Notes under the pieces: generated by a model
Told to the model about the DNA's origin: nothing
Seen by the model: the letters and a program-made list of their open reading frames with translations, nothing else
Databases searched by the model: none
Shown here: one piece after another, positions 1 to 64,000 of the stretch
How the letters are laid out: the number at the start of each line of letters is the position of its first letter
Position numbering within the stretch: position 1 is the stretch's first letter
Position numbers and translations under genes: made by a program
NCBI GenBank assembly: GCA_964605155.1
Contig: CAZSAK010000001.1
Span: forward strand, 150,124-214,123
Reading direction: 5' to 3'
Length of the DNA stretch: 64,000 nucleotides
DNA from: an uncultured Chromatiaceae bacterium
GTDB taxonomy: Bacteria; Pseudomonadota; Gammaproteobacteria; SZUA-140

Positions 1-610
1 CCAGGGCGCAAGCGTCACCATGTTGATCTCGGAAGAACCCGTCGCATCGGAACGACTTTCCAACACCGAGGCGCCCGGCCCGTTACCCGATGCCCTGGTG
101 GCACACCTGGACAAGAGTCACCTGACCGTCCATACCTACCCGGAGAGCCACCCGGACAACGGCATCAGTACTTTCCGGGTCGATATCGATGTGTCTACCT
201 GCGGGCGTGTTTCACCGCTGAGGGCCCTGAATTATCTGATACACAGTTTTGAGTCGGACATTGTGACCATGGATTACCGCGTGCGGGGGTTCACCCGCAA
301 TGTGAAGGGTACCAAGCATTTCATCGATCACCAGATCAATTCGATCCAGAATTTTATTTCGCGCGATACCCAGGACCGCTATCAAATGATCGATGTCAAC
401 GTGTATCAGGAGAACATCTTTCACACCAAGATGATCCTGAAGGAATTCTCCCTTGATAATTACCTGTTCGGAGCCGGAGAGGCCGATTTTTCAGCGGCAG
501 AGGCAAGAAAGATCATGCAACAGTTGCAGAAGGAGATGGCTGAAATCTTTTACGGTCGAAATATCAGCAAGGTTGTCAGCGACAGGCTCCAGGAAATCAA
601 AAGCCATTAA
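1..610 (+). CDS. speD: S-adenosylmethionine decarboxylase proenzyme, 5' end cut by the window edge
   Basis: The frame is open from nt 2. [25 protein letters not shown] (self-processing region), [16 protein letters not shown] and [12 protein letters not shown] match my memory of E. coli SpeD almost residue for residue. Confidence 0.9.
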
Positions 611-619
611 ATCGGACGT

Positions 620-1267
620 CTAAATCCAGAAGGCGGTTCGGGTCATGACCCTGGACGTCAGCGTCATGAGTTTTTTGACTGGCTGGGGCAGGTGTGCACC
701 ACCGGCTTCGAGGGCGGTGGTTGCATGTCGGCCCTCATCCTGTTTCATTTGCACGAGTATCGCACGGCTTTTCAGATCCTGGGGTGGCAGACGCCGGAGA
801 TGATCTTCAAGGTGCCTGACCACCTGGTGTTCTGTCTCGGCCACGAATCCCAGGCTCCATTTGTCTCCTGCAATCCCGGCAAGGGCGCCGATTGCAAGCG
901 AGCCTGTATACCAGAGGGGGTTCAACAGGCTGGTGTGTTGGTCGAGCTCTTCGATACGCTGCGCGCACCAGTCTAGATGGTCATTCTCTTCCAAGGCCGC
1001 GCGTTCCATCTTGTCGCGCACGTCTGGCAATCGCGCCGTCAATGCCTGGCCTTCGTAGAGGGCCTGGGCGGCGACCTCACCTGCATGATTAACCCGCATC
1101 AGGCGACCCGAGAGACGCCGGTCCAGTTCACCCAGTTCCGTAGCTTCACAGCTGTCAGCGGGATTGGGGCGTTCCGTGATGGATGGCTGACCGAAGACAG
1201 TGCGGATACCGTTATCAATACTGATCATTATGCTGTCGATGAAACTGTACGCACGCGGATTCATCAT
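620..1267 (-). CDS. coq7: Demethoxyubiquinone hydroxylase (Coq7 family, di-iron carboxylate)
   Basis: Four-helix di-iron ligand pattern: NHAGEVAAQALYEG, EENDHLDW, AETEHQVVRHL, QDEGRHA. I chose the ATG-ATG at 1267/1264 (MMNPRAYSF...) over the ORF-track start at 1333. Confidence 0.85.
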   Translation of the reverse strand: MMNPRAYSFIDSIMISIDNGIRTVFGQPSITERPNPADSCEATELGELDRRLSGRLMRVNHAGEVAAQALYEGQALTARLPDVRDKMERAALEENDHLDWCAQRIEELDQHTSLLNPLWYTGSLAIGALAGIAGDKWSLGFVAETEHQVVRHLEDHLRRLPPQDLKSRAILVQMKQDEGRHATTALEAGGAHLPQPVKKLMTLTSRVMTRTAFWI

Positions 1268-1357
1268 GCAAAGATAGCAGATCCCTTGACAAAGATAAAA
1301 GTACATAGATAAAAGCCCAAGGTTAAAAAACAAGAATAAAGCTTGTCTCCGATTTGG

Positions 1358-2614
1358 TTATGTGTCGGTTGTGATCTGGCGGGCAAGCAGTGTCAAGGGA
1401 TGCAGGATCTCGATGTCCGGATGTTGTGACCTGAGTCCAGTCGTCAGATGCAATGCGCAACCTATATTGGAGGTCACGAGATATGCCGGTTTCAGGCGGG
1501 CGATTTCGCGGACCTTGTCATCCCGCAGACTGTCCGCCATAGCGGGCTGACTCAGCATATAGCTACCGGCCGCCCCGCAACAGCGGTCATTGTCCGGCAA
1601 CGGCGCAACCTTGAGTCCGGGAATCTTCCACAGCAGGGTGTAAGGTCCTTGCTGCTGATGCAGCACATGTCGCAAGCTGCATGGGTCATGTACCAGGACG
1701 TTCGCATCGAGCCGTTTGAATGTGATATACGCGGGCCAGTCAATACCGCACAGGAACTGACTGACGTCCATGACCGGCATGTTGAAACCTTGCTTCGCGA
1801 CGTACAGCGGATATTCGCTCAATGTCACGCCACACCCGCTGGCGGTATAAAGCACAGCAGAGATATCGAGGCCGTTGAACGTAACCAGATTACGCCTGGC
1901 CAGCTCATTGGCCTGTTCGGCCATACCACCGTGCCTGTGCAACGCACCGCAACAGCTTTGCGATGCCGGTACATGTACCGCATACCCACAGTGGCGTAAC
2001 AGTTTTATAGCAGCATCGATTGCAGCGCGATCGATGATTGAACCGATACAACCGGTGAACAGCGCCACCCGTCCTGTCTCTTTACCACAGGCAGGATAGT
2101 ATGATGACCAGGTGGCTTGCGATCCGATGTCCGGCAGGATGCGTTCCAAGCGCTGCAACCCCAGGACCTTGAGGGCACCGCTCTTGCGCAGCAACCAACG
2201 CAGCCCGCTCAATTGATACAGGCGCATGGTACGTGCAGCGGTGCGTAGCAGCGCCCGGTTGAACAACAGCGGGTCGACCAGCAGACGATGCAAAACCCGC
2301 CGGGTCGTTGTCGGACGGTGGCGGTGGCGGATCAGTTCGCGTGCGGCATCGATCAGTTGTCCGTAATGGACATTGGAGGGACACACATCCTCGCAGGCGC
2401 GGCAGGTAAGGCAGCGGTCGAGATGAAATTCAAGTCGTCCTGTCAGTTGCAGACGGTCGTCGACAAGCCCCTGCATCAGCGAGATGCGGCCCCGCGGGGA
2501 ATCACCCTCGTCCCGGGTTTTGACATAGGTGGGACAATCAGGCAGACACAGGCCGCATTTGACGCAGTAATCGGTCTCTTGCCTGATATATGCAATGTTG
2601 TCTGGATTGATCAT
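1358..2614 (-). CDS. GlcF-like (Fe-S)-binding oxidoreductase subunit with two 4Fe-4S motifs and two CCG motifs
   Basis: CVKCGLCLPDCP and CLTCRACEDVCP ferredoxin-type motifs, plus SCCGALH and RCCGAAGSY CCG motifs. The N-terminus MINPDN... aligns with GlcF better than the longer ORF that starts at 2683. No glcD/glcE gene is adjacent. Confidence 0.7.
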   Translation of the reverse strand: MINPDNIAYIRQETDYCVKCGLCLPDCPTYVKTRDEGDSPRGRISLMQGLVDDRLQLTGRLEFHLDRCLTCRACEDVCPSNVHYGQLIDAARELIRHRHRPTTTRRVLHRLLVDPLLFNRALLRTAARTMRLYQLSGLRWLLRKSGALKVLGLQRLERILPDIGSQATWSSYYPACGKETGRVALFTGCIGSIIDRAAIDAAIKLLRHCGYAVHVPASQSCCGALHRHGGMAEQANELARRNLVTFNGLDISAVLYTASGCGVTLSEYPLYVAKQGFNMPVMDVSQFLCGIDWPAYITFKRLDANVLVHDPCSLRHVLHQQQGPYTLLWKIPGLKVAPLPDNDRCCGAAGSYMLSQPAMADSLRDDKVREIARLKPAYLVTSNIGCALHLTTGLRSQHPDIEILHPLTLLARQITTDT

Positions 2615-2767
2615 GATATGTCGATTGAAGATCAGATTAATCGGTTTGTGGAGATTCCCGAGTTGGCGGGAATCCAGTAACATGCCTGATTACAAGCAGG
2701 GACTTCCTCCTGCGGGCATATTTGACCGCATAGTGACCGGACCTGTGTCGTCAACGGGGTATACCAT

Positions 2768-3076
2768 ATGTCTTATTATCGTTATCACGTATTTTTTTGC
2801 ACCAACCAACGCGAAGATGGTAGTGCCTGTTGCCAGGACTACAACGCCTTGGCGTCCCGTAGCTACGCAAAAGACAGGGTCAAGGCACTTGGCCTGGCGG
2901 GCAAGGGCGGCATTCGGATCAATACGGCCGGATGTATGGATCGCTGCAGCGAGGGGCCTGTGATAGCCGTTTATCCGGAAGGGGTATGGTATACCTACGT
3001 GGATCATGATGACATAGACGAAATCATCGAGGAACACCTCGCTCACGGCCGTATCGTCAAGCGCCTGCTGATATGA
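2768..3076 (+). CDS. Thioredoxin-like [2Fe-2S] ferredoxin
   Basis: About 100 aa. YHVFFCTNQR...ACC...AGCMDRCSEGPV...YPEGVWY is the typical signature of the small (2Fe-2S) ferredoxin family. Confidence 0.75.
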   Translation: MSYYRYHVFFCTNQREDGSACCQDYNALASRSYAKDRVKALGLAGKGGIRINTAGCMDRCSEGPVIAVYPEGVWYTYVDHDDIDEIIEEHLAHGRIVKRLLI

Positions 3077-3201
3077 TGACGTTGCCTGTCCTCATGCCTA
3101 CTTCAGGCATCGAAACGCCTGTAAAAGTCGATACTTAGCAAACATACCGGGCTGTTCGGTGTGAGGAAGTTGATGCCTGCAATATAGCTGGCCGGGATTG
3201 C

Positions 3202-3230
3202 TTGTAACTTGCCGGTGTTTTTTGTAGAAT
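3202..3230 (+). promoter_or_regulatory. Candidate sigma70 promoter for rplM-rpsI
   Basis: TTGTAA, a 17-bp spacer, then TAGAAT, about 80 nt upstream of the rplM ATG. Confidence 0.4.
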
Positions 3231-3309
3231 TTCCGCTCTTTTACCGTTACATACAGGGTTTATCGGCCGCCTGATGATGGCGGTGCGAAATGGAGTATTC
3301 AAACAATCA

Positions 3310-3741
3310 ATGAAGACATTTAGCGCCAAGAAAGAATCTGTGCGTCGTGACTGGTTCCTCGTCGATGCCTCCGGCAAGACCCTGGGCAGGCTGGCCAGTG
3401 AGATAGCCACTCGCCTGCGCGGTAAACACAAGGCCGAGTATACCCCTCACGTCGATACCGGTGATTACATCGTCGTGATAAACGCCGCAAAGGTGCATGT
3501 CAGCGGTAAGAAGTTCACCGACAAGATGTATCACCACCATACGGGCTATATCGGTCAAATGAAGTCGATCAGCTTCGACAAGCTGCTGGCAAAGGCCCCT
3601 ACGCGCATCATCGAGATCGCCGTCAAGGGCATGTTGCCCAAGAATCCGCTGGGACGCGAGATGTTCAGGAAATTGCGGGTCTATCCCGGACCTGAGCACG
3701 ATCATGCGGCCCAGCAACCCAGACCGCTTGAATTAGGTTAA
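3310..3741 (+). CDS. rplM: 50S ribosomal protein L13
   Basis: [47 protein letters not shown] is canonical L13. Start taken at MKTF (3310). Confidence 0.95.
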
Positions 3742-3756
3742 CGGGAATGAAACACT

Positions 3757-4149
3757 ATGGCAGATAAACACATTTGTACGACAGGCCGCCGCAAGAGCTC
3801 CAAGGCGCGCGTCTTTTTAAGATCCGGCAGTGGCAGGATTACCGTGAACAATCGTTCCCTCGAAGACTATTTCGGACGTGAGACCGCACGCATGGTGGTG
3901 CGCCAGCCCCTCGAATCGACTAGGCAGCTGGACAACCTTGATCTGACGATTACCGTCAGCGGCGGGGGCGGCAGCGGACAGGCCGGTGCGATCCGCCATG
4001 GCATCTCACGCGCCCTGCAGGCCTATGATGAGACCCACAAAGCTGTTCTGCGTAAGGCGGGTTTTCTGACCCGTGATGCGCGCGAGGTTGAACGTAAAAA
4101 GGTCGGCCTGCACAAGGCACGCAAGCGCCCGCAATTCTCCAAACGTTAA
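3757..4149 (+). CDS. rpsI: 30S ribosomal protein S9
   Basis: GRRK.S.ARV.L..G.G.I.VN and the C-terminal [17 protein letters not shown] are canonical S9. The gene follows rplM. Confidence 0.95.
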
Positions 4150-4477
4150 TTTCCCGAAGCATTTACAGAGAGTTTAAGCATAATGCTCATCGCCCGCACT
4201 GGCGATGAGTATCGCCGTTGTTGCGGCATCTCACCTGCTTCTCCCGGGGTATCCGTTGTGGTATGGAAATCGTGCCCCGGCCCTGGAAGAAGGCGTATTA
4301 AGGTTCCTTTAAGCTGATCATCATATCCTGTGCCTGTTAATCTCGCGGCTGGAATGGTTGACGGCAGGACATCGATCGTGACTGACCATGATGGATCTCC
4401 CTGATCATTTATTCCTGATTATATCCATAGCAGCGGGATCCATTTTTGCCGTCTGATATCCAGGGGATAAACCGAAC

Positions 4478-4696
4478 GTGATGATGAGCGTCAAAACAAC
4501 ATTGATTGCTTGTCTGCTGGTGCTGTGCGCCGGTTGCACTGCCGTGAAACCCTGGGAACGCGGGATGCTCGCAGAGCGCAAGATGCAACTGATTCCCAGC
4601 CCGCTGCAGAATTCCCTCGATGAGCACACCTATTTCAGCAAGGAGGCGGCCTTCGGCGGCCAGGGAGTCGGTGGCGGAGGCTGTGGCTGCAATTGA
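4478..4696 (+). CDS. DUF4266-type small lipoprotein
   Basis: Signal peptide plus Cys (LCAGC). VKPWERG, HTYFSKEAA and the characteristic C-terminal GGGGCGCN are present. GTG start. Confidence 0.75.
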   Translation: MMMSVKTTLIACLLVLCAGCTAVKPWERGMLAERKMQLIPSPLQNSLDEHTYFSKEAAFGGQGVGGGGCGCN

Positions 4697-6000
4697 AGGA
4701 TAAGGGTCACGAATATATCCGCGGCGCGCTGGCGCTGGCAACCTGCGGTCTGCTGGCGCCTGGACCTGCACAGGCCGCGACTGACGCCGATCGCTGGAAT
4801 GTCGAGAGCGCCGCCCTATTCTACTCGGAAAAGGACCGGGTCGATGTCTTTGAGCCTGCCTTTTCGGCCAGGAAGGAGATCGGCGACGAGGAATTCGTCA
4901 CGCTGCGCGGCGTGATCGACAGCATGACCGGCGCCTCACCCAACGGCGCGACGATCACAGATCAGCCACAGACCTTTACCGGCGCCTCCGGGCGGAACGG
5001 TTATTCCGTCGCTGCCAACGAGTTTCCCCTGGTGAGTTTCACCGATACCCGTATCGCCCTGGGTGTGGACTGGGAAAGACCCGACAGTCGTACAAGCAGG
5101 GACATTATCGGCGGCACTGTGTCGGTGGAATCCGACTACTATTCATTCGGTGGCAGCTACACGCACCTGTGGGATTCCGACGATCGTTTGACCACCTGGA
5201 CGGCCGGGATAGGCGGCAGCCTCGACATCGTCTCTCCGACCGGTGGGGCGCCGACGGCACTGCAGCGACTGAGTTCAGTTGCGACGACCTCCGGCAGAGG
5301 CGGGGACGATGATGAAGGCGAGGGTGAAGGGGGTGAAGGCGAAGGGCTCAGCGGTGAAACCAAGCTGACCGCTGACGTGGTGCTGGGCGTGACACGAATA
5401 TTGAACCCGCGCTCATTAATCCAGTTGAACTATTCATTCAGTCACCGTAACGGGTATCTCAATGATCCCTACAAGGTGGTGAGCCTGATCGACCCGGGCG
5501 GCGCGACGGCGGACTATATCTATGAATCGCGCCCCGGGGAACGCAACGCCAATATCCTTTATCTGAAGTGGAACTATCATTTCCCGGAGGATGTATTGCA
5601 CATCTCGCACCGGTATTTCACGGATGACTGGGGCATCCAATCGGATACTACCGATGTAACCTACCGGCTCGAGGCCGGTCACGGCTTTTTTATCGAGCCC
5701 TATGGCCGTTATTACACCCAGACCGCCGCGGATTTTTATCGCCACAGCCTGCCGGATTTCGAACCGTTACCGTCTCATGTCAGCGCGGACTATCGCCTGG
5801 CCAGGATGGAAAGCCGGACATCCGGTATACGCATGGGCAGGGCGCTGGACGAAGACAGTGAATGGAGCCTGAAGTTCGAGTATATGAAACAGACGGGCGA
5901 GAGTCATCCTGCCGATGCCATCGGGATCCAGCAGAATTTCGATCTCTATCCGGGACTGGAGGCCTATATTGTGCAGCTATACTACTATTCAAAGTACTAG
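4693..6000 (+). CDS. DUF3570-type secreted protein, probably an outer-membrane beta-barrel
   Basis: Its TTG start overlaps the stop of the DUF4266 gene (TTGA). Signal peptide ...GPAQA. As I recall, this is the usual genetic partner of DUF4266. The sequence is rich in alternating aromatic residues. Confidence 0.6.
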   Translation: MKDKGHEYIRGALALATCGLLAPGPAQAATDADRWNVESAALFYSEKDRVDVFEPAFSARKEIGDEEFVTLRGVIDSMTGASPNGATITDQPQTFTGASGRNGYSVAANEFPLVSFTDTRIALGVDWERPDSRTSRDIIGGTVSVESDYYSFGGSYTHLWDSDDRLTTWTAGIGGSLDIVSPTGGAPTALQRLSSVATTSGRGGDDDEGEGEGGEGEGLSGETKLTADVVLGVTRILNPRSLIQLNYSFSHRNGYLNDPYKVVSLIDPGGATADYIYESRPGERNANILYLKWNYHFPEDVLHISHRYFTDDWGIQSDTTDVTYRLEAGHGFFIEPYGRYYTQTAADFYRHSLPDFEPLPSHVSADYRLARMESRTSGIRMGRALDEDSEWSLKFEYMKQTGESHPADAIGIQQNFDLYPGLEAYIVQLYYYSKY

Positions 6001-6160
6001 CAGGGCATCGCTAAAGGATCGAGTCGCAACAGAGTTGTGACGAGGGATCTATTCCGGTTGTATTGTCAAATATATCCTCCCGGATTAATCAGGAAATACC
6101 CGTCGTCAAAAAACGGTCATTTTTTATTGATCGAGCGGGGACGATTCCAGATTTGTTATC

Positions 6161-6190
6161 AAAAGCCCCGCAAGACTTGCGGGGCTTTTT
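6161..6190. terminator. Bidirectional rho-independent terminator
   Basis: GCCCCGCAAG / CTTGCGGGGC stem flanked by an A-run and a T-run. It sits directly after the 3' end of tRNA-Gln. Confidence 0.8.
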
Positions 6191-6197
6191 GAAAAAA

Positions 6198-6271
6198 TGG
6201 CTGGGGGACGAGGATTCGAACCTCGGCTGGCGGAGTCAGAGTCCGCTGTCCTACCACTAGACGATCCCCCA
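6198..6271 (-). tRNA. tRNA-Gln (anticodon CUG)
   Basis: The reverse complement reads TGGGGGATCGTCTAGTGGTAGGACAGCGGACTCTGACTCCGCCAGCCGAGGTTCGAATCCTCGTCCCCCAGCCA. It has a 7-bp acceptor stem, a GGTTCGAATCC T-loop, anticodon loop CT-CTG-AC and an encoded CCA. Confidence 0.92.
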
Positions 6272-6451
6272 ATTGTGATACCCCGGTTGTGATATCAGTC
6301 GCGATATCTGTGGAGATACACAGGATGACTGTCAAAAGATATATAGATTCAGCCAAAAGATCAAAGTCACTTAATTATAAATCCCCAGCTCGATACCCAC
6401 TACTCGATATACTTTACAGGCCCTACGGAATATTGACGGATGTCACATATT

Positions 6452-6473
6452 AATGTTGTAAAAATACAACATT
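6452..6473. promoter_or_regulatory. Perfect 9-bp inverted repeat, AATGTTGTA-N4-TACAACATT
   Basis: Read directly from the sequence. It lies about 35-55 bp upstream of the candidate -35 element of the porin gene, which is an activator-type position. Confidence 0.35.
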
Positions 6474-6506
6474 CACGTAATTTATAGATTTTTGTGCATT
6501 AATCTG

Positions 6507-6534
6507 TTGCATTTCTGATAAATTCGAGTATAAA
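6507..6534 (+). promoter_or_regulatory. Candidate sigma70 promoter of the porin gene
   Basis: TTGCAT, a 16-bp spacer, then TATAAA, in an AT-rich intergenic region. Confidence 0.4.
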
Positions 6535-6540
6535 TATGCC

Positions 6541-6570
6541 CTGTTAATTAACAGTAGTTAACGGTTAACT
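6541..6570. promoter_or_regulatory. Two adjacent palindromes, CTGTTAATTAACAG and AGTTAAC-G-GTTAACT
   Basis: A perfect 14-mer palindrome followed by 7+1+7 arms. Both lie immediately downstream of the candidate -10 element, which is an operator-type position. Confidence 0.35.
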
Positions 6571-6591
6571 TATTTTCGAAATGGGAGAACT

Positions 6592-7602
6592 ATGATGAAT
6601 AAGAAATTGATAGCAGTTGCAATCGCAGGCGCATTTGCCGGCGCCTCACCGGCCGTGATGGCGGGCGCGATGAATGTTGGCGTCAGTGGTTACATTGACG
6701 GTATCTTTACTCTGCAGAATGAGGCCGCTGACGATTCAACTGTCGATGCAAGTGGCAGCACGGCCAATGGCGCACAACAGAAGTTCAGCATGGACGGCGA
6801 GTTGGATTTTACCGCCAGCCAGGGTAACGTGATGACTAGGGTCGACCTGGATGTCAATAACACCGATGGCACCTTCGACAGTGGCGAGATCGAGCAGGCC
6901 TATGCCGCGTGGATGGCCAACGATGCCCTGACGGTAAAGCTCGGTCAGATGAATTCCGGGATCGGCTTCGAAGAGGAAGACACCCCGAACATCTACTCGG
7001 TGACCCATGGCCAGCTCTATGACATCATTAACGGCCAGACCGAGCTGAGAGGCAATAATGTCAATGGTGTGGTGCTGGCATTCAATGCAGGACCTGCAGC
7101 CATTAATGTCGGCCTGTTGGATGAACTGGGCAGAAACGCCGAGGCCAATTCTTTCCTGTTGCAGGCCAGTGGTTCGCCGATGGACGGCCTGAACCTGGAG
7201 GCCAGCTTTGTCACCCAGGAAGACTATGATGCGGCCTTTAATCCTACTTCCGTAGGTAATGTCTTCGATATCAATGGTACCTTCGGCATGGACAACTGGT
7301 TTGTCGGTGCAGATATCATGGACGGAGCTGACGATGGCGATGGTCTGATGGATAACGCATACGGCATCTTCGGTAACATGGACTTCGGCGCCTTTAGTGC
7401 GTTTCTACGCTATGACACAGTAACGTATAATGATGTCGGTTCAACAAGTGTGGACGACACTACATCGACGACACTTGCCGGTACCTGGTCAGCGAACGAT
7501 AATCTGGACATGTTGGTCGAGTTCAGGAGTGATGACAACGGTACCGATACCTTCAATTCGGTATTACTGGAAGCCGTTGCGACCCTCGGGGACTTCAACT
7601 AA
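6592..7602 (+). CDS. Putative outer-membrane porin (acidic, Asp/Gly-rich loops)
   Basis: Signal peptide ...AVMAGA. The mature part has no Cys. Sequence shows alternating beta-strand-like segments and a strong terminator follows. I recognise no specific family. Confidence 0.55.
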   Translation: MMNKKLIAVAIAGAFAGASPAVMAGAMNVGVSGYIDGIFTLQNEAADDSTVDASGSTANGAQQKFSMDGELDFTASQGNVMTRVDLDVNNTDGTFDSGEIEQAYAAWMANDALTVKLGQMNSGIGFEEEDTPNIYSVTHGQLYDIINGQTELRGNNVNGVVLAFNAGPAAINVGLLDELGRNAEANSFLLQASGSPMDGLNLEASFVTQEDYDAAFNPTSVGNVFDINGTFGMDNWFVGADIMDGADDGDGLMDNAYGIFGNMDFGAFSAFLRYDTVTYNDVGSTSVDDTTSTTLAGTWSANDNLDMLVEFRSDDNGTDTFNSVLLEAVATLGDFN

Positions 7603-7622
7603 ACGAGTTTAAGCCCTCGACT

Positions 7623-7653
7623 AAAAGCCGGGCCAACTGCCCGGCTTTTTTTT
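7623..7653 (+). terminator. Rho-independent terminator
   Basis: GCCGGGC-caact-GCCCGGC followed by T8. Confidence 0.85.
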
Positions 7654-7808
7654 GCCTGCAATTCGGTAACGTGCATCATAGGATGGATCTATGTACAGGA
7701 TAGTAAATGGATATTGATAAATAAGCGTGTTCTCTATATCGTCTAGGCCAGAATTTTTCCTGCTTATTACTAAAGTGATTCAGTGATAACTATATGGAGT
7801 ATGATGCC

Positions 7809-8837
7809 ATGATGTTGTTTCGCTATTTATTGATATCCAGCTGGGTGCTTGCGTTTCCGGCAATGGCCATGGAGGCCTTGCCCGACAAGCCGCCGATACC
7901 CGATGACAATCCCATGAGTGACCAGAAGGTGGCATTGGGCAAGCAGCTCTTTTTCGACCCCCGGCTTTCCGTTGACGGCACGATCTCGTGTAATTCCTGC
8001 CACAACGTGATGTCGAGCGGTACGGACAATCGATCCGTCTCTGTGGGTGTGAAAGGCCAGAAGGGTGGCCGTTCTGCCCCCACGGTCTGGAATGCGGCCT
8101 TTCTTACTGCCCAGTTCTGGGATGGTCGTGCCGCCACCCTGGAGGACCAGGCCAAGGGTCCGGTCCTCAACCCTGTCGAGATGGGCATGCCGAATGAAAA
8201 GGCGGTCATCGACCGGTTATCCACCATCCCCGGTTATAAGGAACAGTTCAAGGCGGTGTTCGGCGGCAAAGACCCCCTGACGTATGACAATGTTGCCAAG
8301 GCGATCGCCGCCTACGAGCGTACCCTCATTACGCCCGACAGCCCGTTCGATCGTTACAAGAGAGGCGACAAGAAGGCACTGTCCGGGGCGGCGGAACGGG
8401 GTATGAAACTGGTTGATGAAGTCGGTTGCACAGGATGTCATAACGGCGTCAATTTTGCCGGTCCCTCGCTGCCGATGGGACAGGGCTTTTACCAGAAATT
8501 TCCCACCTTCTCCGGGACAGAATACGAGAAGAAATACGACCTGGTTGCGGACATGGGCCGTTACGAGGTCACAAAGGATGACAGCGACAAGCATATGTGG
8601 CGAGTACCCACCTGGCGTAACGTTGCCCTGACCGCACCCTATTTTCACAACGGTTCGGTTGCAACACTTGATGAAGCGGTGCGCGTGATGGCAAAGACGC
8701 AGTTGAACAAGACACTGGATGAAGACCAGGTGAATGATATCGTAGCATTTCTCAACAGTTTGACCGGCGAATTCCCCGAGCAGACAATGCCGAGGTTGCC
8801 GGATTACATGAATGCCAGCGTGGTGGATACACACTGA
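7809..8837 (+). CDS. Dihaem cytochrome c peroxidase (bacterial CCP/MauG family)
   Basis: CNSCHN and CTGCHNG haem motifs. RSAPTVWNAAF, QFWDGRA, GPVLNPVEMG and WRVPTWRNVALTAPYFHNGS are typical of bacterial CCP. Start chosen at 7809 (GGAG lies 9 nt upstream); the ORF-track start is 7794. Confidence 0.88.
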   Translation: MMLFRYLLISSWVLAFPAMAMEALPDKPPIPDDNPMSDQKVALGKQLFFDPRLSVDGTISCNSCHNVMSSGTDNRSVSVGVKGQKGGRSAPTVWNAAFLTAQFWDGRAATLEDQAKGPVLNPVEMGMPNEKAVIDRLSTIPGYKEQFKAVFGGKDPLTYDNVAKAIAAYERTLITPDSPFDRYKRGDKKALSGAAERGMKLVDEVGCTGCHNGVNFAGPSLPMGQGFYQKFPTFSGTEYEKKYDLVADMGRYEVTKDDSDKHMWRVPTWRNVALTAPYFHNGSVATLDEAVRVMAKTQLNKTLDEDQVNDIVAFLNSLTGEFPEQTMPRLPDYMNASVVDTH

Positions 8838-8872
8838 CGATCGTTGCCGATCAGGACTGTGCAATCACACCG

Positions 8873-8906
8873 AGCCGGATGCCTGACAGCATCCGGCTTT
8901 GTTTTT
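8873..8906 (+). terminator. Rho-independent terminator
   Basis: AGCCGGATGC-ctgaca-GCATCCGGCT followed by TTGTTTTT. Confidence 0.85.
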
Positions 8907-8991
8907 GCAACCAGGGCATAATCACAGTAAATTACGGGGCTGATCGTTATCGTCAATCTCGTCCGGTTAACCATATGAGCAGGGAGAAGGC

Positions 8992-10050
8992 ATGAATAAA
9001 ATTATCGGGTCTTGGGCAATCATCAGTCTGCTGTCGTTACCGCAACTATCCATGGCCGAGATGGACATTACCGGTATCGCGCATCTGTCGGTTGATGTGA
9101 CCGATGATGGCAGTAAATCTTCCCCCGGCAATGATCCGGATGGCGTGCAGGTCGTCAGCCACAAGTCCCGGATTGCCTTCAGTGGTGATGAGGAGCTGGG
9201 CCCCGGTCTGGCGTTTATCTGGCAATACGAGGCGGTGTTCAGCGCGGATACGGGTGCTTTCAACGGCAATACCGATGACAATGACAACAGTATCGATACC
9301 TGGGACAGCTATATCGGTCTTGATGGCAGCATCGGCAGCTTCAAAGGTGGCCATATGGCGACACCCTACCGGCAGGCCACCGATCCGCTGGATATCTTCA
9401 TCGACACCACGGCCGATTTTAATTCCATTTTTGGCGTCAATCCCAACAGCACCAATAACCATGATCTGCGTGCATCGAATATCTTGACTTATCAATCACC
9501 TGATGAGAAAAAGCTGTACGGGTCCATTGCCTATATCGCCGACGAGGACCAGGATGGCGTGAATGAACCTGGATTGAGCCTGAGCGTGGTTTTTAATAAT
9601 CAAGTGCTCTATATGACAGCTGCCTATCAATCATTGAAAAGAGTGGGTGTGGGTGGCGAAGATGATAAGGCCATCAAGTTTGGAGGTGGCTGGGATTTCG
9701 GCCAGGGCACCAAGGTTGGGATTGTATGGGAGTCCCTGGACGCCGGTGGCACCAATAATGACCGTGACGCCTACCAATTCAATATTTCGCATCTGACGGG
9801 GAATAATACCTTCAAGCTTGCCTACACCGTTGCGGATGATGTCGGGGGGGTGAGTGACAGCGGTGCGTCGAATATCGCCATTGGCCTGTTTCATGCTCTG
9901 TCCCGCTCCACCGAATGGTACGGACTTTACACAGTGACGAATAACGATACCCTGGTTGGATACGGGCTGGAAACCGTCCCGAATGGTGCCATAGGGGAGA
10001 ATGTATCGGCCTTTTCATTTGGCCTGAGACATGAATTCAACAACCTCTGA
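8992..10050 (+). CDS. General Gram-negative porin (OmpC/porin_4-like)
   Basis: Signal peptide. SRIAFSGDEELGPGLAFIWQYE, LRASNILTYQSP, LSRSTEWYGLY and the C-terminal FGLRHEF.. resemble classical trimeric porin signatures. Confidence 0.7.
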   Translation: MNKIIGSWAIISLLSLPQLSMAEMDITGIAHLSVDVTDDGSKSSPGNDPDGVQVVSHKSRIAFSGDEELGPGLAFIWQYEAVFSADTGAFNGNTDDNDNSIDTWDSYIGLDGSIGSFKGGHMATPYRQATDPLDIFIDTTADFNSIFGVNPNSTNNHDLRASNILTYQSPDEKKLYGSIAYIADEDQDGVNEPGLSLSVVFNNQVLYMTAAYQSLKRVGVGGEDDKAIKFGGGWDFGQGTKVGIVWESLDAGGTNNDRDAYQFNISHLTGNNTFKLAYTVADDVGGVSDSGASNIAIGLFHALSRSTEWYGLYTVTNNDTLVGYGLETVPNGAIGENVSAFSFGLRHEFNNL

Positions 10051-10325
10051 TTAAGTGTTGAGGCATGTTTTGCAGATATCGATGCGAACTGATTGTGTCC
10101 CTTCGATATATATCGGATTTCTTAACACCGGCAGTGTGATCTTTGCCGGAGTCCTCGGGAAGCGTGTTGTATAGATAAATCAGTCTAACTCATGTAATGT
10201 CAGGCAAATACAGGGGTATACAGCGTGATAGCTAGGATTCATCTGACGAATATGCTATCTTATTGCTATTTAAAAAGAAAAGGTGATGGTGTGCCTACAC
10301 TAGAACACCGAGAGGGGCAGGGTTG

Positions 10326-11162
10326 ATGAAAAGATTTCATCATGAGGTCAAATCCTGGATCCGCGGCGCAGGATTCCTGTGTATTTTAACGTTTCTGAAC
10401 CACGCCGCCGTGGCCGGTATTTTTAATACCAAGCATAACCTTGGCAGCACCGGTATCAATGCCGCCAGTAATTTCAGCGGTACCAGTGAGATATGCGTGT
10501 TCTGCCACACACCTCATGGCGGTGATGCGTCCGCAGCCGTGCCCTTATGGAACCGTCATCTGGATCCCAATGGTTATCAAACCTATGACCAGCTCGGCAC
10601 CACCACCCTGGATGCAGCCATCGAACCGGTCGGTTCGGTGTCGATTGCATGCCTGTCCTGTCATGACGGGACACAGGCCATGGACTCCGTGATCAACGAA
10701 CCGGGTTCGGGAACGGATGTACCCGCATTCTCAAACGGTATCTGGAGTGGCCAGGCGGCGTCAGTTAACGGACGGTTGGGTCCGACCACTGTCATTACCA
10801 ATATCGGCAAGGACCTGACCAATGACCATCCAATCGGCGTGCAATTCGCGGGTGGCGGGTATTCAGCGTCAAACCCCGGCGGACCGGGTTCGGATTCCGA
10901 TTTTCATCAGGCGGATACCAAGTTTCTGGGTACCACCCGGATATGGTGGGTCAACACCAATACGGAGGGCGCTACCAGCGATTTTGAAAAGACCGATATG
11001 AAGCTATATACCCGCATCGGAACAGTCGGGGTGTTTCCGGGAGAGCCACAACCGTATGTTGAGTGTGCTTCCTGCCATGACCCTCATGTGGACTACAATC
11101 CGACGTTTTTACGCATCGACCCTAGCGGCAGTGCAGTGTGTCTTACCTGCCACAACAAATAA
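10326..11162 (+). CDS. Tetrahaem c-type cytochrome (paired-CXXCH type)
   Basis: Signal peptide. Motifs CVFCHTPH, CLSCHDG, CASCHDPH and CLTCHNK. An N-terminal KHNL motif and LTNDHPI are shared with the cytochromes at 19646 and 55231. Confidence 0.85.
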   Translation: MKRFHHEVKSWIRGAGFLCILTFLNHAAVAGIFNTKHNLGSTGINAASNFSGTSEICVFCHTPHGGDASAAVPLWNRHLDPNGYQTYDQLGTTTLDAAIEPVGSVSIACLSCHDGTQAMDSVINEPGSGTDVPAFSNGIWSGQAASVNGRLGPTTVITNIGKDLTNDHPIGVQFAGGGYSASNPGGPGSDSDFHQADTKFLGTTRIWWVNTNTEGATSDFEKTDMKLYTRIGTVGVFPGEPQPYVECASCHDPHVDYNPTFLRIDPSGSAVCLTCHNK

Positions 11163-11331
11163 GCCCAGTACCATCTGTTAACCAGGTCGCAGTGGTTGGT
11201 TCGTCAGATTGCCATATGAAGATTGTTGGAACTGACAATCTCCAGGCACGGGAAGTGCATATGGTTTTGTATCCGCTATGGCGGCGAAAGGTTCGTCAAC
11301 GGGGACTGACAGCCGGACACCACATCGCGGC

Positions 11332-12333
11332 ATGAACGGGGGTATAAACCGGGCCTTTTTGTTGGTGGTTGTGCTGGCGGCCACGGCATCGGCGGGAGAG
11401 ATGCAAGGCCATGACGGGATTAGGTGGGAAAAGGCCCAATTACCGGAATCGGTATTTGCCATTGTGGGGGATGAGACAATTACTCTGGAACAATATCAAG
11501 TCAATCTTCATGCCAGTATCAAGCAACGGTTTTTTCACGGCAATATCCCACAGGACAAGCTTGATGCGCTGCGCGGTGAAGTTGCCGGCCAGTTGATTGA
11601 TCGCGTGCTGTTACGTCGGGAGGCCAAACGCCGCGGGCTCGCACCTGATTCTGCATGGGTCAAGCAACGCGAAGATGAGATCTCCCAGCGTTACCGTGCA
11701 AGCCCGCAGTGGGAGAAAAATAAACAAGACCTGCTTGCGACCCTGCGCGCGCAACTGGAGGAAGACAGTTTGATCGACCATCTCGAGTCCCTGGTCAAGG
11801 AGCAGGTTCCCGCACCGAGCGATGAAGAGGTGCATCGGTATTACAAAACGCACCAGGACAGGTTCACCACACCTGAAAGGATGCGCGTTTCAATCATACT
11901 GCTGAAGGTCGAGCCCTGGTCTCCAGATACGGCATGGCAGGCGGCTATTGATGAGGCGCGGCGGTTGATTGCGCAGTTACGCGATGGCGGCGGGCATGAT
12001 TTTGCTGAACTGGCACGGTTTCATTCGAGTGATGAATCCGCCGAGGCGGGCGGTGACCTGGGCTATGTACATAAAGGGATGTTGACTGACGAAGCACAGC
12101 AGGTCCTGGATAAAATGCATGTTGGTGATATATCGGAGCCTGTGCAGTTATTAAGGGGTATTGCAATCTTCCGTCTGGATGAACGCGACGAGCCTGTCCT
12201 GAATTCATTCGAGGACAGTGCAAAACGTGCGCAAGGCTTATTGATCAGGGAAAGAAAGGAGCAGGTATGGGGGGAATTTCTGGAAGCTTTACGCGCTAAC
12301 ACGCGAATCAGGGTGAATGAATCGATGCTTTGA
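11332..12333 (+). CDS. Periplasmic parvulin-type peptidyl-prolyl isomerase (SurA/PpiD-like)
   Basis: Signal peptide AFLLVVVLAATASA. The C-terminal rotamase core is HSSDESAEAGGDLGYVHKGML...VGDISEPV...GIAIFRL. Start chosen at MNGG (11332). Confidence 0.75.
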   Translation: MNGGINRAFLLVVVLAATASAGEMQGHDGIRWEKAQLPESVFAIVGDETITLEQYQVNLHASIKQRFFHGNIPQDKLDALRGEVAGQLIDRVLLRREAKRRGLAPDSAWVKQREDEISQRYRASPQWEKNKQDLLATLRAQLEEDSLIDHLESLVKEQVPAPSDEEVHRYYKTHQDRFTTPERMRVSIILLKVEPWSPDTAWQAAIDEARRLIAQLRDGGGHDFAELARFHSSDESAEAGGDLGYVHKGMLTDEAQQVLDKMHVGDISEPVQLLRGIAIFRLDERDEPVLNSFEDSAKRAQGLLIRERKEQVWGEFLEALRANTRIRVNESML

Positions 12334-12402
12334 GATTCATGCAACCCATATTGGAGGTTGTTCTGATAATAAAATATCGGCCATGCCAAAAGGCTGGAGC
12401 GG

Positions 12403-14175
12403 TTGACAATGAAAGCAACATACCAGATGAATGCGGGAAGACTTGATCTCAGGCTGTGCCCGTTGATGGTCATCGCGCTGCTGACGCCGTTGACATCCGC
12501 GGCAGAGGATATCGTCGATCTATCGGGGAGTGTCGGCTATACCTTCCGTTCACTCAGCAGTTCGGGTGATGACGATACTGTCAGCAACCAGTTGCGCGGT
12601 ACGCTTAACGCAAGATCCTACCTGTGGCAGCCGTGGTTTGCTACGGTAGATGCCCATGTCGCGATGACGCAGGATAATACCGAATTCGGCGATAACACGA
12701 CCAATGAAACCACCATTCTGACCGGCGATCTTGATCTCAACGTCATGCCGAAAAGCCGTGCCCCCTTTCAATTGCTCTATCGATCCAGTAACAGCCGTGT
12801 CGATATGAAGACCCGAGAAAGCCCGCTGACCACCCTGGGTGACAAGGAATATGAAACAACACGTCTGGGATTGAAACAGTCCTACTATACCGAGAAGGGT
12901 GACCGCTACCAACTGAGATACGACCTTAGCAACTGGTCGACGGACAGTGGCGCGAGTTTTGATGATAAACAGCTCGGTGTGGAAATAAACCTTCAGCGAC
13001 CCAAACAACGCCTGGTCGCGAGGACCAGTTACCAGATCACCGAACAATCACAAACCGACCGTGAATCCGATAATTTCGTCGTCAACGTCGACCACTTCTG
13101 GTATCCGTCACGCTCCCTGCGCGCCGACAGTATGTTCAACATTTACAACTCCGACGTGACATCCACGCAGCCGCCTCTGGGTACCAATCAGGGCGATTAC
13201 AACACCGACCTGTTGCAGTTGTCCAATTTCTGGTTCTGGCGCCCTGAAGACAAGCCGCTTACGGTCAGTGGTGGTGTCCGGTATTACGATCTCAGCGCAG
13301 ATACCACCGGCAACGAAACACAACTGCAAAGCGTCAATGCCACGGCCGGCATGTTTTATCAGTATTCCAAATACCTTCGTTTTGACGCCAATCTCGATGT
13401 ATCCACGATCGATAACGGCGAGGATCAGGCCGTTACCTCGAAGGAACGGGGCGGAGTACTTTACCAGTCGGATATACTGGATATTTTTTCAGGATTTACC
13501 TATCAGTGGTATGCAACCGGATCGGCTCAGAATCAGGAGACGGAGGATCTGAGTATCCAGAGTCTGGGGGCCAAGCTGGGGCATGATGCCAATAAACTCT
13601 GGATCATGGGAGAGGCATCGACCCTGCGGTTGAGCCTCAGCCAGTCCATTAACGAGAGCCAGCAGACAGGAGACGCCGATTCATCGATCCAGCGTCTCGA
13701 TAATTCCGCCAGTCTTGGTTGGGACCAGACGAAGTGGGGAGGGACCTCGCTCATCCAGTTGACGGTCAGGGACGGACGAGATTTCGGGGACAGCGACGCC
13801 GAGGAACAGTTCGTCAATTTCCAGGCAGTGCGAAACCAGCCCATCAATCGCAGCAGTTCACTGTCGGGAAACCTTACTATCCAGTCGGTGCACCGTAAAT
13901 TCACCGATACGGGCGAAGGCAATACCATTACTACCACGACTGGCCAGATAAATTACCAGCACTCCCGCATATTCGGGGTGATAAATCTGCATTTCTTGTC
14001 CGATCTGAGAATTTCCAAGGCTGCCAGCGACTTTACCTATGACAGGGCTGAATGGGAGAACCGATTGGACTATAATATCGGTCTGCTGGATATCAGCCTG
14101 AGTTGGCGCAGGATCGATACGGAAGCCGATGATTTTGATTTAGTATATGTACAGGCAACACGCCGTTTTGACTGA
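12403..14175 (+). CDS. Secreted 590-aa protein, predicted outer-membrane beta-barrel of unrecognised family
   Basis: Signal peptide ...LTPLTSA/AED. The mature part has no Cys. Alternating polar/aromatic dipeptide strands run throughout (YTFRS, LLYRSS, YQLRYDLS, FYQYSKYLRFDANLD), and the C-terminus is ...YVQATRRFD. Start is TTG 12403 or ATG 12409. Confidence 0.55.
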   Translation: MTMKATYQMNAGRLDLRLCPLMVIALLTPLTSAAEDIVDLSGSVGYTFRSLSSSGDDDTVSNQLRGTLNARSYLWQPWFATVDAHVAMTQDNTEFGDNTTNETTILTGDLDLNVMPKSRAPFQLLYRSSNSRVDMKTRESPLTTLGDKEYETTRLGLKQSYYTEKGDRYQLRYDLSNWSTDSGASFDDKQLGVEINLQRPKQRLVARTSYQITEQSQTDRESDNFVVNVDHFWYPSRSLRADSMFNIYNSDVTSTQPPLGTNQGDYNTDLLQLSNFWFWRPEDKPLTVSGGVRYYDLSADTTGNETQLQSVNATAGMFYQYSKYLRFDANLDVSTIDNGEDQAVTSKERGGVLYQSDILDIFSGFTYQWYATGSAQNQETEDLSIQSLGAKLGHDANKLWIMGEASTLRLSLSQSINESQQTGDADSSIQRLDNSASLGWDQTKWGGTSLIQLTVRDGRDFGDSDAEEQFVNFQAVRNQPINRSSSLSGNLTIQSVHRKFTDTGEGNTITTTTGQINYQHSRIFGVINLHFLSDLRISKAASDFTYDRAEWENRLDYNIGLLDISLSWRRIDTEADDFDLVYVQATRRFD

Positions 14176-14218
14176 ACGGCCCGGCTTTATAAAAACAATG
14201 ACGAGGAGATTGTTCGTT

Positions 14219-14698
14219 ATGCAACCCAATACCCTTCGGAACAGAGCATGGATAGGTGCGATCATCATCGGCCTGTTGGCCGTGACCGGCATTGTATTGT
14301 CACCCCAGCCGGCAAAGGCTGAATACGCCGATGTCGTGATCAACAATTTCGCCGATGCGGCAGGCATGCGCCCCGTCGTATTTCCTCACTGGTTTCACCG
14401 TATCCGATTTCGTTGCAAGGTCTGTCATGCCGATCTTGGCTTCAAGTTCAAGGCGGGTGGCAACAAGATCACCATGGCAAAGATCATCGACGGCAAGTTC
14501 TGCGGTGCCTGTCATAACGGGCAGATCGCCTGGTCGGTCGAGAATTGTTCTATGTGCCATTCGGGTATCCCCGGTACGCCGACCCACTTTTCAGGCAGCA
14601 CGGTGCAACGGCTGGTGGCTCCTGCTTACAAGCCGCTCAGCAGCAGCCCTGCCGCTACAAGTTCCACTAATACCGGTAGCAGCAATAACAATAAATAA
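14219..14698 (+). CDS. Membrane-anchored c7-type trihaem cytochrome with a Ser/Thr/Asn-rich tail
   Basis: N-terminal TM helix AWIGAIIIGLLAVTGIVL. VVFPHWFH...CKVCH...GKFCGACHNG...CSMCH is the c(7)-type trihaem domain pattern. GAGGAG lies 9 nt upstream of ATG 14219. Confidence 0.8.
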   Translation: MQPNTLRNRAWIGAIIIGLLAVTGIVLSPQPAKAEYADVVINNFADAAGMRPVVFPHWFHRIRFRCKVCHADLGFKFKAGGNKITMAKIIDGKFCGACHNGQIAWSVENCSMCHSGIPGTPTHFSGSTVQRLVAPAYKPLSSSPAATSSTNTGSSNNNK

Positions 14699-14710
14699 AG
14701 GAAGAGCGCC

Positions 14711-15466
14711 ATGAATGATAAAATCAAAGCAATTTCCTTTACCCTGACGGTACTGGTGTCCGCCCTCTCATGCAGCGCACAGAGTCAGGCCGTGGGAGGC
14801 ATGGATGGCAGTAAGCCCATGACGGCCGAGCAGGCCTATAAAGGTCTGGATTATGCCCCTGATCCCCGTAGTGTCGATGAAGTCGCACAGCCCGTCGTTG
14901 AAATCATTCACCTCGCCCAGGTGTCCGAAGCCAATACCTTCAATCAGAACCTGAAAAAACCGAAGGGCAGAAACCTGCCGCCGACGGAAGATGGCATCCA
15001 TGACCCGGCCAATGATGCAACTAGCGTGTTGCAGCCCCCCAAGGAGGCATACAAGGGTCTGCCCACCACCGAATTCGGCAATTATGTCGACTGGGTCAAG
15101 GCGCTGGATGAGGAAAAGATCAAGCCGCGCTGGGACCGCGTCAATCCGGATGAGGAACCCTTTGTTATGGATCTTGATATCGTACGGCCGGTAAAGGCAT
15201 CGGTTCCCGACGTGGTATTTCCTCATCGTCAGCACACCGAATGGCTGTATTGTTCAAACTGCCACCCGGCGATCTTCATACCGCAAAAGGGCGCAAATCA
15301 GATCAATATGTCGGCAATTCTGCTGGGACAGAAATGTGGCGTGTGTCATGGCAAGGTCTCATTTCCGATCTCGACACTGACCTGCAAGAAATGTCATTCC
15401 AAGCCCAAACCCGACGACTGGAAGCCGCCGCTTAGCGAGGCGACCTTGAAGAATCCCTGGAAATAA
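14711..15466 (+). CDS. Periplasmic c7-type trihaem cytochrome
   Basis: Signal peptide. DGIHDP motif. VVFPHRQHTEWLYCSNCH...QKCGVCHGKVSFP...CKKCH. Paralog of the ORF at 16902. Confidence 0.8.
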   Translation: MNDKIKAISFTLTVLVSALSCSAQSQAVGGMDGSKPMTAEQAYKGLDYAPDPRSVDEVAQPVVEIIHLAQVSEANTFNQNLKKPKGRNLPPTEDGIHDPANDATSVLQPPKEAYKGLPTTEFGNYVDWVKALDEEKIKPRWDRVNPDEEPFVMDLDIVRPVKASVPDVVFPHRQHTEWLYCSNCHPAIFIPQKGANQINMSAILLGQKCGVCHGKVSFPISTLTCKKCHSKPKPDDWKPPLSEATLKNPWK

Positions 15467-15483
15467 CTGGGAAATAGCCGGGC

Positions 15484-16848
15484 TTGTGTATTTTATCAGG
15501 GACGAACAACGTATTGCCGAGATGGTGTAAGCGCAGCGGCAACCTGCGCGGAAATATAGGCATACTTGTTGCGATAGCGCTGGTAACGATCAGCGCACGA
15601 GCGGCCGATGTCGGCGTACCGGAGCCTGAGCAGATATTTGTGGTGACTGTGGCCGAGAAGGATGCCACGCACCCCAATTTCGGGATCGGCAGCAAGCTGG
15701 GTATGGTTGTCGACGGCGTACAAGGAAAAGAGTTGATACTGACACGTGGCAAAACCTATGCGTTTAAAGTTGAAACCAACGTTCAACACGATTTTTATCT
15801 TACTACCAGTCCCGTCGGCCGGGGTGCCGAAGTGCTGACGGAAGGGGTGACCGGGAATTTTACCTATCGCGGCATTGTGACCTTTACACCATCCGGCGCG
15901 ACTCCGGATATCGCCTACTATCAGTGCCGGAACCACAAGGCAATGGGCGGCAAGCTGCATATTGTAGACCCGGGTGAAGAAGGCACGGTTGTTTTAGAGT
16001 CTGTGCAAAGTCGGGAAGAGGCACCGTCCGCTAATGCCGGCAACAATGAGACGTCAATCGTTAGTGAATCGCAGGTCAATCAAAAGATCAGCTTTGCGGA
16101 GATGTTCATCAATCAATCACAGGCGGCCAAACGCATTACCCAGGGGACCAATGCCGATGCCCTGGCCATATACCGGCAATCACAGGAAACCCTTGCTGCT
16201 GCAAGGGAGAGCGTTGACCTGGGCAATTTCGGTCAGGCCATGAGTAGCGTCGACGAGGCCTTGCGTCTGATGAGTGAGGCGTCACGGTTGGTACCAAGTG
16301 CCGCACAAATCGAAGAACAGCGCAGCCGCTTTGAGGAGTTGCAGGAAGGCGTCAAGACATTCGAGGCATCGTACACGAAAAACCTGCAGCGCCTGTCGGG
16401 CCAGGAAGGAAAGGATATCGATCGACTTGATCTCGAAGAGATTCATAAGATGGTGGATCAGGCGACCAGGCTTGGCAACGACGGCCAGTATGTCGAGGCA
16501 AACAGGCTGCTTGCCAGGGCGCAGAGAAACATTACTGCTGTCCTCAGTAAAATGCTCGACAATACCACCGTCGTATACGACAAGAATTTCGATACTCCGC
16601 TTGAAGAGTACGAATATGAGCTGGCCCGTTATCAGAGCTATGAAGAATTGGTTCCAATCGCAATCGAACAAAAACAACCATCGAAACGGGCTATTGAGTT
16701 AATGGATCAGTTTGTCGAGAAGGCCAAGGGCCTGAAGGATCAGGCCGATCAGGAAGCCGCAAGCGAAAACTACACGACCACGATCCAGATGCTCCAGGCG
16801 GCTACCGACCACTTGCAGCGCGCGTTACAGATTGCCGGTGTGAGATAA
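15484..16848 (+). CDS. Cupredoxin-like domain fused to an alpha-helical repeat region of about 270 aa
   Basis: Signal-like N-terminus. H(QHDFY)-X45-C-X2-H-X2-M in YYQCRNHKAMGGKLHIV has the amicyanin-type Cys-His-Met loop spacing. The C-terminal half is Ala/Glu/Gln-rich with three helical repeats of about 45 aa. No in-frame ATG lies near the N-terminus, so the start (TTG 15484, TTG 15514 or CTG 15544) is uncertain. Confidence 0.55.
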   Translation: MCILSGTNNVLPRWCKRSGNLRGNIGILVAIALVTISARAADVGVPEPEQIFVVTVAEKDATHPNFGIGSKLGMVVDGVQGKELILTRGKTYAFKVETNVQHDFYLTTSPVGRGAEVLTEGVTGNFTYRGIVTFTPSGATPDIAYYQCRNHKAMGGKLHIVDPGEEGTVVLESVQSREEAPSANAGNNETSIVSESQVNQKISFAEMFINQSQAAKRITQGTNADALAIYRQSQETLAAARESVDLGNFGQAMSSVDEALRLMSEASRLVPSAAQIEEQRSRFEELQEGVKTFEASYTKNLQRLSGQEGKDIDRLDLEEIHKMVDQATRLGNDGQYVEANRLLARAQRNITAVLSKMLDNTTVVYDKNFDTPLEEYEYELARYQSYEELVPIAIEQKQPSKRAIELMDQFVEKAKGLKDQADQEAASENYTTTIQMLQAATDHLQRALQIAGVR

Positions 16849-16901
16849 CGTGAAGCGGCTAGTGACGCCGCCGCTGTCCTAACAGGGGGACATATTTAAA
16901 T

Positions 16902-17519
16902 ATGAAAATGAATATGTTTAATAACCGCAGTCACCTCGTGTGGCTCTGTATGTTGTGCCTTGTCATGACAGCGGCTCTCAGGGCCGCGGAGAACAACGGT
17001 GATGGGCGGCAACAGTCGCAATCGAAGCTGATTTATTCCCGGGGACTGCATTTCCAGACAGAAGGCGAGATCGTACCTATTGAGAAGGACGGCATTCACG
17101 ATCCCGAGAATCCTGCGGTCAAGGTCCTGCAGGAACCCTATGAGGCGATGAAAAATTTCCCCAGAGATACACAAGGCATCATTGATTGGGTACAGGTATT
17201 GAGGCAGGGGCTGATCGATCCTCGCAAAAGCCTGACCGGCGAGGAACAGATGTTCCCGGTGGATTTCGACATTATCCTCAAGAATACCGGCTCCATGCCA
17301 CATGTCAGGTTTCCTCACCAGGCCCATACTGAATGGCTGACCTGTGCAAACTGTCACCCGCTTATATTCATACCACAAAAAGGGGGTAACCCCATTACGA
17401 TGTCAGGCATCATTCAGGGAAAATATTGTGGTGTTTGTCACGGCAAGGTTGCCTTTCCGCCCACGATGAATTGCGGCAGATGTCACTCCGTAGCCAATGA
17501 AGTCAACCTGATGCGTTGA
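16902..17519 (+). CDS. Periplasmic c7-type trihaem cytochrome
   Basis: Signal peptide. DGIHDPENPAVKVLQEP. VRFPHQAHTEWLTCANCH...KYCGVCHGKVAFP...CGRCH. Confidence 0.8.
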   Translation: MKMNMFNNRSHLVWLCMLCLVMTAALRAAENNGDGRQQSQSKLIYSRGLHFQTEGEIVPIEKDGIHDPENPAVKVLQEPYEAMKNFPRDTQGIIDWVQVLRQGLIDPRKSLTGEEQMFPVDFDIILKNTGSMPHVRFPHQAHTEWLTCANCHPLIFIPQKGGNPITMSGIIQGKYCGVCHGKVAFPPTMNCGRCHSVANEVNLMR

Positions 17520-17582
17520 TGTGAAGCAGCAAGTGTCAACATGTGTCAACGCAAGGTGCTGACTGACGAGCAGGCGAATGCA

Positions 17583-18563
17583 ATGAACAGATCAGCGACT
17601 ATCTTAATTATGACGGTCATCGTTTTCGCGATAGCCGGCTGCGCCTCATTGATGAATGCCCGGAACCCGGCGGCGAATGGTCAAAACAATGCAAACGCCG
17701 GACAGGTGGTTTTCTGGGAGACGATCGACGGCGGCACACAAGGCAATGCGGTGATCGGTGTCGATCATGTACGTTTTGTGCGCCCGGTTGCCGTTGCCGC
17801 GCGTGGAAATTTTATCTACGTGGTGGATGCCGGCAAGGACCTGGTGTATCGCTATGCTCGGGATTTCGGCACGCTTACCGTGTTGAAGGATTTACGCTCC
17901 GTCGTGGCGGGCGAAGTGCGGGATATATATGTCGACGGTGACCTGTCCTTTTATATCACCGATACCGACGGCGGACGCGTGCTGCATTTTGATCCTGACG
18001 GCAACCTGGTACAGGTATTCGAGGACAAGCGTAACCTGGCCAGACCGGTCTCGATCATCGTCGACGAGACCAGTGGCCTGATCTACATTGCGGATGGTTT
18101 CAATGACGATGTGATGATCTTCAACCGTCTGGGTGCATTGCAGGGCGCCATCGGAGCGCGCGGGACGGATGCAGGTGAATTTACCAATATACAGGCCATC
18201 GCCTCGGGGCCTGACGGCATCTACGTGGCATGTCGGCTCGGTCACCGGGTTCAGGAAATTAGTCGCGATGGCGACTATATCAAGTCCTTCGAAGCAAATA
18301 CCGTAACGTTTCCGCTCGCCATCGTCGTCGATCGGGACAAGCGCGCATTTGTCGCCGATTACCTCGACAATACCATCAAGGTCTACGCCGATGGCCGGCT
18401 GATTGACCGGCTTGGCGGTTCCGGCTCGACACCGGGACGCTTCAAGCGTATCACCGGGATGTGGCTCGACGAAGGGCAGTTGTATGTCGCCGACAGTCTC
18501 AACGAGCGCATTCAGGTGGCGCGCATCATGCCGTTGAACGACTCACAGGTTACCAATCCATGA
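17583..18563 (+). CDS. NHL-repeat beta-propeller lipoprotein
   Basis: Lipobox FAIAGC. Repeated NHL units such as IYVVDAGKDLVYRY, IYIADGFNDDVMIF, AFVADYLDNTIKVY and LYVADSLNERIQV. Start chosen at MNRS (17583). Confidence 0.8.
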   Translation: MNRSATILIMTVIVFAIAGCASLMNARNPAANGQNNANAGQVVFWETIDGGTQGNAVIGVDHVRFVRPVAVAARGNFIYVVDAGKDLVYRYARDFGTLTVLKDLRSVVAGEVRDIYVDGDLSFYITDTDGGRVLHFDPDGNLVQVFEDKRNLARPVSIIVDETSGLIYIADGFNDDVMIFNRLGALQGAIGARGTDAGEFTNIQAIASGPDGIYVACRLGHRVQEISRDGDYIKSFEANTVTFPLAIVVDRDKRAFVADYLDNTIKVYADGRLIDRLGGSGSTPGRFKRITGMWLDEGQLYVADSLNERIQVARIMPLNDSQVTNP

Positions 18564-18584
18564 TGTCCGGATAATTGTCAAATC

Positions 18585-19649
18585 ATGAGGTACAGCACCC
18601 ATAAAATCGTTTTGTTTTTGCTGGTCTGCTGTTTGGTGGTTTCCGGTTGTGCCCAGACCCACAGCGTCCTGCGTTACAATGTCAACGATGAACCATCGCA
18701 GGTGTGGCCCTCTGAACCTGAAAAACCCCGTTATCGTTATGTCGGTGAGCTGACCGGCGAGCAGAATATCATCAACGACAGTAAAGAACGCTCTTTCGGC
18801 AGCAAGTTGCTGGGCTGGCTTACAGGGCTTGTTGCGGGTAAACGGAAACCGACCGTACTGCAGCGACCACAAGGCGTGTATGTCGACCAGGCGGGGCGTA
18901 TCTATATATCGGATGTCAGCCGCAGTGCCGTTTACGTGTTTAACGAAACCGAAGGGACGCTCGACGTGTGGGAGATGGCGGGCAAGAATATCCGTTTTGA
19001 GACCCCGGTCGGGATGACCGAGGATTCCTCGGGTGACCTGCTGGTCGTGGACGCCGATCTGGGTTATGTCGTGCGCCTGAATCAGCAAGGCCAACCTGTC
19101 GGCAAATTCGGCAAAGGCCTGTTCAAGCGCCCCACCGGTATCGCATTCGATGCGGTCAACGACAGGATCTTTGTGGCGGATACTCACGACAATAACATCA
19201 AGGTCTTTGATGAGGCTGGAAACCTGCTGGATACACTCGGCGAGTTCGGAGCTCAGGATGGTCAGTTCAACAGCCCTACCTATCTTGCGTATAAAGAAGA
19301 CCAGCTCTATGTCACCGATACCCTCAATGCACGCATCCAGGTCTTTTCTGCGAGCGGTGACTATATCCGGTCGATCGGTAAACGCGGCCTGTACGTCGGT
19401 GATCTTCCCCGTCCCAAGGGCGTTGCCGTGGACCAGGACAACAATATCTACGTGGTGGAATCGTATTATGATTATCTGTTAGTATTCAGTGACAAAGGAG
19501 AGTTTCTACTACCCATTGGAGGGACAGGAAGCGGCGTTGGTGAGTTTTACCTTCCCGCGGGTGTATGTACTGACCAGCGCAATCGGGTATACGTTGCCGA
19601 TGCCTTTAACGGTCGTGTAGTGATATTACAATATTTGGGAGCGGCATGA
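18585..19649 (+). CDS. NHL-repeat beta-propeller lipoprotein
   Basis: Lipobox VVSGC. NHL units IYISDVSRSAVYVF, IFVADTHDNNIKVF, LYVTDTLNARIQVF, IYVVESYYDYLLVF and VYVADAFNGRVVIL. Confidence 0.8.
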   Translation: MRYSTHKIVLFLLVCCLVVSGCAQTHSVLRYNVNDEPSQVWPSEPEKPRYRYVGELTGEQNIINDSKERSFGSKLLGWLTGLVAGKRKPTVLQRPQGVYVDQAGRIYISDVSRSAVYVFNETEGTLDVWEMAGKNIRFETPVGMTEDSSGDLLVVDADLGYVVRLNQQGQPVGKFGKGLFKRPTGIAFDAVNDRIFVADTHDNNIKVFDEAGNLLDTLGEFGAQDGQFNSPTYLAYKEDQLYVTDTLNARIQVFSASGDYIRSIGKRGLYVGDLPRPKGVAVDQDNNIYVVESYYDYLLVFSDKGEFLLPIGGTGSGVGEFYLPAGVCTDQRNRVYVADAFNGRVVILQYLGAA

Positions 19650-22306
19650 GACGGCAGTTACAGGGCATGTTGTTGACACTGTTTGCGGCTTCGATACTGG
19701 TCGCAGGTATCGCCCACGCTGCGCGCATCTCCGATATCCAGAATACCAAGCATAATTTTTCCGCCACGGTACAGCCCTCCCCCGACGTCAACCGCGTGGC
19801 ACACGCTACCACCGAATCACAGATCTGTGCCTTTTGTCACACGCCGCACGGTGCTACCAAGGAACCTCGCGCACCGATATGGAACCGTACCCTGTCCAGC
19901 GCAACCTATATACCGTTCAATTCCGGATCACTGGATGCGACGGATCTTGGACAGCCGGGCGGCAAATCCAAACTCTGTCTGTCCTGTCATGATGGAACCC
20001 TGGCATTGGGGGCGGTCAATGTGCTGAACCGTGTTGAGCTGAAGAAAAACAATCAAACCATTCCCTTCACGGGAACCATGCCTGACGGCACGATCCCCGA
20101 AGGACTGGGCGCGACCACGGGATTTACCCGCAGGCTGGGGGTTGACCTGACCAACGACCATCCGATCTCATTTACCTTCGACAGTGCGCAGGCGGCCCGC
20201 GACGGAGAGTTGCGGGATCCTTCAGCCGTATCGCATATCGCAGAACGCGTGCCGGGGGTCAAGCCCCTTATACCGATCGAAGACAACAAGGTGGAATGTA
20301 TCAGTTGTCATGATCCGCATATCCGTTCCGACGTGCCGGGTGAAAACATCAAGTTCCTGCGCGTCAACCGCTTTCAGAAACAGCCTCCCTCGCAAGGCAC
20401 CTTCAATGCGGACAACGATATCATCTGTCTGGCCTGTCATGACAAGGCGGGTTGGGTCGGTTCGGCCCATGCCAATATCGCCGTCGGTAACAAACGCTAC
20501 AGTGTGCCCGCCGCGGATTTACGTGAATTTCCACGTGATATCGAGGTGTGGCAGGCAGCCTGTCTGAATTGCCATGATCCACACACCGTGCAGGGGGCTC
20601 GCAGGATATTGCGCGAAGGTACCGATGGCCCTGTGTTGACGACGGCCAGTGGCGCCAAGTACAAGCAGGGTGGTAACTCCGCCATCGAGCAGGTGTGTTA
20701 TGCCTGCCACTCGGCCGATGGCGGTGTTTTGCAGAATCAGGGCACCTCGAATTTCGAGGTGCCGAATATCAAGACGGACTTCACCACCATGTTGCGTCAC
20801 ATGCCGATTGCGAGCATCGATCAGCCCGCGGGGTTTGAGGTGCACGACATCGGTACCGGTGACTCCATCCAGGGCGATCAACGCGGCAAGGATTTTATCG
20901 AATCGCGGGAGAATATCGGCAAGGGCAATCTCCATAACCGTCATGCCGAATGTACCGATTGCCATAATCCGCACCGCGTGATGAAAAACCGGCTTTTCAA
21001 TGCGGACAATACCGTCCCGGATCCTGCCGGTACCCATGAGCATGAAGACGGTGTGCCACATACCAATCTGGCCTCCGGCGTGCTGCGCGGCATCTGGGGG
21101 GTTGAGCCCGTATACGGTACCTCGGAGTTCGGCAGTGAACCGGTTACATTCGAGGTCAAGCGGGGTGATCCCACCGTCGGTAGCAGCACCGCCGTCAGTG
21201 CGCCCTATGTGACGCGTGAGTACCAGGTGTGCATGAAGTGTCACTCCAACTATGCCTATGATCAGCCGCCGTTGCTGGGGTCGTTTACCGGCGGCACACC
21301 GCCCGGCACCAATGCACTGACCCGTTATACCAACCAGGCAATGGAATACCAGACACCGCTCGGACATGATGGCGAAGGCACTGCGCCGACACCCACCGGC
21401 GCCTATGTCGGCGCGGCGACATGTACGTTTACATCGACCGATACCGATAACGTTGACCATGTCATCACAGGGACGCTCGACGAGAACGGCGGCTGCGCGA
21501 ATTTTGTCGACAATAACCATCGTGCATGGCATCCCGTTACCAACCCAACGGGACGTACACCACCGGTGCGTAAGGCCGATGCCGATGACTGGCGCTCACC
21601 GTTCAATGCAGCGGTCGGTAGTCAGACCATGTACTGTACCGATTGTCACGGCTCTACAACTGCCCCGGACACGGTAGTGCCGAACGGCGGTGAAAACGGT
21701 TCTCCGTGGGGCCCGCACGGCTCCAATGACAATTTCCTGCTTAAGGGTCCATGGGACAATCAGACGGGAGAATTTCAGTCGAATGGATTGTGTTTTCGTT
21801 GTCACGACTTCAGGCAGTATGGCAGGGGTCTGCCGCCACCCTATACCAATCCGGGGTTTCCGGATCAGGTTCGGCAAAGCGGATTCAGGATGTCGGTCGG
21901 TTCCGCATCCGGATGTCTGCCGTTCAAGTTGACCAACCTGCATGCTGGTCACTCCAGTATTATCACCAATTTCCGTTGTACCTATTGTCATGTTTCTATT
22001 CCTCATGGCTGGAAGAACAAGGTATTCCTCGCCAATTTGAATGATGTGGGCCTTGAGGCACCGCTATTACCGGGCGAGATACCCAACGCCGCCGGCAGCC
22101 GTCAGGTCAGGGTCAGCGTGGGTGGCACTGCCCCGCGTTACTACAACGGTCCCTACTACAACGGCGCTGCATTAAAGGTGCGCTATTTCTCACGCAGCGG
22201 TGAATGGACGGATGCCAATTGCGGTTCCTCGGGTCCGCCCGGTAACGGAATTACAGGATTCAACTGGATGAATGGCAGTAATGAATCTTGTGCGAATCTG
22301 CCATGA
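19646..22306 (+). CDS. Undecahaem c-type cytochrome, 886 aa, secreted
   Basis: Signal peptide ...GIAHA. Eleven CXXCH motifs: CAFCH, CLSCH, CISCH, CLACH, CLNCH, CYACH, CTDCH, CMKCH, CTDCH, CFRCH, CTYCH. The ATG overlaps the stop of the preceding NHL gene (ATGA). Confidence 0.88.
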   Translation: MRRQLQGMLLTLFAASILVAGIAHAARISDIQNTKHNFSATVQPSPDVNRVAHATTESQICAFCHTPHGATKEPRAPIWNRTLSSATYIPFNSGSLDATDLGQPGGKSKLCLSCHDGTLALGAVNVLNRVELKKNNQTIPFTGTMPDGTIPEGLGATTGFTRRLGVDLTNDHPISFTFDSAQAARDGELRDPSAVSHIAERVPGVKPLIPIEDNKVECISCHDPHIRSDVPGENIKFLRVNRFQKQPPSQGTFNADNDIICLACHDKAGWVGSAHANIAVGNKRYSVPAADLREFPRDIEVWQAACLNCHDPHTVQGARRILREGTDGPVLTTASGAKYKQGGNSAIEQVCYACHSADGGVLQNQGTSNFEVPNIKTDFTTMLRHMPIASIDQPAGFEVHDIGTGDSIQGDQRGKDFIESRENIGKGNLHNRHAECTDCHNPHRVMKNRLFNADNTVPDPAGTHEHEDGVPHTNLASGVLRGIWGVEPVYGTSEFGSEPVTFEVKRGDPTVGSSTAVSAPYVTREYQVCMKCHSNYAYDQPPLLGSFTGGTPPGTNALTRYTNQAMEYQTPLGHDGEGTAPTPTGAYVGAATCTFTSTDTDNVDHVITGTLDENGGCANFVDNNHRAWHPVTNPTGRTPPVRKADADDWRSPFNAAVGSQTMYCTDCHGSTTAPDTVVPNGGENGSPWGPHGSNDNFLLKGPWDNQTGEFQSNGLCFRCHDFRQYGRGLPPPYTNPGFPDQVRQSGFRMSVGSASGCLPFKLTNLHAGHSSIITNFRCTYCHVSIPHGWKNKVFLANLNDVGLEAPLLPGEIPNAAGSRQVRVSVGGTAPRYYNGPYYNGAALKVRYFSRSGEWTDANCGSSGPPGNGITGFNWMNGSNESCANLP

Positions 22307-23385
22307 TCAAGGTAATGCGAAAACTGGCATCGACTCGGCTGACCCTGGTGGGTATGGCACTGCTCGGGATCGGCGCGGCGCTCAGCTATGACAACCCGGT
22401 GAGCACACCTGTGTGGGTGCTGGTTGTGCCATTGGCATTCCTTGCGGTCAATCTGCTCTGCGCCATTCTGACCAATTCCCGTATCAACCGGCGAGGTGGC
22501 CTGTTGATCTTTCATATCGCCTTGTTTGGCATTATCGTGCTGGCGGCCATTGGACGTATGACGCATATGGAGGCGCATCTTGAAATCATCCAGGGCGGTG
22601 GATTCTCGCAGGACGACCTGATCAACAACCGTACCGGTCCCTTGCATGCGGGTGAACTCGACAAGGTGATGTTCGTGCAAGGGAATTATACGGTCGATTA
22701 TGCCCCCGGCATGACGCGCGGATTGACGCACAGCCATGTGATGGTGCCGGACGGCCGCGGCGGCTGGGAGGAAAAGGTTATCGGAGACGACAGGCCGCTG
22801 ATCATCAACGGCTATCGATTCTATACCACCTTCAATAAAGGTTTCTCGCCCATGTTGACGTGGATACCTGAGCGCGGCAGGCCGGTATCGGGTACGGTCA
22901 ATATGCCCTCGTATCCACTGTTTGAGTTCAAACAGTCCAACAGCTGGACGCCGCCGGGGGGCAAGGAGATCAATTTCTGGCTGCAACTGGATACCGGCAT
23001 CGATGACCAGGGTCATTGGACCCTGGATGCCAGGAAGGCCAGGGGCACGCTGGTCATCAATACCAGCGACAAGCGGATTGAATTGCAACCCGGTGAGCGC
23101 GCGGTCCTGGATGGCGGTGTCCTGCGTTATGACCGTCTGACAAGCTGGATGGGGTACAAACTCTTCTATGATCCTACACTGCACTGGCTGTTTATCACTG
23201 CGATCTTTGGTATTTTCGGGCTTGCCACGCACTTCTGGCGCAAGTTCAAGGCGCTTCCCATACGCTCGCCCAAACCCTCAGAAGGTACTCTCAAACCTGC
23301 CTGGTCCGAAGACCAGGGAATTGTTCCGGTGGACAACGGGGTACAGGTAACCATGGCAACCAACAAGGGCCAGCCTAATGTGTAA
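22303..23385 (+). CDS. ccsB: ResB/CcsB-like System II cytochrome c biogenesis protein (short form)
   Basis: N-terminus MIKVMRKLASTRLTLVGMALLGIGAA resembles ResB. It has a TM-His segment (LLIFHIALFG), a periplasmic domain and a C-terminal TM helix. It overlaps the cytochrome stop (ATGA) and precedes ccsA. Confidence 0.65.
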   Translation: MIKVMRKLASTRLTLVGMALLGIGAALSYDNPVSTPVWVLVVPLAFLAVNLLCAILTNSRINRRGGLLIFHIALFGIIVLAAIGRMTHMEAHLEIIQGGGFSQDDLINNRTGPLHAGELDKVMFVQGNYTVDYAPGMTRGLTHSHVMVPDGRGGWEEKVIGDDRPLIINGYRFYTTFNKGFSPMLTWIPERGRPVSGTVNMPSYPLFEFKQSNSWTPPGGKEINFWLQLDTGIDDQGHWTLDARKARGTLVINTSDKRIELQPGERAVLDGGVLRYDRLTSWMGYKLFYDPTLHWLFITAIFGIFGLATHFWRKFKALPIRSPKPSEGTLKPAWSEDQGIVPVDNGVQVTMATNKGQPNV

Positions 23386-23393
23386 GAGGAATC

Positions 23394-24254
23394 ATGTTTG
23401 AAATAAACGGGATCTATACGGAACTTCCCTGGCTTTATACCGGGCTGGCGGCCTATGCGCTTGCCACCGTGGTTGCCATCCAGGGGGTGGTCAGGGTTCG
23501 CGGCGGATCCGCGGGTGCCACGGTAAACCGTTCCTACGAACATATCGTGCTGGGTTTTGCATTGGCAGGCGTGGTGTTGCTGGCCATGTCGATCGGCGAG
23601 CGCTGGATACGCATCGGGCATGGCCCGTTCGTCAACCTGTTCGAGCTGTTGATGAGTCAGCTGTTCAGCCTCGGGTTGATTTACACACTGATATACTGGC
23701 GCTACCCGGTGTTGCGTCCGAGTGCCGTGGTTGCATTGCCTTTGATGTGGATACTGGGGATCTGGGTGTTGACGCTGGATCCCGCCGGAAGCGCGTTTCC
23801 TCCCACTTACTACAATAAGTGGTTATGGGCCCATGTGGGCTTTGGCAAGATCTTTCTTTCCTTTTGTCTGGTAGGCACGGGTATCGCGGGCGTGATCCTG
23901 CTGCGAGGCGTCAAGCGTGTCTCATCATGGTTCCGGCAGATGCCGGCGGATACTGTACTGGACGCGCTGGCATGGCGCTTCATGCTGCTGGCGTTTATTT
24001 TCCACAGCCTGATGCTGGTGGCGGGCGCCGTGTGGGCACAGGATGCCTGGGGACGATACTGGGCCTGGGATGCGCTCGAGACCTCGTCCTTTCTGAACTG
24101 GTTATTGCTGGGCGCATCGATCCATGCCCGCACCACCTATCGCATACCTATACGCATCGGTGCATTGTTGATCATCGGAATTTTTGTATTTGCCTTTATG
24201 ACCTATTTCGGCGCGCCTTTTTACAGTCAAGCCGCGCACAAGGGTGTGATATGA
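23394..24254 (+). CDS. ccsA: CcsA/ResC cytochrome c assembly (haem-handling) protein
   Basis: Polytopic membrane protein with the Trp-rich WAQDAWGRYWAWDALETSS (WWD-type) motif and flanking His residues. Confidence 0.8.
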   Translation: MFEINGIYTELPWLYTGLAAYALATVVAIQGVVRVRGGSAGATVNRSYEHIVLGFALAGVVLLAMSIGERWIRIGHGPFVNLFELLMSQLFSLGLIYTLIYWRYPVLRPSAVVALPLMWILGIWVLTLDPAGSAFPPTYYNKWLWAHVGFGKIFLSFCLVGTGIAGVILLRGVKRVSSWFRQMPADTVLDALAWRFMLLAFIFHSLMLVAGAVWAQDAWGRYWAWDALETSSFLNWLLLGASIHARTTYRIPIRIGALLIIGIFVFAFMTYFGAPFYSQAAHKGVI

Positions 24255-24979
24255 GTATGTCTAATACCACGAGATCGCGTCATGACAATGAGTCCGCCGT
24301 CACATCACTTTCCATTGTGATGGTGGGTGTGATTGCGATTTCTCTTGTTATGCTGGTGCAGCATCTTGAACGGCCCGGCCATTTACCGACGGCAACACAA
24401 AAAACGGCTGATATCGATCTGTTTTCCCGCGATACCGGCGGCTCACAACAGGTTTCGCAGCAGGACCAGACCCCGGCAAGCGAACTGGAGGTGCGATTCC
24501 AGCAGGCGGTGTACATGCTGCATGCAGGCCATTATGATGACGCCGTGACCGCGTTGCACCGCGTCATGGAACTTTCCCCGCGTATGCCCGAGGCCTATGT
24601 CAACATGGGTTTTGCGCTGTACGGCCTGAAGCGTTACAAGGCGGCGCGTGATTTCTTTGATGCCGCGACCGATATCCGGCCCTACCAGGGCAATGCCTAC
24701 TGGGGTATTGCTATCAGCCTGGAAAAACTCGGCGATCTCAAAGGTGCGCTGGGCGCGATGCGTACCTATATCCACCTCGCCCCGCCGAATGACCCCTATG
24801 TGACAAGGGCACGTTCCGCCTTGTGGGAGTGGGAGACCACGCTCAAGCGCGGACCGCTGTCGGACGAAGAGCGGGCGTTTATTGCCCGTGGTGAACAGCA
24901 ATGGGAAGACCGCAACAGTCCGGATCGTGATGCGCCCGACCGGGGCGATTCCACCATCCCGGTACGTTCCATCAACTAG
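24251..24979 (+). CDS. Membrane-anchored TPR protein
   Basis: MSMSNTT... start overlaps the ccsA stop (ATGA). One TM helix, then TPR units (AVYMLHAGHYDDAVTALHRVMELSP, AYVNMGFALYGLKRYKAARDFFDAATDIRP, AYWGIAISLEKLGDLKGA). Confidence 0.7.
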   Translation: MSMSNTTRSRHDNESAVTSLSIVMVGVIAISLVMLVQHLERPGHLPTATQKTADIDLFSRDTGGSQQVSQQDQTPASELEVRFQQAVYMLHAGHYDDAVTALHRVMELSPRMPEAYVNMGFALYGLKRYKAARDFFDAATDIRPYQGNAYWGIAISLEKLGDLKGALGAMRTYIHLAPPNDPYVTRARSALWEWETTLKRGPLSDEERAFIARGEQQWEDRNSPDRDAPDRGDSTIPVRSIN

Positions 24980-25039
24980 ATGTCCGATGCCTGTCGCAGG
25001 CAAGTATTACCTGTCGTTTTACCTTTCTTGTATTGATCT

Positions 25040-25678
25040 ATGAAATCGAGACTCGCATGGTTGATACCGGTTTGTCTGTTCCTCCTGATCGGTAATGTCG
25101 CGGCATTGCCGCAACAGTTCCGTGAGGGCGTGCATTATCAACTGATCACGCCAGCTTCCTCCCCGACTCCCGGCGGCAAAATCGAAGTGATCGAATTCCT
25201 GTGGTACGGCTGCGAGACCTGCTATGTCATGCAGCCATACCTGCAGCGCTGGGCGGACAGCAGGCAGGGATCGATCGACTACAAACGTATCCCGGCGGTG
25301 ACCAATGATGACATGATCCTGCTGGCGCGTGCCTTCTATACGGCCGAAGCGCTTGGTATCAGCGACATGGTTCGCCATGCCTTGTTCGATGCCATCCACC
25401 GGCACAGGCGCCCGTTGAAATCGGAACAGGACCTTGCCGCTTTTTTTGAGGAACAAGGTGTTGAGCAGGATGATTTTCGCCAGGCCTTTCGCAGCAACTA
25501 TGTCGCAGGCAAGGTCAGGAAGGCCAGGATCCTGGGGAGTCGTTACGGCATTGCCGGTGCGCCGACCATCGTGATCAATGGCAAATACCGCGTCGATTCA
25601 TCCATGGTGGCCAGCCCGCAGGAATTGATTGCCGTCATCGATTACCTGGTGAACAAGGAGAGCGGAAAGAAGAGTTAA
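25040..25678 (+). CDS. dsbA: DsbA-family thiol:disulfide oxidoreductase
   Basis: Signal peptide. The redox motif FLWYGCETCY (CXXC) and a C-terminal GAPTIVINGKYRV are typical of DsbA. Confidence 0.8.
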   Translation: MKSRLAWLIPVCLFLLIGNVAALPQQFREGVHYQLITPASSPTPGGKIEVIEFLWYGCETCYVMQPYLQRWADSRQGSIDYKRIPAVTNDDMILLARAFYTAEALGISDMVRHALFDAIHRHRRPLKSEQDLAAFFEEQGVEQDDFRQAFRSNYVAGKVRKARILGSRYGIAGAPTIVINGKYRVDSSMVASPQELIAVIDYLVNKESGKKS

Positions 25679-25867
25679 AGATTATTCTGTAATAGTTTAT
25701 GACGGGATCATTTGTAAAAAATTCAAACAATCTTTTCAGTTTTATAAGTAATACTACTTATTCCACAGCGTGATCATTGGGATAGGAATCCCATAGCAAG
25801 TCAACATTACCAGTTGGTAATTCCTTTCTTTTTGTGTTTGATTCAATATCGATACAAAGGACAAATT

Positions 25868-25975
25868 GAACACCATGGTGTGACAAGCTGGTTTTTTGTT
25901 ATGATTGGGAGGGTTATTTTCAATCAACCACTATGAACACCATGTTTACCGCCGCGTTCATCGCGGCGGTTTTTT
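25868..25975 (+). ncRNA. Candidate small RNA A (5' end undetermined)
   Basis: Four elements in order: palindrome CACCATGGTG (25871-80), hairpin GATTG-[GGAGGGTTATTTT]-CAATC (25903-25), a conserved box CACTATGAACACCATGT, and an intrinsic terminator CCGCCGCG-ttcat-CGCGGCGG plus T6 (25949-75). Candidate B shows the same order and spacing. Confidence 0.45.
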
Positions 25976-26180
25976 GATAAGTACCGGTAATCATGCCGGA
26001 CTTTTTTCGTAGGCTGTTCTGCTATCTCTTGTACTAGTAGACTCATTCACATCGCATGTGATATCCAATTATTTCTTTATTAGAAACTTTACATTTTGAA
26101 TTCTTAACCATGCATGTCCTAGCCCATTTGGGCTAGGACATTTGGGGAATATCATTAATTAAGGTATTCGTGCAGAATCA

Positions 26181-26289
26181 GATCGTGGTGATCTACTTGG
26201 TTAGTTCGTGGTAATGGGGAGGATTACTACGTAAAAATCACTGTAAACACCATGTCTTGGCCGCCGCTTCCAGAAGCGGCGGTTTTTTT
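26181..26289 (+). ncRNA. Candidate small RNA B (5' end undetermined), paralog of A
   Basis: Four elements in order: hairpin GATC-gtggt-GATC (26181-93), hairpin GTAAT-[GGGGAGG]-ATTAC (26211-27), a conserved box CACTGTAAACACCATGT, and an intrinsic terminator CCGCCGCTT-ccag-AAGCGGCGG plus T7 (26261-89). Confidence 0.45.
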
Positions 26290-26356
26290 AGTTAAGATAT
26301 CGGGGAGGTAAATCAAGATGGTGGTGGGATAAAAGAAATGGATGTTCGCTTGCGAT

Positions 26357-27043
26357 CTATTCGATTAATCCGAGTTTGCGTGCATTTTCAACTGCCATTG
26401 TCCGGGTTTTGGCGCCAAGTAGGTTTCTGGCACAAGTTGTATGTGCCTTTACCGTATGGTGCGATACGTCCAATTTGCTGGCAATCTCCTTGTCGGTGAA
26501 ACCGTTTGCAATGAGATGCAAAACTTGCAGTTGCCGGTTTGTCAGCCCGGCCTTTGGCTTATCTTGTGATGTATCGTGTTGCTGAGCTATTTCCAGCAGA
26601 GTTTTGGGTATATAGGTACCACCGGCGAGTACGAGATTGATCGCCTGTACGATGATTTGTGGTGATGTGCTTTTAGGGATAAAACCCGATGCTCCCTTAT
26701 CAATGATCGTTTTCATCAATTCACGCTCTTCGGTGCTGGATATGAAAATGACAGGAGTTGCAGGGAATGAATTTTTTAATCTTGTTAATAATTCGGTGCC
26801 TCTGCAGTTTGGCATATAGTAGTCTATGATAAAGATATTAATGTCGGGGTTATCGGATGCGAGATTCAGGACATCTTCACCATTCGTGGCATCGAGTATT
26901 TCTGTATTCATGAAATTGTTGTGTATGACCATCTTTATGCCATCACGAACCATAAAATGGTCATCCGCTAAGAGGATTTTGATTTTTGTATCCTTGTCCG
27001 GCGAGGGTCGTTCATTACTGACGGGTTGTATGTTCATCGTCAT
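26357..27043 (-). CDS. NarL/FixJ(LuxR)-family response regulator
   Basis: Receiver domain (LLADDH, IFIIDYYMP, GFIPKS) plus a GerE-type HTH (LTNRQLQVLHLIANGFTDKEIASKLDVSHHTVKAH). AAGGAA lies 8 nt upstream of the ATG at 27043. Confidence 0.88.
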   Translation of the reverse strand: MTMNIQPVSNERPSPDKDTKIKILLADDHFMVRDGIKMVIHNNFMNTEILDATNGEDVLNLASDNPDINIFIIDYYMPNCRGTELLTRLKNSFPATPVIFISSTEERELMKTIIDKGASGFIPKSTSPQIIVQAINLVLAGGTYIPKTLLEIAQQHDTSQDKPKAGLTNRQLQVLHLIANGFTDKEIASKLDVSHHTVKAHTTCARNLLGAKTRTMAVENARKLGLIE

Positions 27044-27422
27044 ATCGGGATTCCTTTCTTGGGGGCGCATTGAGAGTTTTATGGATTGCGTCACAGTAAA
27101 CATCTATTGCATTACGTAATTCCGCCATGATGTGGCTCGGATTATCAATGAACGTATTATCATTCCTGGAGCGTAGAGTGTCGCAAATATCATGTAGGCT
27201 CCTGGCTCCTGCAACGCCTGCAATTCCTTTCAAGGTATGTATATCCGAGCGCCAGGCTCCAAGATCATTATCGTCTATGGAGAGTTCGATTTTTTTTAAC
27301 AGGTCCAGGGATGCATGTTGGAAATTATCCGCAAGGGTTTGAAGATGGTCCCCATTATGGTCCATCAGCAGATAATCATTAATGGTAGAGGTGAATAGGA
27401 TATCGCTATTCATGGTTACCAT
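27015..27422 (-). CDS. Stand-alone Hpt phosphotransfer protein
   Basis: 135 aa. The HTLKGIAGVAGA motif (HxxKG) sits in a helical protein. The 3' end overlaps the response-regulator start by about 29 nt. Confidence 0.75.
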   Translation of the reverse strand: MVTMNSDILFTSTINDYLLMDHNGDHLQTLADNFQHASLDLLKKIELSIDDNDLGAWRSDIHTLKGIAGVAGARSLHDICDTLRSRNDNTFIDNPSHIMAELRNAIDVYCDAIHKTLNAPPRKESRYDDEHTTRQ

Positions 27423-27556
27423 ACAGTTTTACGTTTATAACGAAGGGAATTTGTGTTGATTGTTATTTTATTTCATATATACAAATCCCTTATCAAATAA
27501 TATATATTATTATATAAACAATATCACGTTATAACTAGAATTTAATTTAAGTGATC

Positions 27557-27574
27557 AATTGCCGGGAGGCAATT
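27557..27574 (+). promoter_or_regulatory. 5'-leader hairpin AATTGCC-[GGGA]-GGCAATT upstream of the TonB-dependent receptor gene
   Basis: Perfect 7-bp stem with a GGGA tetraloop, about 50 nt before the ATG. The Shine-Dalgarno region itself reads AGGGAGGGA. Confidence 0.3.
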
Positions 27575-27622
27575 AAACAATACAGATTCAGTCAGGTATA
27601 TGAATCTCTATAGGGAGGGATC

Positions 27623-29704
27623 ATGTGCTTCTTTCGTATCGGGACCGCGCTTTCCTTATGCGCGGTCCTTATAAGTAGCGTATGCGCTTCTGAAACAGGG
27701 GATCAGCAGCAGGATTCGCCAGAATTCTTATTTCCCGGTGTTACCTATGCATCTATCGCCACCGAGACGGAAAAGCCCACCTCCGAAGCACCGGCCGTTA
27801 TCAGTGTCATCACTGCAGAAGACCTCCACAATCACGGTATCACCTCGATTGAACAGGCACTGGAAGAAGTGCCGGGTGTTTATAGTCCATACCGGTTTTT
27901 AACAGGGAATTTCGTGTTCAGAGGTGTTCGCTCACAGATTTCAACTAATCCCGAGATTTTGCTGTTGGTAGATGGTATCCCGCATATTGAAGTTTTTGAT
28001 GGAGTCAACCAGTTATATATCACACGAATCCCTATTGCCAATATACAACGCATAGAAATCATTCGCGGACCAGGATCAGCAGTTTATGGCGCCGATGCCT
28101 TTGCGGGTGTGATCAATGTTATTACTAAGACATATAAAGATTATCATGGTGATGAGTTTCGTGGGAGAGCAGGATCCTATGATACACAGGAAGCTGATGC
28201 GATATTAAAGGGGAACCTTGATAATATAGGCACATTACTATCGGTACAGGCAAGAACAACTGATGGACATAGGCCATTGATAACAGCAGATGCCCAAACA
28301 TTTTTTGATACTCAATTTGGAACTAATTCATCGTTAGCGCCGGATAAGGCGAATACTTATTTTAAAGAGGTAAACGCCATTCTTGAATTGTTTAGTGAGA
28401 ACTGGCGAATAAGATTTCAGGCACGATCCCACAAGCTTGGATTAGGTGTCAGTTTTAATAATGCTTTGTCAGATACAGGTGACGGTTTTGCAGACACCTA
28501 TACCTTGGATTATTTTTATGATAATTCTGATTTGTTGAAAGAATGGATTTTTAAAATCAAGATCGGTGCTCTATATACTCGATCAGGGCAGGATAAACCT
28601 TTGCTACCACCTGGTGCGGTCAATGGTACATTTCCAGATGGAGTAATTCAGGAATTTGAGCAAGTATTTCGTCATAATTCAATAGATATCAAGGGATTTT
28701 ACAAAGGTAGCAGTCAGCATGAATTGATTGTAGGTGCTGGGGCATATTATGGGGGTAATGATGATATTCATGAGAAAATTAATTTTAGCATTCTTCCGGG
28801 TAATGTAGTTATTCCTATTGGGTCGCTTATGAATGTTGCATCTGATCAAACATTTATCCCTGAAAAAACACGCCGTATAAAATATATCAATTTCAATGAT
28901 GATTGGAATTTGGTGCGTGATACTATTTTAAGTTATGGAGCACGCTACGATGATTATAGTGATATTGGAGGAACTTTTAATCCACGTATAGCACTAATCT
29001 GGTTAACAACACAGGAATTAACAACAAAATTAATTGCTAATCGCGCATTTCGTGCCCCAACGTTTGTCGAATTATACTCACGCAATAATTCCTTTCAACA
29101 AGGAAATCCTGATCTTGATCCATCTATAATTGAAACATTAGAAATCGCCTTAGAAAAGCGTATGTTTAATAATGGCGCCTTGAATCTCAGTATCAGTCAT
29201 CACAGAATTACGGATTTTATCGAGACTATTCAAACTGCGAGTGGTCAACTAGTCTCGATGAATAGCAGTAGCGATATCACGGGAAATGCCTTTGAACTTG
29301 AAGCAATTTTGCCATTAGCTAAAGATATAACTCTAAAAAGTTCTTATTCATATCAACGAAATATGCGTGATGGGCGGGAGATCTATAATGCTGCGTCACA
29401 TCATAAGGTCTATGCTGGTCTTGATTGGCAATTCAAGAACAACTGGAGTCTCTATACTAATGTTTTGTTCGTCCGTGATTTTACGCGTGATATAAATGAT
29501 CCACGGGATGATCTGGGTAGTAGCACTTTTGTTGGTACTGTCCTGCAATATTCTTCCCCTACAAATAGATGGGATTCGTATCTGTCAATCCGAAATATAT
29601 TTGATGAGGTGGCAGTGTCTCCCAGTGACGATTACAGGTTCCTTCCCAACGATTATCCCTTGCCAGGCACGCATTTCATCTTCGAAGTGCGGTATCGGAT
29701 GTAA
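27623..29704 (+). CDS. TonB-dependent outer-membrane receptor
   Basis: Signal peptide. Plug signature APAVISVITAEDL..HGITSIEQALEEVPGV and IEIIRGPGSAVYGADAFAGVINVITK. Long beta-barrel. Low GC. Confidence 0.88.
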   Translation: MCFFRIGTALSLCAVLISSVCASETGDQQQDSPEFLFPGVTYASIATETEKPTSEAPAVISVITAEDLHNHGITSIEQALEEVPGVYSPYRFLTGNFVFRGVRSQISTNPEILLLVDGIPHIEVFDGVNQLYITRIPIANIQRIEIIRGPGSAVYGADAFAGVINVITKTYKDYHGDEFRGRAGSYDTQEADAILKGNLDNIGTLLSVQARTTDGHRPLITADAQTFFDTQFGTNSSLAPDKANTYFKEVNAILELFSENWRIRFQARSHKLGLGVSFNNALSDTGDGFADTYTLDYFYDNSDLLKEWIFKIKIGALYTRSGQDKPLLPPGAVNGTFPDGVIQEFEQVFRHNSIDIKGFYKGSSQHELIVGAGAYYGGNDDIHEKINFSILPGNVVIPIGSLMNVASDQTFIPEKTRRIKYINFNDDWNLVRDTILSYGARYDDYSDIGGTFNPRIALIWLTTQELTTKLIANRAFRAPTFVELYSRNNSFQQGNPDLDPSIIETLEIALEKRMFNNGALNLSISHHRITDFIETIQTASGQLVSMNSSSDITGNAFELEAILPLAKDITLKSSYSYQRNMRDGREIYNAASHHKVYAGLDWQFKNNWSLYTNVLFVRDFTRDINDPRDDLGSSTFVGTVLQYSSPTNRWDSYLSIRNIFDEVAVSPSDDYRFLPNDYPLPGTHFIFEVRYRM

Positions 29705-29952
29705 CCAGAACTGTTGTAAGTATAATAAAAATAGCTTGGCACACAGTATACACAGTGGAACGACAGTATCTCTTTAATTGTTCATCCCTGAAGAGAATTA
29801 TTTTTTCTCGATTCTTGTATAGCAATTCTTACATAAGAAAATTAATCCCTGATTCTTTGTTGCTGCTGATCTGTAATAACGTCAAGGGTCGTTTCACTGT
29901 TTGGGAAGAAACAATCCTGATAAAGGTCACGTCATTCAGTAGGCATCTAGGG

Positions 29953-30885
29953 TTGATCAGGAATGTAGTTATATCATTTCTATTAATGATATTGTTTGTC
30001 AATCCTGTCATAGCCGGGAACCCGGTTACCGTAATATATCCTGTTTATCATACTGATACCGATCGGATCATAGTTGAAATACGTGGAGGTATTCGTAGTC
30101 AACAAGCAAGTAATATAAACGAAATAGCCTATGATCCACTGCAGGGCACCAAAGAATTGCGAGATAAGATCGCGATACTGTCCGATAAGGATATTGTAAT
30201 TACATTGACCAATGAGATGGAAAGAGTTGTTCGCGCATCAGGATTCAGTGGCCAGTTGATAGATGGTGTCTCTGTTGACCTCACAAAAAAGGATTCTACT
30301 GTCAATATCGGTATCCAGCCATCGCCATATACATATGTTGAAATATTAAAAAAGCTGAGTCCTCAAGTAAAAAGACTGATTTATTTTTCTCCCTTATCCG
30401 GTGATACCTTAATCAAGGGAGGCTCGTTCCAGGTGTCTGGTAACAATCATATTGATATACATCATATATCTGTAGATGGCATTAATGCTGCAATGCATGA
30501 GGTCAATGATATCCTTTCCCACGCCGATCCTACAACAACAGCTCTCTGGTTGCCAAGCCGGGTGTTATCCATGTCCAACAACACTGTGCTCAGATACGTG
30601 TTGCAAGAGGCATGGAAGAGATCTTTTATTGTTTTTACAGATTCCCTCGATGCAGTGTTACGGGGATTATTGTTTACCCTGATCCCAGACTACCATGCCT
30701 ATGGCGAGTACCTTGGGCAGAAGGCAACGGATATCGCATCAGGTGAAAAATATCCTGTATCGGACTCGATAAGATACTTTAATGATGTTTACCTGATGCT
30801 CAATCAGAGATTCGCGATCCATCTGGGAGTTAATGCCAATCGTTCGGTATTCGATAAATACAGGATTGTGGTGCCGGCAAAATGA
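29953..30885 (+). CDS. Periplasmic ABC-substrate-binding-like protein (PF04392-like architecture)
   Basis: Signal peptide IRNVVISFLLMILFVNPVIAG. LKKLSPQVKRLIYFSP and ALWLPSRV...RSFIVFTDSLDAVLRGLLFTLIPDYHAYGEYLG...IASGEKYPVSD resemble that family from memory. No transporter genes are adjacent. The start is uncertain: the ORF is open from GTG 29755, and I chose TTG 29953. Confidence 0.5.
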   Translation: MIRNVVISFLLMILFVNPVIAGNPVTVIYPVYHTDTDRIIVEIRGGIRSQQASNINEIAYDPLQGTKELRDKIAILSDKDIVITLTNEMERVVRASGFSGQLIDGVSVDLTKKDSTVNIGIQPSPYTYVEILKKLSPQVKRLIYFSPLSGDTLIKGGSFQVSGNNHIDIHHISVDGINAAMHEVNDILSHADPTTTALWLPSRVLSMSNNTVLRYVLQEAWKRSFIVFTDSLDAVLRGLLFTLIPDYHAYGEYLGQKATDIASGEKYPVSDSIRYFNDVYLMLNQRFAIHLGVNANRSVFDKYRIVVPAK

Positions 30886-32819
30886 TAAATAATCAGAAAG
30901 CCGTTAACTCGATCTGGCAATATTTTACATCATCACATGGCGTGATACTACTGACCTACACGTTGGGTTTTGCCGTACTTGCCCTGCTTACTGCAATAAT
31001 CATCTCCTATATAAGCACAAAGGAGGCGGAGAGTGTTTTTATTGATGAAGGTAGGGGCTTTGTTAAGCTTGCGGCACAGTCCGCTGTTGTTCCGCTTCTC
31101 ACAGGGTCTGCTGAAAACAGTAATGACTTTCTCAATCCGCTGCTTTCTTATCAGAACGTTTCCCATATTAGTATTTATGATAGAGAAAATAATGCGTTTT
31201 TTACCGGGGGCAAGATACCGGCATGGACACCAGAGCGTGATATCTTAAAACATATCAAGCATGCACGGTTAATTCACGAAGATAATGACCACTGGTATTT
31301 TGCGGCGCCAGTTGTGACTGAAGGAAAGGATAGATCGTGGATAGGTTATGTATTTATGGATATAACGAAACAAACTGTCAATACGCTTGGCAGTAATATA
31401 CTTACATACACGATCTGGATCTGCGGGATAGCGGCTTTAATTCTATGGTTAATGCTCTATCTCGTCCTTAGACGTGTTACCTTACCGATCAGGAAGATCG
31501 CTGGATTGATGGATCTGTCCAGGGGGGTCAAACAGCATTACCCTGTTCCAAAACACATACCTTCCGATGTCAAGACAATCTACAGTTCATTCAATAATAT
31601 GCTTGACCAGATTAAATCACGGGACAAGGCACTCAAGGAGCATGTCAGTAATATGGAACATATTGTTGAGGTAAAAACACGTGACCTCACCGAGAAGAAT
31701 ATACAGTTGGAAGATGCACATAACAAGGCGGTTGCAGCCGGTCATGCAAAAGACCTGTTTGTTGCAAACGTCAGTCATGAGCTACGCACCCCGATTCAGG
31801 CAATCCTGGGTAATTGCGAACTGTTGGGAGATAAGTACCAGGACAAGGAACTGGCCAAGATCGTGGTATCTGCCAATCAACTGCTGAATCTCGTTAATAA
31901 TATCCTTGATCTGTCCAAGATCGAAAATGACAAGCTGCACGTCAGACCAAGAACCTTGCTGGTGCGGGACATCATGACCCAGATAGCGGAAGCTATCGCG
32001 CCGGTCATCGAGGTCAACAATAACTCATTTGAAATTGATATTGACGAAAATGTATATGAAGTAACAACTGACCCTGAGATGATCGCGCAAATCATCAACA
32101 ATCTTCTTAGCAATGCAGGCCGTTATACAAATAATGGCCATGTAACCTTCAGGGTTTCAAAAAAATGCAAGCATAATATTGACTTCATATATTTCGAGGT
32201 CATTGATAACGGGATCGGAATTGCAAAAGACAAACTCGGCAGGATTTTTCAGCCCTTTGAACAGGTGGACATGAGCAAAACACGTCTGTATGGCGGTACG
32301 GGACTGGGGCTTGCGATCTCGAAACGTCTGGCAAAGCTGTTGGGTGGAGAGATTACCGTACAAAGCGAACCCGAGAAAGGCTCAACCTTTAGTCTTTGTA
32401 TACCCGAAGGTGAGCCAATGAATGAAACATTCAAGGCGCATGATCAGCGAACAATCGAGCATGTGACTTATAAAATATTGCTGGCCGAGGATCATCCATT
32501 TATCAGTGATGCGGTGAAGCAATTACTGGAGGGAGATGGGCATGAGGTAAAAGTAGCAATAAACGGGACTCAGGCGCTTGAGTTACTGCAAAATGATTCC
32601 TTTGAGATAGCATTAATCGATGTACATATGCCGGAACTCGATGGAATCGAGGTGATCAGAAAATTTCAGGCATCTAGACCAGATGCCGAAATAAAGCTAT
32701 TCCTGCTCACAGCGGATGTGACCGAAGCCCTGCGCCAGCAGGCCGAACAGCTGGGTATAAAGATCATCCAGAAACCTTTCAGCCGTGCACAGCTTGCCGC
32801 ACAGTTGATTGATAACTGA
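30882..32819 (+). CDS. Hybrid sensor histidine kinase (periplasmic domain-TM-HAMP-HisKA-HATPase-REC)
   Basis: Two TM helices flank a periplasmic region of about 140 aa. H-box FVANVSHELRTPIQAILG. N/G boxes NLLSNAGRYT, DNGIGI, GGTGLGLAISKRL. C-terminal receiver (ILLAEDH..., ALIDVHMPELDG, QKPF). The ATG overlaps the preceding stop (ATGA). Confidence 0.88.
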   Translation: MINNQKAVNSIWQYFTSSHGVILLTYTLGFAVLALLTAIIISYISTKEAESVFIDEGRGFVKLAAQSAVVPLLTGSAENSNDFLNPLLSYQNVSHISIYDRENNAFFTGGKIPAWTPERDILKHIKHARLIHEDNDHWYFAAPVVTEGKDRSWIGYVFMDITKQTVNTLGSNILTYTIWICGIAALILWLMLYLVLRRVTLPIRKIAGLMDLSRGVKQHYPVPKHIPSDVKTIYSSFNNMLDQIKSRDKALKEHVSNMEHIVEVKTRDLTEKNIQLEDAHNKAVAAGHAKDLFVANVSHELRTPIQAILGNCELLGDKYQDKELAKIVVSANQLLNLVNNILDLSKIENDKLHVRPRTLLVRDIMTQIAEAIAPVIEVNNNSFEIDIDENVYEVTTDPEMIAQIINNLLSNAGRYTNNGHVTFRVSKKCKHNIDFIYFEVIDNGIGIAKDKLGRIFQPFEQVDMSKTRLYGGTGLGLAISKRLAKLLGGEITVQSEPEKGSTFSLCIPEGEPMNETFKAHDQRTIEHVTYKILLAEDHPFISDAVKQLLEGDGHEVKVAINGTQALELLQNDSFEIALIDVHMPELDGIEVIRKFQASRPDAEIKLFLLTADVTEALRQQAEQLGIKIIQKPFSRAQLAAQLIDN

Positions 32820-32839
32820 TCCAGTTATTTGATTGTGAA

Positions 32840-33835
32840 TCATGGTGTGAAATTGAAATCGCCGCGTATCAGAATAACCGTGATCAGAACAGCAAGGGTG
32901 ATCACCCAGATAACGATATAGGTCGCGATGGACTGGCGGGCCTTTCTTTTTTCTAACCAGGTGCGTGGCCTGACGCCCTTGGCGAGCAAGACCAGTTTGG
33001 CGGACAGGTTGACGCAAACGATATTCACGGCCAGCAGCAGGCCCGAGCCGCCCATCAGATTGAAATGACCCTGACCGAGCATCAGGCCCATCGTCGCCGC
33101 AGGGGGTAACAATGCGACCGCGACCATCACACCGACCAGCACACTGGGCAAGCCCGTGGTGAGTGACAACACCGCCGCGGCACCTGACGCCAGTGCCAGT
33201 ACCACACCATCGAGACCGACGTCGGTGCGTGCCATGAGTTCATGGCTGGTAAAATCACCGGGCCAGAAATAGCCGATCGTAGCGGTGACGGCAATCGCAA
33301 ATACCAGTCCCGCCAGATTGGATTGCAGGGATTTCCACATCAGTTCGGTATCACCCAGCGCCGTGGCCAGTGCTAGGGCGATGTTGGGTCCCAACAGCGG
33401 TGCGATGACCATGGCCCCGATGATGACGGCGACATTGTCTTCAATGAGACCAATGGCTGCGACGATGGTGGAAAGGAACACCAGTAACAGAAAATTACCG
33501 TCCAGGCGGCTGTCCTTCTCGATACTGTTATACAGTTCTTCGCGTGTTGTGGTGGGGGTTTTCTTTTCGGGTGATTCCTCTTTTTCCTCCTGCTTACGCG
33601 GCAGGGTCACCTCCAGCGGGATGACATTGATCCGGGTCTTGTCGCTAGCACCCAGGGCGCTCTGCAGGGCGTCGAGCACGTCCTGGCGCTTTTCCGGAGA
33701 CACGATCATGCGAATGATCTGGCGGCCGTCCTCACTCGGGGGGCTGGTCCAGACATCCTCGCAGTCGTGTTGTTCGGCGATGCCGGAGACGGTATCGACG
33801 TAACCGCTGTCGGCGATGACTTCGATGATCTTCAC
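32840..33835 (-). CDS. TIGR00341/DUF389-family membrane protein
   Basis: Soluble N-terminal domain MKIIEVIADSGYVDTV...IRMIV..EKRQDVLDALQ, then glycine-rich TM helices typical of DUF389. Confidence 0.65.
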   Translation of the reverse strand: MKIIEVIADSGYVDTVSGIAEQHDCEDVWTSPPSEDGRQIIRMIVSPEKRQDVLDALQSALGASDKTRINVIPLEVTLPRKQEEKEESPEKKTPTTTREELYNSIEKDSRLDGNFLLLVFLSTIVAAIGLIEDNVAVIIGAMVIAPLLGPNIALALATALGDTELMWKSLQSNLAGLVFAIAVTATIGYFWPGDFTSHELMARTDVGLDGVVLALASGAAAVLSLTTGLPSVLVGVMVAVALLPPAATMGLMLGQGHFNLMGGSGLLLAVNIVCVNLSAKLVLLAKGVRPRTWLEKRKARQSIATYIVIWVITLAVLITVILIRGDFNFTP

Positions 33836-35469
33836 CGCTTCTCCTCGATAAAGCCAAGGCTGGGCGTAAAGGCACGCGGTGACCAGGGATCTTGCATCGG
33901 TGTTTCCGTCGATGCCGCATGGATCTTTTTCACTGCATTCCTGATGAGAGCTTGTAACTCATCGTCGTTGTCCGGTTTGTTACGGCTATAGAGTAATGTC
34001 TGTACGGCCCGAACGGCACGACGGACATCGTCATCCTGTCCGTGGCGTCCTTCCCACTGATTGAGCCCCTCTTCCAGCGTGCGTGATCCGAATGCATCGA
34101 GCAATGACGTCTTCAGGGGATGTTGATCCGTATGGACAGTTCGTGACGTGTGTTTCGTCGGTGAGGCATCGCTCTTGCGTTTTTGTGTATGCCACCACAA
34201 GCCGAGGGTAACCAACCAGAGGGTGACGGCAGTCATGCTGATTACCTGCCATATCGTGATGGCTGGATGTGCCTCGGGCTCTTCAGGGACCGACCGTGCC
34301 GAGACCGGCAGACCAGGGATCGTTGTCGCATTATCTGTCGTGCGTGGCGCCGGTTTCACGGAGAATGCCCGGCTCTCCAGTGTCGCGATGTCCATCGTAC
34401 CCCGATCCGGATCGAAGTAGGGGATGCGGATTGCCGGCAAGCTGAAGTCACCCGCCGACAGGGGAATGATATAGTTTCGATAGGTTGCGACACCCATGAC
34501 CGGTGCGGATGACTGATCGATGGTGCGCTGTGTCGCATCACTATACATTTTAATTGTGTCCGGCATGTCCAATGCAGGCAGCTCTTCGGGAAATGCTGCA
34601 GGACTCACCGGGGCACGGATCGTGATGGTCCAGGGCGTTGCGTGATTGACCTGAAGGGGTTCGCTGAATGATGTTTGATTGAGTATCGGCCTGCCGACCA
34701 TGGCAAGTGGCGGTATGTCATCCGGCAGTGCCCTGACCTTGATATGCTGTTTCTCGAACGGCAGGCGGATCCTGCGGCCGTCACCGGTCTCGATCCATAT
34801 ATCGGGCAGATAGAGTGTGTAGTCGCGGCTTAACAACGGGGTGATGGCCCATGCCGTGCGTACGACGTTATAGGTGACGCCGCCAACCCGTTCCTCGCGT
34901 TGTGTCTGCTCCAGCTTGTGCAGTTCCAGTTGCAGTGGCTCGGTATCGATATTGCCGCCGAGTTTTGCGGACTTGAGTTCGATGCGATGATACAGGTCGA
35001 GATAGGCAATGATCTGTTCACGTTGCCATGCGCTGTCGTTGGTGACACCGCTGCGGGCAAAGATCTCTGGGTTTGTTTCGGCACTGCCCTTGTGTACCCG
35101 TAAATGTATTGGTTCCGACGACACCCCGTCGACGGTGAATGCAGGGATGATGAACTCGCCGGCCCGCTTGGGAAACAGCTCGACCGTGATTTCCGAGGTC
35201 GATCGGCCGTGGTTGCGCGAGATATTGAAACGATGTTCTTCGCGCGGCACGCCCAGCTCAAAATCGTCTGTCAGCAAGGTCAGGTCGACATTGGGTGAAA
35301 TCCCCTGGGCGCGCAGGCGCGTATCGCTGTTGACCAGGGACAATGTCACCACCACATATTCGTCATGCATGACCTCTTTCCTGTCCACCATCGCGGTCAA
35401 GGTTGCCGCCACCGACCAGGAACTGCTCAGCAGGCAGGCGATGAGCAGCAAGCTGCGACGGCCTACCAT
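33832..35469 (-). CDS. BatD-like protein (aerotolerance-operon type)
   Basis: Signal peptide, a large periplasmic beta-rich region and a C-terminal TM helix. Position as the last gene of a MoxR-DUF58-VWA operon. Start and stop overlaps on both sides. Confidence 0.6.
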   Translation of the reverse strand: MVGRRSLLLIACLLSSSWSVAATLTAMVDRKEVMHDEYVVVTLSLVNSDTRLRAQGISPNVDLTLLTDDFELGVPREEHRFNISRNHGRSTSEITVELFPKRAGEFIIPAFTVDGVSSEPIHLRVHKGSAETNPEIFARSGVTNDSAWQREQIIAYLDLYHRIELKSAKLGGNIDTEPLQLELHKLEQTQREERVGGVTYNVVRTAWAITPLLSRDYTLYLPDIWIETGDGRRIRLPFEKQHIKVRALPDDIPPLAMVGRPILNQTSFSEPLQVNHATPWTITIRAPVSPAAFPEELPALDMPDTIKMYSDATQRTIDQSSAPVMGVATYRNYIIPLSAGDFSLPAIRIPYFDPDRGTMDIATLESRAFSVKPAPRTTDNATTIPGLPVSARSVPEEPEAHPAITIWQVISMTAVTLWLVTLGLWWHTQKRKSDASPTKHTSRTVHTDQHPLKTSLLDAFGSRTLEEGLNQWEGRHGQDDDVRRAVRAVQTLLYSRNKPDNDDELQALIRNAVKKIHAASTETPMQDPWSPRAFTPSLGFIEEKR

Positions 35470-37211
35470 GGCCTTTCCTCATCGATCGCTGGGTGTTCGG
35501 CATCTTCTGCTACAATGCGTGCGCGCAACAAGGTCTGCGGCGTGTCATCCATCGTACGCAGTTGCCACAGTGCCGATCCCATTTCCCCACCGGCTTGTGT
35601 CTCATCCAGATTCCATTGTGCAATAGTTTGATCAATCATTGACTGTTGCGCTTTCGTGGTTGCGCGTGGATTTGTTACTCGGCGGTTTTCCCGACCGGCT
35701 TGCTGCTGTTCAGCGTTTGCAGCAGCAGTATCGGATAGCCCGGCATTTGGATCGCTGAGCGTATCCCGCGCATCGGGCGTAACCTTCGGGCGTTCGATAT
35801 CTTTGAGGCCGGTTTCATCCTTGAGCTTGTTGACCAGCGTCAGGTTCAGGGCTGCATGCGGGTAATTCTTTTGCCATCGCAGTGCCTCCTCATAGGCCGC
35901 GCTTGCCTTGTCATACTCACCCATACGCGTCAGGGTGTTCCCCTTGTTATAGGACGACCTGGCATGTTCACTATCCGTGCCGGCGAGTTGAGTGGCGCGC
36001 GCAAATGCATCAAGCGCCTGTTGCCAGTCGCCCAGCCGATAGGCCGCCGCACCCTGGCCCATGTAGCCGTTGAATGTACTGATCTGTTCGTAGGCAACCG
36101 CCGCCTTGTCATAGTATCCATTGAGCAAGGCCTCGTAAGCCTGCTGCTCTTTCCAGGAGGCGGCCTGAACATCCTTGCCGAAGATAAACGGTGCCAGCAA
36201 TATCACGGCGATCGCATCCATACGGCGGCTCCCGGACCAGATAAACAGGATGATACTCAGTCCCAGCAGCCAGGGATAAAGCGGGTAACCCCGTTGCGCC
36301 GTGGACGCCTGGTAAACGTTGTCGCGTTCGAGCTGGTCCATCGCTGCAAACAGGCGTTGCCAGTCTGCATCGTCATCCGCAATGTCGGAGTACGCGCCGC
36401 CGCTGATATTGGCAAGCGATATCAGGGCAGCCTGCTGCAGTCGCGAGATGACCAGCTCGTCGTTATAGCGCAGCAGTTTGCCGAGATCGTCTTCGACAGG
36501 GGCGCCTGCCTGTGTTCCCACACCGAGGATGTAAAGTGGTATCGAATCTTTTTTCAGACGACGTGCAGCGGCCAGGACACCGGCCTTTTCATCCGATCCA
36601 CCGTCGCTGACCAATACGATCGCCCGGCTTCCCGGCCGGCTTTCAGCGAGCGACTGTCGTGCGAGTTCCAGTGCCTGGGTCATATTCGAGCCGCGTTTCC
36701 TGGTCAGGGTCACATCCAGTGCCTCGACGAACTGCAGCAAGGCATCACGATCATGGGTCAGTGGCAGGACCTCGTAGGCGTTGGCTGAAAACGCAATCAG
36801 TGCAGTACGGTCTGCCTTGAGCCTGGCGATGAAATCGTGTATCTCGAGTTTGGCCCGTTCAAGCCTGTTCGGGAAGACATCGCGCGCTTTCATGGATGGC
36901 GAGATATCGACCACCACGGCGATATCCAGACTGCGTTGCGGCTGCGTTGCGGATTGCTGCTGCTTTAGATACGGTCCGCTCATGGCAAGGGTGGCAAGTA
37001 ACCAGGCGCAGATCAGTAACCAGGGAATGGACGAGCCTGATTGCGCAGGTCGGGTGATCAACCAGCGCCACAAGTGCGGATCTGCAAAGGCCTTCAAACG
37101 TGCCGGCAGTCGCTGACGTGACCTATGCCAGGCAAGGGCGATTAACGGCGCCAATGCCAGCAGCAGCCATAACGGTTCGCGCAATGAAAGCTGTGCCAGT
37201 CCTTCTATCAT
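35463..37211 (-). CDS. VWA-domain plus TPR protein (BatB/BatC-like fusion)
   Basis: N-terminal TM helices. VWA MIDAS motif DIAVVVDISPSM. C-terminal TPR units (AAYRLGDWQQALDAFARA..., YNKGNTLTRMGEYDKASAAYEEAL). Confidence 0.75.
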   Translation of the reverse strand: MIEGLAQLSLREPLWLLLALAPLIALAWHRSRQRLPARLKAFADPHLWRWLITRPAQSGSSIPWLLICAWLLATLAMSGPYLKQQQSATQPQRSLDIAVVVDISPSMKARDVFPNRLERAKLEIHDFIARLKADRTALIAFSANAYEVLPLTHDRDALLQFVEALDVTLTRKRGSNMTQALELARQSLAESRPGSRAIVLVSDGGSDEKAGVLAAARRLKKDSIPLYILGVGTQAGAPVEDDLGKLLRYNDELVISRLQQAALISLANISGGAYSDIADDDADWQRLFAAMDQLERDNVYQASTAQRGYPLYPWLLGLSIILFIWSGSRRMDAIAVILLAPFIFGKDVQAASWKEQQAYEALLNGYYDKAAVAYEQISTFNGYMGQGAAAYRLGDWQQALDAFARATQLAGTDSEHARSSYNKGNTLTRMGEYDKASAAYEEALRWQKNYPHAALNLTLVNKLKDETGLKDIERPKVTPDARDTLSDPNAGLSDTAAANAEQQQAGRENRRVTNPRATTKAQQSMIDQTIAQWNLDETQAGGEMGSALWQLRTMDDTPQTLLRARIVAEDAEHPAIDEERPW

Positions 37212-38233
37212 GGTATTACACCGTCGTATCCGGTTCGCAACAGACGGCGCTCATTGAACAACAACAGGACGAGCCCGGCGAGCAATGGTAACCAGTAGAG
37301 GTCCATGCGGCTGGCAAGCTGCGGATCCCTGATCTCGCCTGACTCCAGTCGATCGATTTCCGTGTAGATCTGCTGCAGTTCCCGGGTATTACCGGCATGA
37401 AAATAGCGACCGCCGGTTTGTGAGACGATGTTGCGTAACAAGTCTTCATCGAGTGGCAGTTCGGTATAGACGGGTGCCTGCACCGGTCCGCGTGGAAACG
37501 CGACCGTGTTGTCGGTACCGATACCGATGGTATAGACCCTGACACCCTGGTGTCTGGCGAGCAGGATGGCGGATTCGGGGGATACGGATCCGGAGGTATT
37601 GGCACCGTCGGTCAGCATGATGAGGATACGTGATGTATTGTCGGCATCCCGTAAACGCTTGACCGCCAGGGCGATGGTATCGCCTATCGCGGTCTTCTCC
37701 CCGGCGATACCGTGACGAACCTCATCGACCATATCACGTACCATGACGAGATCCGTCGTCAGGGGCATGAACGTCATGGCATCATCGGCAAACATGATCA
37801 GGCCGATGCGGTCATCGGTGCGGTTGTCGATGAATTGCCGGGTAACCTGCTTGACCATATCGAGTCTGCTGGCGGGTACGCCGTCGATAACGAAATCCAG
37901 TGCCCGCATCGATCCTGAAACATCGATTGCCAGCATCACGTCGTGACCGCGGTGTGCGCCGGGGACAGCGAAATCCAGCCATTGCGGCCGTGACATCGAG
38001 AGCAGCAGGAGCATACAGCCGGTGAGCCATAACCAGGGTATGCGCCGTCTGCCCTTGCGCGCATGATCGAGTGCAGCCAATACATCGGCCTGCGGATGTA
38101 CGATGGCGGGGCGGATCTTCCTCGACCCTTTGAATACGCGGTTTGCTATTGCATTGCGTCGCGTGACGACGAACCATAACAATACGGGTAACGGCAGTGC
38201 CAGCAGCCACATGGGTGAGTAAAACGTCAGCAT
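37208..38233 (-). CDS. VWA-domain membrane protein (BatA-like)
   Basis: N-terminal TM helices. DVMLAIDVSGSM MIDAS motif. ILIMLTDGANTSG. C-terminal TM helix. Confidence 0.78.
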   Translation of the reverse strand: MLTFYSPMWLLALPLPVLLWFVVTRRNAIANRVFKGSRKIRPAIVHPQADVLAALDHARKGRRRIPWLWLTGCMLLLLSMSRPQWLDFAVPGAHRGHDVMLAIDVSGSMRALDFVIDGVPASRLDMVKQVTRQFIDNRTDDRIGLIMFADDAMTFMPLTTDLVMVRDMVDEVRHGIAGEKTAIGDTIALAVKRLRDADNTSRILIMLTDGANTSGSVSPESAILLARHQGVRVYTIGIGTDNTVAFPRGPVQAPVYTELPLDEDLLRNIVSQTGGRYFHAGNTRELQQIYTEIDRLESGEIRDPQLASRMDLYWLPLLAGLVLLLFNERRLLRTGYDGVIP

Positions 38234-38700
38234 GTTTGCGGCCGATCAAGCGGTGCGTGCACAATCCACCGTTTGACGTTATCGAAGTCTTCCTGTGCAA
38301 GAGATTTCCGGGGGGCCTTGCTGTATCGCAGCAGGTTGAATCGATGGATTGTCTTGCGCCAACGGTCGGCATCATTGGTCAATGCAGCGGGACACTCGGT
38401 GCCCAGTTGCGGCAGTCCAAGGCCAAGACGCAACAGGGTGGCGAGCCGGTACGAGGCCTCGCGGTCATCGATACGGCCAGCCGACCATTGTTCCCTGATC
38501 GTGTCCAGTACCTTGTCCCTGTGTTTGATAGACAGCGATGATGATCGATTGTCCACATGGCTCCTGGTACGCCGGATGATAGTTGTTGCAACAAGGACAA
38601 GGAGCAATACAATCACGGTGGTAATGATGAGTGGTTGCCAGTCCGGTGGAGCCGGCAACTCGATATCTGCCATCTTGTTCAATACATCCGTTTCTTTCAT
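38227..38700 (-). CDS. DUF4381-like small membrane protein
   Basis: Typical position between DUF58 and batA. One TM helix after IELPAPPDWQP. Confidence 0.5.
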   Translation of the reverse strand: MKETDVLNKMADIELPAPPDWQPLIITTVIVLLLVLVATTIIRRTRSHVDNRSSSLSIKHRDKVLDTIREQWSAGRIDDREASYRLATLLRLGLGLPQLGTECPAALTNDADRWRKTIHRFNLLRYSKAPRKSLAQEDFDNVKRWIVHAPLDRPQTC

Positions 38701-39605
38701 GACAGTGCGCCCAGTTGCCGGAACGTGTCGTTGTCCGTGTCCACCGTCAGATATTGGAAACCCGCCGATGTAAATATGGCGCGGAGTTTGTCGCTGTGTT
38801 GCCCCATCAAGTCGTTGTATCGTTGACGGATGTCGGCGTCGTCACTGTCGATGACCGTGATCATGCCGGTTACTGGGGAAACAATCCGCATCCGGCCGGT
38901 CGCCTGCAATACCCGTTCAGCCGGGTCGACGATGCGGATGGCAATCGCTTCAAACTGTTCGGCCAGATAACGCAATGCCGGCGAGTACCGTTCATCGACA
39001 TCGTGAAAATCACCGATGAGGCACACGCTCGTGCCGCGTTCACCGTGTCGCGCAATATGTGTACAGACCTGGTGAAACTCATCCGCAGTCGATGGAGACG
39101 GGGCCGTGTGGTGCAAGGGTGCAGCAAGTGCCCTGATCAGGGGGAAGACGCCTGACAGTGTCCGCGCGGGAGCAAACTGTATCAGGCCGTTTTCGATGAC
39201 CAGGCCCGCGACGTGTTCCTGCGCGGCCAGCGCCGTGAAGGTCATGATGGAGGCAACGCGCGCCGCACGCGCCGCCTTGATCTCGCCACGGGTGCCAAAG
39301 CGCATCCCGGGCCTGCGATCGGTGATCAGTAACAGGCTGTGTTGACGTTCCTCCAGATAGACCTTGGTGGTGGGTTTATGACTGCGCGCCGTCGCCCGCC
39401 AGTCCATGTGACGGATATCATCCCCGGGATGATAGGGCCGTACATCATGCAGTTCCATGCCATAGCCGCGATGACGCGAGATCGCGGGACCGCTGTAGGG
39501 TGATGAAACGGTGCGGCGTCGGTCACGCCTGTCAAGTATCATACCTTGCAGACGTTCGAGTTCATTGTGGTCCAGTAACGGTGTGTGCTCGGCCTGTTGC
39601 AACAT
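38697..39605 (-). CDS. DUF58-family protein
   Basis: GMELHDVRPYHPGDDIRHMDWRATAR is the DUF58 signature. Follows MoxR with a 1-nt overlap. Confidence 0.8.
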   Translation of the reverse strand: MLQQAEHTPLLDHNELERLQGMILDRRDRRRTVSSPYSGPAISRHRGYGMELHDVRPYHPGDDIRHMDWRATARSHKPTTKVYLEERQHSLLLITDRRPGMRFGTRGEIKAARAARVASIMTFTALAAQEHVAGLVIENGLIQFAPARTLSGVFPLIRALAAPLHHTAPSPSTADEFHQVCTHIARHGERGTSVCLIGDFHDVDERYSPALRYLAEQFEAIAIRIVDPAERVLQATGRMRIVSPVTGMITVIDSDDADIRQRYNDLMGQHSDKLRAIFTSAGFQYLTVDTDNDTFRQLGALS

Positions 39606-40624
39606 CAGGGAATGGGAACTGCCTCGATAATGCGCTCGATAACCTTTGCGACCGATACCTCTGCAGCCCGGGCGCTGAAGTTGAGTGCGATGCGGTGATT
39701 CAGGATGTCATGGGCGAGATCGATGATGTCACCCGGTTCGACGAAATCGCGCCCGCTCAGGTATGCCCGCGCCCTTGCCGCATGCGCCAGTGCAAGGCTT
39801 GCGCGCGGTGAGGCACCACGACTGATCCAGCCGGCGAGTTCAGGGTCCCATGCCGCAGGATTGCGGGTCGCACCTACCAGGGTGATGATATATCGTTCGA
39901 GCATTTCATCGATATAGATCCTGCATACCGCCGCGCGAGCCTGTAACACCTGCTCGGGAGTCATATTCGCCATAATACTCGGCGCCGACGTGGTGGCTGT
40001 CAGGCGTTGCTGTTCGAGGTGCAGGATGGCGAGTTCATCGTCGGCCGATGGGTAGTCGATATGCGTCTTCATCAGAAAGCGATCGAGCTGTGCCTCGGGC
40101 AGTGGATAGGTGCCTTCATGTTCGATCGGATTCTGGGTGGCGATTACCATGAATTGCGGTGACAACTCGCGTGTTACGCCTCCAACCGTGACCTGACGTT
40201 CCTGCATGGCCTCCAGTAACGCCGACTGTACCTTGGGAGGGGCGCGGTTGATCTCATCGGCAAGGATAATATCGTTGAATATCGGACCCTCGATGAACTG
40301 GAAGTGGCCGTCCTGCGGCACAAAGATGTCACTGCCGGTGATATCGCCCGGGATCAGGTCCGGGGTGAACTGGATACGTTGAAAACGCAGGTTCATACCG
40401 CTTGCTAGCGCCCTGACCGCTGTGGTCTTTGCCAGTCCTGGCAATCCCTCGAGCAGCACATGACCATCCGCCAGTACACCGGTCAACAGGCGTTCTATAA
40501 GCCTGGGCTGGCCGATGATGGCTTGTTCGATGTGTGTCTTGAGTGCGGCGAACTGGGAACGCACAAGATCGATACTGGATCGGTCCTTGTCAGGCACTGA
40601 TGAATGCAAGGTCATGCCCCTCAT
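39605..40624 (-). CDS. MoxR-family AAA+ ATPase
   Basis: Walker A LEGLPGLAKT, Walker B ILADEINRAPPKVQSALLEAMQE, VIATQNP.E.EGTYPLPEAQLDRF. Confidence 0.9.
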   Translation of the reverse strand: MRGMTLHSSVPDKDRSSIDLVRSQFAALKTHIEQAIIGQPRLIERLLTGVLADGHVLLEGLPGLAKTTAVRALASGMNLRFQRIQFTPDLIPGDITGSDIFVPQDGHFQFIEGPIFNDIILADEINRAPPKVQSALLEAMQERQVTVGGVTRELSPQFMVIATQNPIEHEGTYPLPEAQLDRFLMKTHIDYPSADDELAILHLEQQRLTATTSAPSIMANMTPEQVLQARAAVCRIYIDEMLERYIITLVGATRNPAAWDPELAGWISRGASPRASLALAHAARARAYLSGRDFVEPGDIIDLAHDILNHRIALNFSARAAEVSVAKVIERIIEAVPIP

Positions 40625-40859
40625 ATTGTTTGCCTGAAAGTATAACCGTCAATCCGCACTGTGATATATCGATTCCGCTGTATCTCACCGATGAATCCAT
40701 TTATCCCGCTGATGATGCCCGCAGATCATGATAGGTATATGGTTTGGCAACACAAAATTGATGACTGCAGACAGGATATTACAATTTTTATTACCGGATT
40801 TCGCGCCAAATACGTATAATTCGTTGAATTTTATCTGTGATTCGTTGCCAGGGAGTTCA

Positions 40860-41477
40860 ATGCTTGAAGCCAGCCATCTGGAGGCCGTGCGTGGTGAACG
40901 TGAATTATTCACTGCCCTGAGTTTTTCCATACAACCGGGTGAACTGCTCTATGTTAACGGCCCTAACGGCGCCGGGAAAACGACATTATTACGCATGTTG
41001 TGTGGTCTGGTCACCCCCAGCGATGGCGAAGTGTTATGGAATGGCGCTGGAATTCAATCACTTGGCGATGATTACCATAAGGAATTGCTGTTTCTTGGAC
41101 ATCTCAACGCCATCAAATCCGAACTCAGCGGCCTTGAAAACCTGCAAATTGCAGCGGCGTTAGCCGGTGAGACTGTGTCGGAGTCAGCAGCCCTCGAGGC
41201 CCTGGATCGTATGGGACTGCAAGGATTTGAAGACCTGCCGGCCAAGGTCTTGTCACAGGGGCAAAAACGCAGGGCGGCACTGGCCCGCCTGCTGGTGAGC
41301 AAGGCGCGACTGTGGATCCTGGATGAGCCCTTTAACGCCCTGGACAGGTCTTCTGTCGATGTACTGAGGGCGATATTCAGCGGGCATTTGGCTAATCAGG
41401 GTATAATCGTGCTGACAACCCACCAGGAAGTGGCGCTCGATGCCACAACCGTGAAACAGATCAAGTTAGGATCATGA
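40860..41477 (+). CDS. ccmA: Haem exporter ATPase CcmA
   Basis: Walker A GPNGAGKTTLLR, signature LSQGQKRR, Walker B LWILDEP. GGGAG RBS before ATG 40860. First gene of the ccm operon. Confidence 0.88.
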   Translation: MLEASHLEAVRGERELFTALSFSIQPGELLYVNGPNGAGKTTLLRMLCGLVTPSDGEVLWNGAGIQSLGDDYHKELLFLGHLNAIKSELSGLENLQIAAALAGETVSESAALEALDRMGLQGFEDLPAKVLSQGQKRRAALARLLVSKARLWILDEPFNALDRSSVDVLRAIFSGHLANQGIIVLTTHQEVALDATTVKQIKLGS

Positions 41478-42157
41478 GCGGCACGGGTATACTGGCGACA
41501 GTGCGCTTTATGCTGACCCGCGATCTTCTCCTGGCCGTACGGCGTATGTCGGATGTGCTGATTACGCTGCTATTCTTTGTCATCGTGGTGAGCCTGTTTC
41601 CGCTCGGTGTCGGTACTGACATGGATACGTTGCGCAAGATCGCGCCGGGGATCGTGTGGGTTGCAGCATTACTGGCCTCTATGCTGGCGCTGGGCCGTCT
41701 GTTCGGCGAGGATTTTGCCGATGGCACGCTCGAGCAATTAATATTGACGCCGCAGCCGTTGGCATTGCTGGTTCTGGGCAAGGTGGCCGCGCACTGGCTG
41801 GTGACCGGCATACCGCTGGTATTGATGGCACCCCTGCTGGGTCTGCAATACGATTTGCCGACACATGCTCTCGGGACCCTGGTATTGTCACTGCTGGTCG
41901 GTACACCGGTGTTGAGTCTGATCGGGGCGATCGGCGCCGCTCTGACATTGGGTCTGCGCGGTGGGGGAGTTTTGATATCCCTGTTGGTGTTGCCGCTGTA
42001 TGTCCCCATATTGATCTTTGGAGCCGGTGTCGTAGACGCCGGTATCTCGGGCATGAACACTGAGGCGCATTTCTGGTTATTGAGTGCCTTTCTGGTGATC
42101 GCATTGGTATTAACGCCACCGGCAACGGCCGCGGCATTGCGTATATCTATAGAATAA
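41474..42157 (+). CDS. ccmB: Haem exporter membrane protein CcmB
   Basis: Six-TM protein in ccm gene order. ATGA overlap with ccmA. Confidence 0.85.
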   Translation: MSGTGILATVRFMLTRDLLLAVRRMSDVLITLLFFVIVVSLFPLGVGTDMDTLRKIAPGIVWVAALLASMLALGRLFGEDFADGTLEQLILTPQPLALLVLGKVAAHWLVTGIPLVLMAPLLGLQYDLPTHALGTLVLSLLVGTPVLSLIGAIGAALTLGLRGGGVLISLLVLPLYVPILIFGAGVVDAGISGMNTEAHFWLLSAFLVIALVLTPPATAAALRISIE

Positions 42158-42173
42158 GTGTCAGGAATGATTT

Positions 42174-42923
42174 GTGGCGATAAACTGGTTTAAATACTCC
42201 TCACCGGCGAGTTTTTATCCCGTAGTTGACAAGTCCATCCCCTGGTTTATGGGGGCTGCGATCCTGTTGACCATCGCGGGTCTGTATCTGAGTTTTTTTA
42301 CCACCCCGGACGTCTTGCAGGACCAGAAGGAATACTACCGGATCATATTTATCCATGTTCCCGCTGCCTGGATGTCGATGTGGCTCTATGTCATTATGGC
42401 TGCTTGGGCGGCCGTGGGCCTGATATTCAACACCCGTCTCTCGTTCATGATGGCGACCGCCATTGCGCCGACGGGGGCCGTGTTCACCTTCCTCGCCCTG
42501 TGGACAGGCTCCTTCTGGGGCCGTACCAGCTGGGGGACGTGGTGGGACTGGGATCCGCGCTTGACCTTTGAGCTGATCCTTTTATTCTTGTTCATTGGCT
42601 ATATGGCCCTGTATGCGGCAATCGACGATCCGCGCCGGGCTGACAGGGCCGCGGCATTATTGGCGCTTGTAGGTGTGTTTTGTGTCCCGATCATTTATTA
42701 TTCGGTCCAGTGTCCTGACCCGAACTCCCTGAATTGCAGGGCCTTGCATCAGACATCTTCTTTGCGTTCGATAGAATCCAGCATCCTGACTTCGATGATG
42801 GTGATGACATTGGCATACTGGATGTATTCCTTCGCGGTAATATTCATGAGATTACGTTCCATGATGCTGGAGCGTGAAAAAGGCAGTGACTGGGTCAGGG
42901 ATCTGCTGGGCGATACTCACTGA
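42174..42923 (+). CDS. ccmC: Haem exporter/haem-handling protein CcmC
   Basis: WGTWWDWDPRLT (WWD motif) and YRIIFIHVPAAW. GTG start. Confidence 0.9.
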   Translation: MAINWFKYSSPASFYPVVDKSIPWFMGAAILLTIAGLYLSFFTTPDVLQDQKEYYRIIFIHVPAAWMSMWLYVIMAAWAAVGLIFNTRLSFMMATAIAPTGAVFTFLALWTGSFWGRTSWGTWWDWDPRLTFELILLFLFIGYMALYAAIDDPRRADRAAALLALVGVFCVPIIYYSVQCPDPNSLNCRALHQTSSLRSIESSILTSMMVMTLAYWMYSFAVIFMRLRSMMLEREKGSDWVRDLLGDTH

Positions 42924-42925
42924 CG

Positions 42926-43093
42926 ATGGCGGATTTTTTCTCGATGGGCGGTTACGGGTTTTATATCTGGAGTTCGTTCGGCATGACGGCATTGGTCCTG
43001 GTGATCGAGGCGCTGTCGGTGAAACGCCATCACAAGACCGTGTTGCGGCGGCTGAACCGGATGACAAGGGTCAAGGTAGGTGCAGGAGAATGA
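42926..43093 (+). CDS. ccmD: Haem exporter protein CcmD (55 aa, below the ORF-track cutoff)
   Basis: Hand-translated: MADFFSMGGYGFYIWSSFGMTALVLVIEALSVKRHHKTVLRRLNRMTRVKVGAGE. One TM helix and a basic tail. The stop overlaps the ccmE ATG (ATGA). Confidence 0.8.
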   Translation: MADFFSMGGYGFYIWSSFGMTALVLVIEALSVKRHHKTVLRRLNRMTRVKVGAGE

Positions 43094-43557
43094 AGACACG
43101 TCAAAAACGATTGCTGTTTGTTGCTGTCGGGCTGGTAGGTCTGGCTGTTGCATCGATCATGGTATTGAAGGCGCTGAAAGGCAATCTGGCCTATTTTTTC
43201 AGTCCCACCCAGGTCGTATCGAAGGAGGCACCGATCGACAGGAACCTCAGGCTGGGCGGTCTGGTCAAGGAAGGCAGCCTGCAACGTGAGGATGATGGTT
43301 TGACCGTTCATTTCATGGTGACCGACATGGTGGAAACGGTTCCGGTCGTGTACACCGGGATTCTGCCGGACCTGTTCAGGGAAGGCCAGGGCGTTGTGGC
43401 GCAGGGACGTCTGAGCCGTGACGGGACCTTTCACGCCGAAGAGGTACTTGCCAAACATGATGCCACCTATATGCCGCCGGAGGTTTCGGAGATGCTGGAA
43501 AATTCACATCAAGCCACTGAGAAGGCCGGTTCGTCTTTGATAGTGGAAGGAGAGTAG
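43090..43557 (+). CDS. ccmE: Haem chaperone CcmE
   Basis: MKTRQKRLLFV... TM anchor, FFSPTQV, RLGGLV, VLAKHDATYMPPEV (haem-binding His). Confidence 0.9.
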   Translation: MKTRQKRLLFVAVGLVGLAVASIMVLKALKGNLAYFFSPTQVVSKEAPIDRNLRLGGLVKEGSLQREDDGLTVHFMVTDMVETVPVVYTGILPDLFREGQGVVAQGRLSRDGTFHAEEVLAKHDATYMPPEVSEMLENSHQATEKAGSSLIVEGE

Positions 43558-43560
43558 CGA

Positions 43561-45573
43561 ATGATTCCCGAGATTGGACACTTTGCACTGATCATGGCGC
43601 TGTCGATGGCCCTGATACAGGCAACGTTGCCGATAATAGGCGCGGCTCGCGGCATACCCTCATGGATTGCATTGGCAAGACCTGTAGCACAAGGGCAGTT
43701 TGTGTTTATCGTCATCGCCTTCAGTTGCCTGGCCTACGCCTTTATAAGCAATGATTTCTCTGTCTTTTATGTTACCAATCACTCCAATTCCGCCCTCCCG
43801 TGGTATTACCGTTTTGCAGCAGTGTGGGGCGGCCATGAAGGATCACTGTTATTGTGGATGTTGATGCTGGGCGGATGGACAACGGCCGTCACCCTGTTCA
43901 GCCGCAATCTGCCGGAAGATATGGTGGCGAGGGTGCTAGGCGTATTGGGCCTGGTCTCCGTCGGTTTCCTGTTATTTTTATTGATTACCTCCAATCCGTT
44001 CGAACGTTTACTGCCGGCAGCGCTCGACGGCCAGGACCTGAATCCCCTGTTACAGGATCCCGGTCTGGTGATCCATCCGCCGATGCTCTATATGGGTTAC
44101 GTCGGTTTTTCGGTGGCGTTTGCTTTTGCGATCGCTGCCTTGATCAGCGGCAAACTGGATGCGGCATGGGCGCGTTGGTCCCGCCCGTGGGCGATCGTGG
44201 CATGGATGTTCCTGACCATCGGGATCGCGCTGGGCAGTGCCTGGGCCTATTACGAGCTTGGCTGGGGTGGCTGGTGGTTCTGGGATCCGGTCGAGAATGC
44301 CTCGTTCATGCCGTGGTTGATGGGAACAGCGTTGATCCATTCCCTGGCGGTCACGGAAAAACGCGGCAGTTTTAAAAACTGGACCGTGCTTCTCGCGATA
44401 ATGGCATTTTCACTCAGTCTGTTGGGAACGTTCCTGGTCCGTTCCGGTGTGCTGACCTCGGTCCATGCCTTTGCAACGGATCCTGCGCGCGGCGTCTTCA
44501 TCCTGATCTTTCTCGGTGTAGTGATAGGCAGTTCGCTGTTTCTATACGCACTGCGTGCGCCGCGTGTCGGATTGGGCGGCGGTTTTCATTATGTATCACG
44601 CGAATCGATGCTGCTGGTCAATAACGTCATGCTGGTGGTGGCGGCCGGCAGCGTGTTGCTGGGTACCCTGTATCCTTTGATCATCGACGCCCTCGGCCAG
44701 GGCAAGCTGTCGGTGGGTCCGCCGTATTTTGAGGCGGTGTTCGTTCCGTTGATGGTACCGATGGTGTTCTTTATGGGAATCGGGCCGATCGCGCGCTGGA
44801 AAAAGGCGAGTCTGCCTGAACTCGCAGTCCGGTTGCGCTGGGCATTCGGCGCCGGGATCATCACAGCCATCATCTTGCCGTTTATCCTGGGTAAATGGAC
44901 CCCGATGATCAGCATCGGCATCCTGATGGCTGCCTGGATCGTTGGCTCATTGATCACGAGTTTTGCACGTACCGTCAGACGCTCGAGGGAACTGGGTGGC
45001 AGGGGCCTTGCAGGGCTGTCGCGCAGTTATTACGGCATGCAGCTGGCGCACTTCGGCGTCGCTGTGTTCATTATCGGCGTCACCCTTGTCAAGGGATACG
45101 AAACGGAAAAAGACGTGCGCATGGATATTGGCGATACCACATCGGTGGGTGGATACGAATTCCGTTTCGACGGAGTGGTCGATGAGCAGGGTCCGAACTA
45201 TCAGGCCAAAAAGGGCTTTATCCTCGTCAGCAAGAACAACCGTGTTGTCATGACGCTGAATCCCGAGAAACGGATTTACACCGTTCAGCAAACCGCGATG
45301 ACGGAGGCCGCGATCGATACCGGTCTGTTCAGGGACCTGTATGTGTCGCTCGGTGAACCCGTCAGTGGTGGTGCCTGGAGTGTGCGCATCTATTACAAAC
45401 CCTTTGTCGACTGGATCTGGGGTGGTTGTGTGTTGATGGCCCTTGGCGGTTTGCTGGCGGTCAGTGATCGTCGCTACCGGCTGGCGGTACGCAGGCGCAA
45501 GCAGATGCCGCGTGGCGATATTGCGGCGGCTCCGAACGCCGTTGCCCGCATGGCACCGCAAAGCAAGGGATAA
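43561..45573 (+). CDS. ccmF: Cytochrome c haem lyase subunit CcmF
   Basis: 670-aa polytopic protein with WGGWWFWDPVENASFMPW (WWD motif). Confidence 0.92.
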   Translation: MIPEIGHFALIMALSMALIQATLPIIGAARGIPSWIALARPVAQGQFVFIVIAFSCLAYAFISNDFSVFYVTNHSNSALPWYYRFAAVWGGHEGSLLLWMLMLGGWTTAVTLFSRNLPEDMVARVLGVLGLVSVGFLLFLLITSNPFERLLPAALDGQDLNPLLQDPGLVIHPPMLYMGYVGFSVAFAFAIAALISGKLDAAWARWSRPWAIVAWMFLTIGIALGSAWAYYELGWGGWWFWDPVENASFMPWLMGTALIHSLAVTEKRGSFKNWTVLLAIMAFSLSLLGTFLVRSGVLTSVHAFATDPARGVFILIFLGVVIGSSLFLYALRAPRVGLGGGFHYVSRESMLLVNNVMLVVAAGSVLLGTLYPLIIDALGQGKLSVGPPYFEAVFVPLMVPMVFFMGIGPIARWKKASLPELAVRLRWAFGAGIITAIILPFILGKWTPMISIGILMAAWIVGSLITSFARTVRRSRELGGRGLAGLSRSYYGMQLAHFGVAVFIIGVTLVKGYETEKDVRMDIGDTTSVGGYEFRFDGVVDEQGPNYQAKKGFILVSKNNRVVMTLNPEKRIYTVQQTAMTEAAIDTGLFRDLYVSLGEPVSGGAWSVRIYYKPFVDWIWGGCVLMALGGLLAVSDRRYRLAVRRRKQMPRGDIAAAPNAVARMAPQSKG

Positions 45574-45586
45574 TCCGAATACTTTA

Positions 45587-46189
45587 ATGACACGTCATCT
45601 GCGTTTTCTGATCCCGCTGATTGTGTTCGGTGTGCTGGTTGCCTTTTTAGGCAAGGGGCTGTTTCTCAATCCGCGTGAGGTTCCATCACCCCTCATCGAC
45701 AAGGCGGCGCCCCTTTTCGAATTACCGCGGCTGGATGTCTCGTCAGGAACATTTTCCTCCGCAGACATGTTAGGCAAGGTGTGGCTGCTTAATGTATGGG
45801 CAACCTGGTGCGTTGCCTGTCGTCACGAGCACCGCGATCTTGTTGCTTTGTCACAACAACATCTCGTCCTTGTGGTTGGGCTCAATCACAAGGAGCTGCG
45901 CGGTGACGGTAGTATAGACAACTCGCAACTCAAATTGATAACACCCGATCAGGAGATTGCATTCGCGCGTCAGCGTGCCAACGAATGGTTGCAACAACTG
46001 GGCAATCCATATGTGCTTACGGTATTTGATCTTGATGGACGTGTGAGCATTGACTTTGGCGTGTATGGCGTGCCTGAGACATTCGTGATCGACAAGCAGG
46101 GGATTATTCGTTACAAACAGATCGGTCCCGTCACCCCTGAAGCCTTGAATGAAAAGATCCTGCCATTGGTAAAAAAATTACAGGGGTAA
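45587..46189 (+). CDS. ccmG: Periplasmic thiol:disulfide oxidoreductase CcmG/DsbE
   Basis: TM anchor, NVWATWCVACRHEH (CXXC), GVYGVPETFVID. Start at MTRH (45587). Confidence 0.88.
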   Translation: MTRHLRFLIPLIVFGVLVAFLGKGLFLNPREVPSPLIDKAAPLFELPRLDVSSGTFSSADMLGKVWLLNVWATWCVACRHEHRDLVALSQQHLVLVVGLNHKELRGDGSIDNSQLKLITPDQEIAFARQRANEWLQQLGNPYVLTVFDLDGRVSIDFGVYGVPETFVIDKQGIIRYKQIGPVTPEALNEKILPLVKKLQG

Positions 46190-46196
46190 TGATCTG

Positions 46197-46676
46197 ATGG
46201 TGCGTACTATTGTTATCTTGCTTTCCTTGATGCTGCCGGTCTTTTCTCTTGCAGCCAAGGAGGCACAGCCAATGTCTGATGATCCGGTGATCGAGGCACG
46301 CATGATGAAGCTTGCCGCTGATATGCGCTGCCTGGTATGCCAGAATCAGTCACTTGCTGATTCACATTCCGATTTTGCCGCGGATTTGCGCCAGGAGATG
46401 CGCGAAATGATGAAACAGGGCAAGACGGATAAGGAGATAGTCGAATATATGGTGGCGCGCTTCGGTGATTTTGTATTATTCAATCCACCGTTGAAGACCA
46501 CTACCGTACTGCTGTGGTTCGGGCCGTTCATACTCTTGGTGGTCGGGGGCGCTGCCCTGATGATCAGTCTGAAACGCCGTCGTCAGCGAACAGAGAAGGC
46601 ATCACTGTCCGCCGCGGAGATAGCGCGTGCCGAGCGCTTACTGGGCGATCAGGCAGGCGGAGAACGCAAGGTATGA
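46197..46676 (+). CDS. ccmH: Cytochrome c biogenesis protein CcmH
   Basis: LRCLVCQNQSLADS motif and a C-terminal TM helix. Confidence 0.88.
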   Translation: MVRTIVILLSLMLPVFSLAAKEAQPMSDDPVIEARMMKLAADMRCLVCQNQSLADSHSDFAADLRQEMREMMKQGKTDKEIVEYMVARFGDFVLFNPPLKTTTVLLWFGPFILLVVGGAALMISLKRRRQRTEKASLSAAEIARAERLLGDQAGGERKV

Positions 46677-47959
46677 TGATCTTCTGGATCGTGGTTGTGC
46701 TGTTTATCACCGCGGCACTGCTCTTCGTCATTCCACCCTTGATCAGCCGGCACGCGAATAACGAATCGGTTGAACGGAATACGCTGAATATCACTATTTA
46801 CCGCGACCAGCTCGCCGAGCTCGAGCGCGACCTCGAGAATGACGTCATTACGCGCGAACAGTACGAGCAGGGGCGCCTGGAGCTCGAGCAGAGATTGCTT
46901 GAGGATGTGCCTGAAGGAGCTGATGCATCGGTTGTCGCCAACACCCCTAAAGGTAAAGGCAGACTCGCTGCCGTGCTCGTTGGCATAGCCATCCCTGTGT
47001 TCGCGATCGGTATCTATCAATGGCTGGGGACCCCGGAATCCATCTCGCCCTCCGGGCGTGCCGCGGCAACAGCGGAAAATGCAACACCGTCAGATATGTC
47101 CGCACAGATCTCCGCGATGGTGTCCCAGCTTGCACAGCGTCTTGAGGAAAATCCCGCAGATCCTGAAGGATGGTCGATGCTGGGACGTTCATATCTGGTG
47201 CTGGGCCGCCTCGATGATGCGATTGCGGCCTATGAGAAAGCCATCAGCCTTGCCAATGATGACCCGAACCTGCTGGTCGATTATGCCGATGCGCTGGCCA
47301 TGGCCAGCGGTGCACAATCACTGGAAGGTAGACCGATACAATTGATCGACAAGGCACTCACGATCGATCCCGACAATCAAAAGGGATTATGGCTGGCCGG
47401 TACCGCCGCATTTGAAAGGGCTGATTTTCAACAGGCACTTGATTACTGGCGCAAGCTCTATCGGATGTTGCCGCAGGACTCTGAAGATGCACGAGTCATG
47501 CAGGGCAATATCAAGGAGGCCGAGTCCTTGCTGGCGGGTCGATCGAATGTCGCCTCTGTTGATGGTGATGGCGCTGGACAGGATTCGCCGCAAAATGTTG
47601 CCAAAGACCTGCAGGACAGTCATGTGACCGGTGTGGTCAAGCTGGACAAAAGTCTTGCCGGCCGGTTCAGCGAGAACGATACCGTGTTTATATTCGCGCG
47701 GGCATCGGAAGGCCCTCGCATGCCACTGGCCGTCCTGCGTGCCCGGGTCAAGGACCTGCCACTGGATTTTTCGCTGGATGATTCCATGGCTATCAATCCT
47801 GCGATGACTATTTCACAATTTCCGGAAGTGATCGTCGTCGCCAGGATTTCAAAATCGGGCAACGCCATGCCCCAAAGCGGCGATGTACAGGGAACGTCCG
47901 ATGTACTGCGTGTTGGCGTGGATGAGGCAAATATCGTGATGAACGAGGTCTTGCCATAA
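46673..47959 (+). CDS. ccmI: Cytochrome c biogenesis TPR protein CcmI/CycH
   Basis: MMIFWIVVVLFITAALLFVIPPL TM helices, then TPR units (GWSMLGRSYLVLGRLDDAIAAYEKAI...). The ATG overlaps the ccmH stop. Confidence 0.8.
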   Translation: MMIFWIVVVLFITAALLFVIPPLISRHANNESVERNTLNITIYRDQLAELERDLENDVITREQYEQGRLELEQRLLEDVPEGADASVVANTPKGKGRLAAVLVGIAIPVFAIGIYQWLGTPESISPSGRAAATAENATPSDMSAQISAMVSQLAQRLEENPADPEGWSMLGRSYLVLGRLDDAIAAYEKAISLANDDPNLLVDYADALAMASGAQSLEGRPIQLIDKALTIDPDNQKGLWLAGTAAFERADFQQALDYWRKLYRMLPQDSEDARVMQGNIKEAESLLAGRSNVASVDGDGAGQDSPQNVAKDLQDSHVTGVVKLDKSLAGRFSENDTVFIFARASEGPRMPLAVLRARVKDLPLDFSLDDSMAINPAMTISQFPEVIVVARISKSGNAMPQSGDVQGTSDVLRVGVDEANIVMNEVLP

Positions 47960-48004
47960 GGTTCATCTGATTGCCTGGTCGAATTTATACGGGCTTGAAA
48001 CAGT

Positions 48005-48559
48005 ATGGCGATGATCAGCGGAAAAATGTCAAGAGGATTATGCGCTGCGTTGCTCATGATGTTTACGCTGTCGGCCTGCAATCAGGCGCCGCCGTTTGAT
48101 GGTCTGCGTGAAGGCAGCCTGGTACCTCCCCTGACGTTGACCGGGCTTGATGGCAAACAGGTATTGATCGATTCGTTCAGGGGAAAGCTGGTTGTGCTGA
48201 ATATATGGGCAACGTGGTGCGCACCCTGCAGACATGAATTGCCGAGCCTGGAACGCCTGTATCAACGCCTCGATCCACAGCGTTTTGTGGTGGCGGGACT
48301 GTCCGTCGACAATGATGTGCTGCAGGCGCGTGAGTATCTGATCGACAAAGGCATCACCTTTACCAGTTATATCGATCAGGATATGAAGATAGCAACGGAT
48401 ATACTCGCTGTTCGTATTTTCCCGGATACGCTGATTATATCGCCACAGGGCATTGTATTGCGGCGTATCGCAGGAGAGCGCGCCTGGGATGAATCACGCG
48501 TGATCAAGGCGCTGGAAGGCGCGTATGAAGGCAACGAGGCGCCGCTGGCCGGCCTTTAA
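48005..48559 (+). CDS. TlpA/ResA-family thioredoxin-like lipoprotein
   Basis: Lipobox LSAC. NIWATWCAPCRHELP redox motif. Confidence 0.8.
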   Translation: MAMISGKMSRGLCAALLMMFTLSACNQAPPFDGLREGSLVPPLTLTGLDGKQVLIDSFRGKLVVLNIWATWCAPCRHELPSLERLYQRLDPQRFVVAGLSVDNDVLQAREYLIDKGITFTSYIDQDMKIATDILAVRIFPDTLIISPQGIVLRRIAGERAWDESRVIKALEGAYEGNEAPLAGL

Positions 48560-48655
48560 CAAGGCGGTGTTCGCTCATGGCGTTGATGACGGCAGATATG
48601 CGAAAATAGCCGGCAGGTGGTTATACATTTTGCAGATTAAAGGAGAGCAGGTCAT

Positions 48656-49018
48656 ATGTTAAACGGTGCTATCGGAATCGGTGGCTTGATATCAGGCCAC
48701 AGGCAGTTTGTTCAATGGATGCTGGCACTGACGGGCGCGGTGGTTTTGATGTGTTATGGCCAGTGCCTCTACGCGGCGGATCCATTAAAGGGTTCGAAGT
48801 TATACCAGTCACACTGTATCAACTGTCACGGTGCCAACGGCTCAGGCGAGATGCCGAATACGCCCGATTTTTCCCGGGGTGAAAAGCTGTTGCAGTCCGA
48901 TAACGTGTTACTCGAAACCATCAAGGCCGGACAGGGAATGATGCCGGCCTATCGCGGCATGTTTACCGATGATGAGATACGTGACCTGATTGCATATATC
49001 AGAACCTTGCGTCGATGA
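48656..49018 (+). CDS. Monohaem class I cytochrome c
   Basis: GSKLYQSHCINCHGANG...GQGMMPAY...DDEIRDLIAYIRTL. Confidence 0.85.
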   Translation: MLNGAIGIGGLISGHRQFVQWMLALTGAVVLMCYGQCLYAADPLKGSKLYQSHCINCHGANGSGEMPNTPDFSRGEKLLQSDNVLLETIKAGQGMMPAYRGMFTDDEIRDLIAYIRTLRR

Positions 49019-50151
49019 GGCGTAAAGCCGGCAAGCTACCTTGCATATACCTGGTGCTGCTGGCCGCATATGGGTGCTCCGGTCCCGATGATGATAGTCA
49101 CGTAACAAGCAATCAACCGGATACAACGGATACCCGGCAAGCAGAGGTTACCGGTTCAAGTGATGATCACATGGCCCATGTTATCGAGTCCTTCGAGGTG
49201 GGCCGTCAGGTGTATGTGAGATCACTGGTAGTTGAGCCGGCAAAACACTCCCTGTGGGTGGGCACATCCGTGGGTGTGCATGAGATCGATCTCGCAAATC
49301 AACAGGTCCTCAATACGTTTACCCGTGACGATGGTCTCGCCAATGAATATGTCTTCGCCATGATGGTCGATCAGCAGGGAAATAAATGGTTCGGTACCAA
49401 CGGCGGCGGCGCGACACGTTACAAGGATGACACCTGGAAAACCTTTTTCCCGATGCATGGCCTGGCGGATTACTGGGTATATGCCTTTAATGAACAGTCG
49501 GACGGTACCGTGTGGATAGGTACCTGGGCGGGCGCCAACCGCTATGACCCCGTCGACAACCGCTTTACCACCTACTACGATGAGCTGGTCAATGAATGGG
49601 TCTATGGCATCGGTGTCGACTCCGGTGACCGGGTCTGGTTCGGAACCGAGGGCGGCGTATCGATGTATGACGGTACGAACTGGCGGTCCTGGACCCACAA
49701 AGACGGGCTTGGCGCACCCAATAATGATAACCTGCCTGTGAGCACCAATACCGGTCTTGGAACACGCGCCCGTCATAACCTGAGCGTTCTCAATGGCGGT
49801 CAGCCTACCTATAACCCGAACTATGTATTTTGTATTAGCGTTGCAGACGATGATACAGTGTGGGCGGGCACATGGGGTGGCGGTGTCAGTCGTTTCGTGG
49901 ACGGTGAGTGGCATAATCTCACTACCGCTGACGGCCTGGCCGGTAATATCGTCTTCAGTATGACACAGGACCGGGAGGGGGTATTCTGGTTCGGTACGGA
50001 ACAGGGCCTGTCCCGCTATGACGGGAAATCGTGGCAGACAATCGGACCTGAGCAGGGTCTGCTGGGTGACAGCGTATATGCCGTTGCATCAACACCCGCA
50101 GGGGAGATCTGGGCGGGAACCCTGGGCGGCGTGACACGCATTGGCTATTAA
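49015..50151 (+). CDS. Stand-alone two-component-regulator-propeller (Reg_prop-like) lipoprotein
   Basis: Signal peptide plus Cys (AAYGCSG). Repeated W(F/I/A)GT.GGG..RYD/RF units (KWFGTNGGGATRY, VWIGTWAGANRYD, VWFGTEGGVSMYD, VWAGTWGGGVSRF, FWFGTEQGLSRYD, IWAGTLGGVTRI). The ATG overlaps the cytochrome c stop. Confidence 0.65.
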   Translation: MRRKAGKLPCIYLVLLAAYGCSGPDDDSHVTSNQPDTTDTRQAEVTGSSDDHMAHVIESFEVGRQVYVRSLVVEPAKHSLWVGTSVGVHEIDLANQQVLNTFTRDDGLANEYVFAMMVDQQGNKWFGTNGGGATRYKDDTWKTFFPMHGLADYWVYAFNEQSDGTVWIGTWAGANRYDPVDNRFTTYYDELVNEWVYGIGVDSGDRVWFGTEGGVSMYDGTNWRSWTHKDGLGAPNNDNLPVSTNTGLGTRARHNLSVLNGGQPTYNPNYVFCISVADDDTVWAGTWGGGVSRFVDGEWHNLTTADGLAGNIVFSMTQDREGVFWFGTEQGLSRYDGKSWQTIGPEQGLLGDSVYAVASTPAGEIWAGTLGGVTRIGY

Positions 50152-50183
50152 GCTTTAACTACTTGATTACAGGATAAGCAGTT

Positions 50184-51446
50184 GTGAGATTGAATTACAT
50201 CGGCATGGCGATACTGATCATCGTGATAGGTGCCGTGATTATCGGGAGTTATAAACTGGGCGAGCAACAGGCAGCCACTTCACAACCTGCGTCCGTTGCA
50301 GACAAACAGAATGCAGGTACTGCGGGTCCATTGCCCCCCAATGCCCGCTTGCCGGCGAATCATCCATCCATCACGGGCGGGGAGTCCTCCGCCGGCACTC
50401 CACAGGCAGCCGGGCCGTCAGATGCAAAATTCACCCATTTCCGTGTCGGTAACCGCAATGTCAAGTCCCTTTTCATCGACGGGGAGAAGACCTGGATAGG
50501 CACTTCCGGCGGTGTTATCCGTTACGATACCTCGAATGACACCTACAAGGTATTCGATAACCAGGTTGATGGTATATTGTCCAACGGTATTTTTCATGTC
50601 AGCAAGCTCGGCGACAGTATTGTGGTGGGGACCTACGGCGGAGGCTTGTCGTTGTTCGACACCAAGACGGAACAATGGAAGAACTACAACATACCCCAGG
50701 GTCTGGCGGACCAGTTCGTCTATGAATTGATGCAGGCCTCCAATGGTGATGTATGGATTGCCACCTGGTCGGGCGTCAATCGTATTCGGGGCGGTGATCT
50801 GGATGATGCATCGAAATGGGACATGTTTACCGTGGAAAATACCCACGGCGGGTTGCCTAACCGCTGGGTATACGGTGAGGAAGAGGGCAAGGATGGCGAG
50901 ATGTGGTTTGCGACCGAAGAGGGTCTCGCCCGTTTCAAGGATGGCAAATGGCAGAACTGGAAACATGCCGATGGTCTCGGGGCGGCGTATGATCTTGTTA
51001 AGGACGAGATCAAGTTTACCAATGATCCGGGCAAGGCATCACAGCATCACGCACAACTCAAAACGGAACAGGGCCTGCAGAATATCGGTGTGGCATACAA
51101 CCCCAATTATATTATTTCACTGCAGGTCGATCGTGACGGTATTGTGTGGTGCGGTACGTGGGGCGGTGGGCTGGCGCGTTTTGACGGCAGCAGCTGGCAT
51201 AATTACACGACGGCTGACGGTCTGCCCGCAAATCATATATTTATGCTGTATCTGGATCCGCAAGGACAATTGTGGATAGGCACCAGCAAGGGATTGGCGC
51301 GCTACAATAGGGACAGTGACGGTTTCTCCGTAATGACGACGGCCGATGGCCTGTTTGCCGACAATGTGTTTTCCATGGCATCGGCACCTGACGGTACAAA
51401 GTGGATCGGCAGCTTCGGTGGGGTCGCCAGAATATTCAGTAATTAA
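50184..51446 (+). CDS. Stand-alone Reg_prop-like propeller protein, membrane-anchored
   Basis: N-terminal TM helix and a Pro/Ala/Gly linker. The same repeat type is present (TWIGTSGGVIRYD, VVGTYGGGLSLFD, VWIATWSGVNRI, MWFATEEGLARF, VWCGTWGGGLARFD, LWIGTSKGLARY, KWIGSFGGVARI). GTG start. Confidence 0.65.
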   Translation: MRLNYIGMAILIIVIGAVIIGSYKLGEQQAATSQPASVADKQNAGTAGPLPPNARLPANHPSITGGESSAGTPQAAGPSDAKFTHFRVGNRNVKSLFIDGEKTWIGTSGGVIRYDTSNDTYKVFDNQVDGILSNGIFHVSKLGDSIVVGTYGGGLSLFDTKTEQWKNYNIPQGLADQFVYELMQASNGDVWIATWSGVNRIRGGDLDDASKWDMFTVENTHGGLPNRWVYGEEEGKDGEMWFATEEGLARFKDGKWQNWKHADGLGAAYDLVKDEIKFTNDPGKASQHHAQLKTEQGLQNIGVAYNPNYIISLQVDRDGIVWCGTWGGGLARFDGSSWHNYTTADGLPANHIFMLYLDPQGQLWIGTSKGLARYNRDSDGFSVMTTADGLFADNVFSMASAPDGTKWIGSFGGVARIFSN

Positions 51447-51554
51447 TAAAAATACAGAAAGGCAGGGATGCAATATGTCTCCTGATGTCCGTGGTGCTGT
51501 ATCCGCAACAGTACTACAGAATTTCCACTAAAGATTGAAAATGAATTTGCGACG

Positions 51555-54047
51555 ATGAAGAGTATCGGCATACGCCTTGCTTTTGTTATATCTTTTTTAT
51601 TATTTGGCCTGATGGTGATGGTTGGATTGTGGATAGACAGGCAACTGACACAGTCCATCGAGGACGAGGACGCCAGGCAGGCGCAGATCCATGCAGAATC
51701 GATGCTGGTAAGCCTGCGGACGCTGATGTTGAGTGGCCAAGGAACCGTCGCCAGGGACTGGCTCAACCGTATGCAGGATCAGCGGGGTATCATCGGCATA
51801 CAGGTACTGCGCAAGAACGGTAATGAGGCGTTTGCCGATACGAATACCGTGAATGCAGTGAATCATTTCCTTAATGAGGAACGTTTCCACCGCGCCCCGA
51901 CACCGCCACGGACATCCAGTCCACCGCCGCCGGGTATATTTGATCGCGCGTTGCAAGGGAAGACGGTGTTTGACCAGCGTACCCCGGGGCAACTGACCGT
52001 CTATATGCCCATCAAGACAGATAGCCAGTGTCTCTCCTGCCACGGTTACGATCAATCTTCGCTGCGCGGGGTACTCAGGCTCAGCCTGTCAACAAAGGCA
52101 TCGACACAACATATCCAGAACATGCGGACATCATTATGGGGGATTGCGGCCTCCGTCACCGGCATCCTCGCGGTCTCGCTATGGCTGGTTCTGCGTTTCA
52201 GCGTATTGAAGCCTATCGCACGACTGCGTAATGCAATCATCCGGGTCGGGCGGGGCGACAGATCTGCAAAATTACCGGTATTGCATCACGATGAACTGGG
52301 AATGGTGAGTGCGGAGTTTAACCGGATGCTGAATCGTTTGCGGGCGAGCGAGACACGTATCCGTGCCGTGACCAACAGCGTGGCAGACGCGATCATCACT
52401 ATCGACGAGCAGGGCATTATCGACACGGTTAATCCCGCAGCGGAAAACCTTTTCGGGTATCGGGCGGAGGAATTATCGGGAAATAATATCAACATATTAA
52501 TGCCCCAGCCTGATCGCGATCAGCACAACGAATATATTTCCAGCTATCTTGAAACGGGTGATACCAGGATACTCGGCGTGACACGTGAACTTGTCGGCCA
52601 GCGCAAGGACGGATCGTTATTCCCGATGGAGCTTGCCATCAGTGAAATGCTGATGGATGACAAGCGTCATTTTATCGGTATCATGCGCGATATTACCGAA
52701 CGCAAGGAGCATATCGCCCAGCTTGAATATCAGGCATTGCATGATTCCTTAACGGGCCTGCCGAACCGCACATTGCTCGTGGATCGCATTGAGCAGGCGA
52801 TTCGCACTGCCAACCGGGAACGCAAGCAGCTTGCCCTGGTGATCATGGATCTTGATCACTTCAAGGAGATCAACGACTCACTCGGTCATGAAAACGGTGA
52901 TCGTGTACTGCAGGACGTGGCGCACCGCATGAAAAGGGTGTTGCGCAGTTCGGATACCATCGCCCGTCTTGGCGGCGATGAGTTTGCGGTCTTGCTGCCC
53001 GCCGCGGACGTTGAACACGCATCTCAATTATCGACCAAGCTGCTCTTCGTGCTGGAACAACCGTTCGAGATCGACGGCCATACCTTCCTCATGGGCGCAA
53101 GCATCGGTATCGCCTTGTTTCCTGATCATGGCGGCGATGTCGGAACACTCATGAGGCGGGCGGATGTCGCCATGTATGTGGCAAAACGCTCACGGCGCGG
53201 TTTTGCGGTGTATGAATCCAGACAGGATCAACACAGCCTGCATTCCCTCTCACTGATGAGCGAACTGCGATCCGCAATCGAAAACGATCAACTGGTGTTG
53301 TGTTATCAACCGGTGATCAACCTGCAGACACACCGTGTGAGTGGTGTCGAGGCCCTGGCAAGGTGGCATCATCCAAAACACGGTCTGTTGTATCCGGATG
53401 AATTTATCCCGCTGGCGGAACAGACGGGACTGATCAGGACTCTGACCCTGTGGGTCTTGAAACAGGCAACCGAGCAGAGCCAGGAATGGTCCAAGGCGGG
53501 TATCGAGCTGAGGGTGGCGGTCAATCTATCAGTGCGGAATCTGCATGATACGCATTTCCCCGAACAGGTCGCCAACATCATCGCCAGCGGCGGCGTACAG
53601 CTTTCGCGCCTGAGACTGGAGATCACCGAGACAGCGATTATGTCCGATCCCACCCGTGCCCTTGAGATCCTGAATCACATGGGTGCGATGGGGGTCAAGA
53701 TCTCCATCGATGACTATGGCACGGGTTATTCGTCGCTTTCCTACCTCAAGCAACTGCCGGTGGACGAATTGAAGATAGACAAGTCGTTCGTGATGGGCAT
53801 CACCGTGGATGACAATGACGCGGTAATCGTCCGTTCCACCATCGATCTGGCACATAACATCGGCATGAAGGTGGTCGCAGAAGGTGTCGAGAACCAGATG
53901 ATTTACAACATGCTTGCAGGTCTCCATTGTGATTCGGCCCAGGGGTTCTATATGGGTGAGGCGCTCAGCGCTATCGAACTGGTCAAATGGATGCAGGAGT
54001 CACCCTTCGGGCTGAAGAAACAATACCGGCGACCCCAGTTTTCTTAA
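51555..54047 (+). CDS. Sensor diguanylate cyclase/phosphodiesterase with a CXXCH-bearing periplasmic domain, then HAMP-PAS-GGDEF-EAL
   Basis: TM1, then a periplasmic region of about 165 aa ending in SQCLSCHGYDQSSLRGVLRLSLS (DUF3365/Tll0287-like haem c motif from memory), TM2, HAMP and PAS. RLGGDEFAVLL (intact GGDEF). VEALARW...DDYGTGYSSLSYLKQLPVDELKIDKSF (intact EAL). Confidence 0.85.
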   Translation: MKSIGIRLAFVISFLLFGLMVMVGLWIDRQLTQSIEDEDARQAQIHAESMLVSLRTLMLSGQGTVARDWLNRMQDQRGIIGIQVLRKNGNEAFADTNTVNAVNHFLNEERFHRAPTPPRTSSPPPPGIFDRALQGKTVFDQRTPGQLTVYMPIKTDSQCLSCHGYDQSSLRGVLRLSLSTKASTQHIQNMRTSLWGIAASVTGILAVSLWLVLRFSVLKPIARLRNAIIRVGRGDRSAKLPVLHHDELGMVSAEFNRMLNRLRASETRIRAVTNSVADAIITIDEQGIIDTVNPAAENLFGYRAEELSGNNINILMPQPDRDQHNEYISSYLETGDTRILGVTRELVGQRKDGSLFPMELAISEMLMDDKRHFIGIMRDITERKEHIAQLEYQALHDSLTGLPNRTLLVDRIEQAIRTANRERKQLALVIMDLDHFKEINDSLGHENGDRVLQDVAHRMKRVLRSSDTIARLGGDEFAVLLPAADVEHASQLSTKLLFVLEQPFEIDGHTFLMGASIGIALFPDHGGDVGTLMRRADVAMYVAKRSRRGFAVYESRQDQHSLHSLSLMSELRSAIENDQLVLCYQPVINLQTHRVSGVEALARWHHPKHGLLYPDEFIPLAEQTGLIRTLTLWVLKQATEQSQEWSKAGIELRVAVNLSVRNLHDTHFPEQVANIIASGGVQLSRLRLEITETAIMSDPTRALEILNHMGAMGVKISIDDYGTGYSSLSYLKQLPVDELKIDKSFVMGITVDDNDAVIVRSTIDLAHNIGMKVVAEGVENQMIYNMLAGLHCDSAQGFYMGEALSAIELVKWMQESPFGLKKQYRRPQFS

Positions 54048-54063
54048 TCGTATGTGAATCGTG

Positions 54064-55158
54064 TCAGGAAGAAGGCGGGCTAGAAGGAACCGCGTAACCT
54101 TCGTTCGCCGGCAGATTGTACGGGCGAAACACATCGATCTTGCGGAAAAACTGGTCGACGATGTAGATACGCCCGTTTTCATCCACATCGATACCGGCGG
54201 GAAGCATGTAGTTGCCGGGTATACCGGCATTGCCGCGTTCGCCGATAAACATCAACAACTGGCCTGCGGGGTTAAAGATCTGGAAGTTGCCAAAGGCGGT
54301 ATCTACAACGTAGATGTTACCGGAGTTATCGACGGAAATACCCTTGGGCCGGGCGAATTGCCCCGGCATCCTGCCCACGGAACCAAAGGCAAAATCGAAA
54401 CGGCCATCGGGATAGAATGACTGCACCCGGAAGTTACCACCGTCGACGACGAATATCTTGCCATCAGGCCCTACGGCGATTTGCAACGGAAGATTGAAAT
54501 CACCCTGCTGCTTGCCCCGTTTGCCGATGGTATCCAGCAGCTTGCCGCTGGCGGAGTCAAAAACCAGGAGATGATGGCTGTCCGAATTCACGCCGCCGGT
54601 ATCCAGTACATAGAGGCGAGTACCATCCGGATTAACGGCGACGTCGGTGGGACGGTTCAGTTGATCCTTGCTGCCGATGGCGCGCAGGTAATGTCCCTCA
54701 AGGTCGTAGACCATGACACGTCGCGCACTTACGTCGGCGACGTAGATTTCACCCTCGGTGGAGATGTCAATGCCCAGCGGTTTGACCAGTTCACCGGGTT
54801 TATCGATGCCGAATTCAAGAAACCGTTTACCCGGTATGTCATAAAGCAGTACGGCACGCTGCACGGTATCAGTGACATAGACACGTCCTTTATGCACCGC
54901 CACATCGAAGGGTTTGACCATTCCCCTGAGCTTGCGTGAAGAGCCGGTGGCGAACTGCTTGAAGCGCATGCCGGCGGTATATTCCTCGACATCGTCGTTG
55001 TAAATCAAGGTACGTTCAAAGATAAACCGCGGCTCGCTGGGAGGCGGCGGGTAGACAGGCGGTTCGAATTCATGAGGTTGTGGCGGCGATGCGGCGCATC
55101 CCGTCAGCAACAGCACTACGACGGTGGCAATAAGATGGAACGCCCGCTTTTGAAGCAT
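54064..55158 (-). CDS. NHL-repeat beta-propeller lipoprotein (third copy)
   Basis: Lipobox LLTGC. NHL units VYVTDTVQRAVLLY, IYVADVSARRVMVY, LYVLDTGG, IFVVDGGNFRVQSF, IYVVDTAFGNFQIF and IYIVDQFFRKIDVF. Confidence 0.8.
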   Translation of the reverse strand: MLQKRAFHLIATVVVLLLTGCAASPPQPHEFEPPVYPPPPSEPRFIFERTLIYNDDVEEYTAGMRFKQFATGSSRKLRGMVKPFDVAVHKGRVYVTDTVQRAVLLYDIPGKRFLEFGIDKPGELVKPLGIDISTEGEIYVADVSARRVMVYDLEGHYLRAIGSKDQLNRPTDVAVNPDGTRLYVLDTGGVNSDSHHLLVFDSASGKLLDTIGKRGKQQGDFNLPLQIAVGPDGKIFVVDGGNFRVQSFYPDGRFDFAFGSVGRMPGQFARPKGISVDNSGNIYVVDTAFGNFQIFNPAGQLLMFIGERGNAGIPGNYMLPAGIDVDENGRIYIVDQFFRKIDVFRPYNLPANEGYAVPSSPPSS

Positions 55159-55230
55159 CTAGGATAAAAAACCAGCAGCAACTCTGGAATCAGATCCCAA
55201 TACGGTAATCGTCATTTTGATTTGCTCATT

Positions 55231-56028
55231 TTACTTGATGTGACAGGTCTCGCACAGATGCCCGGCCTGAACGCGCAATAACAGTTTGATGTCCGGATTA
55301 TGGACATTATGGCAGGATGCGCATTCAACCTTGTTGTCATACAGTTTGACGCCGTTATCAAAACCGTATGGTCCGTCCGGGGGCTTGAAGTCGGCGTCCT
55401 TGTGGGTGAGCCCCGCATAGGTCATGGAGATCGGGTGATCGTTTTGCAGATCGGTTCCGATATGCTTGATGGCGATATTGTGGGCGACCCTGCCATTATG
55501 GCATTTCCCGCAACTGAACAGATCATTGGCGCCGTTGATGCGCAGATGCAAGGCGGCATCATCGCTGGAGCGCCAGCCATTGGGCCGGAAGACCGTCATA
55601 TCGACCCCCATGGTGCCGTCATGACACGACAGGCACAGCAGGCTGATGGGGCTGGGCGACATGACCTTGTTGTCGAGGGTATTGCTGTCATACAGACTGT
55701 AACTGCCGGTGGCGGGTCTGAAGCGGTTAAAGCCGGGTATGCCGCCAAGCTGCGTGGAGTCGGCGCCTTCCCGGTCTGGAGGTATATGGCAATAGACACA
55801 TGAGGTGCCGTAATCGGAAAAGGCCAATCCCGGCATCGCCACAACACCGGCGCGTTTGTTGAGGCCGGTGAAGTCATGTTTACTGCCAAGGATTGTGCCT
55901 GCCAGGGTGGTGGATATCCACAACATGGCGGGTACAATAATCACTGGCAGCCATCTGCGTTTTTCAAGCGCGTATTTCACGTGTAACAGGAATTCCCCAT
56001 GACGCCATATACTACGGATTTCCATCAT
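55231..56028 (-). CDS. Membrane-anchored pentahaem c-type cytochrome
   Basis: N-terminal TM helix. CVYCH, CLSCHDG, CGKCH, CASCHNVH, CETCH. KHDF and LQNDHPIS motifs are shared with the cytochromes at 10326 and 19646. Confidence 0.85.
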   Translation of the reverse strand: MMEIRSIWRHGEFLLHVKYALEKRRWLPVIIVPAMLWISTTLAGTILGSKHDFTGLNKRAGVVAMPGLAFSDYGTSCVYCHIPPDREGADSTQLGGIPGFNRFRPATGSYSLYDSNTLDNKVMSPSPISLLCLSCHDGTMGVDMTVFRPNGWRSSDDAALHLRINGANDLFSCGKCHNGRVAHNIAIKHIGTDLQNDHPISMTYAGLTHKDADFKPPDGPYGFDNGVKLYDNKVECASCHNVHNPDIKLLLRVQAGHLCETCHIK

Positions 56029-56194
56029 TTTATATGATTTATCAGTGATAAGCCACGGCGTTCTGCGGTAATATCACAGGTCCTGAGAGCCTGATGAATG
56101 ACCCCGCGGGTCATCGTGTCGCCAGCGTCGGCTGAGGTCACATAGGGTTCAGGTTAACATTCTGAGTCGCAATACTATTTCCTGGAGTGCCGGA

Positions 56195-57448
56195 TTGAAG
56201 ATAAAGATGTTGTTTGGTTGTGTTGCTGTTCTCCTCTCTGGTACGGGAGTACAGGCCTTGCCAAAGGATGGTGCAGACGATACTGCGCAGCATGATGCCC
56301 ACTACGGGCAACTCTATAAAAGCCATTGCTCGGCGTGTCATGGCGAGCAAGGTGACGGCAAGAGTCGCGCGGAATTCGGTTTGAATCCAGCACCACGCAA
56401 CTTTACGACGCAGGCGGCGCGTGAAGAATTATCGCGGGAACGCATGATTACGTCCGTGACCTACGGCAGGCCGGGTACGGCCATGGTCGGGTGGGGCAAG
56501 CGACTGACAGGCGATGAGATTGCCGGTATCGTGGATTATATCAGGGCAAGATTCATGCAACCGGAATCGCTTACCGATGAAGAACAGGCCAAACAAGGAC
56601 TGCCCGATGAAGATCAGGCCAGTATTGAGCAACCCGATACGCACACGGACGCACATCCGGGACAACAGATCTACAAGGACCATTGTGCGGTGTGCCACGG
56701 TGAAAAAGGCAATGGGTCCACCTGGACAAAGACCGGCCTGAATCCCTCTCCGCGTGATTTCACTGCGGCCGAAGCACGTCAACAGCTGTCGCCGGAACGC
56801 ATGATTACTTCCGTGACCTACGGCAGACCGGGCACCGCCATGATGCCTTTTAATACACGCTTGTCGGAGCAACAGATCGCCAGTGTCGTCGATTACATCC
56901 GTACCACCTTCATGCAGGGTGCGGATGCCGGTAACGGCGCAGCAGCGATGGATGATGATTACGCCGCTATGCCCGGTTTCGGACACAGCCCGCACTCTGC
57001 CGCACCGGCGGCAGGCCAATCTTTTAGCACTGGCCCAATGACATCGACAGCGACGGCAGCAGAGCCTGCGGATATGTCATTACCATTCCCTCATGGTCTG
57101 GCCGGTGATCCGGAAAAAGGGCGGGAGTTTTATTCTGCAAATTGTTTTACCTGTCACGGGTTGAAAGGCAACGGACGTGGTCCCAGGGCCTCATTTATCT
57201 ATCCGCCGCCGCGAAATTTCCTCGCCGAAAAATCCCGCAGCAGGCTCAATCGCCCGGCCTTGTACAAGGCGATATATTCGGGAATCCCGGGGACGGTGAT
57301 GCCATCGTGGGGTAAGGTGCTGAATGATCAGCAGATAGCCAATGTCGCCGAGTATGTGTTCGATACCTTCATCCAGGGTGAAAGGGCGGCAAGAGATCCG
57401 CAGTCACCTGCGCCTGCTGTACAGAAAAAAAAAGCCCCCGGAAACTGA
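56195..57448 (+). CDS. Tri-domain class I cytochrome c, probably the 5' part of a longer gene
   Basis: Signal peptide. Three repeats of G..(I)YK.HC..CHG..G.G....GLNP.PR(N/D)FT....L..ERMI.SVTYGRPGTAM, with CSACH, CAVCH and CFTCH. It ends 15 nt after an A9 run. Confidence 0.8.
   Translation: MKIKMLFGCVAVLLSGTGVQALPKDGADDTAQHDAHYGQLYKSHCSACHGEQGDGKSRAEFGLNPAPRNFTTQAAREELSRERMITSVTYGRPGTAMVGWGKRLTGDEIAGIVDYIRARFMQPESLTDEEQAKQGLPDEDQASIEQPDTHTDAHPGQQIYKDHCAVCHGEKGNGSTWTKTGLNPSPRDFTAAEARQQLSPERMITSVTYGRPGTAMMPFNTRLSEQQIASVVDYIRTTFMQGADAGNGAAAMDDDYAAMPGFGHSPHSAAPAAGQSFSTGPMTSTATAAEPADMSLPFPHGLAGDPEKGREFYSANCFTCHGLKGNGRGPRASFIYPPPRNFLAEKSRSRLNRPALYKAIYSGIPGTVMPSWGKVLNDQQIANVAEYVFDTFIQGERAARDPQSPAPAVQKKKAPGN
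57425..57433 (+). other. A9 homopolymer, followed by G-C5, at the frame break between two cytochrome c ORFs
   Basis: Counted directly in cagAAAAAAAAAgcccccgg. Confidence 0.95.
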
Positions 57449-57600
57449 CGACCATCGATCACGGGCGCGAGATCTATAACGCCTATTGTTATTTTTGCCA
57501 TGGTTACAGCGGCGATGCCAGGACCCAGGCCGCGAGTTACCTCGATCCGTCGCCGCTGGATTTTACCTCTGCACGCGCTGCGCTGCTGTCCCGCGACAGG

Positions 57601-58380
57601 ATGTTAACGTCCGTACGTAAGGGCCGTTCCGATACCGCCATGATGAGCTTTGCAGGACAATTGAGTGAAGCGGACATCGCCGCCGTTGTTGATTTTATCC
57701 GCGGGACCTTCTTTCAAGGAGTGGCATCCAATACCTATTATCATACGCCTGAAAACGGATGGGAGGATTTTCAACGTTATGCGGCGGCATTCCCGTTCGC
57801 GCTGGGAGAGACTGCACCGGATACGCCATGGGACCGACTGACACCGGAGCAACGCCGCGGTAAACAGCTTTATATGTCGTCATGCATTACCTGCCATGAT
57901 CGCGCCGGGACCAGGGATCAGGGAAGGATATGGGAGCCACAGGCCGTATCCTATCCACGCGGCGGTTTTGACCACGTTCAGCACGATATCGACGCACAAT
58001 CAGCAGCAAGTCCGTTCGCGCGCCACGACAAGGCGCCCGGGTTGAGCGACCTGTCCGAACAGGAACGGCTGGGAGAATCGCTGTTCCAGGGCAATTGTGC
58101 ATTCTGTCACGCCGCTGACGGTAGCGGCATGAACTGGATAGGGAGCTTCCTTGAACCACATCCGCGTGACTTGACGGACGCCGTGGCGATGGCGGGCATG
58201 ACCACAGAACGGTTGAGACATGTGATCGAGAACGGCCTGCCAGGGACCACCATGTCGGCATGGAGGTCCGTACTCAACGCGAAAGAAATCGATGCGATTA
58301 TTGCATACATATCCCGGGCCTTTTATCCCCTGACGCCGGCAAACGGAAAGAACGACGGGGGAGTCAGACAAGGTCCTTGA
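57601..58380 (+). CDS. Cytochrome c domains 4-6. The ATG-bounded ORF is listed, but the cytochrome domain continues upstream to at least 57451 in the same frame
   Basis: The frame is open from 57382. Residues TIDHGREIYNAYCYFCHGYSGDA...LDPSPLDFT (haem motif CYFCH) lie upstream of the first ATG, with no ATG/GTG/TTG start and no signal peptide. CITCH and CAFCH follow downstream. Confidence 0.7.
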   Translation: MLTSVRKGRSDTAMMSFAGQLSEADIAAVVDFIRGTFFQGVASNTYYHTPENGWEDFQRYAAAFPFALGETAPDTPWDRLTPEQRRGKQLYMSSCITCHDRAGTRDQGRIWEPQAVSYPRGGFDHVQHDIDAQSAASPFARHDKAPGLSDLSEQERLGESLFQGNCAFCHAADGSGMNWIGSFLEPHPRDLTDAVAMAGMTTERLRHVIENGLPGTTMSAWRSVLNAKEIDAIIAYISRAFYPLTPANGKNDGGVRQGP

Positions 58381-58509
58381 GGCATGGATATGCTATCCGG
58401 GACGCCGTACTCATGGTGTGTCATCAGTATTTGCGCGGCCGTGCGGGTGATGAGTTTTTCCGGTTTGGTGTTATTCTCTTGTTATGTGTTGATCTGACGG
58501 GATAGTGAC

Positions 58510-59553
58510 GTGTCTGAAAAGAGTATCAGGGTCAGTGTCGTTGGCGGAACGGGTTATACGGGTGTGGAGTTGTTGCGCCTGTTGAGCCGGCATCCCGCCG
58601 TTGAATTAAGTGCGGTGACCTCCAGGGCCCGGGCCGGTCAGGCGGTATCGGACCTGTTTTCGAACCTGCGCGGCGTAATCGATTTATCGTTTACCGAGCC
58701 GGATATTGCCGCGCTCGGGCGCAGTGATGCTGTGTTCTTCGCGACCCCCAATGGCACGGCCATGACCATGGTGCGTGAACTGTTGCACTCTGATGTGAGA
58801 GTCATTGATCTGGCGGCCGATTTTCGCCTGCAAGACCCACAACAGTGGCGCCAGTGGTACGGGATTGAGCACGCCTGCCCGGAACTGCTGGCCGAGGCGG
58901 TATACGGTCTACCCGAGGTAAACCGTGATGCGATCAGGGATGCACGTCTGGTGGCTAATCCGGGATGTTACCCGACCGCCGTTCAATTGGGATTCCTGCC
59001 CATGCTGGAGCAGGGCCTGGTCGACAGTGCCCATCTGATCGCAGATGCCAAGTCCGGCGTCAGCGGCGCGGGAAGGAAGGAGTCCGTCGACAAACTGTTT
59101 GCCGAAGCGGCGGATAATCTCAAGGCCTATGGAGTCCCGGGGCATCGTCATTTGCCGGAAATCCGACAGGGTCTCAGACACATCGCCGGTCACGATGTGG
59201 GATTGACCTTTGTCCCTCATTTGATCCCGATGATTCGCGGCATTCATGCCACCTTGTATGCAGTAGTAACAGATAGGGGGTGTGATTTACAACAGATCTA
59301 TCAACAACGGTATGAAAATGAACCGTTTGTCGATGTCATGGAAGCGGGCGTACATCCCGAGACACGTTCAGTGCGAGGGAATAATCTCTGCCGTATTGCC
59401 ATACACAGACCCCAGGGCCAGGACACTGTTGTGGTGCTTGCTGTCATCGACAATCTCGTCAAGGGCGCGGCGGGTCAGGCAGTGCAAAATTTCAACCTGA
59501 TGTTCGGTCTGGATGAAACGACGGGACTGGACCATGTTGCGCTGCTGCCGTGA
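58510..59553 (+). CDS. argC: N-acetyl-gamma-glutamyl-phosphate reductase
   Basis: [28 protein letters not shown] (active-site Cys), [25 protein letters not shown] start. Confidence 0.92.
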
Positions 59554-59641
59554 GGACCTCGCCGGCATGTCGTCGTGGCAGATTATTAGCCCCTTGTGCA
59601 GAATATGTGCATGGAAATTGCATTGACATTGATCAGTACGG

Positions 59642-60370
59642 ATGAAGATTAAGGATTCGACACATGTTATCGTTAAATCTCATCATCCGGCGAGGAAGAC
59701 GTTGTATGTCGGCCTGATTGCCCTCGCTGTCGGGGCATGTGGATATTTGTTATATGAGTATGGGCGTTATAGCAGCGGTAACGACATCACGAACACCGAG
59801 CGCGAAATGGAAAGCCTGCAATCACGCCTCGAGGATCAGGAACTGGAGATCGCACACTTGGCAAAACAGAATGAGATTCTGGCGCAGGGTAAGGAGATAG
59901 ATCGACTTGCGTATACCGAGATCGATCAGACACTGACCGATCTGCAAAAAGAGAACATGGAACTCAAGGAGGAGATCGCGTTTTACAGGGGGATCGTGGG
60001 CACCGCAGAGGAAGTGCGCGGTCTGCAGATCAGGAATTTCAAGCTGATCAAAAATGAGATACCCCGGAATTACCGTTATCGCCTCATCCTGACCCAATTG
60101 ATCAGGGGTAACCGGTTTGTCAGCGGCCACGTCATCCTGGCTGTTTCGGGTGTACACAACGGCATCGAGAAATCACTATCCCAGCAGGAATTTGTCAGGG
60201 AGGATGAGGATGACATGAAATTCCACTTCAAATATTTTCAGGAACTTCAGGGCGAGATTGTCCTGCCGGATGGATTTGTACCGCTCAAGATCACCTTGAG
60301 CATTATCCCGCAGGATAATCCACGTAAAACCATCGAGCAGACGTTTAACTGGGCGGATGTGATTACCTAA
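59642..60370 (+). CDS. Membrane-anchored coiled-coil protein, conserved hypothetical
   Basis: One TM helix (LYVGLIALAVGACGYLLY), then a heptad-rich segment (MESLQSRLEDQELEIAHLAKQNEIL...). It sits in the argC-x-bactofilin-erpA position, conserved in gammaproteobacteria as I recall. Confidence 0.5.
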   Translation: MKIKDSTHVIVKSHHPARKTLYVGLIALAVGACGYLLYEYGRYSSGNDITNTEREMESLQSRLEDQELEIAHLAKQNEILAQGKEIDRLAYTEIDQTLTDLQKENMELKEEIAFYRGIVGTAEEVRGLQIRNFKLIKNEIPRNYRYRLILTQLIRGNRFVSGHVILAVSGVHNGIEKSLSQQEFVREDEDDMKFHFKYFQELQGEIVLPDGFVPLKITLSIIPQDNPRKTIEQTFNWADVIT

Positions 60371-60384
60371 GGAGGTGATGTCAG

Positions 60385-60813
60385 ATGTGGGGCAGTAACG
60401 ACAAACAGAAGGCGGAAAAGGTTGATACCCTGATAGGGCAACACACAGAGTTGCGCGGGGATATTATCTACAAGGGCGGATTGCATGTAGACGGCAAGAT
60501 AAAGGGCAATGTCATCGCAGATAGCGAAGCATCGACCATCCTGGTGCTCAGCGAAAGCGGAACCATTGAAGGCGAAGTCAAGGTCCCTTATATAATCATA
60601 AATGGTACCGTTAATGGCGATCTTCACGCCGAGCAGAGCGTCGAATTGGGTGCACATGCCCGCATCAACGGCAATGTGTATTACAACAAGATCGAGATGG
60701 CGATGGGGGCTGAGGTCAACGGCAGCCTGGTCCATATCGACGAAGCCGCTAAGTCGGTCGTATCCTTTGATCAGGAGCGCAAGGCCAATTTCGGCACTGA
60801 GAAGAAATCTTGA
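60385..60813 (+). CDS. Bactofilin-family polymer-forming protein
   Basis: Beta-helical repeat pattern: GDIIYKGGLHVDGKIKGNV...GTIEGEVKV...INGTVNGDL...ARINGNVYYNKIEMAMGAEVNGSL. Confidence 0.8.
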   Translation: MWGSNDKQKAEKVDTLIGQHTELRGDIIYKGGLHVDGKIKGNVIADSEASTILVLSESGTIEGEVKVPYIIINGTVNGDLHAEQSVELGAHARINGNVYYNKIEMAMGAEVNGSLVHIDEAAKSVVSFDQERKANFGTEKKS

Positions 60814-60867
60814 CTATATTACTAGGAATTTATATAATTTACACAGATTTTATGTGGAGATAGACGT

Positions 60868-61239
60868 ATGAGTGCAGTACCCGAAACAACCCGACAAGAT
60901 GCAACGCAACCACCGACACTAACCTTCACCGATAGCGCGGCCGCCAAGGTCAAGGGTCTGATCGAGGAAGAGGGCAATGACACCCTCAAATTGCGCATCT
61001 TTATCTCGGGTGGAGGCTGTTCGGGATTTTCGTATGGCTTTACCTTCGATGAAAACGTCAACGAGGGGGACACCGTCATCGAAAATGGCGGCGTATGCCT
61101 GCTGGTTGACCCGATGAGCTTTCAATACCTCATCGGCGCCGAGATCGACTATTCCGAAGGTATCGAGGGTGCACAGTTTGTGATTCGCAATCCCAACGCG
61201 TCCACAACCTGTGGTTGTGGATCATCCTTCAGTGTATAG
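60868..61239 (+). CDS. erpA: A-type iron-sulfur carrier ErpA/IscA family
   Basis: [17 protein letters not shown] and the C-terminal [16 protein letters not shown]. Confidence 0.88.
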
Positions 61240-61273
61240 CTCTGCCTGACCGATCATGGTTCAGAATCAAGAC

Positions 61274-61298
61274 AAGGGCCCGTAAGGGCCCTTTTTTT
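61274..61298 (+). terminator. Rho-independent terminator after erpA
   Basis: GGGCCC-gtaa-GGGCCC followed by T7. Confidence 0.85.
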
Positions 61299-62975
61299 AT
61301 GGCCAAGAATAATTTCCTTACCCGGGCCCGGAAGCAGCAGGCCCAGGCGTTATTTAATGAACAACGCTGGGAAGAGGCAAAGACTCTTTATCAGCAGGTT
61401 TGCCGTAAAGATCCACATGATGGGGAGGCCTGGACCATGCTGGGAGTCGTGATGGGCCGGACGGGGCGGATGGATGAGGCGGCCGCGTGTTTTCGCAAGG
61501 CCGTTTCAATACTCCCCGATTTTGCTGACGCCCATTACAATCTGGGCAAAGCCTGCAAGGTGTTGGGTCTGTATGACGAAGCGGTTTCCGCTTACGAATC
61601 GGCCGTGCGCCTGCGGCAAAACTGGGCGGAGGCCTGGATTAATCTGGGCCATGTTTACAGTTACCAGGGTCGCATGTTTGATGCCATCGAGAGTTACCGT
61701 CGTGCATTGACATTAAACCCCGATCTTGCTGCAGCTTATAAGTCCCTGAGCGGTTTACTGATCGCCCTTGGCCGACTGGATGAGGCTGCCGTATGCATGC
61801 GCAAGTTGGCACAATTGATTCCCGGAAGTCTGGACGCTACGCTGGGTGAGATCAAAATCCTGCAGCGTCGTGGTGATACCGATCAGGCATACGCCATGGC
61901 CCGGGACCTGTTCGAGACACATCATGGCATTCTGGAAGTTGATTTTCTTTATGCAACCTTGTGCGGTCAGACCGGCAGACAGGTGGAGGCTATCGACTTG
62001 CTTGAACGTCGGCTGGCTACAGGGGACAGGGCGCTTGATCACCAGCAACTCAGTATGATTCATTACCATCTAGGTGATCAGTACGATGCAATCAGAGACT
62101 ATCACCGGGCCTTTGAGCATTACAAGTCTGCCAACCAGATAAAATCACACCGATTCGACATGCAGTCCTTCAAACGATACGTCGATTGCTTGATTGAACA
62201 TTTCAATCCCGATTTCATGCGCACGGCAACGAAAGCCCCGCTCCTTTCTGATCGTCCCCTGTTCATCGTTGGAATGATGCGGTCCGGGACAACCCTGGTC
62301 GAACAGATTCTTGCGAGCCATCCCGATGTATGCGGCGCCGGCGAACTTCATGATATCAATACCATCGTACTGGAGATACTGGATACCAAGGAAGACGGAC
62401 AATTCTCTGCTGACAGTGTTATCAATCTGTGCCAGGATAGATGCAACGCGCTTTCGAAACGCTATCTGGATCGACTGACGCAGATTTCCCCCGATGCCCG
62501 TTATGTCACCGACAAGATGCCGCAAAACTTCCTGCATCTGGGCATCATTGCCTTTTTGTTTCCCCGTGCACGAATTATACATTGTATCCGTGAACCCCTG
62601 GATACCTGTGTGTCGTGCTACTTCCAGAACTTCGGTACGGCCCATCCCTATACACACAGTCTCGAACAACTGGGACAATATTACCGTGAATACCATCGTC
62701 TGATGCACCATTGGCAAAAGGTGATCGACATTCCCATCCTGGATATCGGTTACGAAGAGCTGGTGTCAGACCAGGAAGGCATTACGCGCAAGTTGCTGGA
62801 GTTTTGTGATCTCGAGTGGAATGATCAGTGCCTGCGCTTTTACGAGAATAAACGTGCGGTAGCTACCTTGAGCCATGAACAGGTCCGCAAACCCGTATAT
62901 GCGCATTCGATCGGTCGCTGGAAGCACTATGATGCCTTTATTACACCGTTGATCGATGTCTTGGGCATACAGTAA
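61299..62975 (+). CDS. TPR-repeat sulfotransferase-family protein
   Basis: N-terminal TPR units (AWTMLGVVMGRTGRMDEAAACFRKAV, AHYNLGKACKVLGLYDEAVSAYESAV, AWINLGHVYSYQGRMFDAIESYRRAL). The C-terminal domain has a PAPS-binding-like IVGMMRSGTTLVEQIL. The ATG directly abuts the terminator T-run. Confidence 0.7.
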   Translation: MAKNNFLTRARKQQAQALFNEQRWEEAKTLYQQVCRKDPHDGEAWTMLGVVMGRTGRMDEAAACFRKAVSILPDFADAHYNLGKACKVLGLYDEAVSAYESAVRLRQNWAEAWINLGHVYSYQGRMFDAIESYRRALTLNPDLAAAYKSLSGLLIALGRLDEAAVCMRKLAQLIPGSLDATLGEIKILQRRGDTDQAYAMARDLFETHHGILEVDFLYATLCGQTGRQVEAIDLLERRLATGDRALDHQQLSMIHYHLGDQYDAIRDYHRAFEHYKSANQIKSHRFDMQSFKRYVDCLIEHFNPDFMRTATKAPLLSDRPLFIVGMMRSGTTLVEQILASHPDVCGAGELHDINTIVLEILDTKEDGQFSADSVINLCQDRCNALSKRYLDRLTQISPDARYVTDKMPQNFLHLGIIAFLFPRARIIHCIREPLDTCVSCYFQNFGTAHPYTHSLEQLGQYYREYHRLMHHWQKVIDIPILDIGYEELVSDQEGITRKLLEFCDLEWNDQCLRFYENKRAVATLSHEQVRKPVYAHSIGRWKHYDAFITPLIDVLGIQ

Positions 62976-64000
62976 TCAGGCTGTGTATATACCGCCGAGC
63001 ACCACAGGCTCTGTTGCCCCCGTTACGCTGGGGAGGTTGCCGGGCCGTCCAGACAGGGTTTGACTTGCAAGCCATGCAAATGCCGCAGACTCCACCCAGT
63101 CAGGCGGTATCCCGAATTGCTCTGTTGAATGTATAGAAGCATCTTGCAGATGAACCCTGAGGCGTTGCATTAATAACCTGTTGTGCGTGCCGCCACCGCA
63201 TATCAGTACCTCGTGAACCTGTGCTGGATGTTTATGGATGGAGCTCGCTATCGAACGGGCAGTTAATTCGCACAAGGTCGCCTGAATATCCTGTGGGGAC
63301 AGCGCAAGATGCATGCCTTCCAGTACCTCATCTAGCCATTGCAGATTGAACTCTTCCCTGCCTGTACTCTTGGGTGATTGCAGATCAAAGTAGGGATGTG
63401 CGAGCAGGATCTCCAGCAAACGCTGATCAATCTCGCCGCTCGCGCCCCACTGGCCGTCAGCATCATAGGCTGTACCCAGATGCCGCTCGGCCCAGCCGTC
63501 CAGAAGCACGTTCCCCGGCCCGGTATCGAAACCGGTCACCGCCAGATCCTTGTTCCCCGGAAGTAGGGTGATGTTGGCTATCCCGCCTATATTGACGATC
63601 ACTCGATCGTGATCCGGGACTTGGAATACCTCGTTGTGAAAAGCAGGCACCAGAGGGGCACCCTGGCCTCCGGCCGCGATATCACGGCGGCGGAAATCCG
63701 CAACCGTGGTAATTCCGGTGTATTCGGCGATCACATTGGGATTGGCGATTTGCAGACTGTTGGGAAAGGGTGCACGGGGTTCATGATGGATGGTTTGCCC
63801 GTGACTGCCGATGGCCCGGATCTGTTGCGGCGACATCCCGGACTTATGCAGCACATCAAGTGCCGCCTGTGCAAACAGGATGCCCAGTTCGGTGTCCATA
63901 GAGGCAAGCAACCCGGTAGATCCCTCCGTGCAAAGGCGTGCGAGCCTGTCACGAACCGGCTTGTCATAGGGGGTAAAGGTGGTAGCAAGAATGTGAGGGT
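62976..64000 (-). CDS. anmK: Anhydro-N-acetylmuramic acid kinase, 5' end beyond the window
   Basis: IGSHGQTIHHEP, VADFRRRDIAAGGQGAPLVPAFH, NIGGIANIT, FDTGPGN, CGGGTHN. The frame stays open upstream of the listed Met to nt 64000 (...TFTPYDKPVRDRLARLCTEGSTGLLASM). Confidence 0.88.
   Translation of the reverse strand, partial: PHILATTFTPYDKPVRDRLARLCTEGSTGLLASMDTELGILFAQAALDVLHKSGMSPQQIRAIGSHGQTIHHEPRAPFPNSLQIANPNVIAEYTGITTVADFRRRDIAAGGQGAPLVPAFHNEVFQVPDHDRVIVNIGGIANITLLPGNKDLAVTGFDTGPGNVLLDGWAERHLGTAYDADGQWGASGEIDQRLLEILLAHPYFDLQSPKSTGREEFNLQWLDEVLEGMHLALSPQDIQATLCELTARSIASSIHKHPAQVHEVLICGGGTHNRLLMQRLRVHLQDASIHSTEQFGIPPDWVESAAFAWLASQTLSGRPGNLPSVTGATEPVVLGGIYTA

Follow-up and report, generated by a model that had tools for sequence, protein, structure and literature searches.

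The window, namely the whole stretch of 64,000 nucleotides analysed here, contains a run of genes on one strand, in which two trihaem cytochromes enclose an ORF for a protein with an N-terminal cupredoxin-like domain and a long C-terminal helical region. The genes of this run are as follows.

10323..24979, + strand: whole uet module, uetA to nrfG, in the order of the published cluster and of most of 80 genomic loci
10323-11162, + strand: uetA, tetrahaem cytochrome
11278-12333, + strand: uetB, PpiC-type PPIase
12403-14175, + strand: uetC, 590-residue barrel
14147..14698, + strand: uetD, c7-type trihaem cytochrome, with the true start probably downstream of 14147
14711..15466, + strand: uetE, c7-type trihaem cytochrome, directly upstream of uetF
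15484, + strand: alternative TTG start of uetF, lengthening only the signal peptide, by 10 residues
15514..16848, + strand: uetF CDS, 444 residues plus stop, counted from the conserved TTG
16902..17519, + strand: uetG, c7-type trihaem cytochrome, directly downstream of uetF
17541-19649, + strand: uetH and uetI, NHL propellers
19646-22306, + strand: uetJ, undecahaem cytochrome
22288-23385, + strand: ccsB
23394-24254, + strand: ccsA
about 24251-24979, + strand: nrfG, TPR protein

The start of uetD is placed downstream of 14147 because the gene of a close relative is called at 160 residues. The order of these genes matches the published uet cluster gene for gene, and the ORF enclosed by the trihaem cytochromes is uetF; namely, “Cupredoxin UetF” is at position 6 of the uetABCDEFGHIJ-ccsBA-nrfG cluster published for ‘Ca. 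Tenderia electrophaga’ (Eddie et al. 2022, bioRxiv 10.1101/2022.05.06.490989; mSphere 7:e0022322). This cluster is also carried by other Tenderiales and is thought to allow electron uptake from minerals or electrodes. Over residues 35-443, the protein encoded in the window is 41-42% identical to UetF of two ‘Candidatus Tenderia sp.’ MAG loci (L064 and L067) with the same synteny. The window gene is an ortholog of uetF and not a new kind of protein; the preliminary description, which had known of no characterised blue-copper protein with this fusion, needs to be corrected on this point, given that the fusion has already been published as UetF (bioRxiv 10.1101/2022.05.06.490989). In an earlier study on ‘Ca. 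Tenderia electrophaga’ (Eddie et al. 2017, PMC5371394), the same gene (Tel_16525) was termed a TPR protein; it appeared to be co-transcribed with the three trihaem cytochromes, the genes of which were among the most highly expressed, and its peptides were detected on biocathodes. Neither of these two papers (2017 and 2022) reports purification or biochemistry of UetF, and further literature searches found none, nor any metal analysis, spectrum, or redox potential of this protein. We also note that the PCC3 porin-cytochrome cluster of Gallionellaceae, which was first suspected, was dropped because the Uet gene list matches one to one.

The neighbourhood of uetF was found to be well conserved. 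Both flanking genes encode c7-type trihaem cytochromes (PF14522 and TIGR04257), as the preliminary description had it, and the co-occurrence with cytochrome genes in other genomes, which it had proposed to look for, was indeed found: uetF lies within the order uetD-uetE-uetF-uetG in 77 of the 80 genomic loci. The gene was present in all of 24 genomes from the family of the window bacterium, as against none of 16 that belong to other families of the class. Between uetE, uetF, and uetG, signals resembling promoters or terminators did not exceed chance. The sequencing runs containing uetF were DNA from salt-marsh, wetland, and soil metagenomes, with none among the RNA runs.

The ORF at 15484..16848 (+ strand) is real and gives 454 residues if read from TTG 15484. 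An in-frame stop (TAG, 15475-15477) precedes the ORF, and neither ATG nor GTG is found in frame between this stop and the hydrophobic segment, the first in-frame ATG being residue 64 within the beta domain; a non-ATG start is thus needed, as had been supposed. The candidates are TTG 15484, TTG 15514, and otherwise only weaker codons (CTG, ATT, and ATA). Gene callers place the start at TTG 15514 (P0001, 444 residues, 100% identical to the window protein), and this codon, together with AGGGA 11 nt upstream, is kept in two relatives (L102 and L103, with 90% and 64% protein identity), the genes of which are called from the same TTG. In L103, furthermore, the counterpart of TTG 15484 is only 3 nt past the stop of uetE. 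From the gene calls in the three genomes, the upstream AGGGA, and the spacing in L103, therefore, TTG 15514 is likely to be the start rather than TTG 15484; nonetheless, TTG 15484 is likewise conserved in the relatives, and this choice is hence short of proven. The mature protein is identical whichever TTG is used. ORFs on the minus strand over uetF (15432-15752, 15496-15960, and 16282-16677) were given no weight, since the frame on the + strand is kept in hundreds of homologs. Numbered from TTG 15514, UetF has the following features.

15514..15603, + strand: Sec-type signal peptide, residues 1-30, ending in LVTISARA/ADVG, as judged from the sequence with the -3/-1 Ala rule
15628..15969, + strand: cupredoxin-like domain of 8 beta strands, residues 39-152 (AF2 pLDDT >90; Foldseek; PF25489)
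15787..15789, + strand: codon of His92 (HDFY motif), which is predicted as the first copper ligand and is found in 120/120 and 74/74 sequences
15925..15945, + strand: ligand loop Cys138-Arg-Asn-His141-Lys-Ala-Met144 (C-X2-H-X2-M), between strands 133-138 and 146-151
15970..16059, + strand: interdomain linker, residues 153-182, pLDDT <50 at 165-180, mean conservation 0.32
16060..16299, + strand: helical unit 1, residues 183-262, hairpin turn LGN 236-238
16300..16569, + strand: helical unit 2, residues 263-352, hairpin turn DGQ 323-325
16570..16845, + strand: helical unit 3, residues 353-444, hairpin turn SEN 417-419
16597..16674, + strand: helix alpha7, residues 362-387 (...EEYEYELARYQSYEEL...), including the 15-residue stretch with the highest conservation in the protein

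The AlphaFold2 model of UetF (pLDDT 88.7) has eight strands within residues 40-151. A Foldseek search with a predicted structure had been suggested in the preliminary description, and in this search rusticyanin (1gy2, 1rcy, and 2cak) and other cupredoxins (multicopper oxidases, NirK, and plastocyanin) ranked first with the probability of 0.98-1.0. The top 50 matches were all of the cupredoxin fold except for the SO1698 peptidase entries, and the scores were modest (E ~1e-3, TM 0.43-0.53, rmsd ~6-7 A). Attempts to place UetF in the classic cupredoxin families at the level of sequence (Pfam, NCBIfam, and PDB sequences) failed; namely, the window UetF has no match to Pfam Copper-bind (PF00127) or Cupredoxin_1 (PF13473) at E <=0.01, and a genome-wide search gave none for PF00127 and other genes, uetF not among them, for PF13473. 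Also, no NCBIfam match was obtained for UetF, and a profile of 120 sequences matched no PDB sequence at E up to 10. What supports a cupredoxin is therefore the fold, the pattern of the ligands, and the link to PF25489.

As for the ligands, His92 in the motif NVQHDFY is followed after 45 residues by C138-R-N-H141-K-A-M144, and the set H-X45-C-X2-H-X2-M is exactly the one that had been claimed. No change of H92, C138, N140, H141, M144, or G145 is seen among 120 metagenomic homologs with 40-90% identity, and the single ligand exception in 74 genome-derived UetF sequences is the replacement of Met by Ala in one paralog (Met in 73 of 74). His53 is nearly invariant as well. Given this invariance of the ligand columns across the homologs, the pattern is not due to chance. 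In the AF2 model, H92 is just before the strand 94-97, C138 closes the strand 133-138, and H141 and M144 are in the loop 139-145 ahead of the last strand 146-151, so that the four predicted ligands take the canonical positions of a cupredoxin relative to the strands. The loop was also correctly described as a short one of the amicyanin type; indeed, the ligand loop of amicyanin is C-X2-H-X2-M and hence equal in length, and this is, to our knowledge, the shortest natural loop of type-1 copper sites. The fold, the ligand positions relative to the strands, and the family-wide invariance of the ligands all agree with the proposed reading as a type-1 copper protein, and UetF very probably binds copper at this predicted site.

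Cupredoxin-like folds also occur in some periplasmic copper chaperones, and the cluster is equipped with maturation genes (ccsBA and the PPIase); UetF might then be a periplasmic chaperone or store of copper for oxidases, or a protector of the haem machinery, instead of an electron carrier. We consider such a role in copper handling highly improbable, however, because the best fold matches are redox cupredoxins and because a His/Cys/His/Met set whose loop joins the last two strands is a signature of electron-transfer type-1 sites; the sites of the copper chaperones are typically rich in Met and His.

PF25489 is the sole Pfam family touched by the N-terminal domain of UetF, with a match of 22.8 bits (E 9.8e-5) for the window protein against the gathering score of 27 bits, and precomputed records of this family exist for many UetF orthologs. 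A profile of the UetF N-terminal domains retrieves 5222 representative proteins; when ten of the retrieved proteins were tested, eight matched PF25489, the gathering score being exceeded in seven of these eight (by matches of up to 114.7 bits), and one member of this wider family also passes the Pfam Copper-bind threshold. Furthermore, the His/Cys/His/Met columns, which are the same as those of UetF, are kept in ~90% of 162 non-UetF domains of the PF25489-type family. By sequence, the N-terminal domain of UetF would be a divergent member of PF25489 (‘At5g54830-like domain’) below the gathering score. Its relatives either stand alone or are repeated in tandem, with up to nine copies, within large bacterial surface proteins that also contain DOMON, CHRD, MopE, PKD, or T9SS domains; none of them has the helical tail, and His-Pro is found in the relatives at the place of His-Asp in UetF. 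The family is named after At5g54830 of Arabidopsis, presumably a cytochrome b561/DOMON protein, and is not, as far as we know, widely recognised as a family of blue-copper domains. The current results show that PF25489 domains generally carry the type-1 copper ligand set.

The C-terminal region of UetF (262 residues) agrees in both length and composition with the Ala/Glu/Gln-rich region described before (Ala 11.8%, Glu 10.3%, and Gln 9.9%). This half of the protein was modelled by AF2 as nine helices, which we read as three three-helix bundles, with the arrangement of the bundles being uncertain in the model (pTM 0.57). The turns previously named as the centres of three helical-hairpin repeats (residues 235-249, 320-336, and 416-430) coincide with the hairpin turns in the model (236-238, 323-325, and 417-419), and in the profile-profile comparison the three units were in register on these turns with P = 6.6e-6, 2.9e-4, and 1.3e-3 (0.71 in the control); the repeat is hence considered to be real but weak. 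The description of three hairpins thus stands, with the correction that each repeat comprises a whole three-helix bundle of ~90 residues, in which the 45-residue hairpin makes up the last two helices.

No significant structural relative of the helical domain was found, with no fold match at E <=1e-3. The best partial match was the cytoplasmic domain of EzrA (4uy3) with the probability of 0.92, and single bundles of UetF superpose on the three-helix proteins 4fzp and 2pmr (TM 0.76-0.79, rmsd ~2 A); spectrin-like or EzrA-type rods have three-helix units akin to those of UetF with no relation in sequence. Matches of the helical domain to YfdX and Vps39 were sub-threshold (E ~0.009) and were taken as noise from the helical composition, YfdX appearing in the PDB profile search at E 9.4 only. 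The TPR reading, which is given in the annotation of 2017 and also by JGI, was rejected, because UetF has no TPR match in Pfam, its period is ~90 as opposed to 34 residues, and TPR-like structures (Sec17 and Rap) were matched only at the probability of <0.1. The sole resemblance to TPR in UetF is a turn of G-D/N-Y/F-x-x-A.

Within the helical domain, residues 365-379 of helix alpha7 are more conserved than the copper loop (0.87 vs 0.85). This helix is acidic and aromatic and can be regarded as a candidate surface for docking of a partner; the pI of the UetF helical domain is 4.8 as compared to 8.9-9.3 for the c7 domains. That the most conserved segment of UetF is helix alpha7 would also be consistent with a UetF that mainly serves to organise the structure of the Uet assembly in the periplasm, in which case the rod is the functional part, the cupredoxin domain is a module for binding or spacing, and the metal site is structural or vestigial and off the electron path. 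Indeed, a role in protein alignment was proposed for Tel_16525 in 2017 (PMC5371394), and the helical domain stands alone in several genomes: in one Gallionellaceae MAG, the gene directly after a uetD-like (65% identity) and a uetE-like gene (46%) codes for a paralog with only the helical domain, and in L099 and L100 such a paralog lacks trihaem neighbours, indicating that the helical domain can occur without the copper domain or the trihaem cytochromes. We nonetheless consider a chiefly organising role unlikely; the four ligands as well as N140 and G145 are invariant at 38-90% identity, which is hard to reconcile with a vestigial site, and the same ligand columns are kept across thousands of distant domains.

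The way in which UetF is held in the periplasm appears to vary among the orthologs. At the end of the signal peptide of the window UetF, the lipobox L-[AS]-[GA]-C is absent, and there is no tether either; the only other Cys, at residue 5 in the signal peptide, is ahead of the hydrophobic core. At least 47 of the 82 genomic orthologs have a lipobox and an Ala/Pro/Glu-rich tether of 69-154 residues, and the lipobox is missing in ~21 of the 82, as is the case in the window UetF. What sets the window protein apart from most orthologs is its plain signal peptide without the lipid tether. Given that the window copy and about a quarter of the orthologs lack the lipobox and tether, UetF could also be thought of as a mobile or partly independent blue-copper shuttle with several donors and acceptors, soluble in the periplasm of this bacterium. 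Soluble shuttling is the classic role of single-domain cupredoxins such as amicyanin, azurin, and rusticyanin, and a Gallionellaceae MAG has four full-length UetF genes distant from cytochrome genes with no cytochrome neighbours, suggesting that UetF need not act only with Uet. The position between uetE and uetG is, however, strictly kept in the 77 of 80 loci, and a conserved helical domain of 260 residues would be superfluous for a simple shuttle; we thus regard this reading as quite improbable.

Taken together, we consider it probable that UetF is a periplasmic type-1 copper relay that docks to the trihaem cytochromes, with a cupredoxin domain and a helical rod encoded in the uet cluster. 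UetF would be exported through the Sec signal peptide and consists of a single cupredoxin domain with a complete predicted type-1 site (His92, Cys138, His141, and Met144), behind which is an acidic rod of ~260 residues, read as three three-helix bundles. Electrons from outside would enter via the UetC barrel, by UetA and UetJ, to the trihaem cytochromes, and the basic c7-type UetD, UetE, and UetG would then donate them to the copper of UetF. The copper centre may relay single electrons at the inner, high-potential end of the Uet chain in the periplasm, handing them to inner-membrane haem-copper oxidases, possibly also to an uphill branch; the genome encodes two full-length subunits of the COX1-family oxidases. 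The helical domain would be a docking or scaffold module keeping the trihaem cytochromes beside the copper domain; the helical-only paralog behind the uetD- and uetE-like genes, the opposed pI values, and the conservation of helix alpha7 speak for such a link to the trihaem cytochromes.

A more tentative idea, which we think possible rather than likely, is that UetF is a copper-haem junction made of two independent and widely reused modules, the PF25489 blue-copper domain and a rod docking through helix alpha7, with anchoring being dispensable. PF25489 would then comprise blue-copper domains with a loop of amicyanin length in very large number (>5000 representative proteins), and the invariant Glu/Tyr helix alpha7 of the acidic rod would dock the basic c7 trihaem cytochromes. 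With no tether in the window copy, anchoring would not be required, and the geometry of the haem-to-copper transfer would depend on the rod and not on a lipid leash.

Uet is among the few candidate routes by which bacteria at neutral pH take up electrons from electrodes, iron minerals, and steel, and among the redox candidates of Uet, UetF alone is not a haem protein. If the haem wire includes a copper step, this step would set the potential where the pathway reaches its inner end, much like rusticyanin in acidophiles that oxidise iron. UetF is small, soluble in its untethered form, and expected to give a clear spectroscopic read-out, and is hence a good first target for biochemistry. For annotation, the genes should be named uetF or blue-copper protein, not “hypothetical” or “TPR protein”.

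Among known systems, the closest is UetF of ‘Ca. Tenderia electrophaga’ (ALP54627.1, Tel_16525), which is likewise between uetE and uetG in the same 13-gene module and has the same cupredoxin domain and long helical tail; the window UetF differs in its plain signal peptide, TTG start, genus, and source (a salt-marsh metagenome). Amicyanin has no detectable sequence relation to UetF and was outside the top 50 Foldseek matches; unlike amicyanin, furthermore, the window UetF has no methylamine dehydrogenase context and has the helical extension of 260 residues. Rusticyanin of Acidithiobacillus ferrooxidans (1rcy, 2cak, and 1a3z) comes closest to the N-terminal domain in structure (E 9e-4 to 4e-3, probability 1.0, TM 0.43-0.45), with only 16-19% identity and no relation at the sequence level, and has neither the helical domain nor the trihaem neighbours of UetF. 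The loop of rusticyanin is C-X4-H-X4-M, and this protein works at acid, not neutral, pH; with its type-1 copper it links, in the periplasm, an outer-membrane cytochrome to inner-membrane acceptors during the electron uptake of iron oxidisers. By analogy, UetF is proposed to take the same logical position in its chain as rusticyanin.

The genes around uetF are arranged in the window as follows:

5' of uetF: tetrahaem cytochrome, PpiC-type isomerase, 590-residue barrel, two c7-type trihaem cytochromes
3' of uetF: third trihaem cytochrome, two NHL propellers, undecahaem cytochrome, CcsB, CcsA, TPR protein

The gene thus lies between trihaem cytochromes, two c7-type ones upstream and a third downstream, as the preliminary description had stated. 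Indeed, the window module corresponds in every gene to uetABCDEFGHIJ-ccsAB-nrfG, as published for 'Candidatus Tenderia electrophaga' and Tenderiales; the sixth gene of that module is 'Cupredoxin UetF' (bioRxiv 10.1101/2022.05.06.490989), and the window gene is uetF. In an earlier paper, the same gene (Tel_16525) was named a TPR protein; it was reported to appear co-transcribed with the three trihaems, themselves some of the most strongly expressed genes, and its peptides were reported to vary with electrode potential (PMC5371394); Uet was later reported from some Gallionella as well (PMC10734462). In the preliminary description, no characterised blue-copper protein with this fusion was known, and here a correction is needed: two papers have already noted the fusion, and it bears the name UetF. 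The interpretation of the protein was right, but its kind is already known.

Relatives of UetF were found to be encoded in 133 stretches of species-representative genomes. Co-occurrence with the cytochrome operon was checked in these genomes, and the order uetD-E-F-G was kept in 77 of the 80 best loci, mostly with the whole module. In the window's family, uetF is present in all 24 genomes sampled; in other families of the class, 16 genomes were sampled and none has it. No signal resembling a promoter or terminator exceeded chance between uetE, uetF, and uetG. Also, the stop of uetI overlaps the start of uetJ (ATGA, 19646-19649), and the end of uetJ is overlapped by the longest ccsB frame (22288-22306), suggesting that translation is coupled along the module. 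By its longest frame, uetD shares 29 nt with the end of the uetC barrel gene (14147-14175); it is called as 160 and not 183 aa in a 90%-identical relative, so that the true start probably lies some 23 codons further downstream.

The open frame of uetF (15484-16848, plus strand) was confirmed. From the in-frame stop at 15475 up to the hydrophobic segment that resembles a signal peptide, neither ATG nor GTG was found, and the candidates in this interval are TTG at 15484, TTG at 15514, and weaker codons only; a non-ATG start is hence required, as had been anticipated. The second TTG is the start in public gene calls, giving 444 residues (P0001), and this codon, together with AGGGA 11 nt upstream, is kept in two relatives with 90% and 64% protein identity, the genes of which are both called from the equivalent position. 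Residues are therefore counted from 15514, and the choice of TTG alters the signal peptide alone.

The proposed copper motif was recovered exactly: His92 in NVQHDFY, 45 residues, and then Cys138-Arg-Asn-His141-Lys-Ala-Met144. In an AlphaFold2 model from a 120-sequence alignment (mean pLDDT 88.7), eight strands span residues 40-151; His92 directly precedes strand 94-97, strand 133-138 ends in Cys138, and His141 and Met144 are on the short loop ahead of the last strand, 146-151. As modeled, this placement of the ligands relative to the strands is the canonical cupredoxin arrangement. When this model was submitted to Foldseek, the cupredoxin reading was supported, with rusticyanin as the top match of the N-terminal domain in PDB (E 9e-4, probability 1.0, TM 0.43), followed by multicopper oxidases, copper nitrite reductase, and plastocyanin; the modest E-values and TM scores indicate a divergent cupredoxin. 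Profile scans of this domain with Copper-bind, Cupredoxin_1, and NCBIfam gave no match, nor did a PDB sequence search with UetF, and the only family model touched was PF25489 'At5g54830-like domain' (22.8 bits versus a cut-off of 27).

In a 5.8-billion-protein collection, at least 238 homologs of UetF were found, every one unnamed or tagged 'hypothetical' or 'TPR'. His92, Cys138, Asn140, His141, Met144, and Gly145 are invariant in the best 120 of them (40-90% identity). Among 74 genome-derived sequences, the sole exception is one paralog with the axial Met changed to Ala. Lys49 and His53, within a KDxxHPxYGxG loop, are nearly invariant too. We conclude that UetF is very probably a type-1 copper protein of the periplasm.

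We furthermore searched 1.84 billion representative proteins with a profile of the UetF N-terminal domain, which matched 5222 proteins at E ≤1e-3 and 970 at ≤1e-10. Besides UetF orthologs, the members are stand-alone proteins of 130-250 residues and large proteins of 800-2900 aa with 2 to 9 tandem copies of the copper domain. Ten members were scanned: PF25489 was matched in eight (seven above its threshold), the Copper-bind threshold was passed by one, and DOMON, CHRD, MopE copper-motif, PKD, SprB, and T9SS sorting domains were also present. The ligand columns are kept in about 90% of 162 non-UetF domains (His 148, Cys 143, His 140, and Met 145), and the C-X2-H-X2-M site thus belongs to the whole family, not to UetF alone. 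This family of the UetF copper domain, with P0121-P0262 among its members, has more than 5000 representatives. A less likely rival reading is that UetF is a copper-handling protein; the reading followed here is an electron relay.

The C-terminal region is indeed rich in Ala/Glu/Gln (residues 183-444, pI 4.8) and has nine helices, with the kinked first helix counted as one, in both the full model and a separate model of this domain (pLDDT 89.4). The three turns named in the preliminary description coincide exactly with three helix-hairpin turns of the model. Its triple repeat, though weak, also stands, the three thirds aligning in register on a G-D/N-Y/F-x-x-A turn in profile-profile comparison (P of 6.6e-6, 2.9e-4, and 1.3e-3; control, 0.71), but the period of about 90 residues makes the repeat unit a three-helix bundle, of which the proposed hairpin is the last two helices. 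Foldseek found no significant relative of the helical domain; a spectrin-like fragment of EzrA and some small three-helix bundles were the best partial matches. The 'TPR' label of some sources was rejected, as TPR proteins match at negligible Foldseek probability only.

Within helix alpha7, and not in the copper loop, lies the most conserved stretch of 15 residues in UetF, EYEYELARYQSYEEL (residues 365-379). In conservation, this Glu/Tyr-rich helix, EEYEYELARYQSYEEL (16597-16674), ranks slightly above the copper loop. It might serve for docking or, speculatively, be a site related to a metal or a radical.

Both modules were also found apart from the uet cluster at the following loci of other genomes:

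L030, 8406-9728: full-length UetF paralog, Gallionellaceae MAG BIN13
L030, 10010-11329: full-length UetF paralog, BIN13
L032, 9908-11200: full-length UetF paralog, BIN13
L055, 9971-11293: full-length UetF paralog, BIN13
L099, 2364-3233: helical-only paralog, 'Ca. Tenderia sp.' MAG
L100, 6661-7578: helical-only paralog, biocathode MAG

Plain signal peptides are present in all four full-length paralogs, of which two stand in tandem; none has a cytochrome gene in its neighbourhood, and the L055 copy has the axial Met replaced by Ala and His53 by Arg. The two helical-only paralogs (29-33% identity, about 290-305 aa) have signal peptides, and that of L099 is flanked by a 768-aa ORF and by three further ORFs. 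These contexts show both modules to be reusable. In BIN13, furthermore, an operon (L101, 6335-8412, minus strand) is composed of a uetD-like gene (65% identity), a uetE-like gene (46%), and a gene for a 314-aa secreted protein, which consists of the helical domain of UetF and lacks the cupredoxin domain (27% identity over 293 residues, E 3.5e-25). The helical module is thus tied to trihaems independently of copper. A mainly structural role of UetF is a less likely rival to the copper relay.

In most UetF orthologs (78 of 120 homologs from metagenomes and at least 47 of the 82 from genomes), a tether of 69-154 residues, rich in Ala, Pro, and Glu, comes after a lipobox (L-S/A-A/G-C). In contrast, the window UetF has neither; its signal peptide, like that of about 21 others, is plain and ends in ARA|AD, suggesting that about one lineage in four can do without an anchor. 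Less probably, UetF might be a free shuttle, not fixed to Uet. The window copy adds the untethered form and the conserved TTG start to what was known, while our analysis contributes the conservation of the ligands across the PF25489 family and the helical-only paralog after uetD-/uetE-like genes in a Gallionellaceae MAG.

As for a relay, UetD, UetE, and UetG have basic c7 domains (pI 8.9-9.3), and UetF has an acidic helical domain, which, as we infer from sequence, would fit electrostatic docking. Two full oxidase subunits of the COX1 family are encoded in the window's genome, as are two small Cupredoxin_1 proteins (112-123 aa), and no PF00127 protein was found there. The Cupredoxin_1 and COX1-family genes are, by contig:

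C32, 2726-3019
C9, 87420-87722
C4, 154474-155724
C7, 5271-6533

Their products are possible further partners of UetF or could take its place along the electron path. We infer copper binding, partners, and direction of transfer as follows: the copper site of UetF, which the helical domain would hold in place as a docking module, would most likely relay single electrons at the high-potential end of the chain of periplasmic trihaems, and electrons would pass from the outer-membrane Uet conduit through this copper toward the oxidases. The same position is occupied by rusticyanin in acidophilic iron oxidation.

Follow-up and report, generated by a model that had tools for sequence, protein, structure and literature searches.

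A predicted family of sibling structured small RNAs encoded beside a phosphorelay operon in an uncultured gammaproteobacterial lineage

We analyzed a 64-kb stretch of DNA (the window) from a salt-marsh metagenome, belonging to an uncultured gammaproteobacterium whose nearest named L13 proteins are 77% identical and labelled 'Gammaproteobacteria bacterium'. The genes at positions 10323-22306 follow the uetABCDEFGHIJ order reported for Tenderiales (bioRxiv 10.1101/2022.05.06.490989; PMC10734462) and are succeeded by ccsB/ccsA, an nrfG-like TPR gene and dsbA. A role in extracellular electron uptake has been proposed for the uetABCDEFGHIJ-ccsBA-nrfG...bat island (bioRxiv 10.1101/2022.05.06.490989). 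Convergent to dsbA lies a response regulator gene (RR; the protein begins MTMNIQ and carries Response_reg and GerE domains), which is followed by an hpt gene and then by a sensor operon ending in a hybrid histidine kinase gene (Table 1), and bat/MoxR genes lie beyond this phosphorelay. A preliminary description of the locus had named the same neighbors. It had also described the interval between dsbA and the RR gene as an ORF-free gap of 680 bp; the gap measures 678 bp, from the dsbA stop (25678) to the RR stop (26357), and contains only two short mechanical ORFs. The features discussed below lie in this gap and in the divergent promoter region upstream of hpt.

Table 1. Features of the dsbA-RR gap and of the adjoining phosphorelay genes (positions in the window)
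Feature	Position	Strand	Remarks
Palindrome ATTACCA-GT-TGGTAAT upstream of unit A	25806..25821		Candidate activator site, centre about -42 from the predicted start
Promoter-like motif TTGATTCAATAT of unit A	25838..25849	+	-10-like CAATAT at 25844-25849; putative function
sRNA unit A (A-type)	25869..25975	+	Covariance-model match of 102 bits, E about 1e-21; folds; terminator
Unit A helix P1 (predicted)	25874-25880 paired with 25938-25944	+	
Unit A loop UGGGAGG	25906-25912	+	
Unit A terminator stem	25948-25970, then T6	+	Terminator scan
Weak second terminator-like hairpin (6 pairs) and T6	25984..26007	+	Directly 3' of unit A
Palindrome GTCCTAGCCC-ATTT-GGGCTAGGAC upstream of unit B	26116..26139		Candidate activator site, centre about -57; unique in the window
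Promoter-like region of unit B, TTTGGGGAATA ... TTCGTGCAGAAT	26141..26178	+	-10-like CAGAAT at 26173-26178; six B upstream regions aligned
sRNA unit B (B-type)	26179..26289	+	Covariance-model match of 102.7 bits; in every relative; covariation
Unit B helix P1 (predicted)	26184-26190 paired with 26248-26254	+	
Unit B loop GGGGAGG	26216-26222	+	
Unit B terminator stem	26259-26284, then T7	+	Terminator scan
Response regulator (RR), NarL/FixJ family, REC and GerE HTH, 228 aa	26357..27043	-	Convergent to the sRNA units
Hpt phosphotransfer protein, 132 aa	27015..27413	-	Overlaps the RR start
Palindrome ATTGCC-GGGA-GGCAAT	27558..27573		Divergent hpt/TonB-receptor promoter region; half-site as in the unit A palindrome
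Sensor operon	27623..32819	+	TonB-dependent receptor, periplasmic binding protein, hybrid histidine kinase
TonB-dependent receptor gene	27623-29704	+	In sensor operon
Periplasmic binding protein gene	29755-30885	+	L004 orthologue matches PF04392
Hybrid histidine kinase gene, HisKA-HATPase-REC	30882-32819	+	In sensor operon

The gap holds two units, which from their sequences we read as paralogous RNA genes on the + strand, each ending in its own terminator, with predicted transcripts of roughly 105-120 nt. Aligned end to end, the two units share about 61% identity. The preliminary description had recognized their common layout and spacing, and the distance from GGGAGG (25907-25912 in A, 26217-26222 in B) to CACT is indeed 16 nt in both. 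A 17-nt box, CACT(A/G)T(G/A)AACACCATGT, occurs at 25929-25945 and 26239-26255; these are the two exact matches in 64 kb, compared with 0.52 expected even if three mismatches are allowed. The third copy of AACACCATG that had been pointed out at 25869 was found at 25869-25877, and it is there because CACCAUGGUG is self-complementary. The terminator scan called the strong terminators seen earlier in both units, with stems of 9 bp in A and 11 bp in B, and these are kept in all copies of the family described below. A sequence similar to the weak second hairpin 3' of unit A is present at the related loci L173 and L001.

Orthologues of the RR (16 proteins at 60-90% identity) were found in metagenomes only, and the next proteins are 39% identical or less. 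We built a covariance model from 10 copies of the units and ran it on the orthologous contigs, on unrelated loci and on the window. It matched the window exactly twice (102-103 bits). Each orthologous locus extending into the region gave one to three copies (12 loci from about nine distinct relatives: L001, L004, L006, L009, L012, L013, L014, L016, L106, L173, L182 and L183), and some 160 unrelated loci, about 1 Mb in all, gave none. A and B occur together in L001, L006/L009, L173 and L182, which gives L001A, L173A, L006A, L009A and L182A as the orthologues of unit A, and B occurs alone in L004, L012, L014 and L183. L106 carries three copies, and L013 and L016 carry one each, cut off by the contig end. 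Wherever a contig spans both flanks, the order of dsbA, sRNA unit(s) and convergent RR-Hpt operon is constant, and the RNAs always lie just downstream of that operon and convergent to it. The A-type and B-type orthologues form separate clusters; it is therefore an old duplication of which both copies have been retained.

Homologous sensor modules (TonB receptor, binding protein and hybrid kinase) whose RR is 37-39% identical have no such RNA and no similar palindrome. A scan of GTDB species genomes with the exact B-type pattern gave 43 matches, mostly in high-GC genomes, none of which was confirmed by the covariance model; thus, with that exact pattern, the family was found in no named genome. 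In the metagenome pattern scan, the matches listed were mostly due to chance, and the only real ones among them were L106, L126, L172 and L173, of which L126 is the L006 contig and L172 the L004 sequence. On these sequence comparisons, the units are best read as a lineage-specific, previously undescribed family of sibling structured sRNAs.

Both units fold more stably than their own shuffles (z = -4.7 for A and -4.6 for B), and the folds of the family share one order of elements: an almost invariant 7-bp helix P1, a middle section that varies, an apical stem with covariation and an invariant loop, NGGGAGG, which is rich in purines and resembles a Shine-Dalgarno sequence. In the model, the CACCAUG part of the box pairs with 5' C(A/G)UGGUG to form P1, the basal helix, and P1 closes a predicted rod-shaped hairpin of roughly 75 nt with the 7-nt loop at its tip. 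The rod is followed on its 3' side by a short U/C-rich linker and then by the CCGCCGC/GCGGCGG-U6-8 terminator. The preliminary description had taken the box for a single-stranded, unpaired seed, whereas single-sequence folds, the RNAalifold consensus and partition-function probabilities agree in placing it in the 3' strand of P1. Its mean unpaired probability is 0.00-0.16 in 15 of the 17 family members scored, the exceptions being the copy of L013, truncated at its 5' end (0.80), and the second copy of L106 (0.29). Likewise, what had been described as a separate small hairpin at the start of each unit is one strand of P1, and the GATC...GATC hairpin proposed for B is not kept in relatives. The 13-nt loop once assigned to unit A belongs to the minimum-energy fold of that sequence alone, but the comparative structure has a 5-bp stem and the 7-nt loop UGGGAGG. 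According to the partition function, the loop is open in all B copies (unpaired probability about 1.0); of the A copies, L001A and L173A have it open, but in the window copy it is predicted to be mostly masked (unpaired probability about 0.05). The loop is the sole conserved exposed element of the sRNA.

Covariation in the stems, as the preliminary description had suspected, was found in two alignments. The first is a loop-anchored, ungapped alignment of 14 distinct copies, built without the covariance model, in which 78% of the apical-stem cells are paired, compared with 35-53% when the partners are slid; double changes occur at 9 of the 14 pairs, and the observed value was reached by none of 500 shuffles. 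The second is the model alignment of 18 distinct copies, in which 95.5% of the cells are paired compared with 30-68% when slid, with nine compensatory pairs; these counts are biased towards the model's own structure, to which that alignment was fitted. P1 is almost invariant, yet its position 2 is variously A-U, G·U and G-C. In all, about 44 of 449 paired cells (about 10%) are G·U pairs, each of which would read as an A·C mismatch on the complementary strand, and this fixes the + strand as the RNA strand. The T-runs of both units are on the + strand too, and the covariance score of the opposite strand is 23 bits or less.

A reading in which the two hairpin-T runs merely terminate the convergent dsbA and RR transcripts, with the remainder conserved by chance or as protein sites at the DNA level, is already disfavoured by these data, and we regard it as very improbable. 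It would account for strong terminators at the end of both units at a convergent-gene junction, as well as for L004, where the T-run of the terminator abuts the RR stop codon. However, a terminator does not require an invariant loop on a 75-nt rod upstream of it, and the compensatory changes together with the approximately 10% of G·U pairs indicate selection on RNA pairing, on one strand. The units are also conserved as much as the coding flanks (window versus L006: units 74-78%, dsbA 70%, RR gene 72%, spacers 38-51%), and tandem sets of two or three copies have been maintained. The preliminary description had itself considered that the units might be terminators only, with a box not conserved in relatives; box, loop and promoter-like region are all kept in relatives whose RR is 60-90% identical.

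The possibility that the units encode a small peptide was also considered. No reading frame is conserved across the copies. The only recurring ATG lies inside CACCATG and is replaced by ATA in L012 and L014 and by ACG in L013 and L183, and the A-types lack the ATG that adjoins the loop (AATGGGG). Start codons are thus not conserved, and the peptide reading was ruled out. With a terminator on the RNA strand, a structure kept by compensatory changes and no conserved frame, the units show three of the generic features of intergenic trans-encoded sRNA genes.

The regions upstream of the units carry palindromes and weak promoter-like motifs at fixed distances to them. Before every B unit the order is GTCCTAGCCC-N4-GGGCTAGGAC, TTTGGGnAATA and TTGATGCAnAAT, the last of which ends about 5 nt before P1. 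The core of the B palindrome, TAGCCC-N4-GGGCTA, is exact in L001, L004, L006, L014 and L173 and in their duplicate contigs and is absent from the approximately 160 unrelated pattern-match loci; L106 has one mismatch, L012 a single half-site and L183 a direct repeat of the half-site. The window and L006 share 77% identity in the promoter-like region of B, compared with 41-46% in the spacers beside it. The motif TTGATTCAATAT of unit A aligns with the TTGATGCAnAAT that precedes every B unit and with L006A, and both belong to a shared weak -10-like motif, TTGAT(G/T)CAnAAT. In the A units this motif lies further upstream than in B, giving a 5' leader of variable length, and the alignment puts the predicted start of A near 25856. 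None of the RNA runs searched contains the region; one run of unknown type yielded an uninformative, low-depth 226-nt contig covering the promoter and part of unit A.

The palindrome of unit A has a counterpart elsewhere in the locus. ATTRCC-N4-GGYAAT has two exact matches in 64 kb, one upstream of unit A and one at 27558, 1.7 kb away, which is the only other site with the A half-site. The first matches exactly in L001 and L173, and with a single mismatch in L006 and L182; the half-sites of the second are kept in L001, L004, L006, L012 and L016, where its 4-nt spacer is variable. As far as the sequences go, the two sites are consistent with a NarL-type regulator that binds as a dimer, controls expression of its own system and activates sRNA A at least. 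The A and B palindromes differ, and one of the two may serve another regulator. A consensus sigma-70 scan called no + strand promoter at unit A or B, and the predicted starts come from the alignment alone; this silence is what activator-dependent promoters would give, but it is no proof of them. Sigma-54 and RpoE-type promoters were rejected on reading the aligned upstream regions, and no conserved GG-N10-GC element was seen in them by eye.

The same observations bear on whether the RNAs have promoters at all. They might instead be processed from the uet-ccs-dsbA transcript, as its structured 3' end, into a 3'-UTR-derived sRNA, in which case the palindromes would serve otherwise. This would agree with the lack of any strong terminator seen or called between the dsbA stop and unit A, with the absence of consensus sigma-70 promoters on the + strand, and with L004, in which the single unit begins merely 184 nt beyond dsbA. 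Nevertheless, in every B copy TTGATGCAnAAT and the palindrome stand at a constant distance from P1, and they have been duplicated with each unit, while the spacer from dsbA to the promoter is near random (about 50% identical). Moreover, B lies 3' of the strong terminator of unit A, so B needs a start of its own. Origin as a processed 3' end therefore seems to us quite unlikely.

We next consider the known families. At the Rfam 15 gathering thresholds, the only match in the window was a tRNA. At E ≤ 10, the region 25600-26420 gave 11 weak matches, none of them to CsrB, RsmX/Y/Z or any other Csr/Rsm family and none to Qrr; the best, Hrs1, covers the terminator only and scores 23.5 bits (gathering score 56.4). 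The preliminary description had been reminded of the Csr/Rsm and Qrr circuits; the analogy in logic is plausible, but membership in those families does not hold. Membership in CsrB/CsrC/RsmX/Y/Z was ruled out by the lack of an Rfam match, by the small number of GGA motifs and by an RR that is not the GacA/UvrY orthologue: it scores 90.5 bits on the UvrY/SirA/GacA model NF007018 (cut-off 280) and higher on MctR (118.6), ErdR (110.3) and NarL (99.6), all of them under their own cut-offs. Qrr membership was ruled out as well; there is no Qrr match at E ≤ 10, no sigma-54 promoter was seen, and the RR is not of the NtrC type, having no sigma-54-interaction (AAA+) domain.

By analogy, a likeness to the GacS/BarA systems is plausible in circuit logic only, namely that a phosphorelay would drive sibling sRNAs that present a GGA-containing loop. 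Like the locus described here, GacS/GacA-RsmX/Y/Z and BarA/UvrY-CsrB/CsrC combine a phosphorelay ending in a NarL/FixJ-type regulator with redundant sibling sRNA genes that have an upstream palindrome, a weak promoter (a putative one at our locus) and an intrinsic terminator, and their RNAs show GGA-containing sequence in hairpin loops. Unlike in those systems, there is one loop with one or two GGA motifs here rather than many, the kinase has no fused Hpt domain and the Hpt is a separate protein, and the sRNA genes lie physically next to that of the regulator. The GacA box is TGTAAG-N6-CTTACA, from which both TAGCCC-N4-GGGCTA and ATTRCC-N4-GGYAAT differ.

Three other systems share parts of this organization. 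In the LuxU/LuxO-Qrr1-5 circuit of Vibrio, a hybrid kinase acts through a separate Hpt on a regulator that controls several sibling sRNAs of roughly 100 nt, and one qrr gene adjoins the regulator gene; hybrid kinase, separate Hpt and sibling sRNAs beside the regulator gene all recur here. However, qrr genes need sigma-54 and the NtrC-type LuxO, and Qrr RNAs act through Hfq by a single-stranded seed, whereas our locus has no visible sigma-54 promoter, a GerE HTH without an AAA+ domain and no Qrr match in Rfam. In the CbrA/CbrB-CrcZ/CrcY system of Pseudomonas, an sRNA gene lies directly 3' of the gene for the activating RR and has paralogues in some species, which resembles the position and the paralogous copies of our units. 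CrcZ is about 400 nt long, depends on sigma-54 and an NtrC-type regulator and carries A-rich CA motifs for Hfq/Crc, in contrast to the RNAs of about 105-120 nt described here, with their NarL-type regulator, G-rich loop and convergent orientation to the regulator gene. Finally, VqmA of Vibrio cholerae, a regulator with a LuxR-type HTH, directly activates the adjoining sRNA gene vqmR, and a LuxR-type HTH regulator gene likewise stands beside the sRNA genes here. VqmA is a one-component PAS-HTH receptor and not the output of a phosphorelay, and VqmR is a base-pairing Hfq sRNA whose sequence and structure are unrelated to the present units.

Overall, we lean, with modest confidence, towards a reading in which the units are sibling genes of a lineage-specific non-coding sRNA that is activated by the phosphorelay and acts in trans through its loop. 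Each gene would have its own activator-dependent promoter, consisting of the upstream palindrome and the weak -10-like TTGAT(G/T)CAnAAT. Most likely, the hybrid kinase would pass phosphate through the Hpt protein to the NarL-type regulator, which would switch the sRNA genes on, and the RNAs would then act in trans through the exposed loop. As to the mode of action, base pairing of the loop with C/U-rich (CCUCCC-like) stretches of target mRNAs is our first choice, and a decoy for a protein that binds Shine-Dalgarno (SD) sequences ranks second.

Candidate targets for base pairing were sought in the window, and no conserved complementary target was found there. CCUCCC occurs in none of the translation-initiation regions of the window, and RNAduplex against 57 initiation regions returned only meaningless full-length duplexes. 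A perfect 8-nt match in dsbA (25157) was rejected, not being kept in L004 or L006, as was the hpt leader, where CCUCCC is the variable spacer of the palindrome. Repressing sRNAs do not usually have a G-rich seed, and the masked loop predicted for window copy A likewise speaks against this reading. The invariance of P1 and of the terminator stem at the sequence level is unaccounted for by our preferred explanation.

The RNAs could alternatively be protein decoys, in which the GGGAGG/GGGGAGGA loop mimics an SD sequence and titrates CsrA/RsmA or another SD-binding repressor, following the logic of BarA/UvrY-CsrB and GacS/GacA-RsmXYZ with a minimal single-site RNA in one to three gene copies. Such a decoy would explain the purine-rich loop better than an antisense seed does. 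GGA is central in the exposed hairpin loop of all B copies, and the GAGGAU of the B-type loops is near CAGGAUG, the CsrB repeat. Additionally, the invariant initiation region of the TonB receptor, AGGGAGGGAUCAUG, resembles the loop and its 3' flank, the kinase shows BarA-like similarity (240 bits), and the upstream palindrome is conserved, as at rsm genes. The hairpin at the TonB-receptor initiation region is no more stable than its shuffles. However, most of the 14 copies counted have one or two GGA motifs, all in the single apical loop (L014B has four, L012B three and L106 copy 1 none), whereas CsrA dimers require two sites and known sponges have roughly 4 to 22. The A of the ANGGA consensus is a G here, and the decoy reading is further opposed by the RR, which is not a GacA/UvrY equivalog, and by the lack of Rfam matches to the Csr/Rsm families. 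No csrA, hfq or proQ gene lies within the 64-kb window, which is uninformative on the rest of the genome. Taken together, we judge a decoy of this kind to be rather unlikely.

A more specific speculation is that the RNAs are minimal SD mimics. The single invariant GGGAGG loop, held on a rigid rod and provided by one to three gene copies that the phosphorelay controls, might compete for whatever binds AGGGAGGGAUCAUG of the neighboring TonB-receptor/sensor operon, be it a CsrA-like repressor or the anti-SD of the 30S subunit, and the resulting feedback might tune the uet island in Tenderiales-like bacteria. We offer this as a doubtful idea.

Returning to the sibling sRNA genes themselves, covariation, synteny and promoter conservation support them well, at the sequence level, as a genuine new family of conserved, structured sRNAs in an uncultured gammaproteobacterial lineage. 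The kind is a familiar one, and for sRNA biology in general the family is an element to be expected and no surprise. The phosphorelay and the sRNAs sit inside the proposed extracellular-electron-uptake island, and by location alone they are candidate regulators of the uet island. As far as the literature was searched, we found no described regulator of that island; therefore, the phosphorelay and its sibling sRNAs would be the first concrete candidates. The family also offers a compact test case of a single conserved G-rich loop as the functional site of an sRNA.

The phosphorelay and the two paralogous small RNA (sRNA) units lie within an island of cytochrome genes, which they interrupt. The gene order of the uetABCDEFGHIJ cluster of Tenderiales, proposed for extracellular electron uptake, recurs in the window: a tetrahaem cytochrome, a PPIase and a 590-aa protein without a Pfam match are followed by three cytochrome-c7 proteins flanking a 454-aa protein, also without a Pfam match, then by two proteins of the NHL type and a multihaem cytochrome of 886 aa. 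These uet-like genes are followed by ccsB/ccsA, an nrfG-like TPR gene and dsbA, and the minus strand carries Bat/VWA/MoxR genes. Next comes a complete ccmA-H system I; therefore, both cytochrome-c maturation systems are encoded within one window. Close to the cytochrome genes, the Reg_prop and HAMP-PAS-GGDEF-EAL genes constitute a second signalling module.

Features of the window and of L106, a metagenome locus of a relative
Feature	Position	Strand	Remark
tRNA gene	6201-6271	-	sole Rfam gathering-level match in the window
Island gene blocks	10323-25678, 33832-40624, 40728-47959		
Palindrome ATTRCC-N4-GGYAAT	25806-25821		5′ of sRNA A
Palindrome ATTRCC-N4-GGYAAT	27558-27573		in the promoter region of the divergent hpt and TonB-receptor genes
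Two Reg_prop (two-component regulator propeller) proteins, then HAMP-PAS-GGDEF-EAL protein	49015-54047		
Tandem sRNA copies of L106 (n = 3)	54-160, 275-385, 638-747		L106 coordinates

The ATTRCC-N4-GGYAAT palindrome occurs exactly twice in the 64 kb. Another hairpin or palindrome, TGGGAT-AGGA-ATCCCA (25778-25793), lies 5′ of the sRNA A promoter; its stem is conserved in the related loci L001 and L173, with a variable loop (AGGA, CGAA, TGGA). At the B promoter of L183 (upstream of 1313-1421, minus strand), a direct repeat, two copies of GAGCTAGGACATTG, replaces the inverted repeat, suggesting that the half-site GCTAGGAC may be the recognised unit. The sequence UGAAUCUCUAnAGGGAGGGAUCAUG (27600-27625), which spans the leader of the TonB-receptor gene and its start, is the same in all relatives (L001, L004, L006, L012 and L016) except at one or two bases, and its Shine-Dalgarno sequence (27613-27619) resembles the sRNA loop. 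A hairpin pairing UCUCU with AGGGA was predicted in this leader, with a stability not above that of shuffled sequences.

Just 3′ of the units, a second, weak terminator-like hairpin (CCGGTAATCATGCCGG followed by T6; 25984-26007) lies 9 nt past the unit A terminator, and similar sequence was found in L001 and L173. Directly past the unit B terminator (region 26302-26332), an additional GGGGAGG (26302-26308) is followed 9 nt downstream by a 4-codon ORF, ATGGTGGTGGGATAA. In the close relative L001, the ATGGTGGTG part of this ORF is conserved but the upstream GGGGAGG is not; neither was found in L006.

GGGAGG is lost from the L106 copy most distant from the regulator, and the tip there, AGAGCCUCUUGAC, includes the run CCUCU, which shows partial complementarity to the sibling loops. 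Several A-type copies (window 25906-25930; L006; L182) have a GGGAGG loop that, according to the predictions, is masked by pairing with U/C-rich sequence further downstream (UUUUCAAUC, CCUC); for window copy A, the probability of the loop being unpaired is approximately 0.05. All B-type loops are predicted to be open. These predictions suggest that the siblings may differ in activity.
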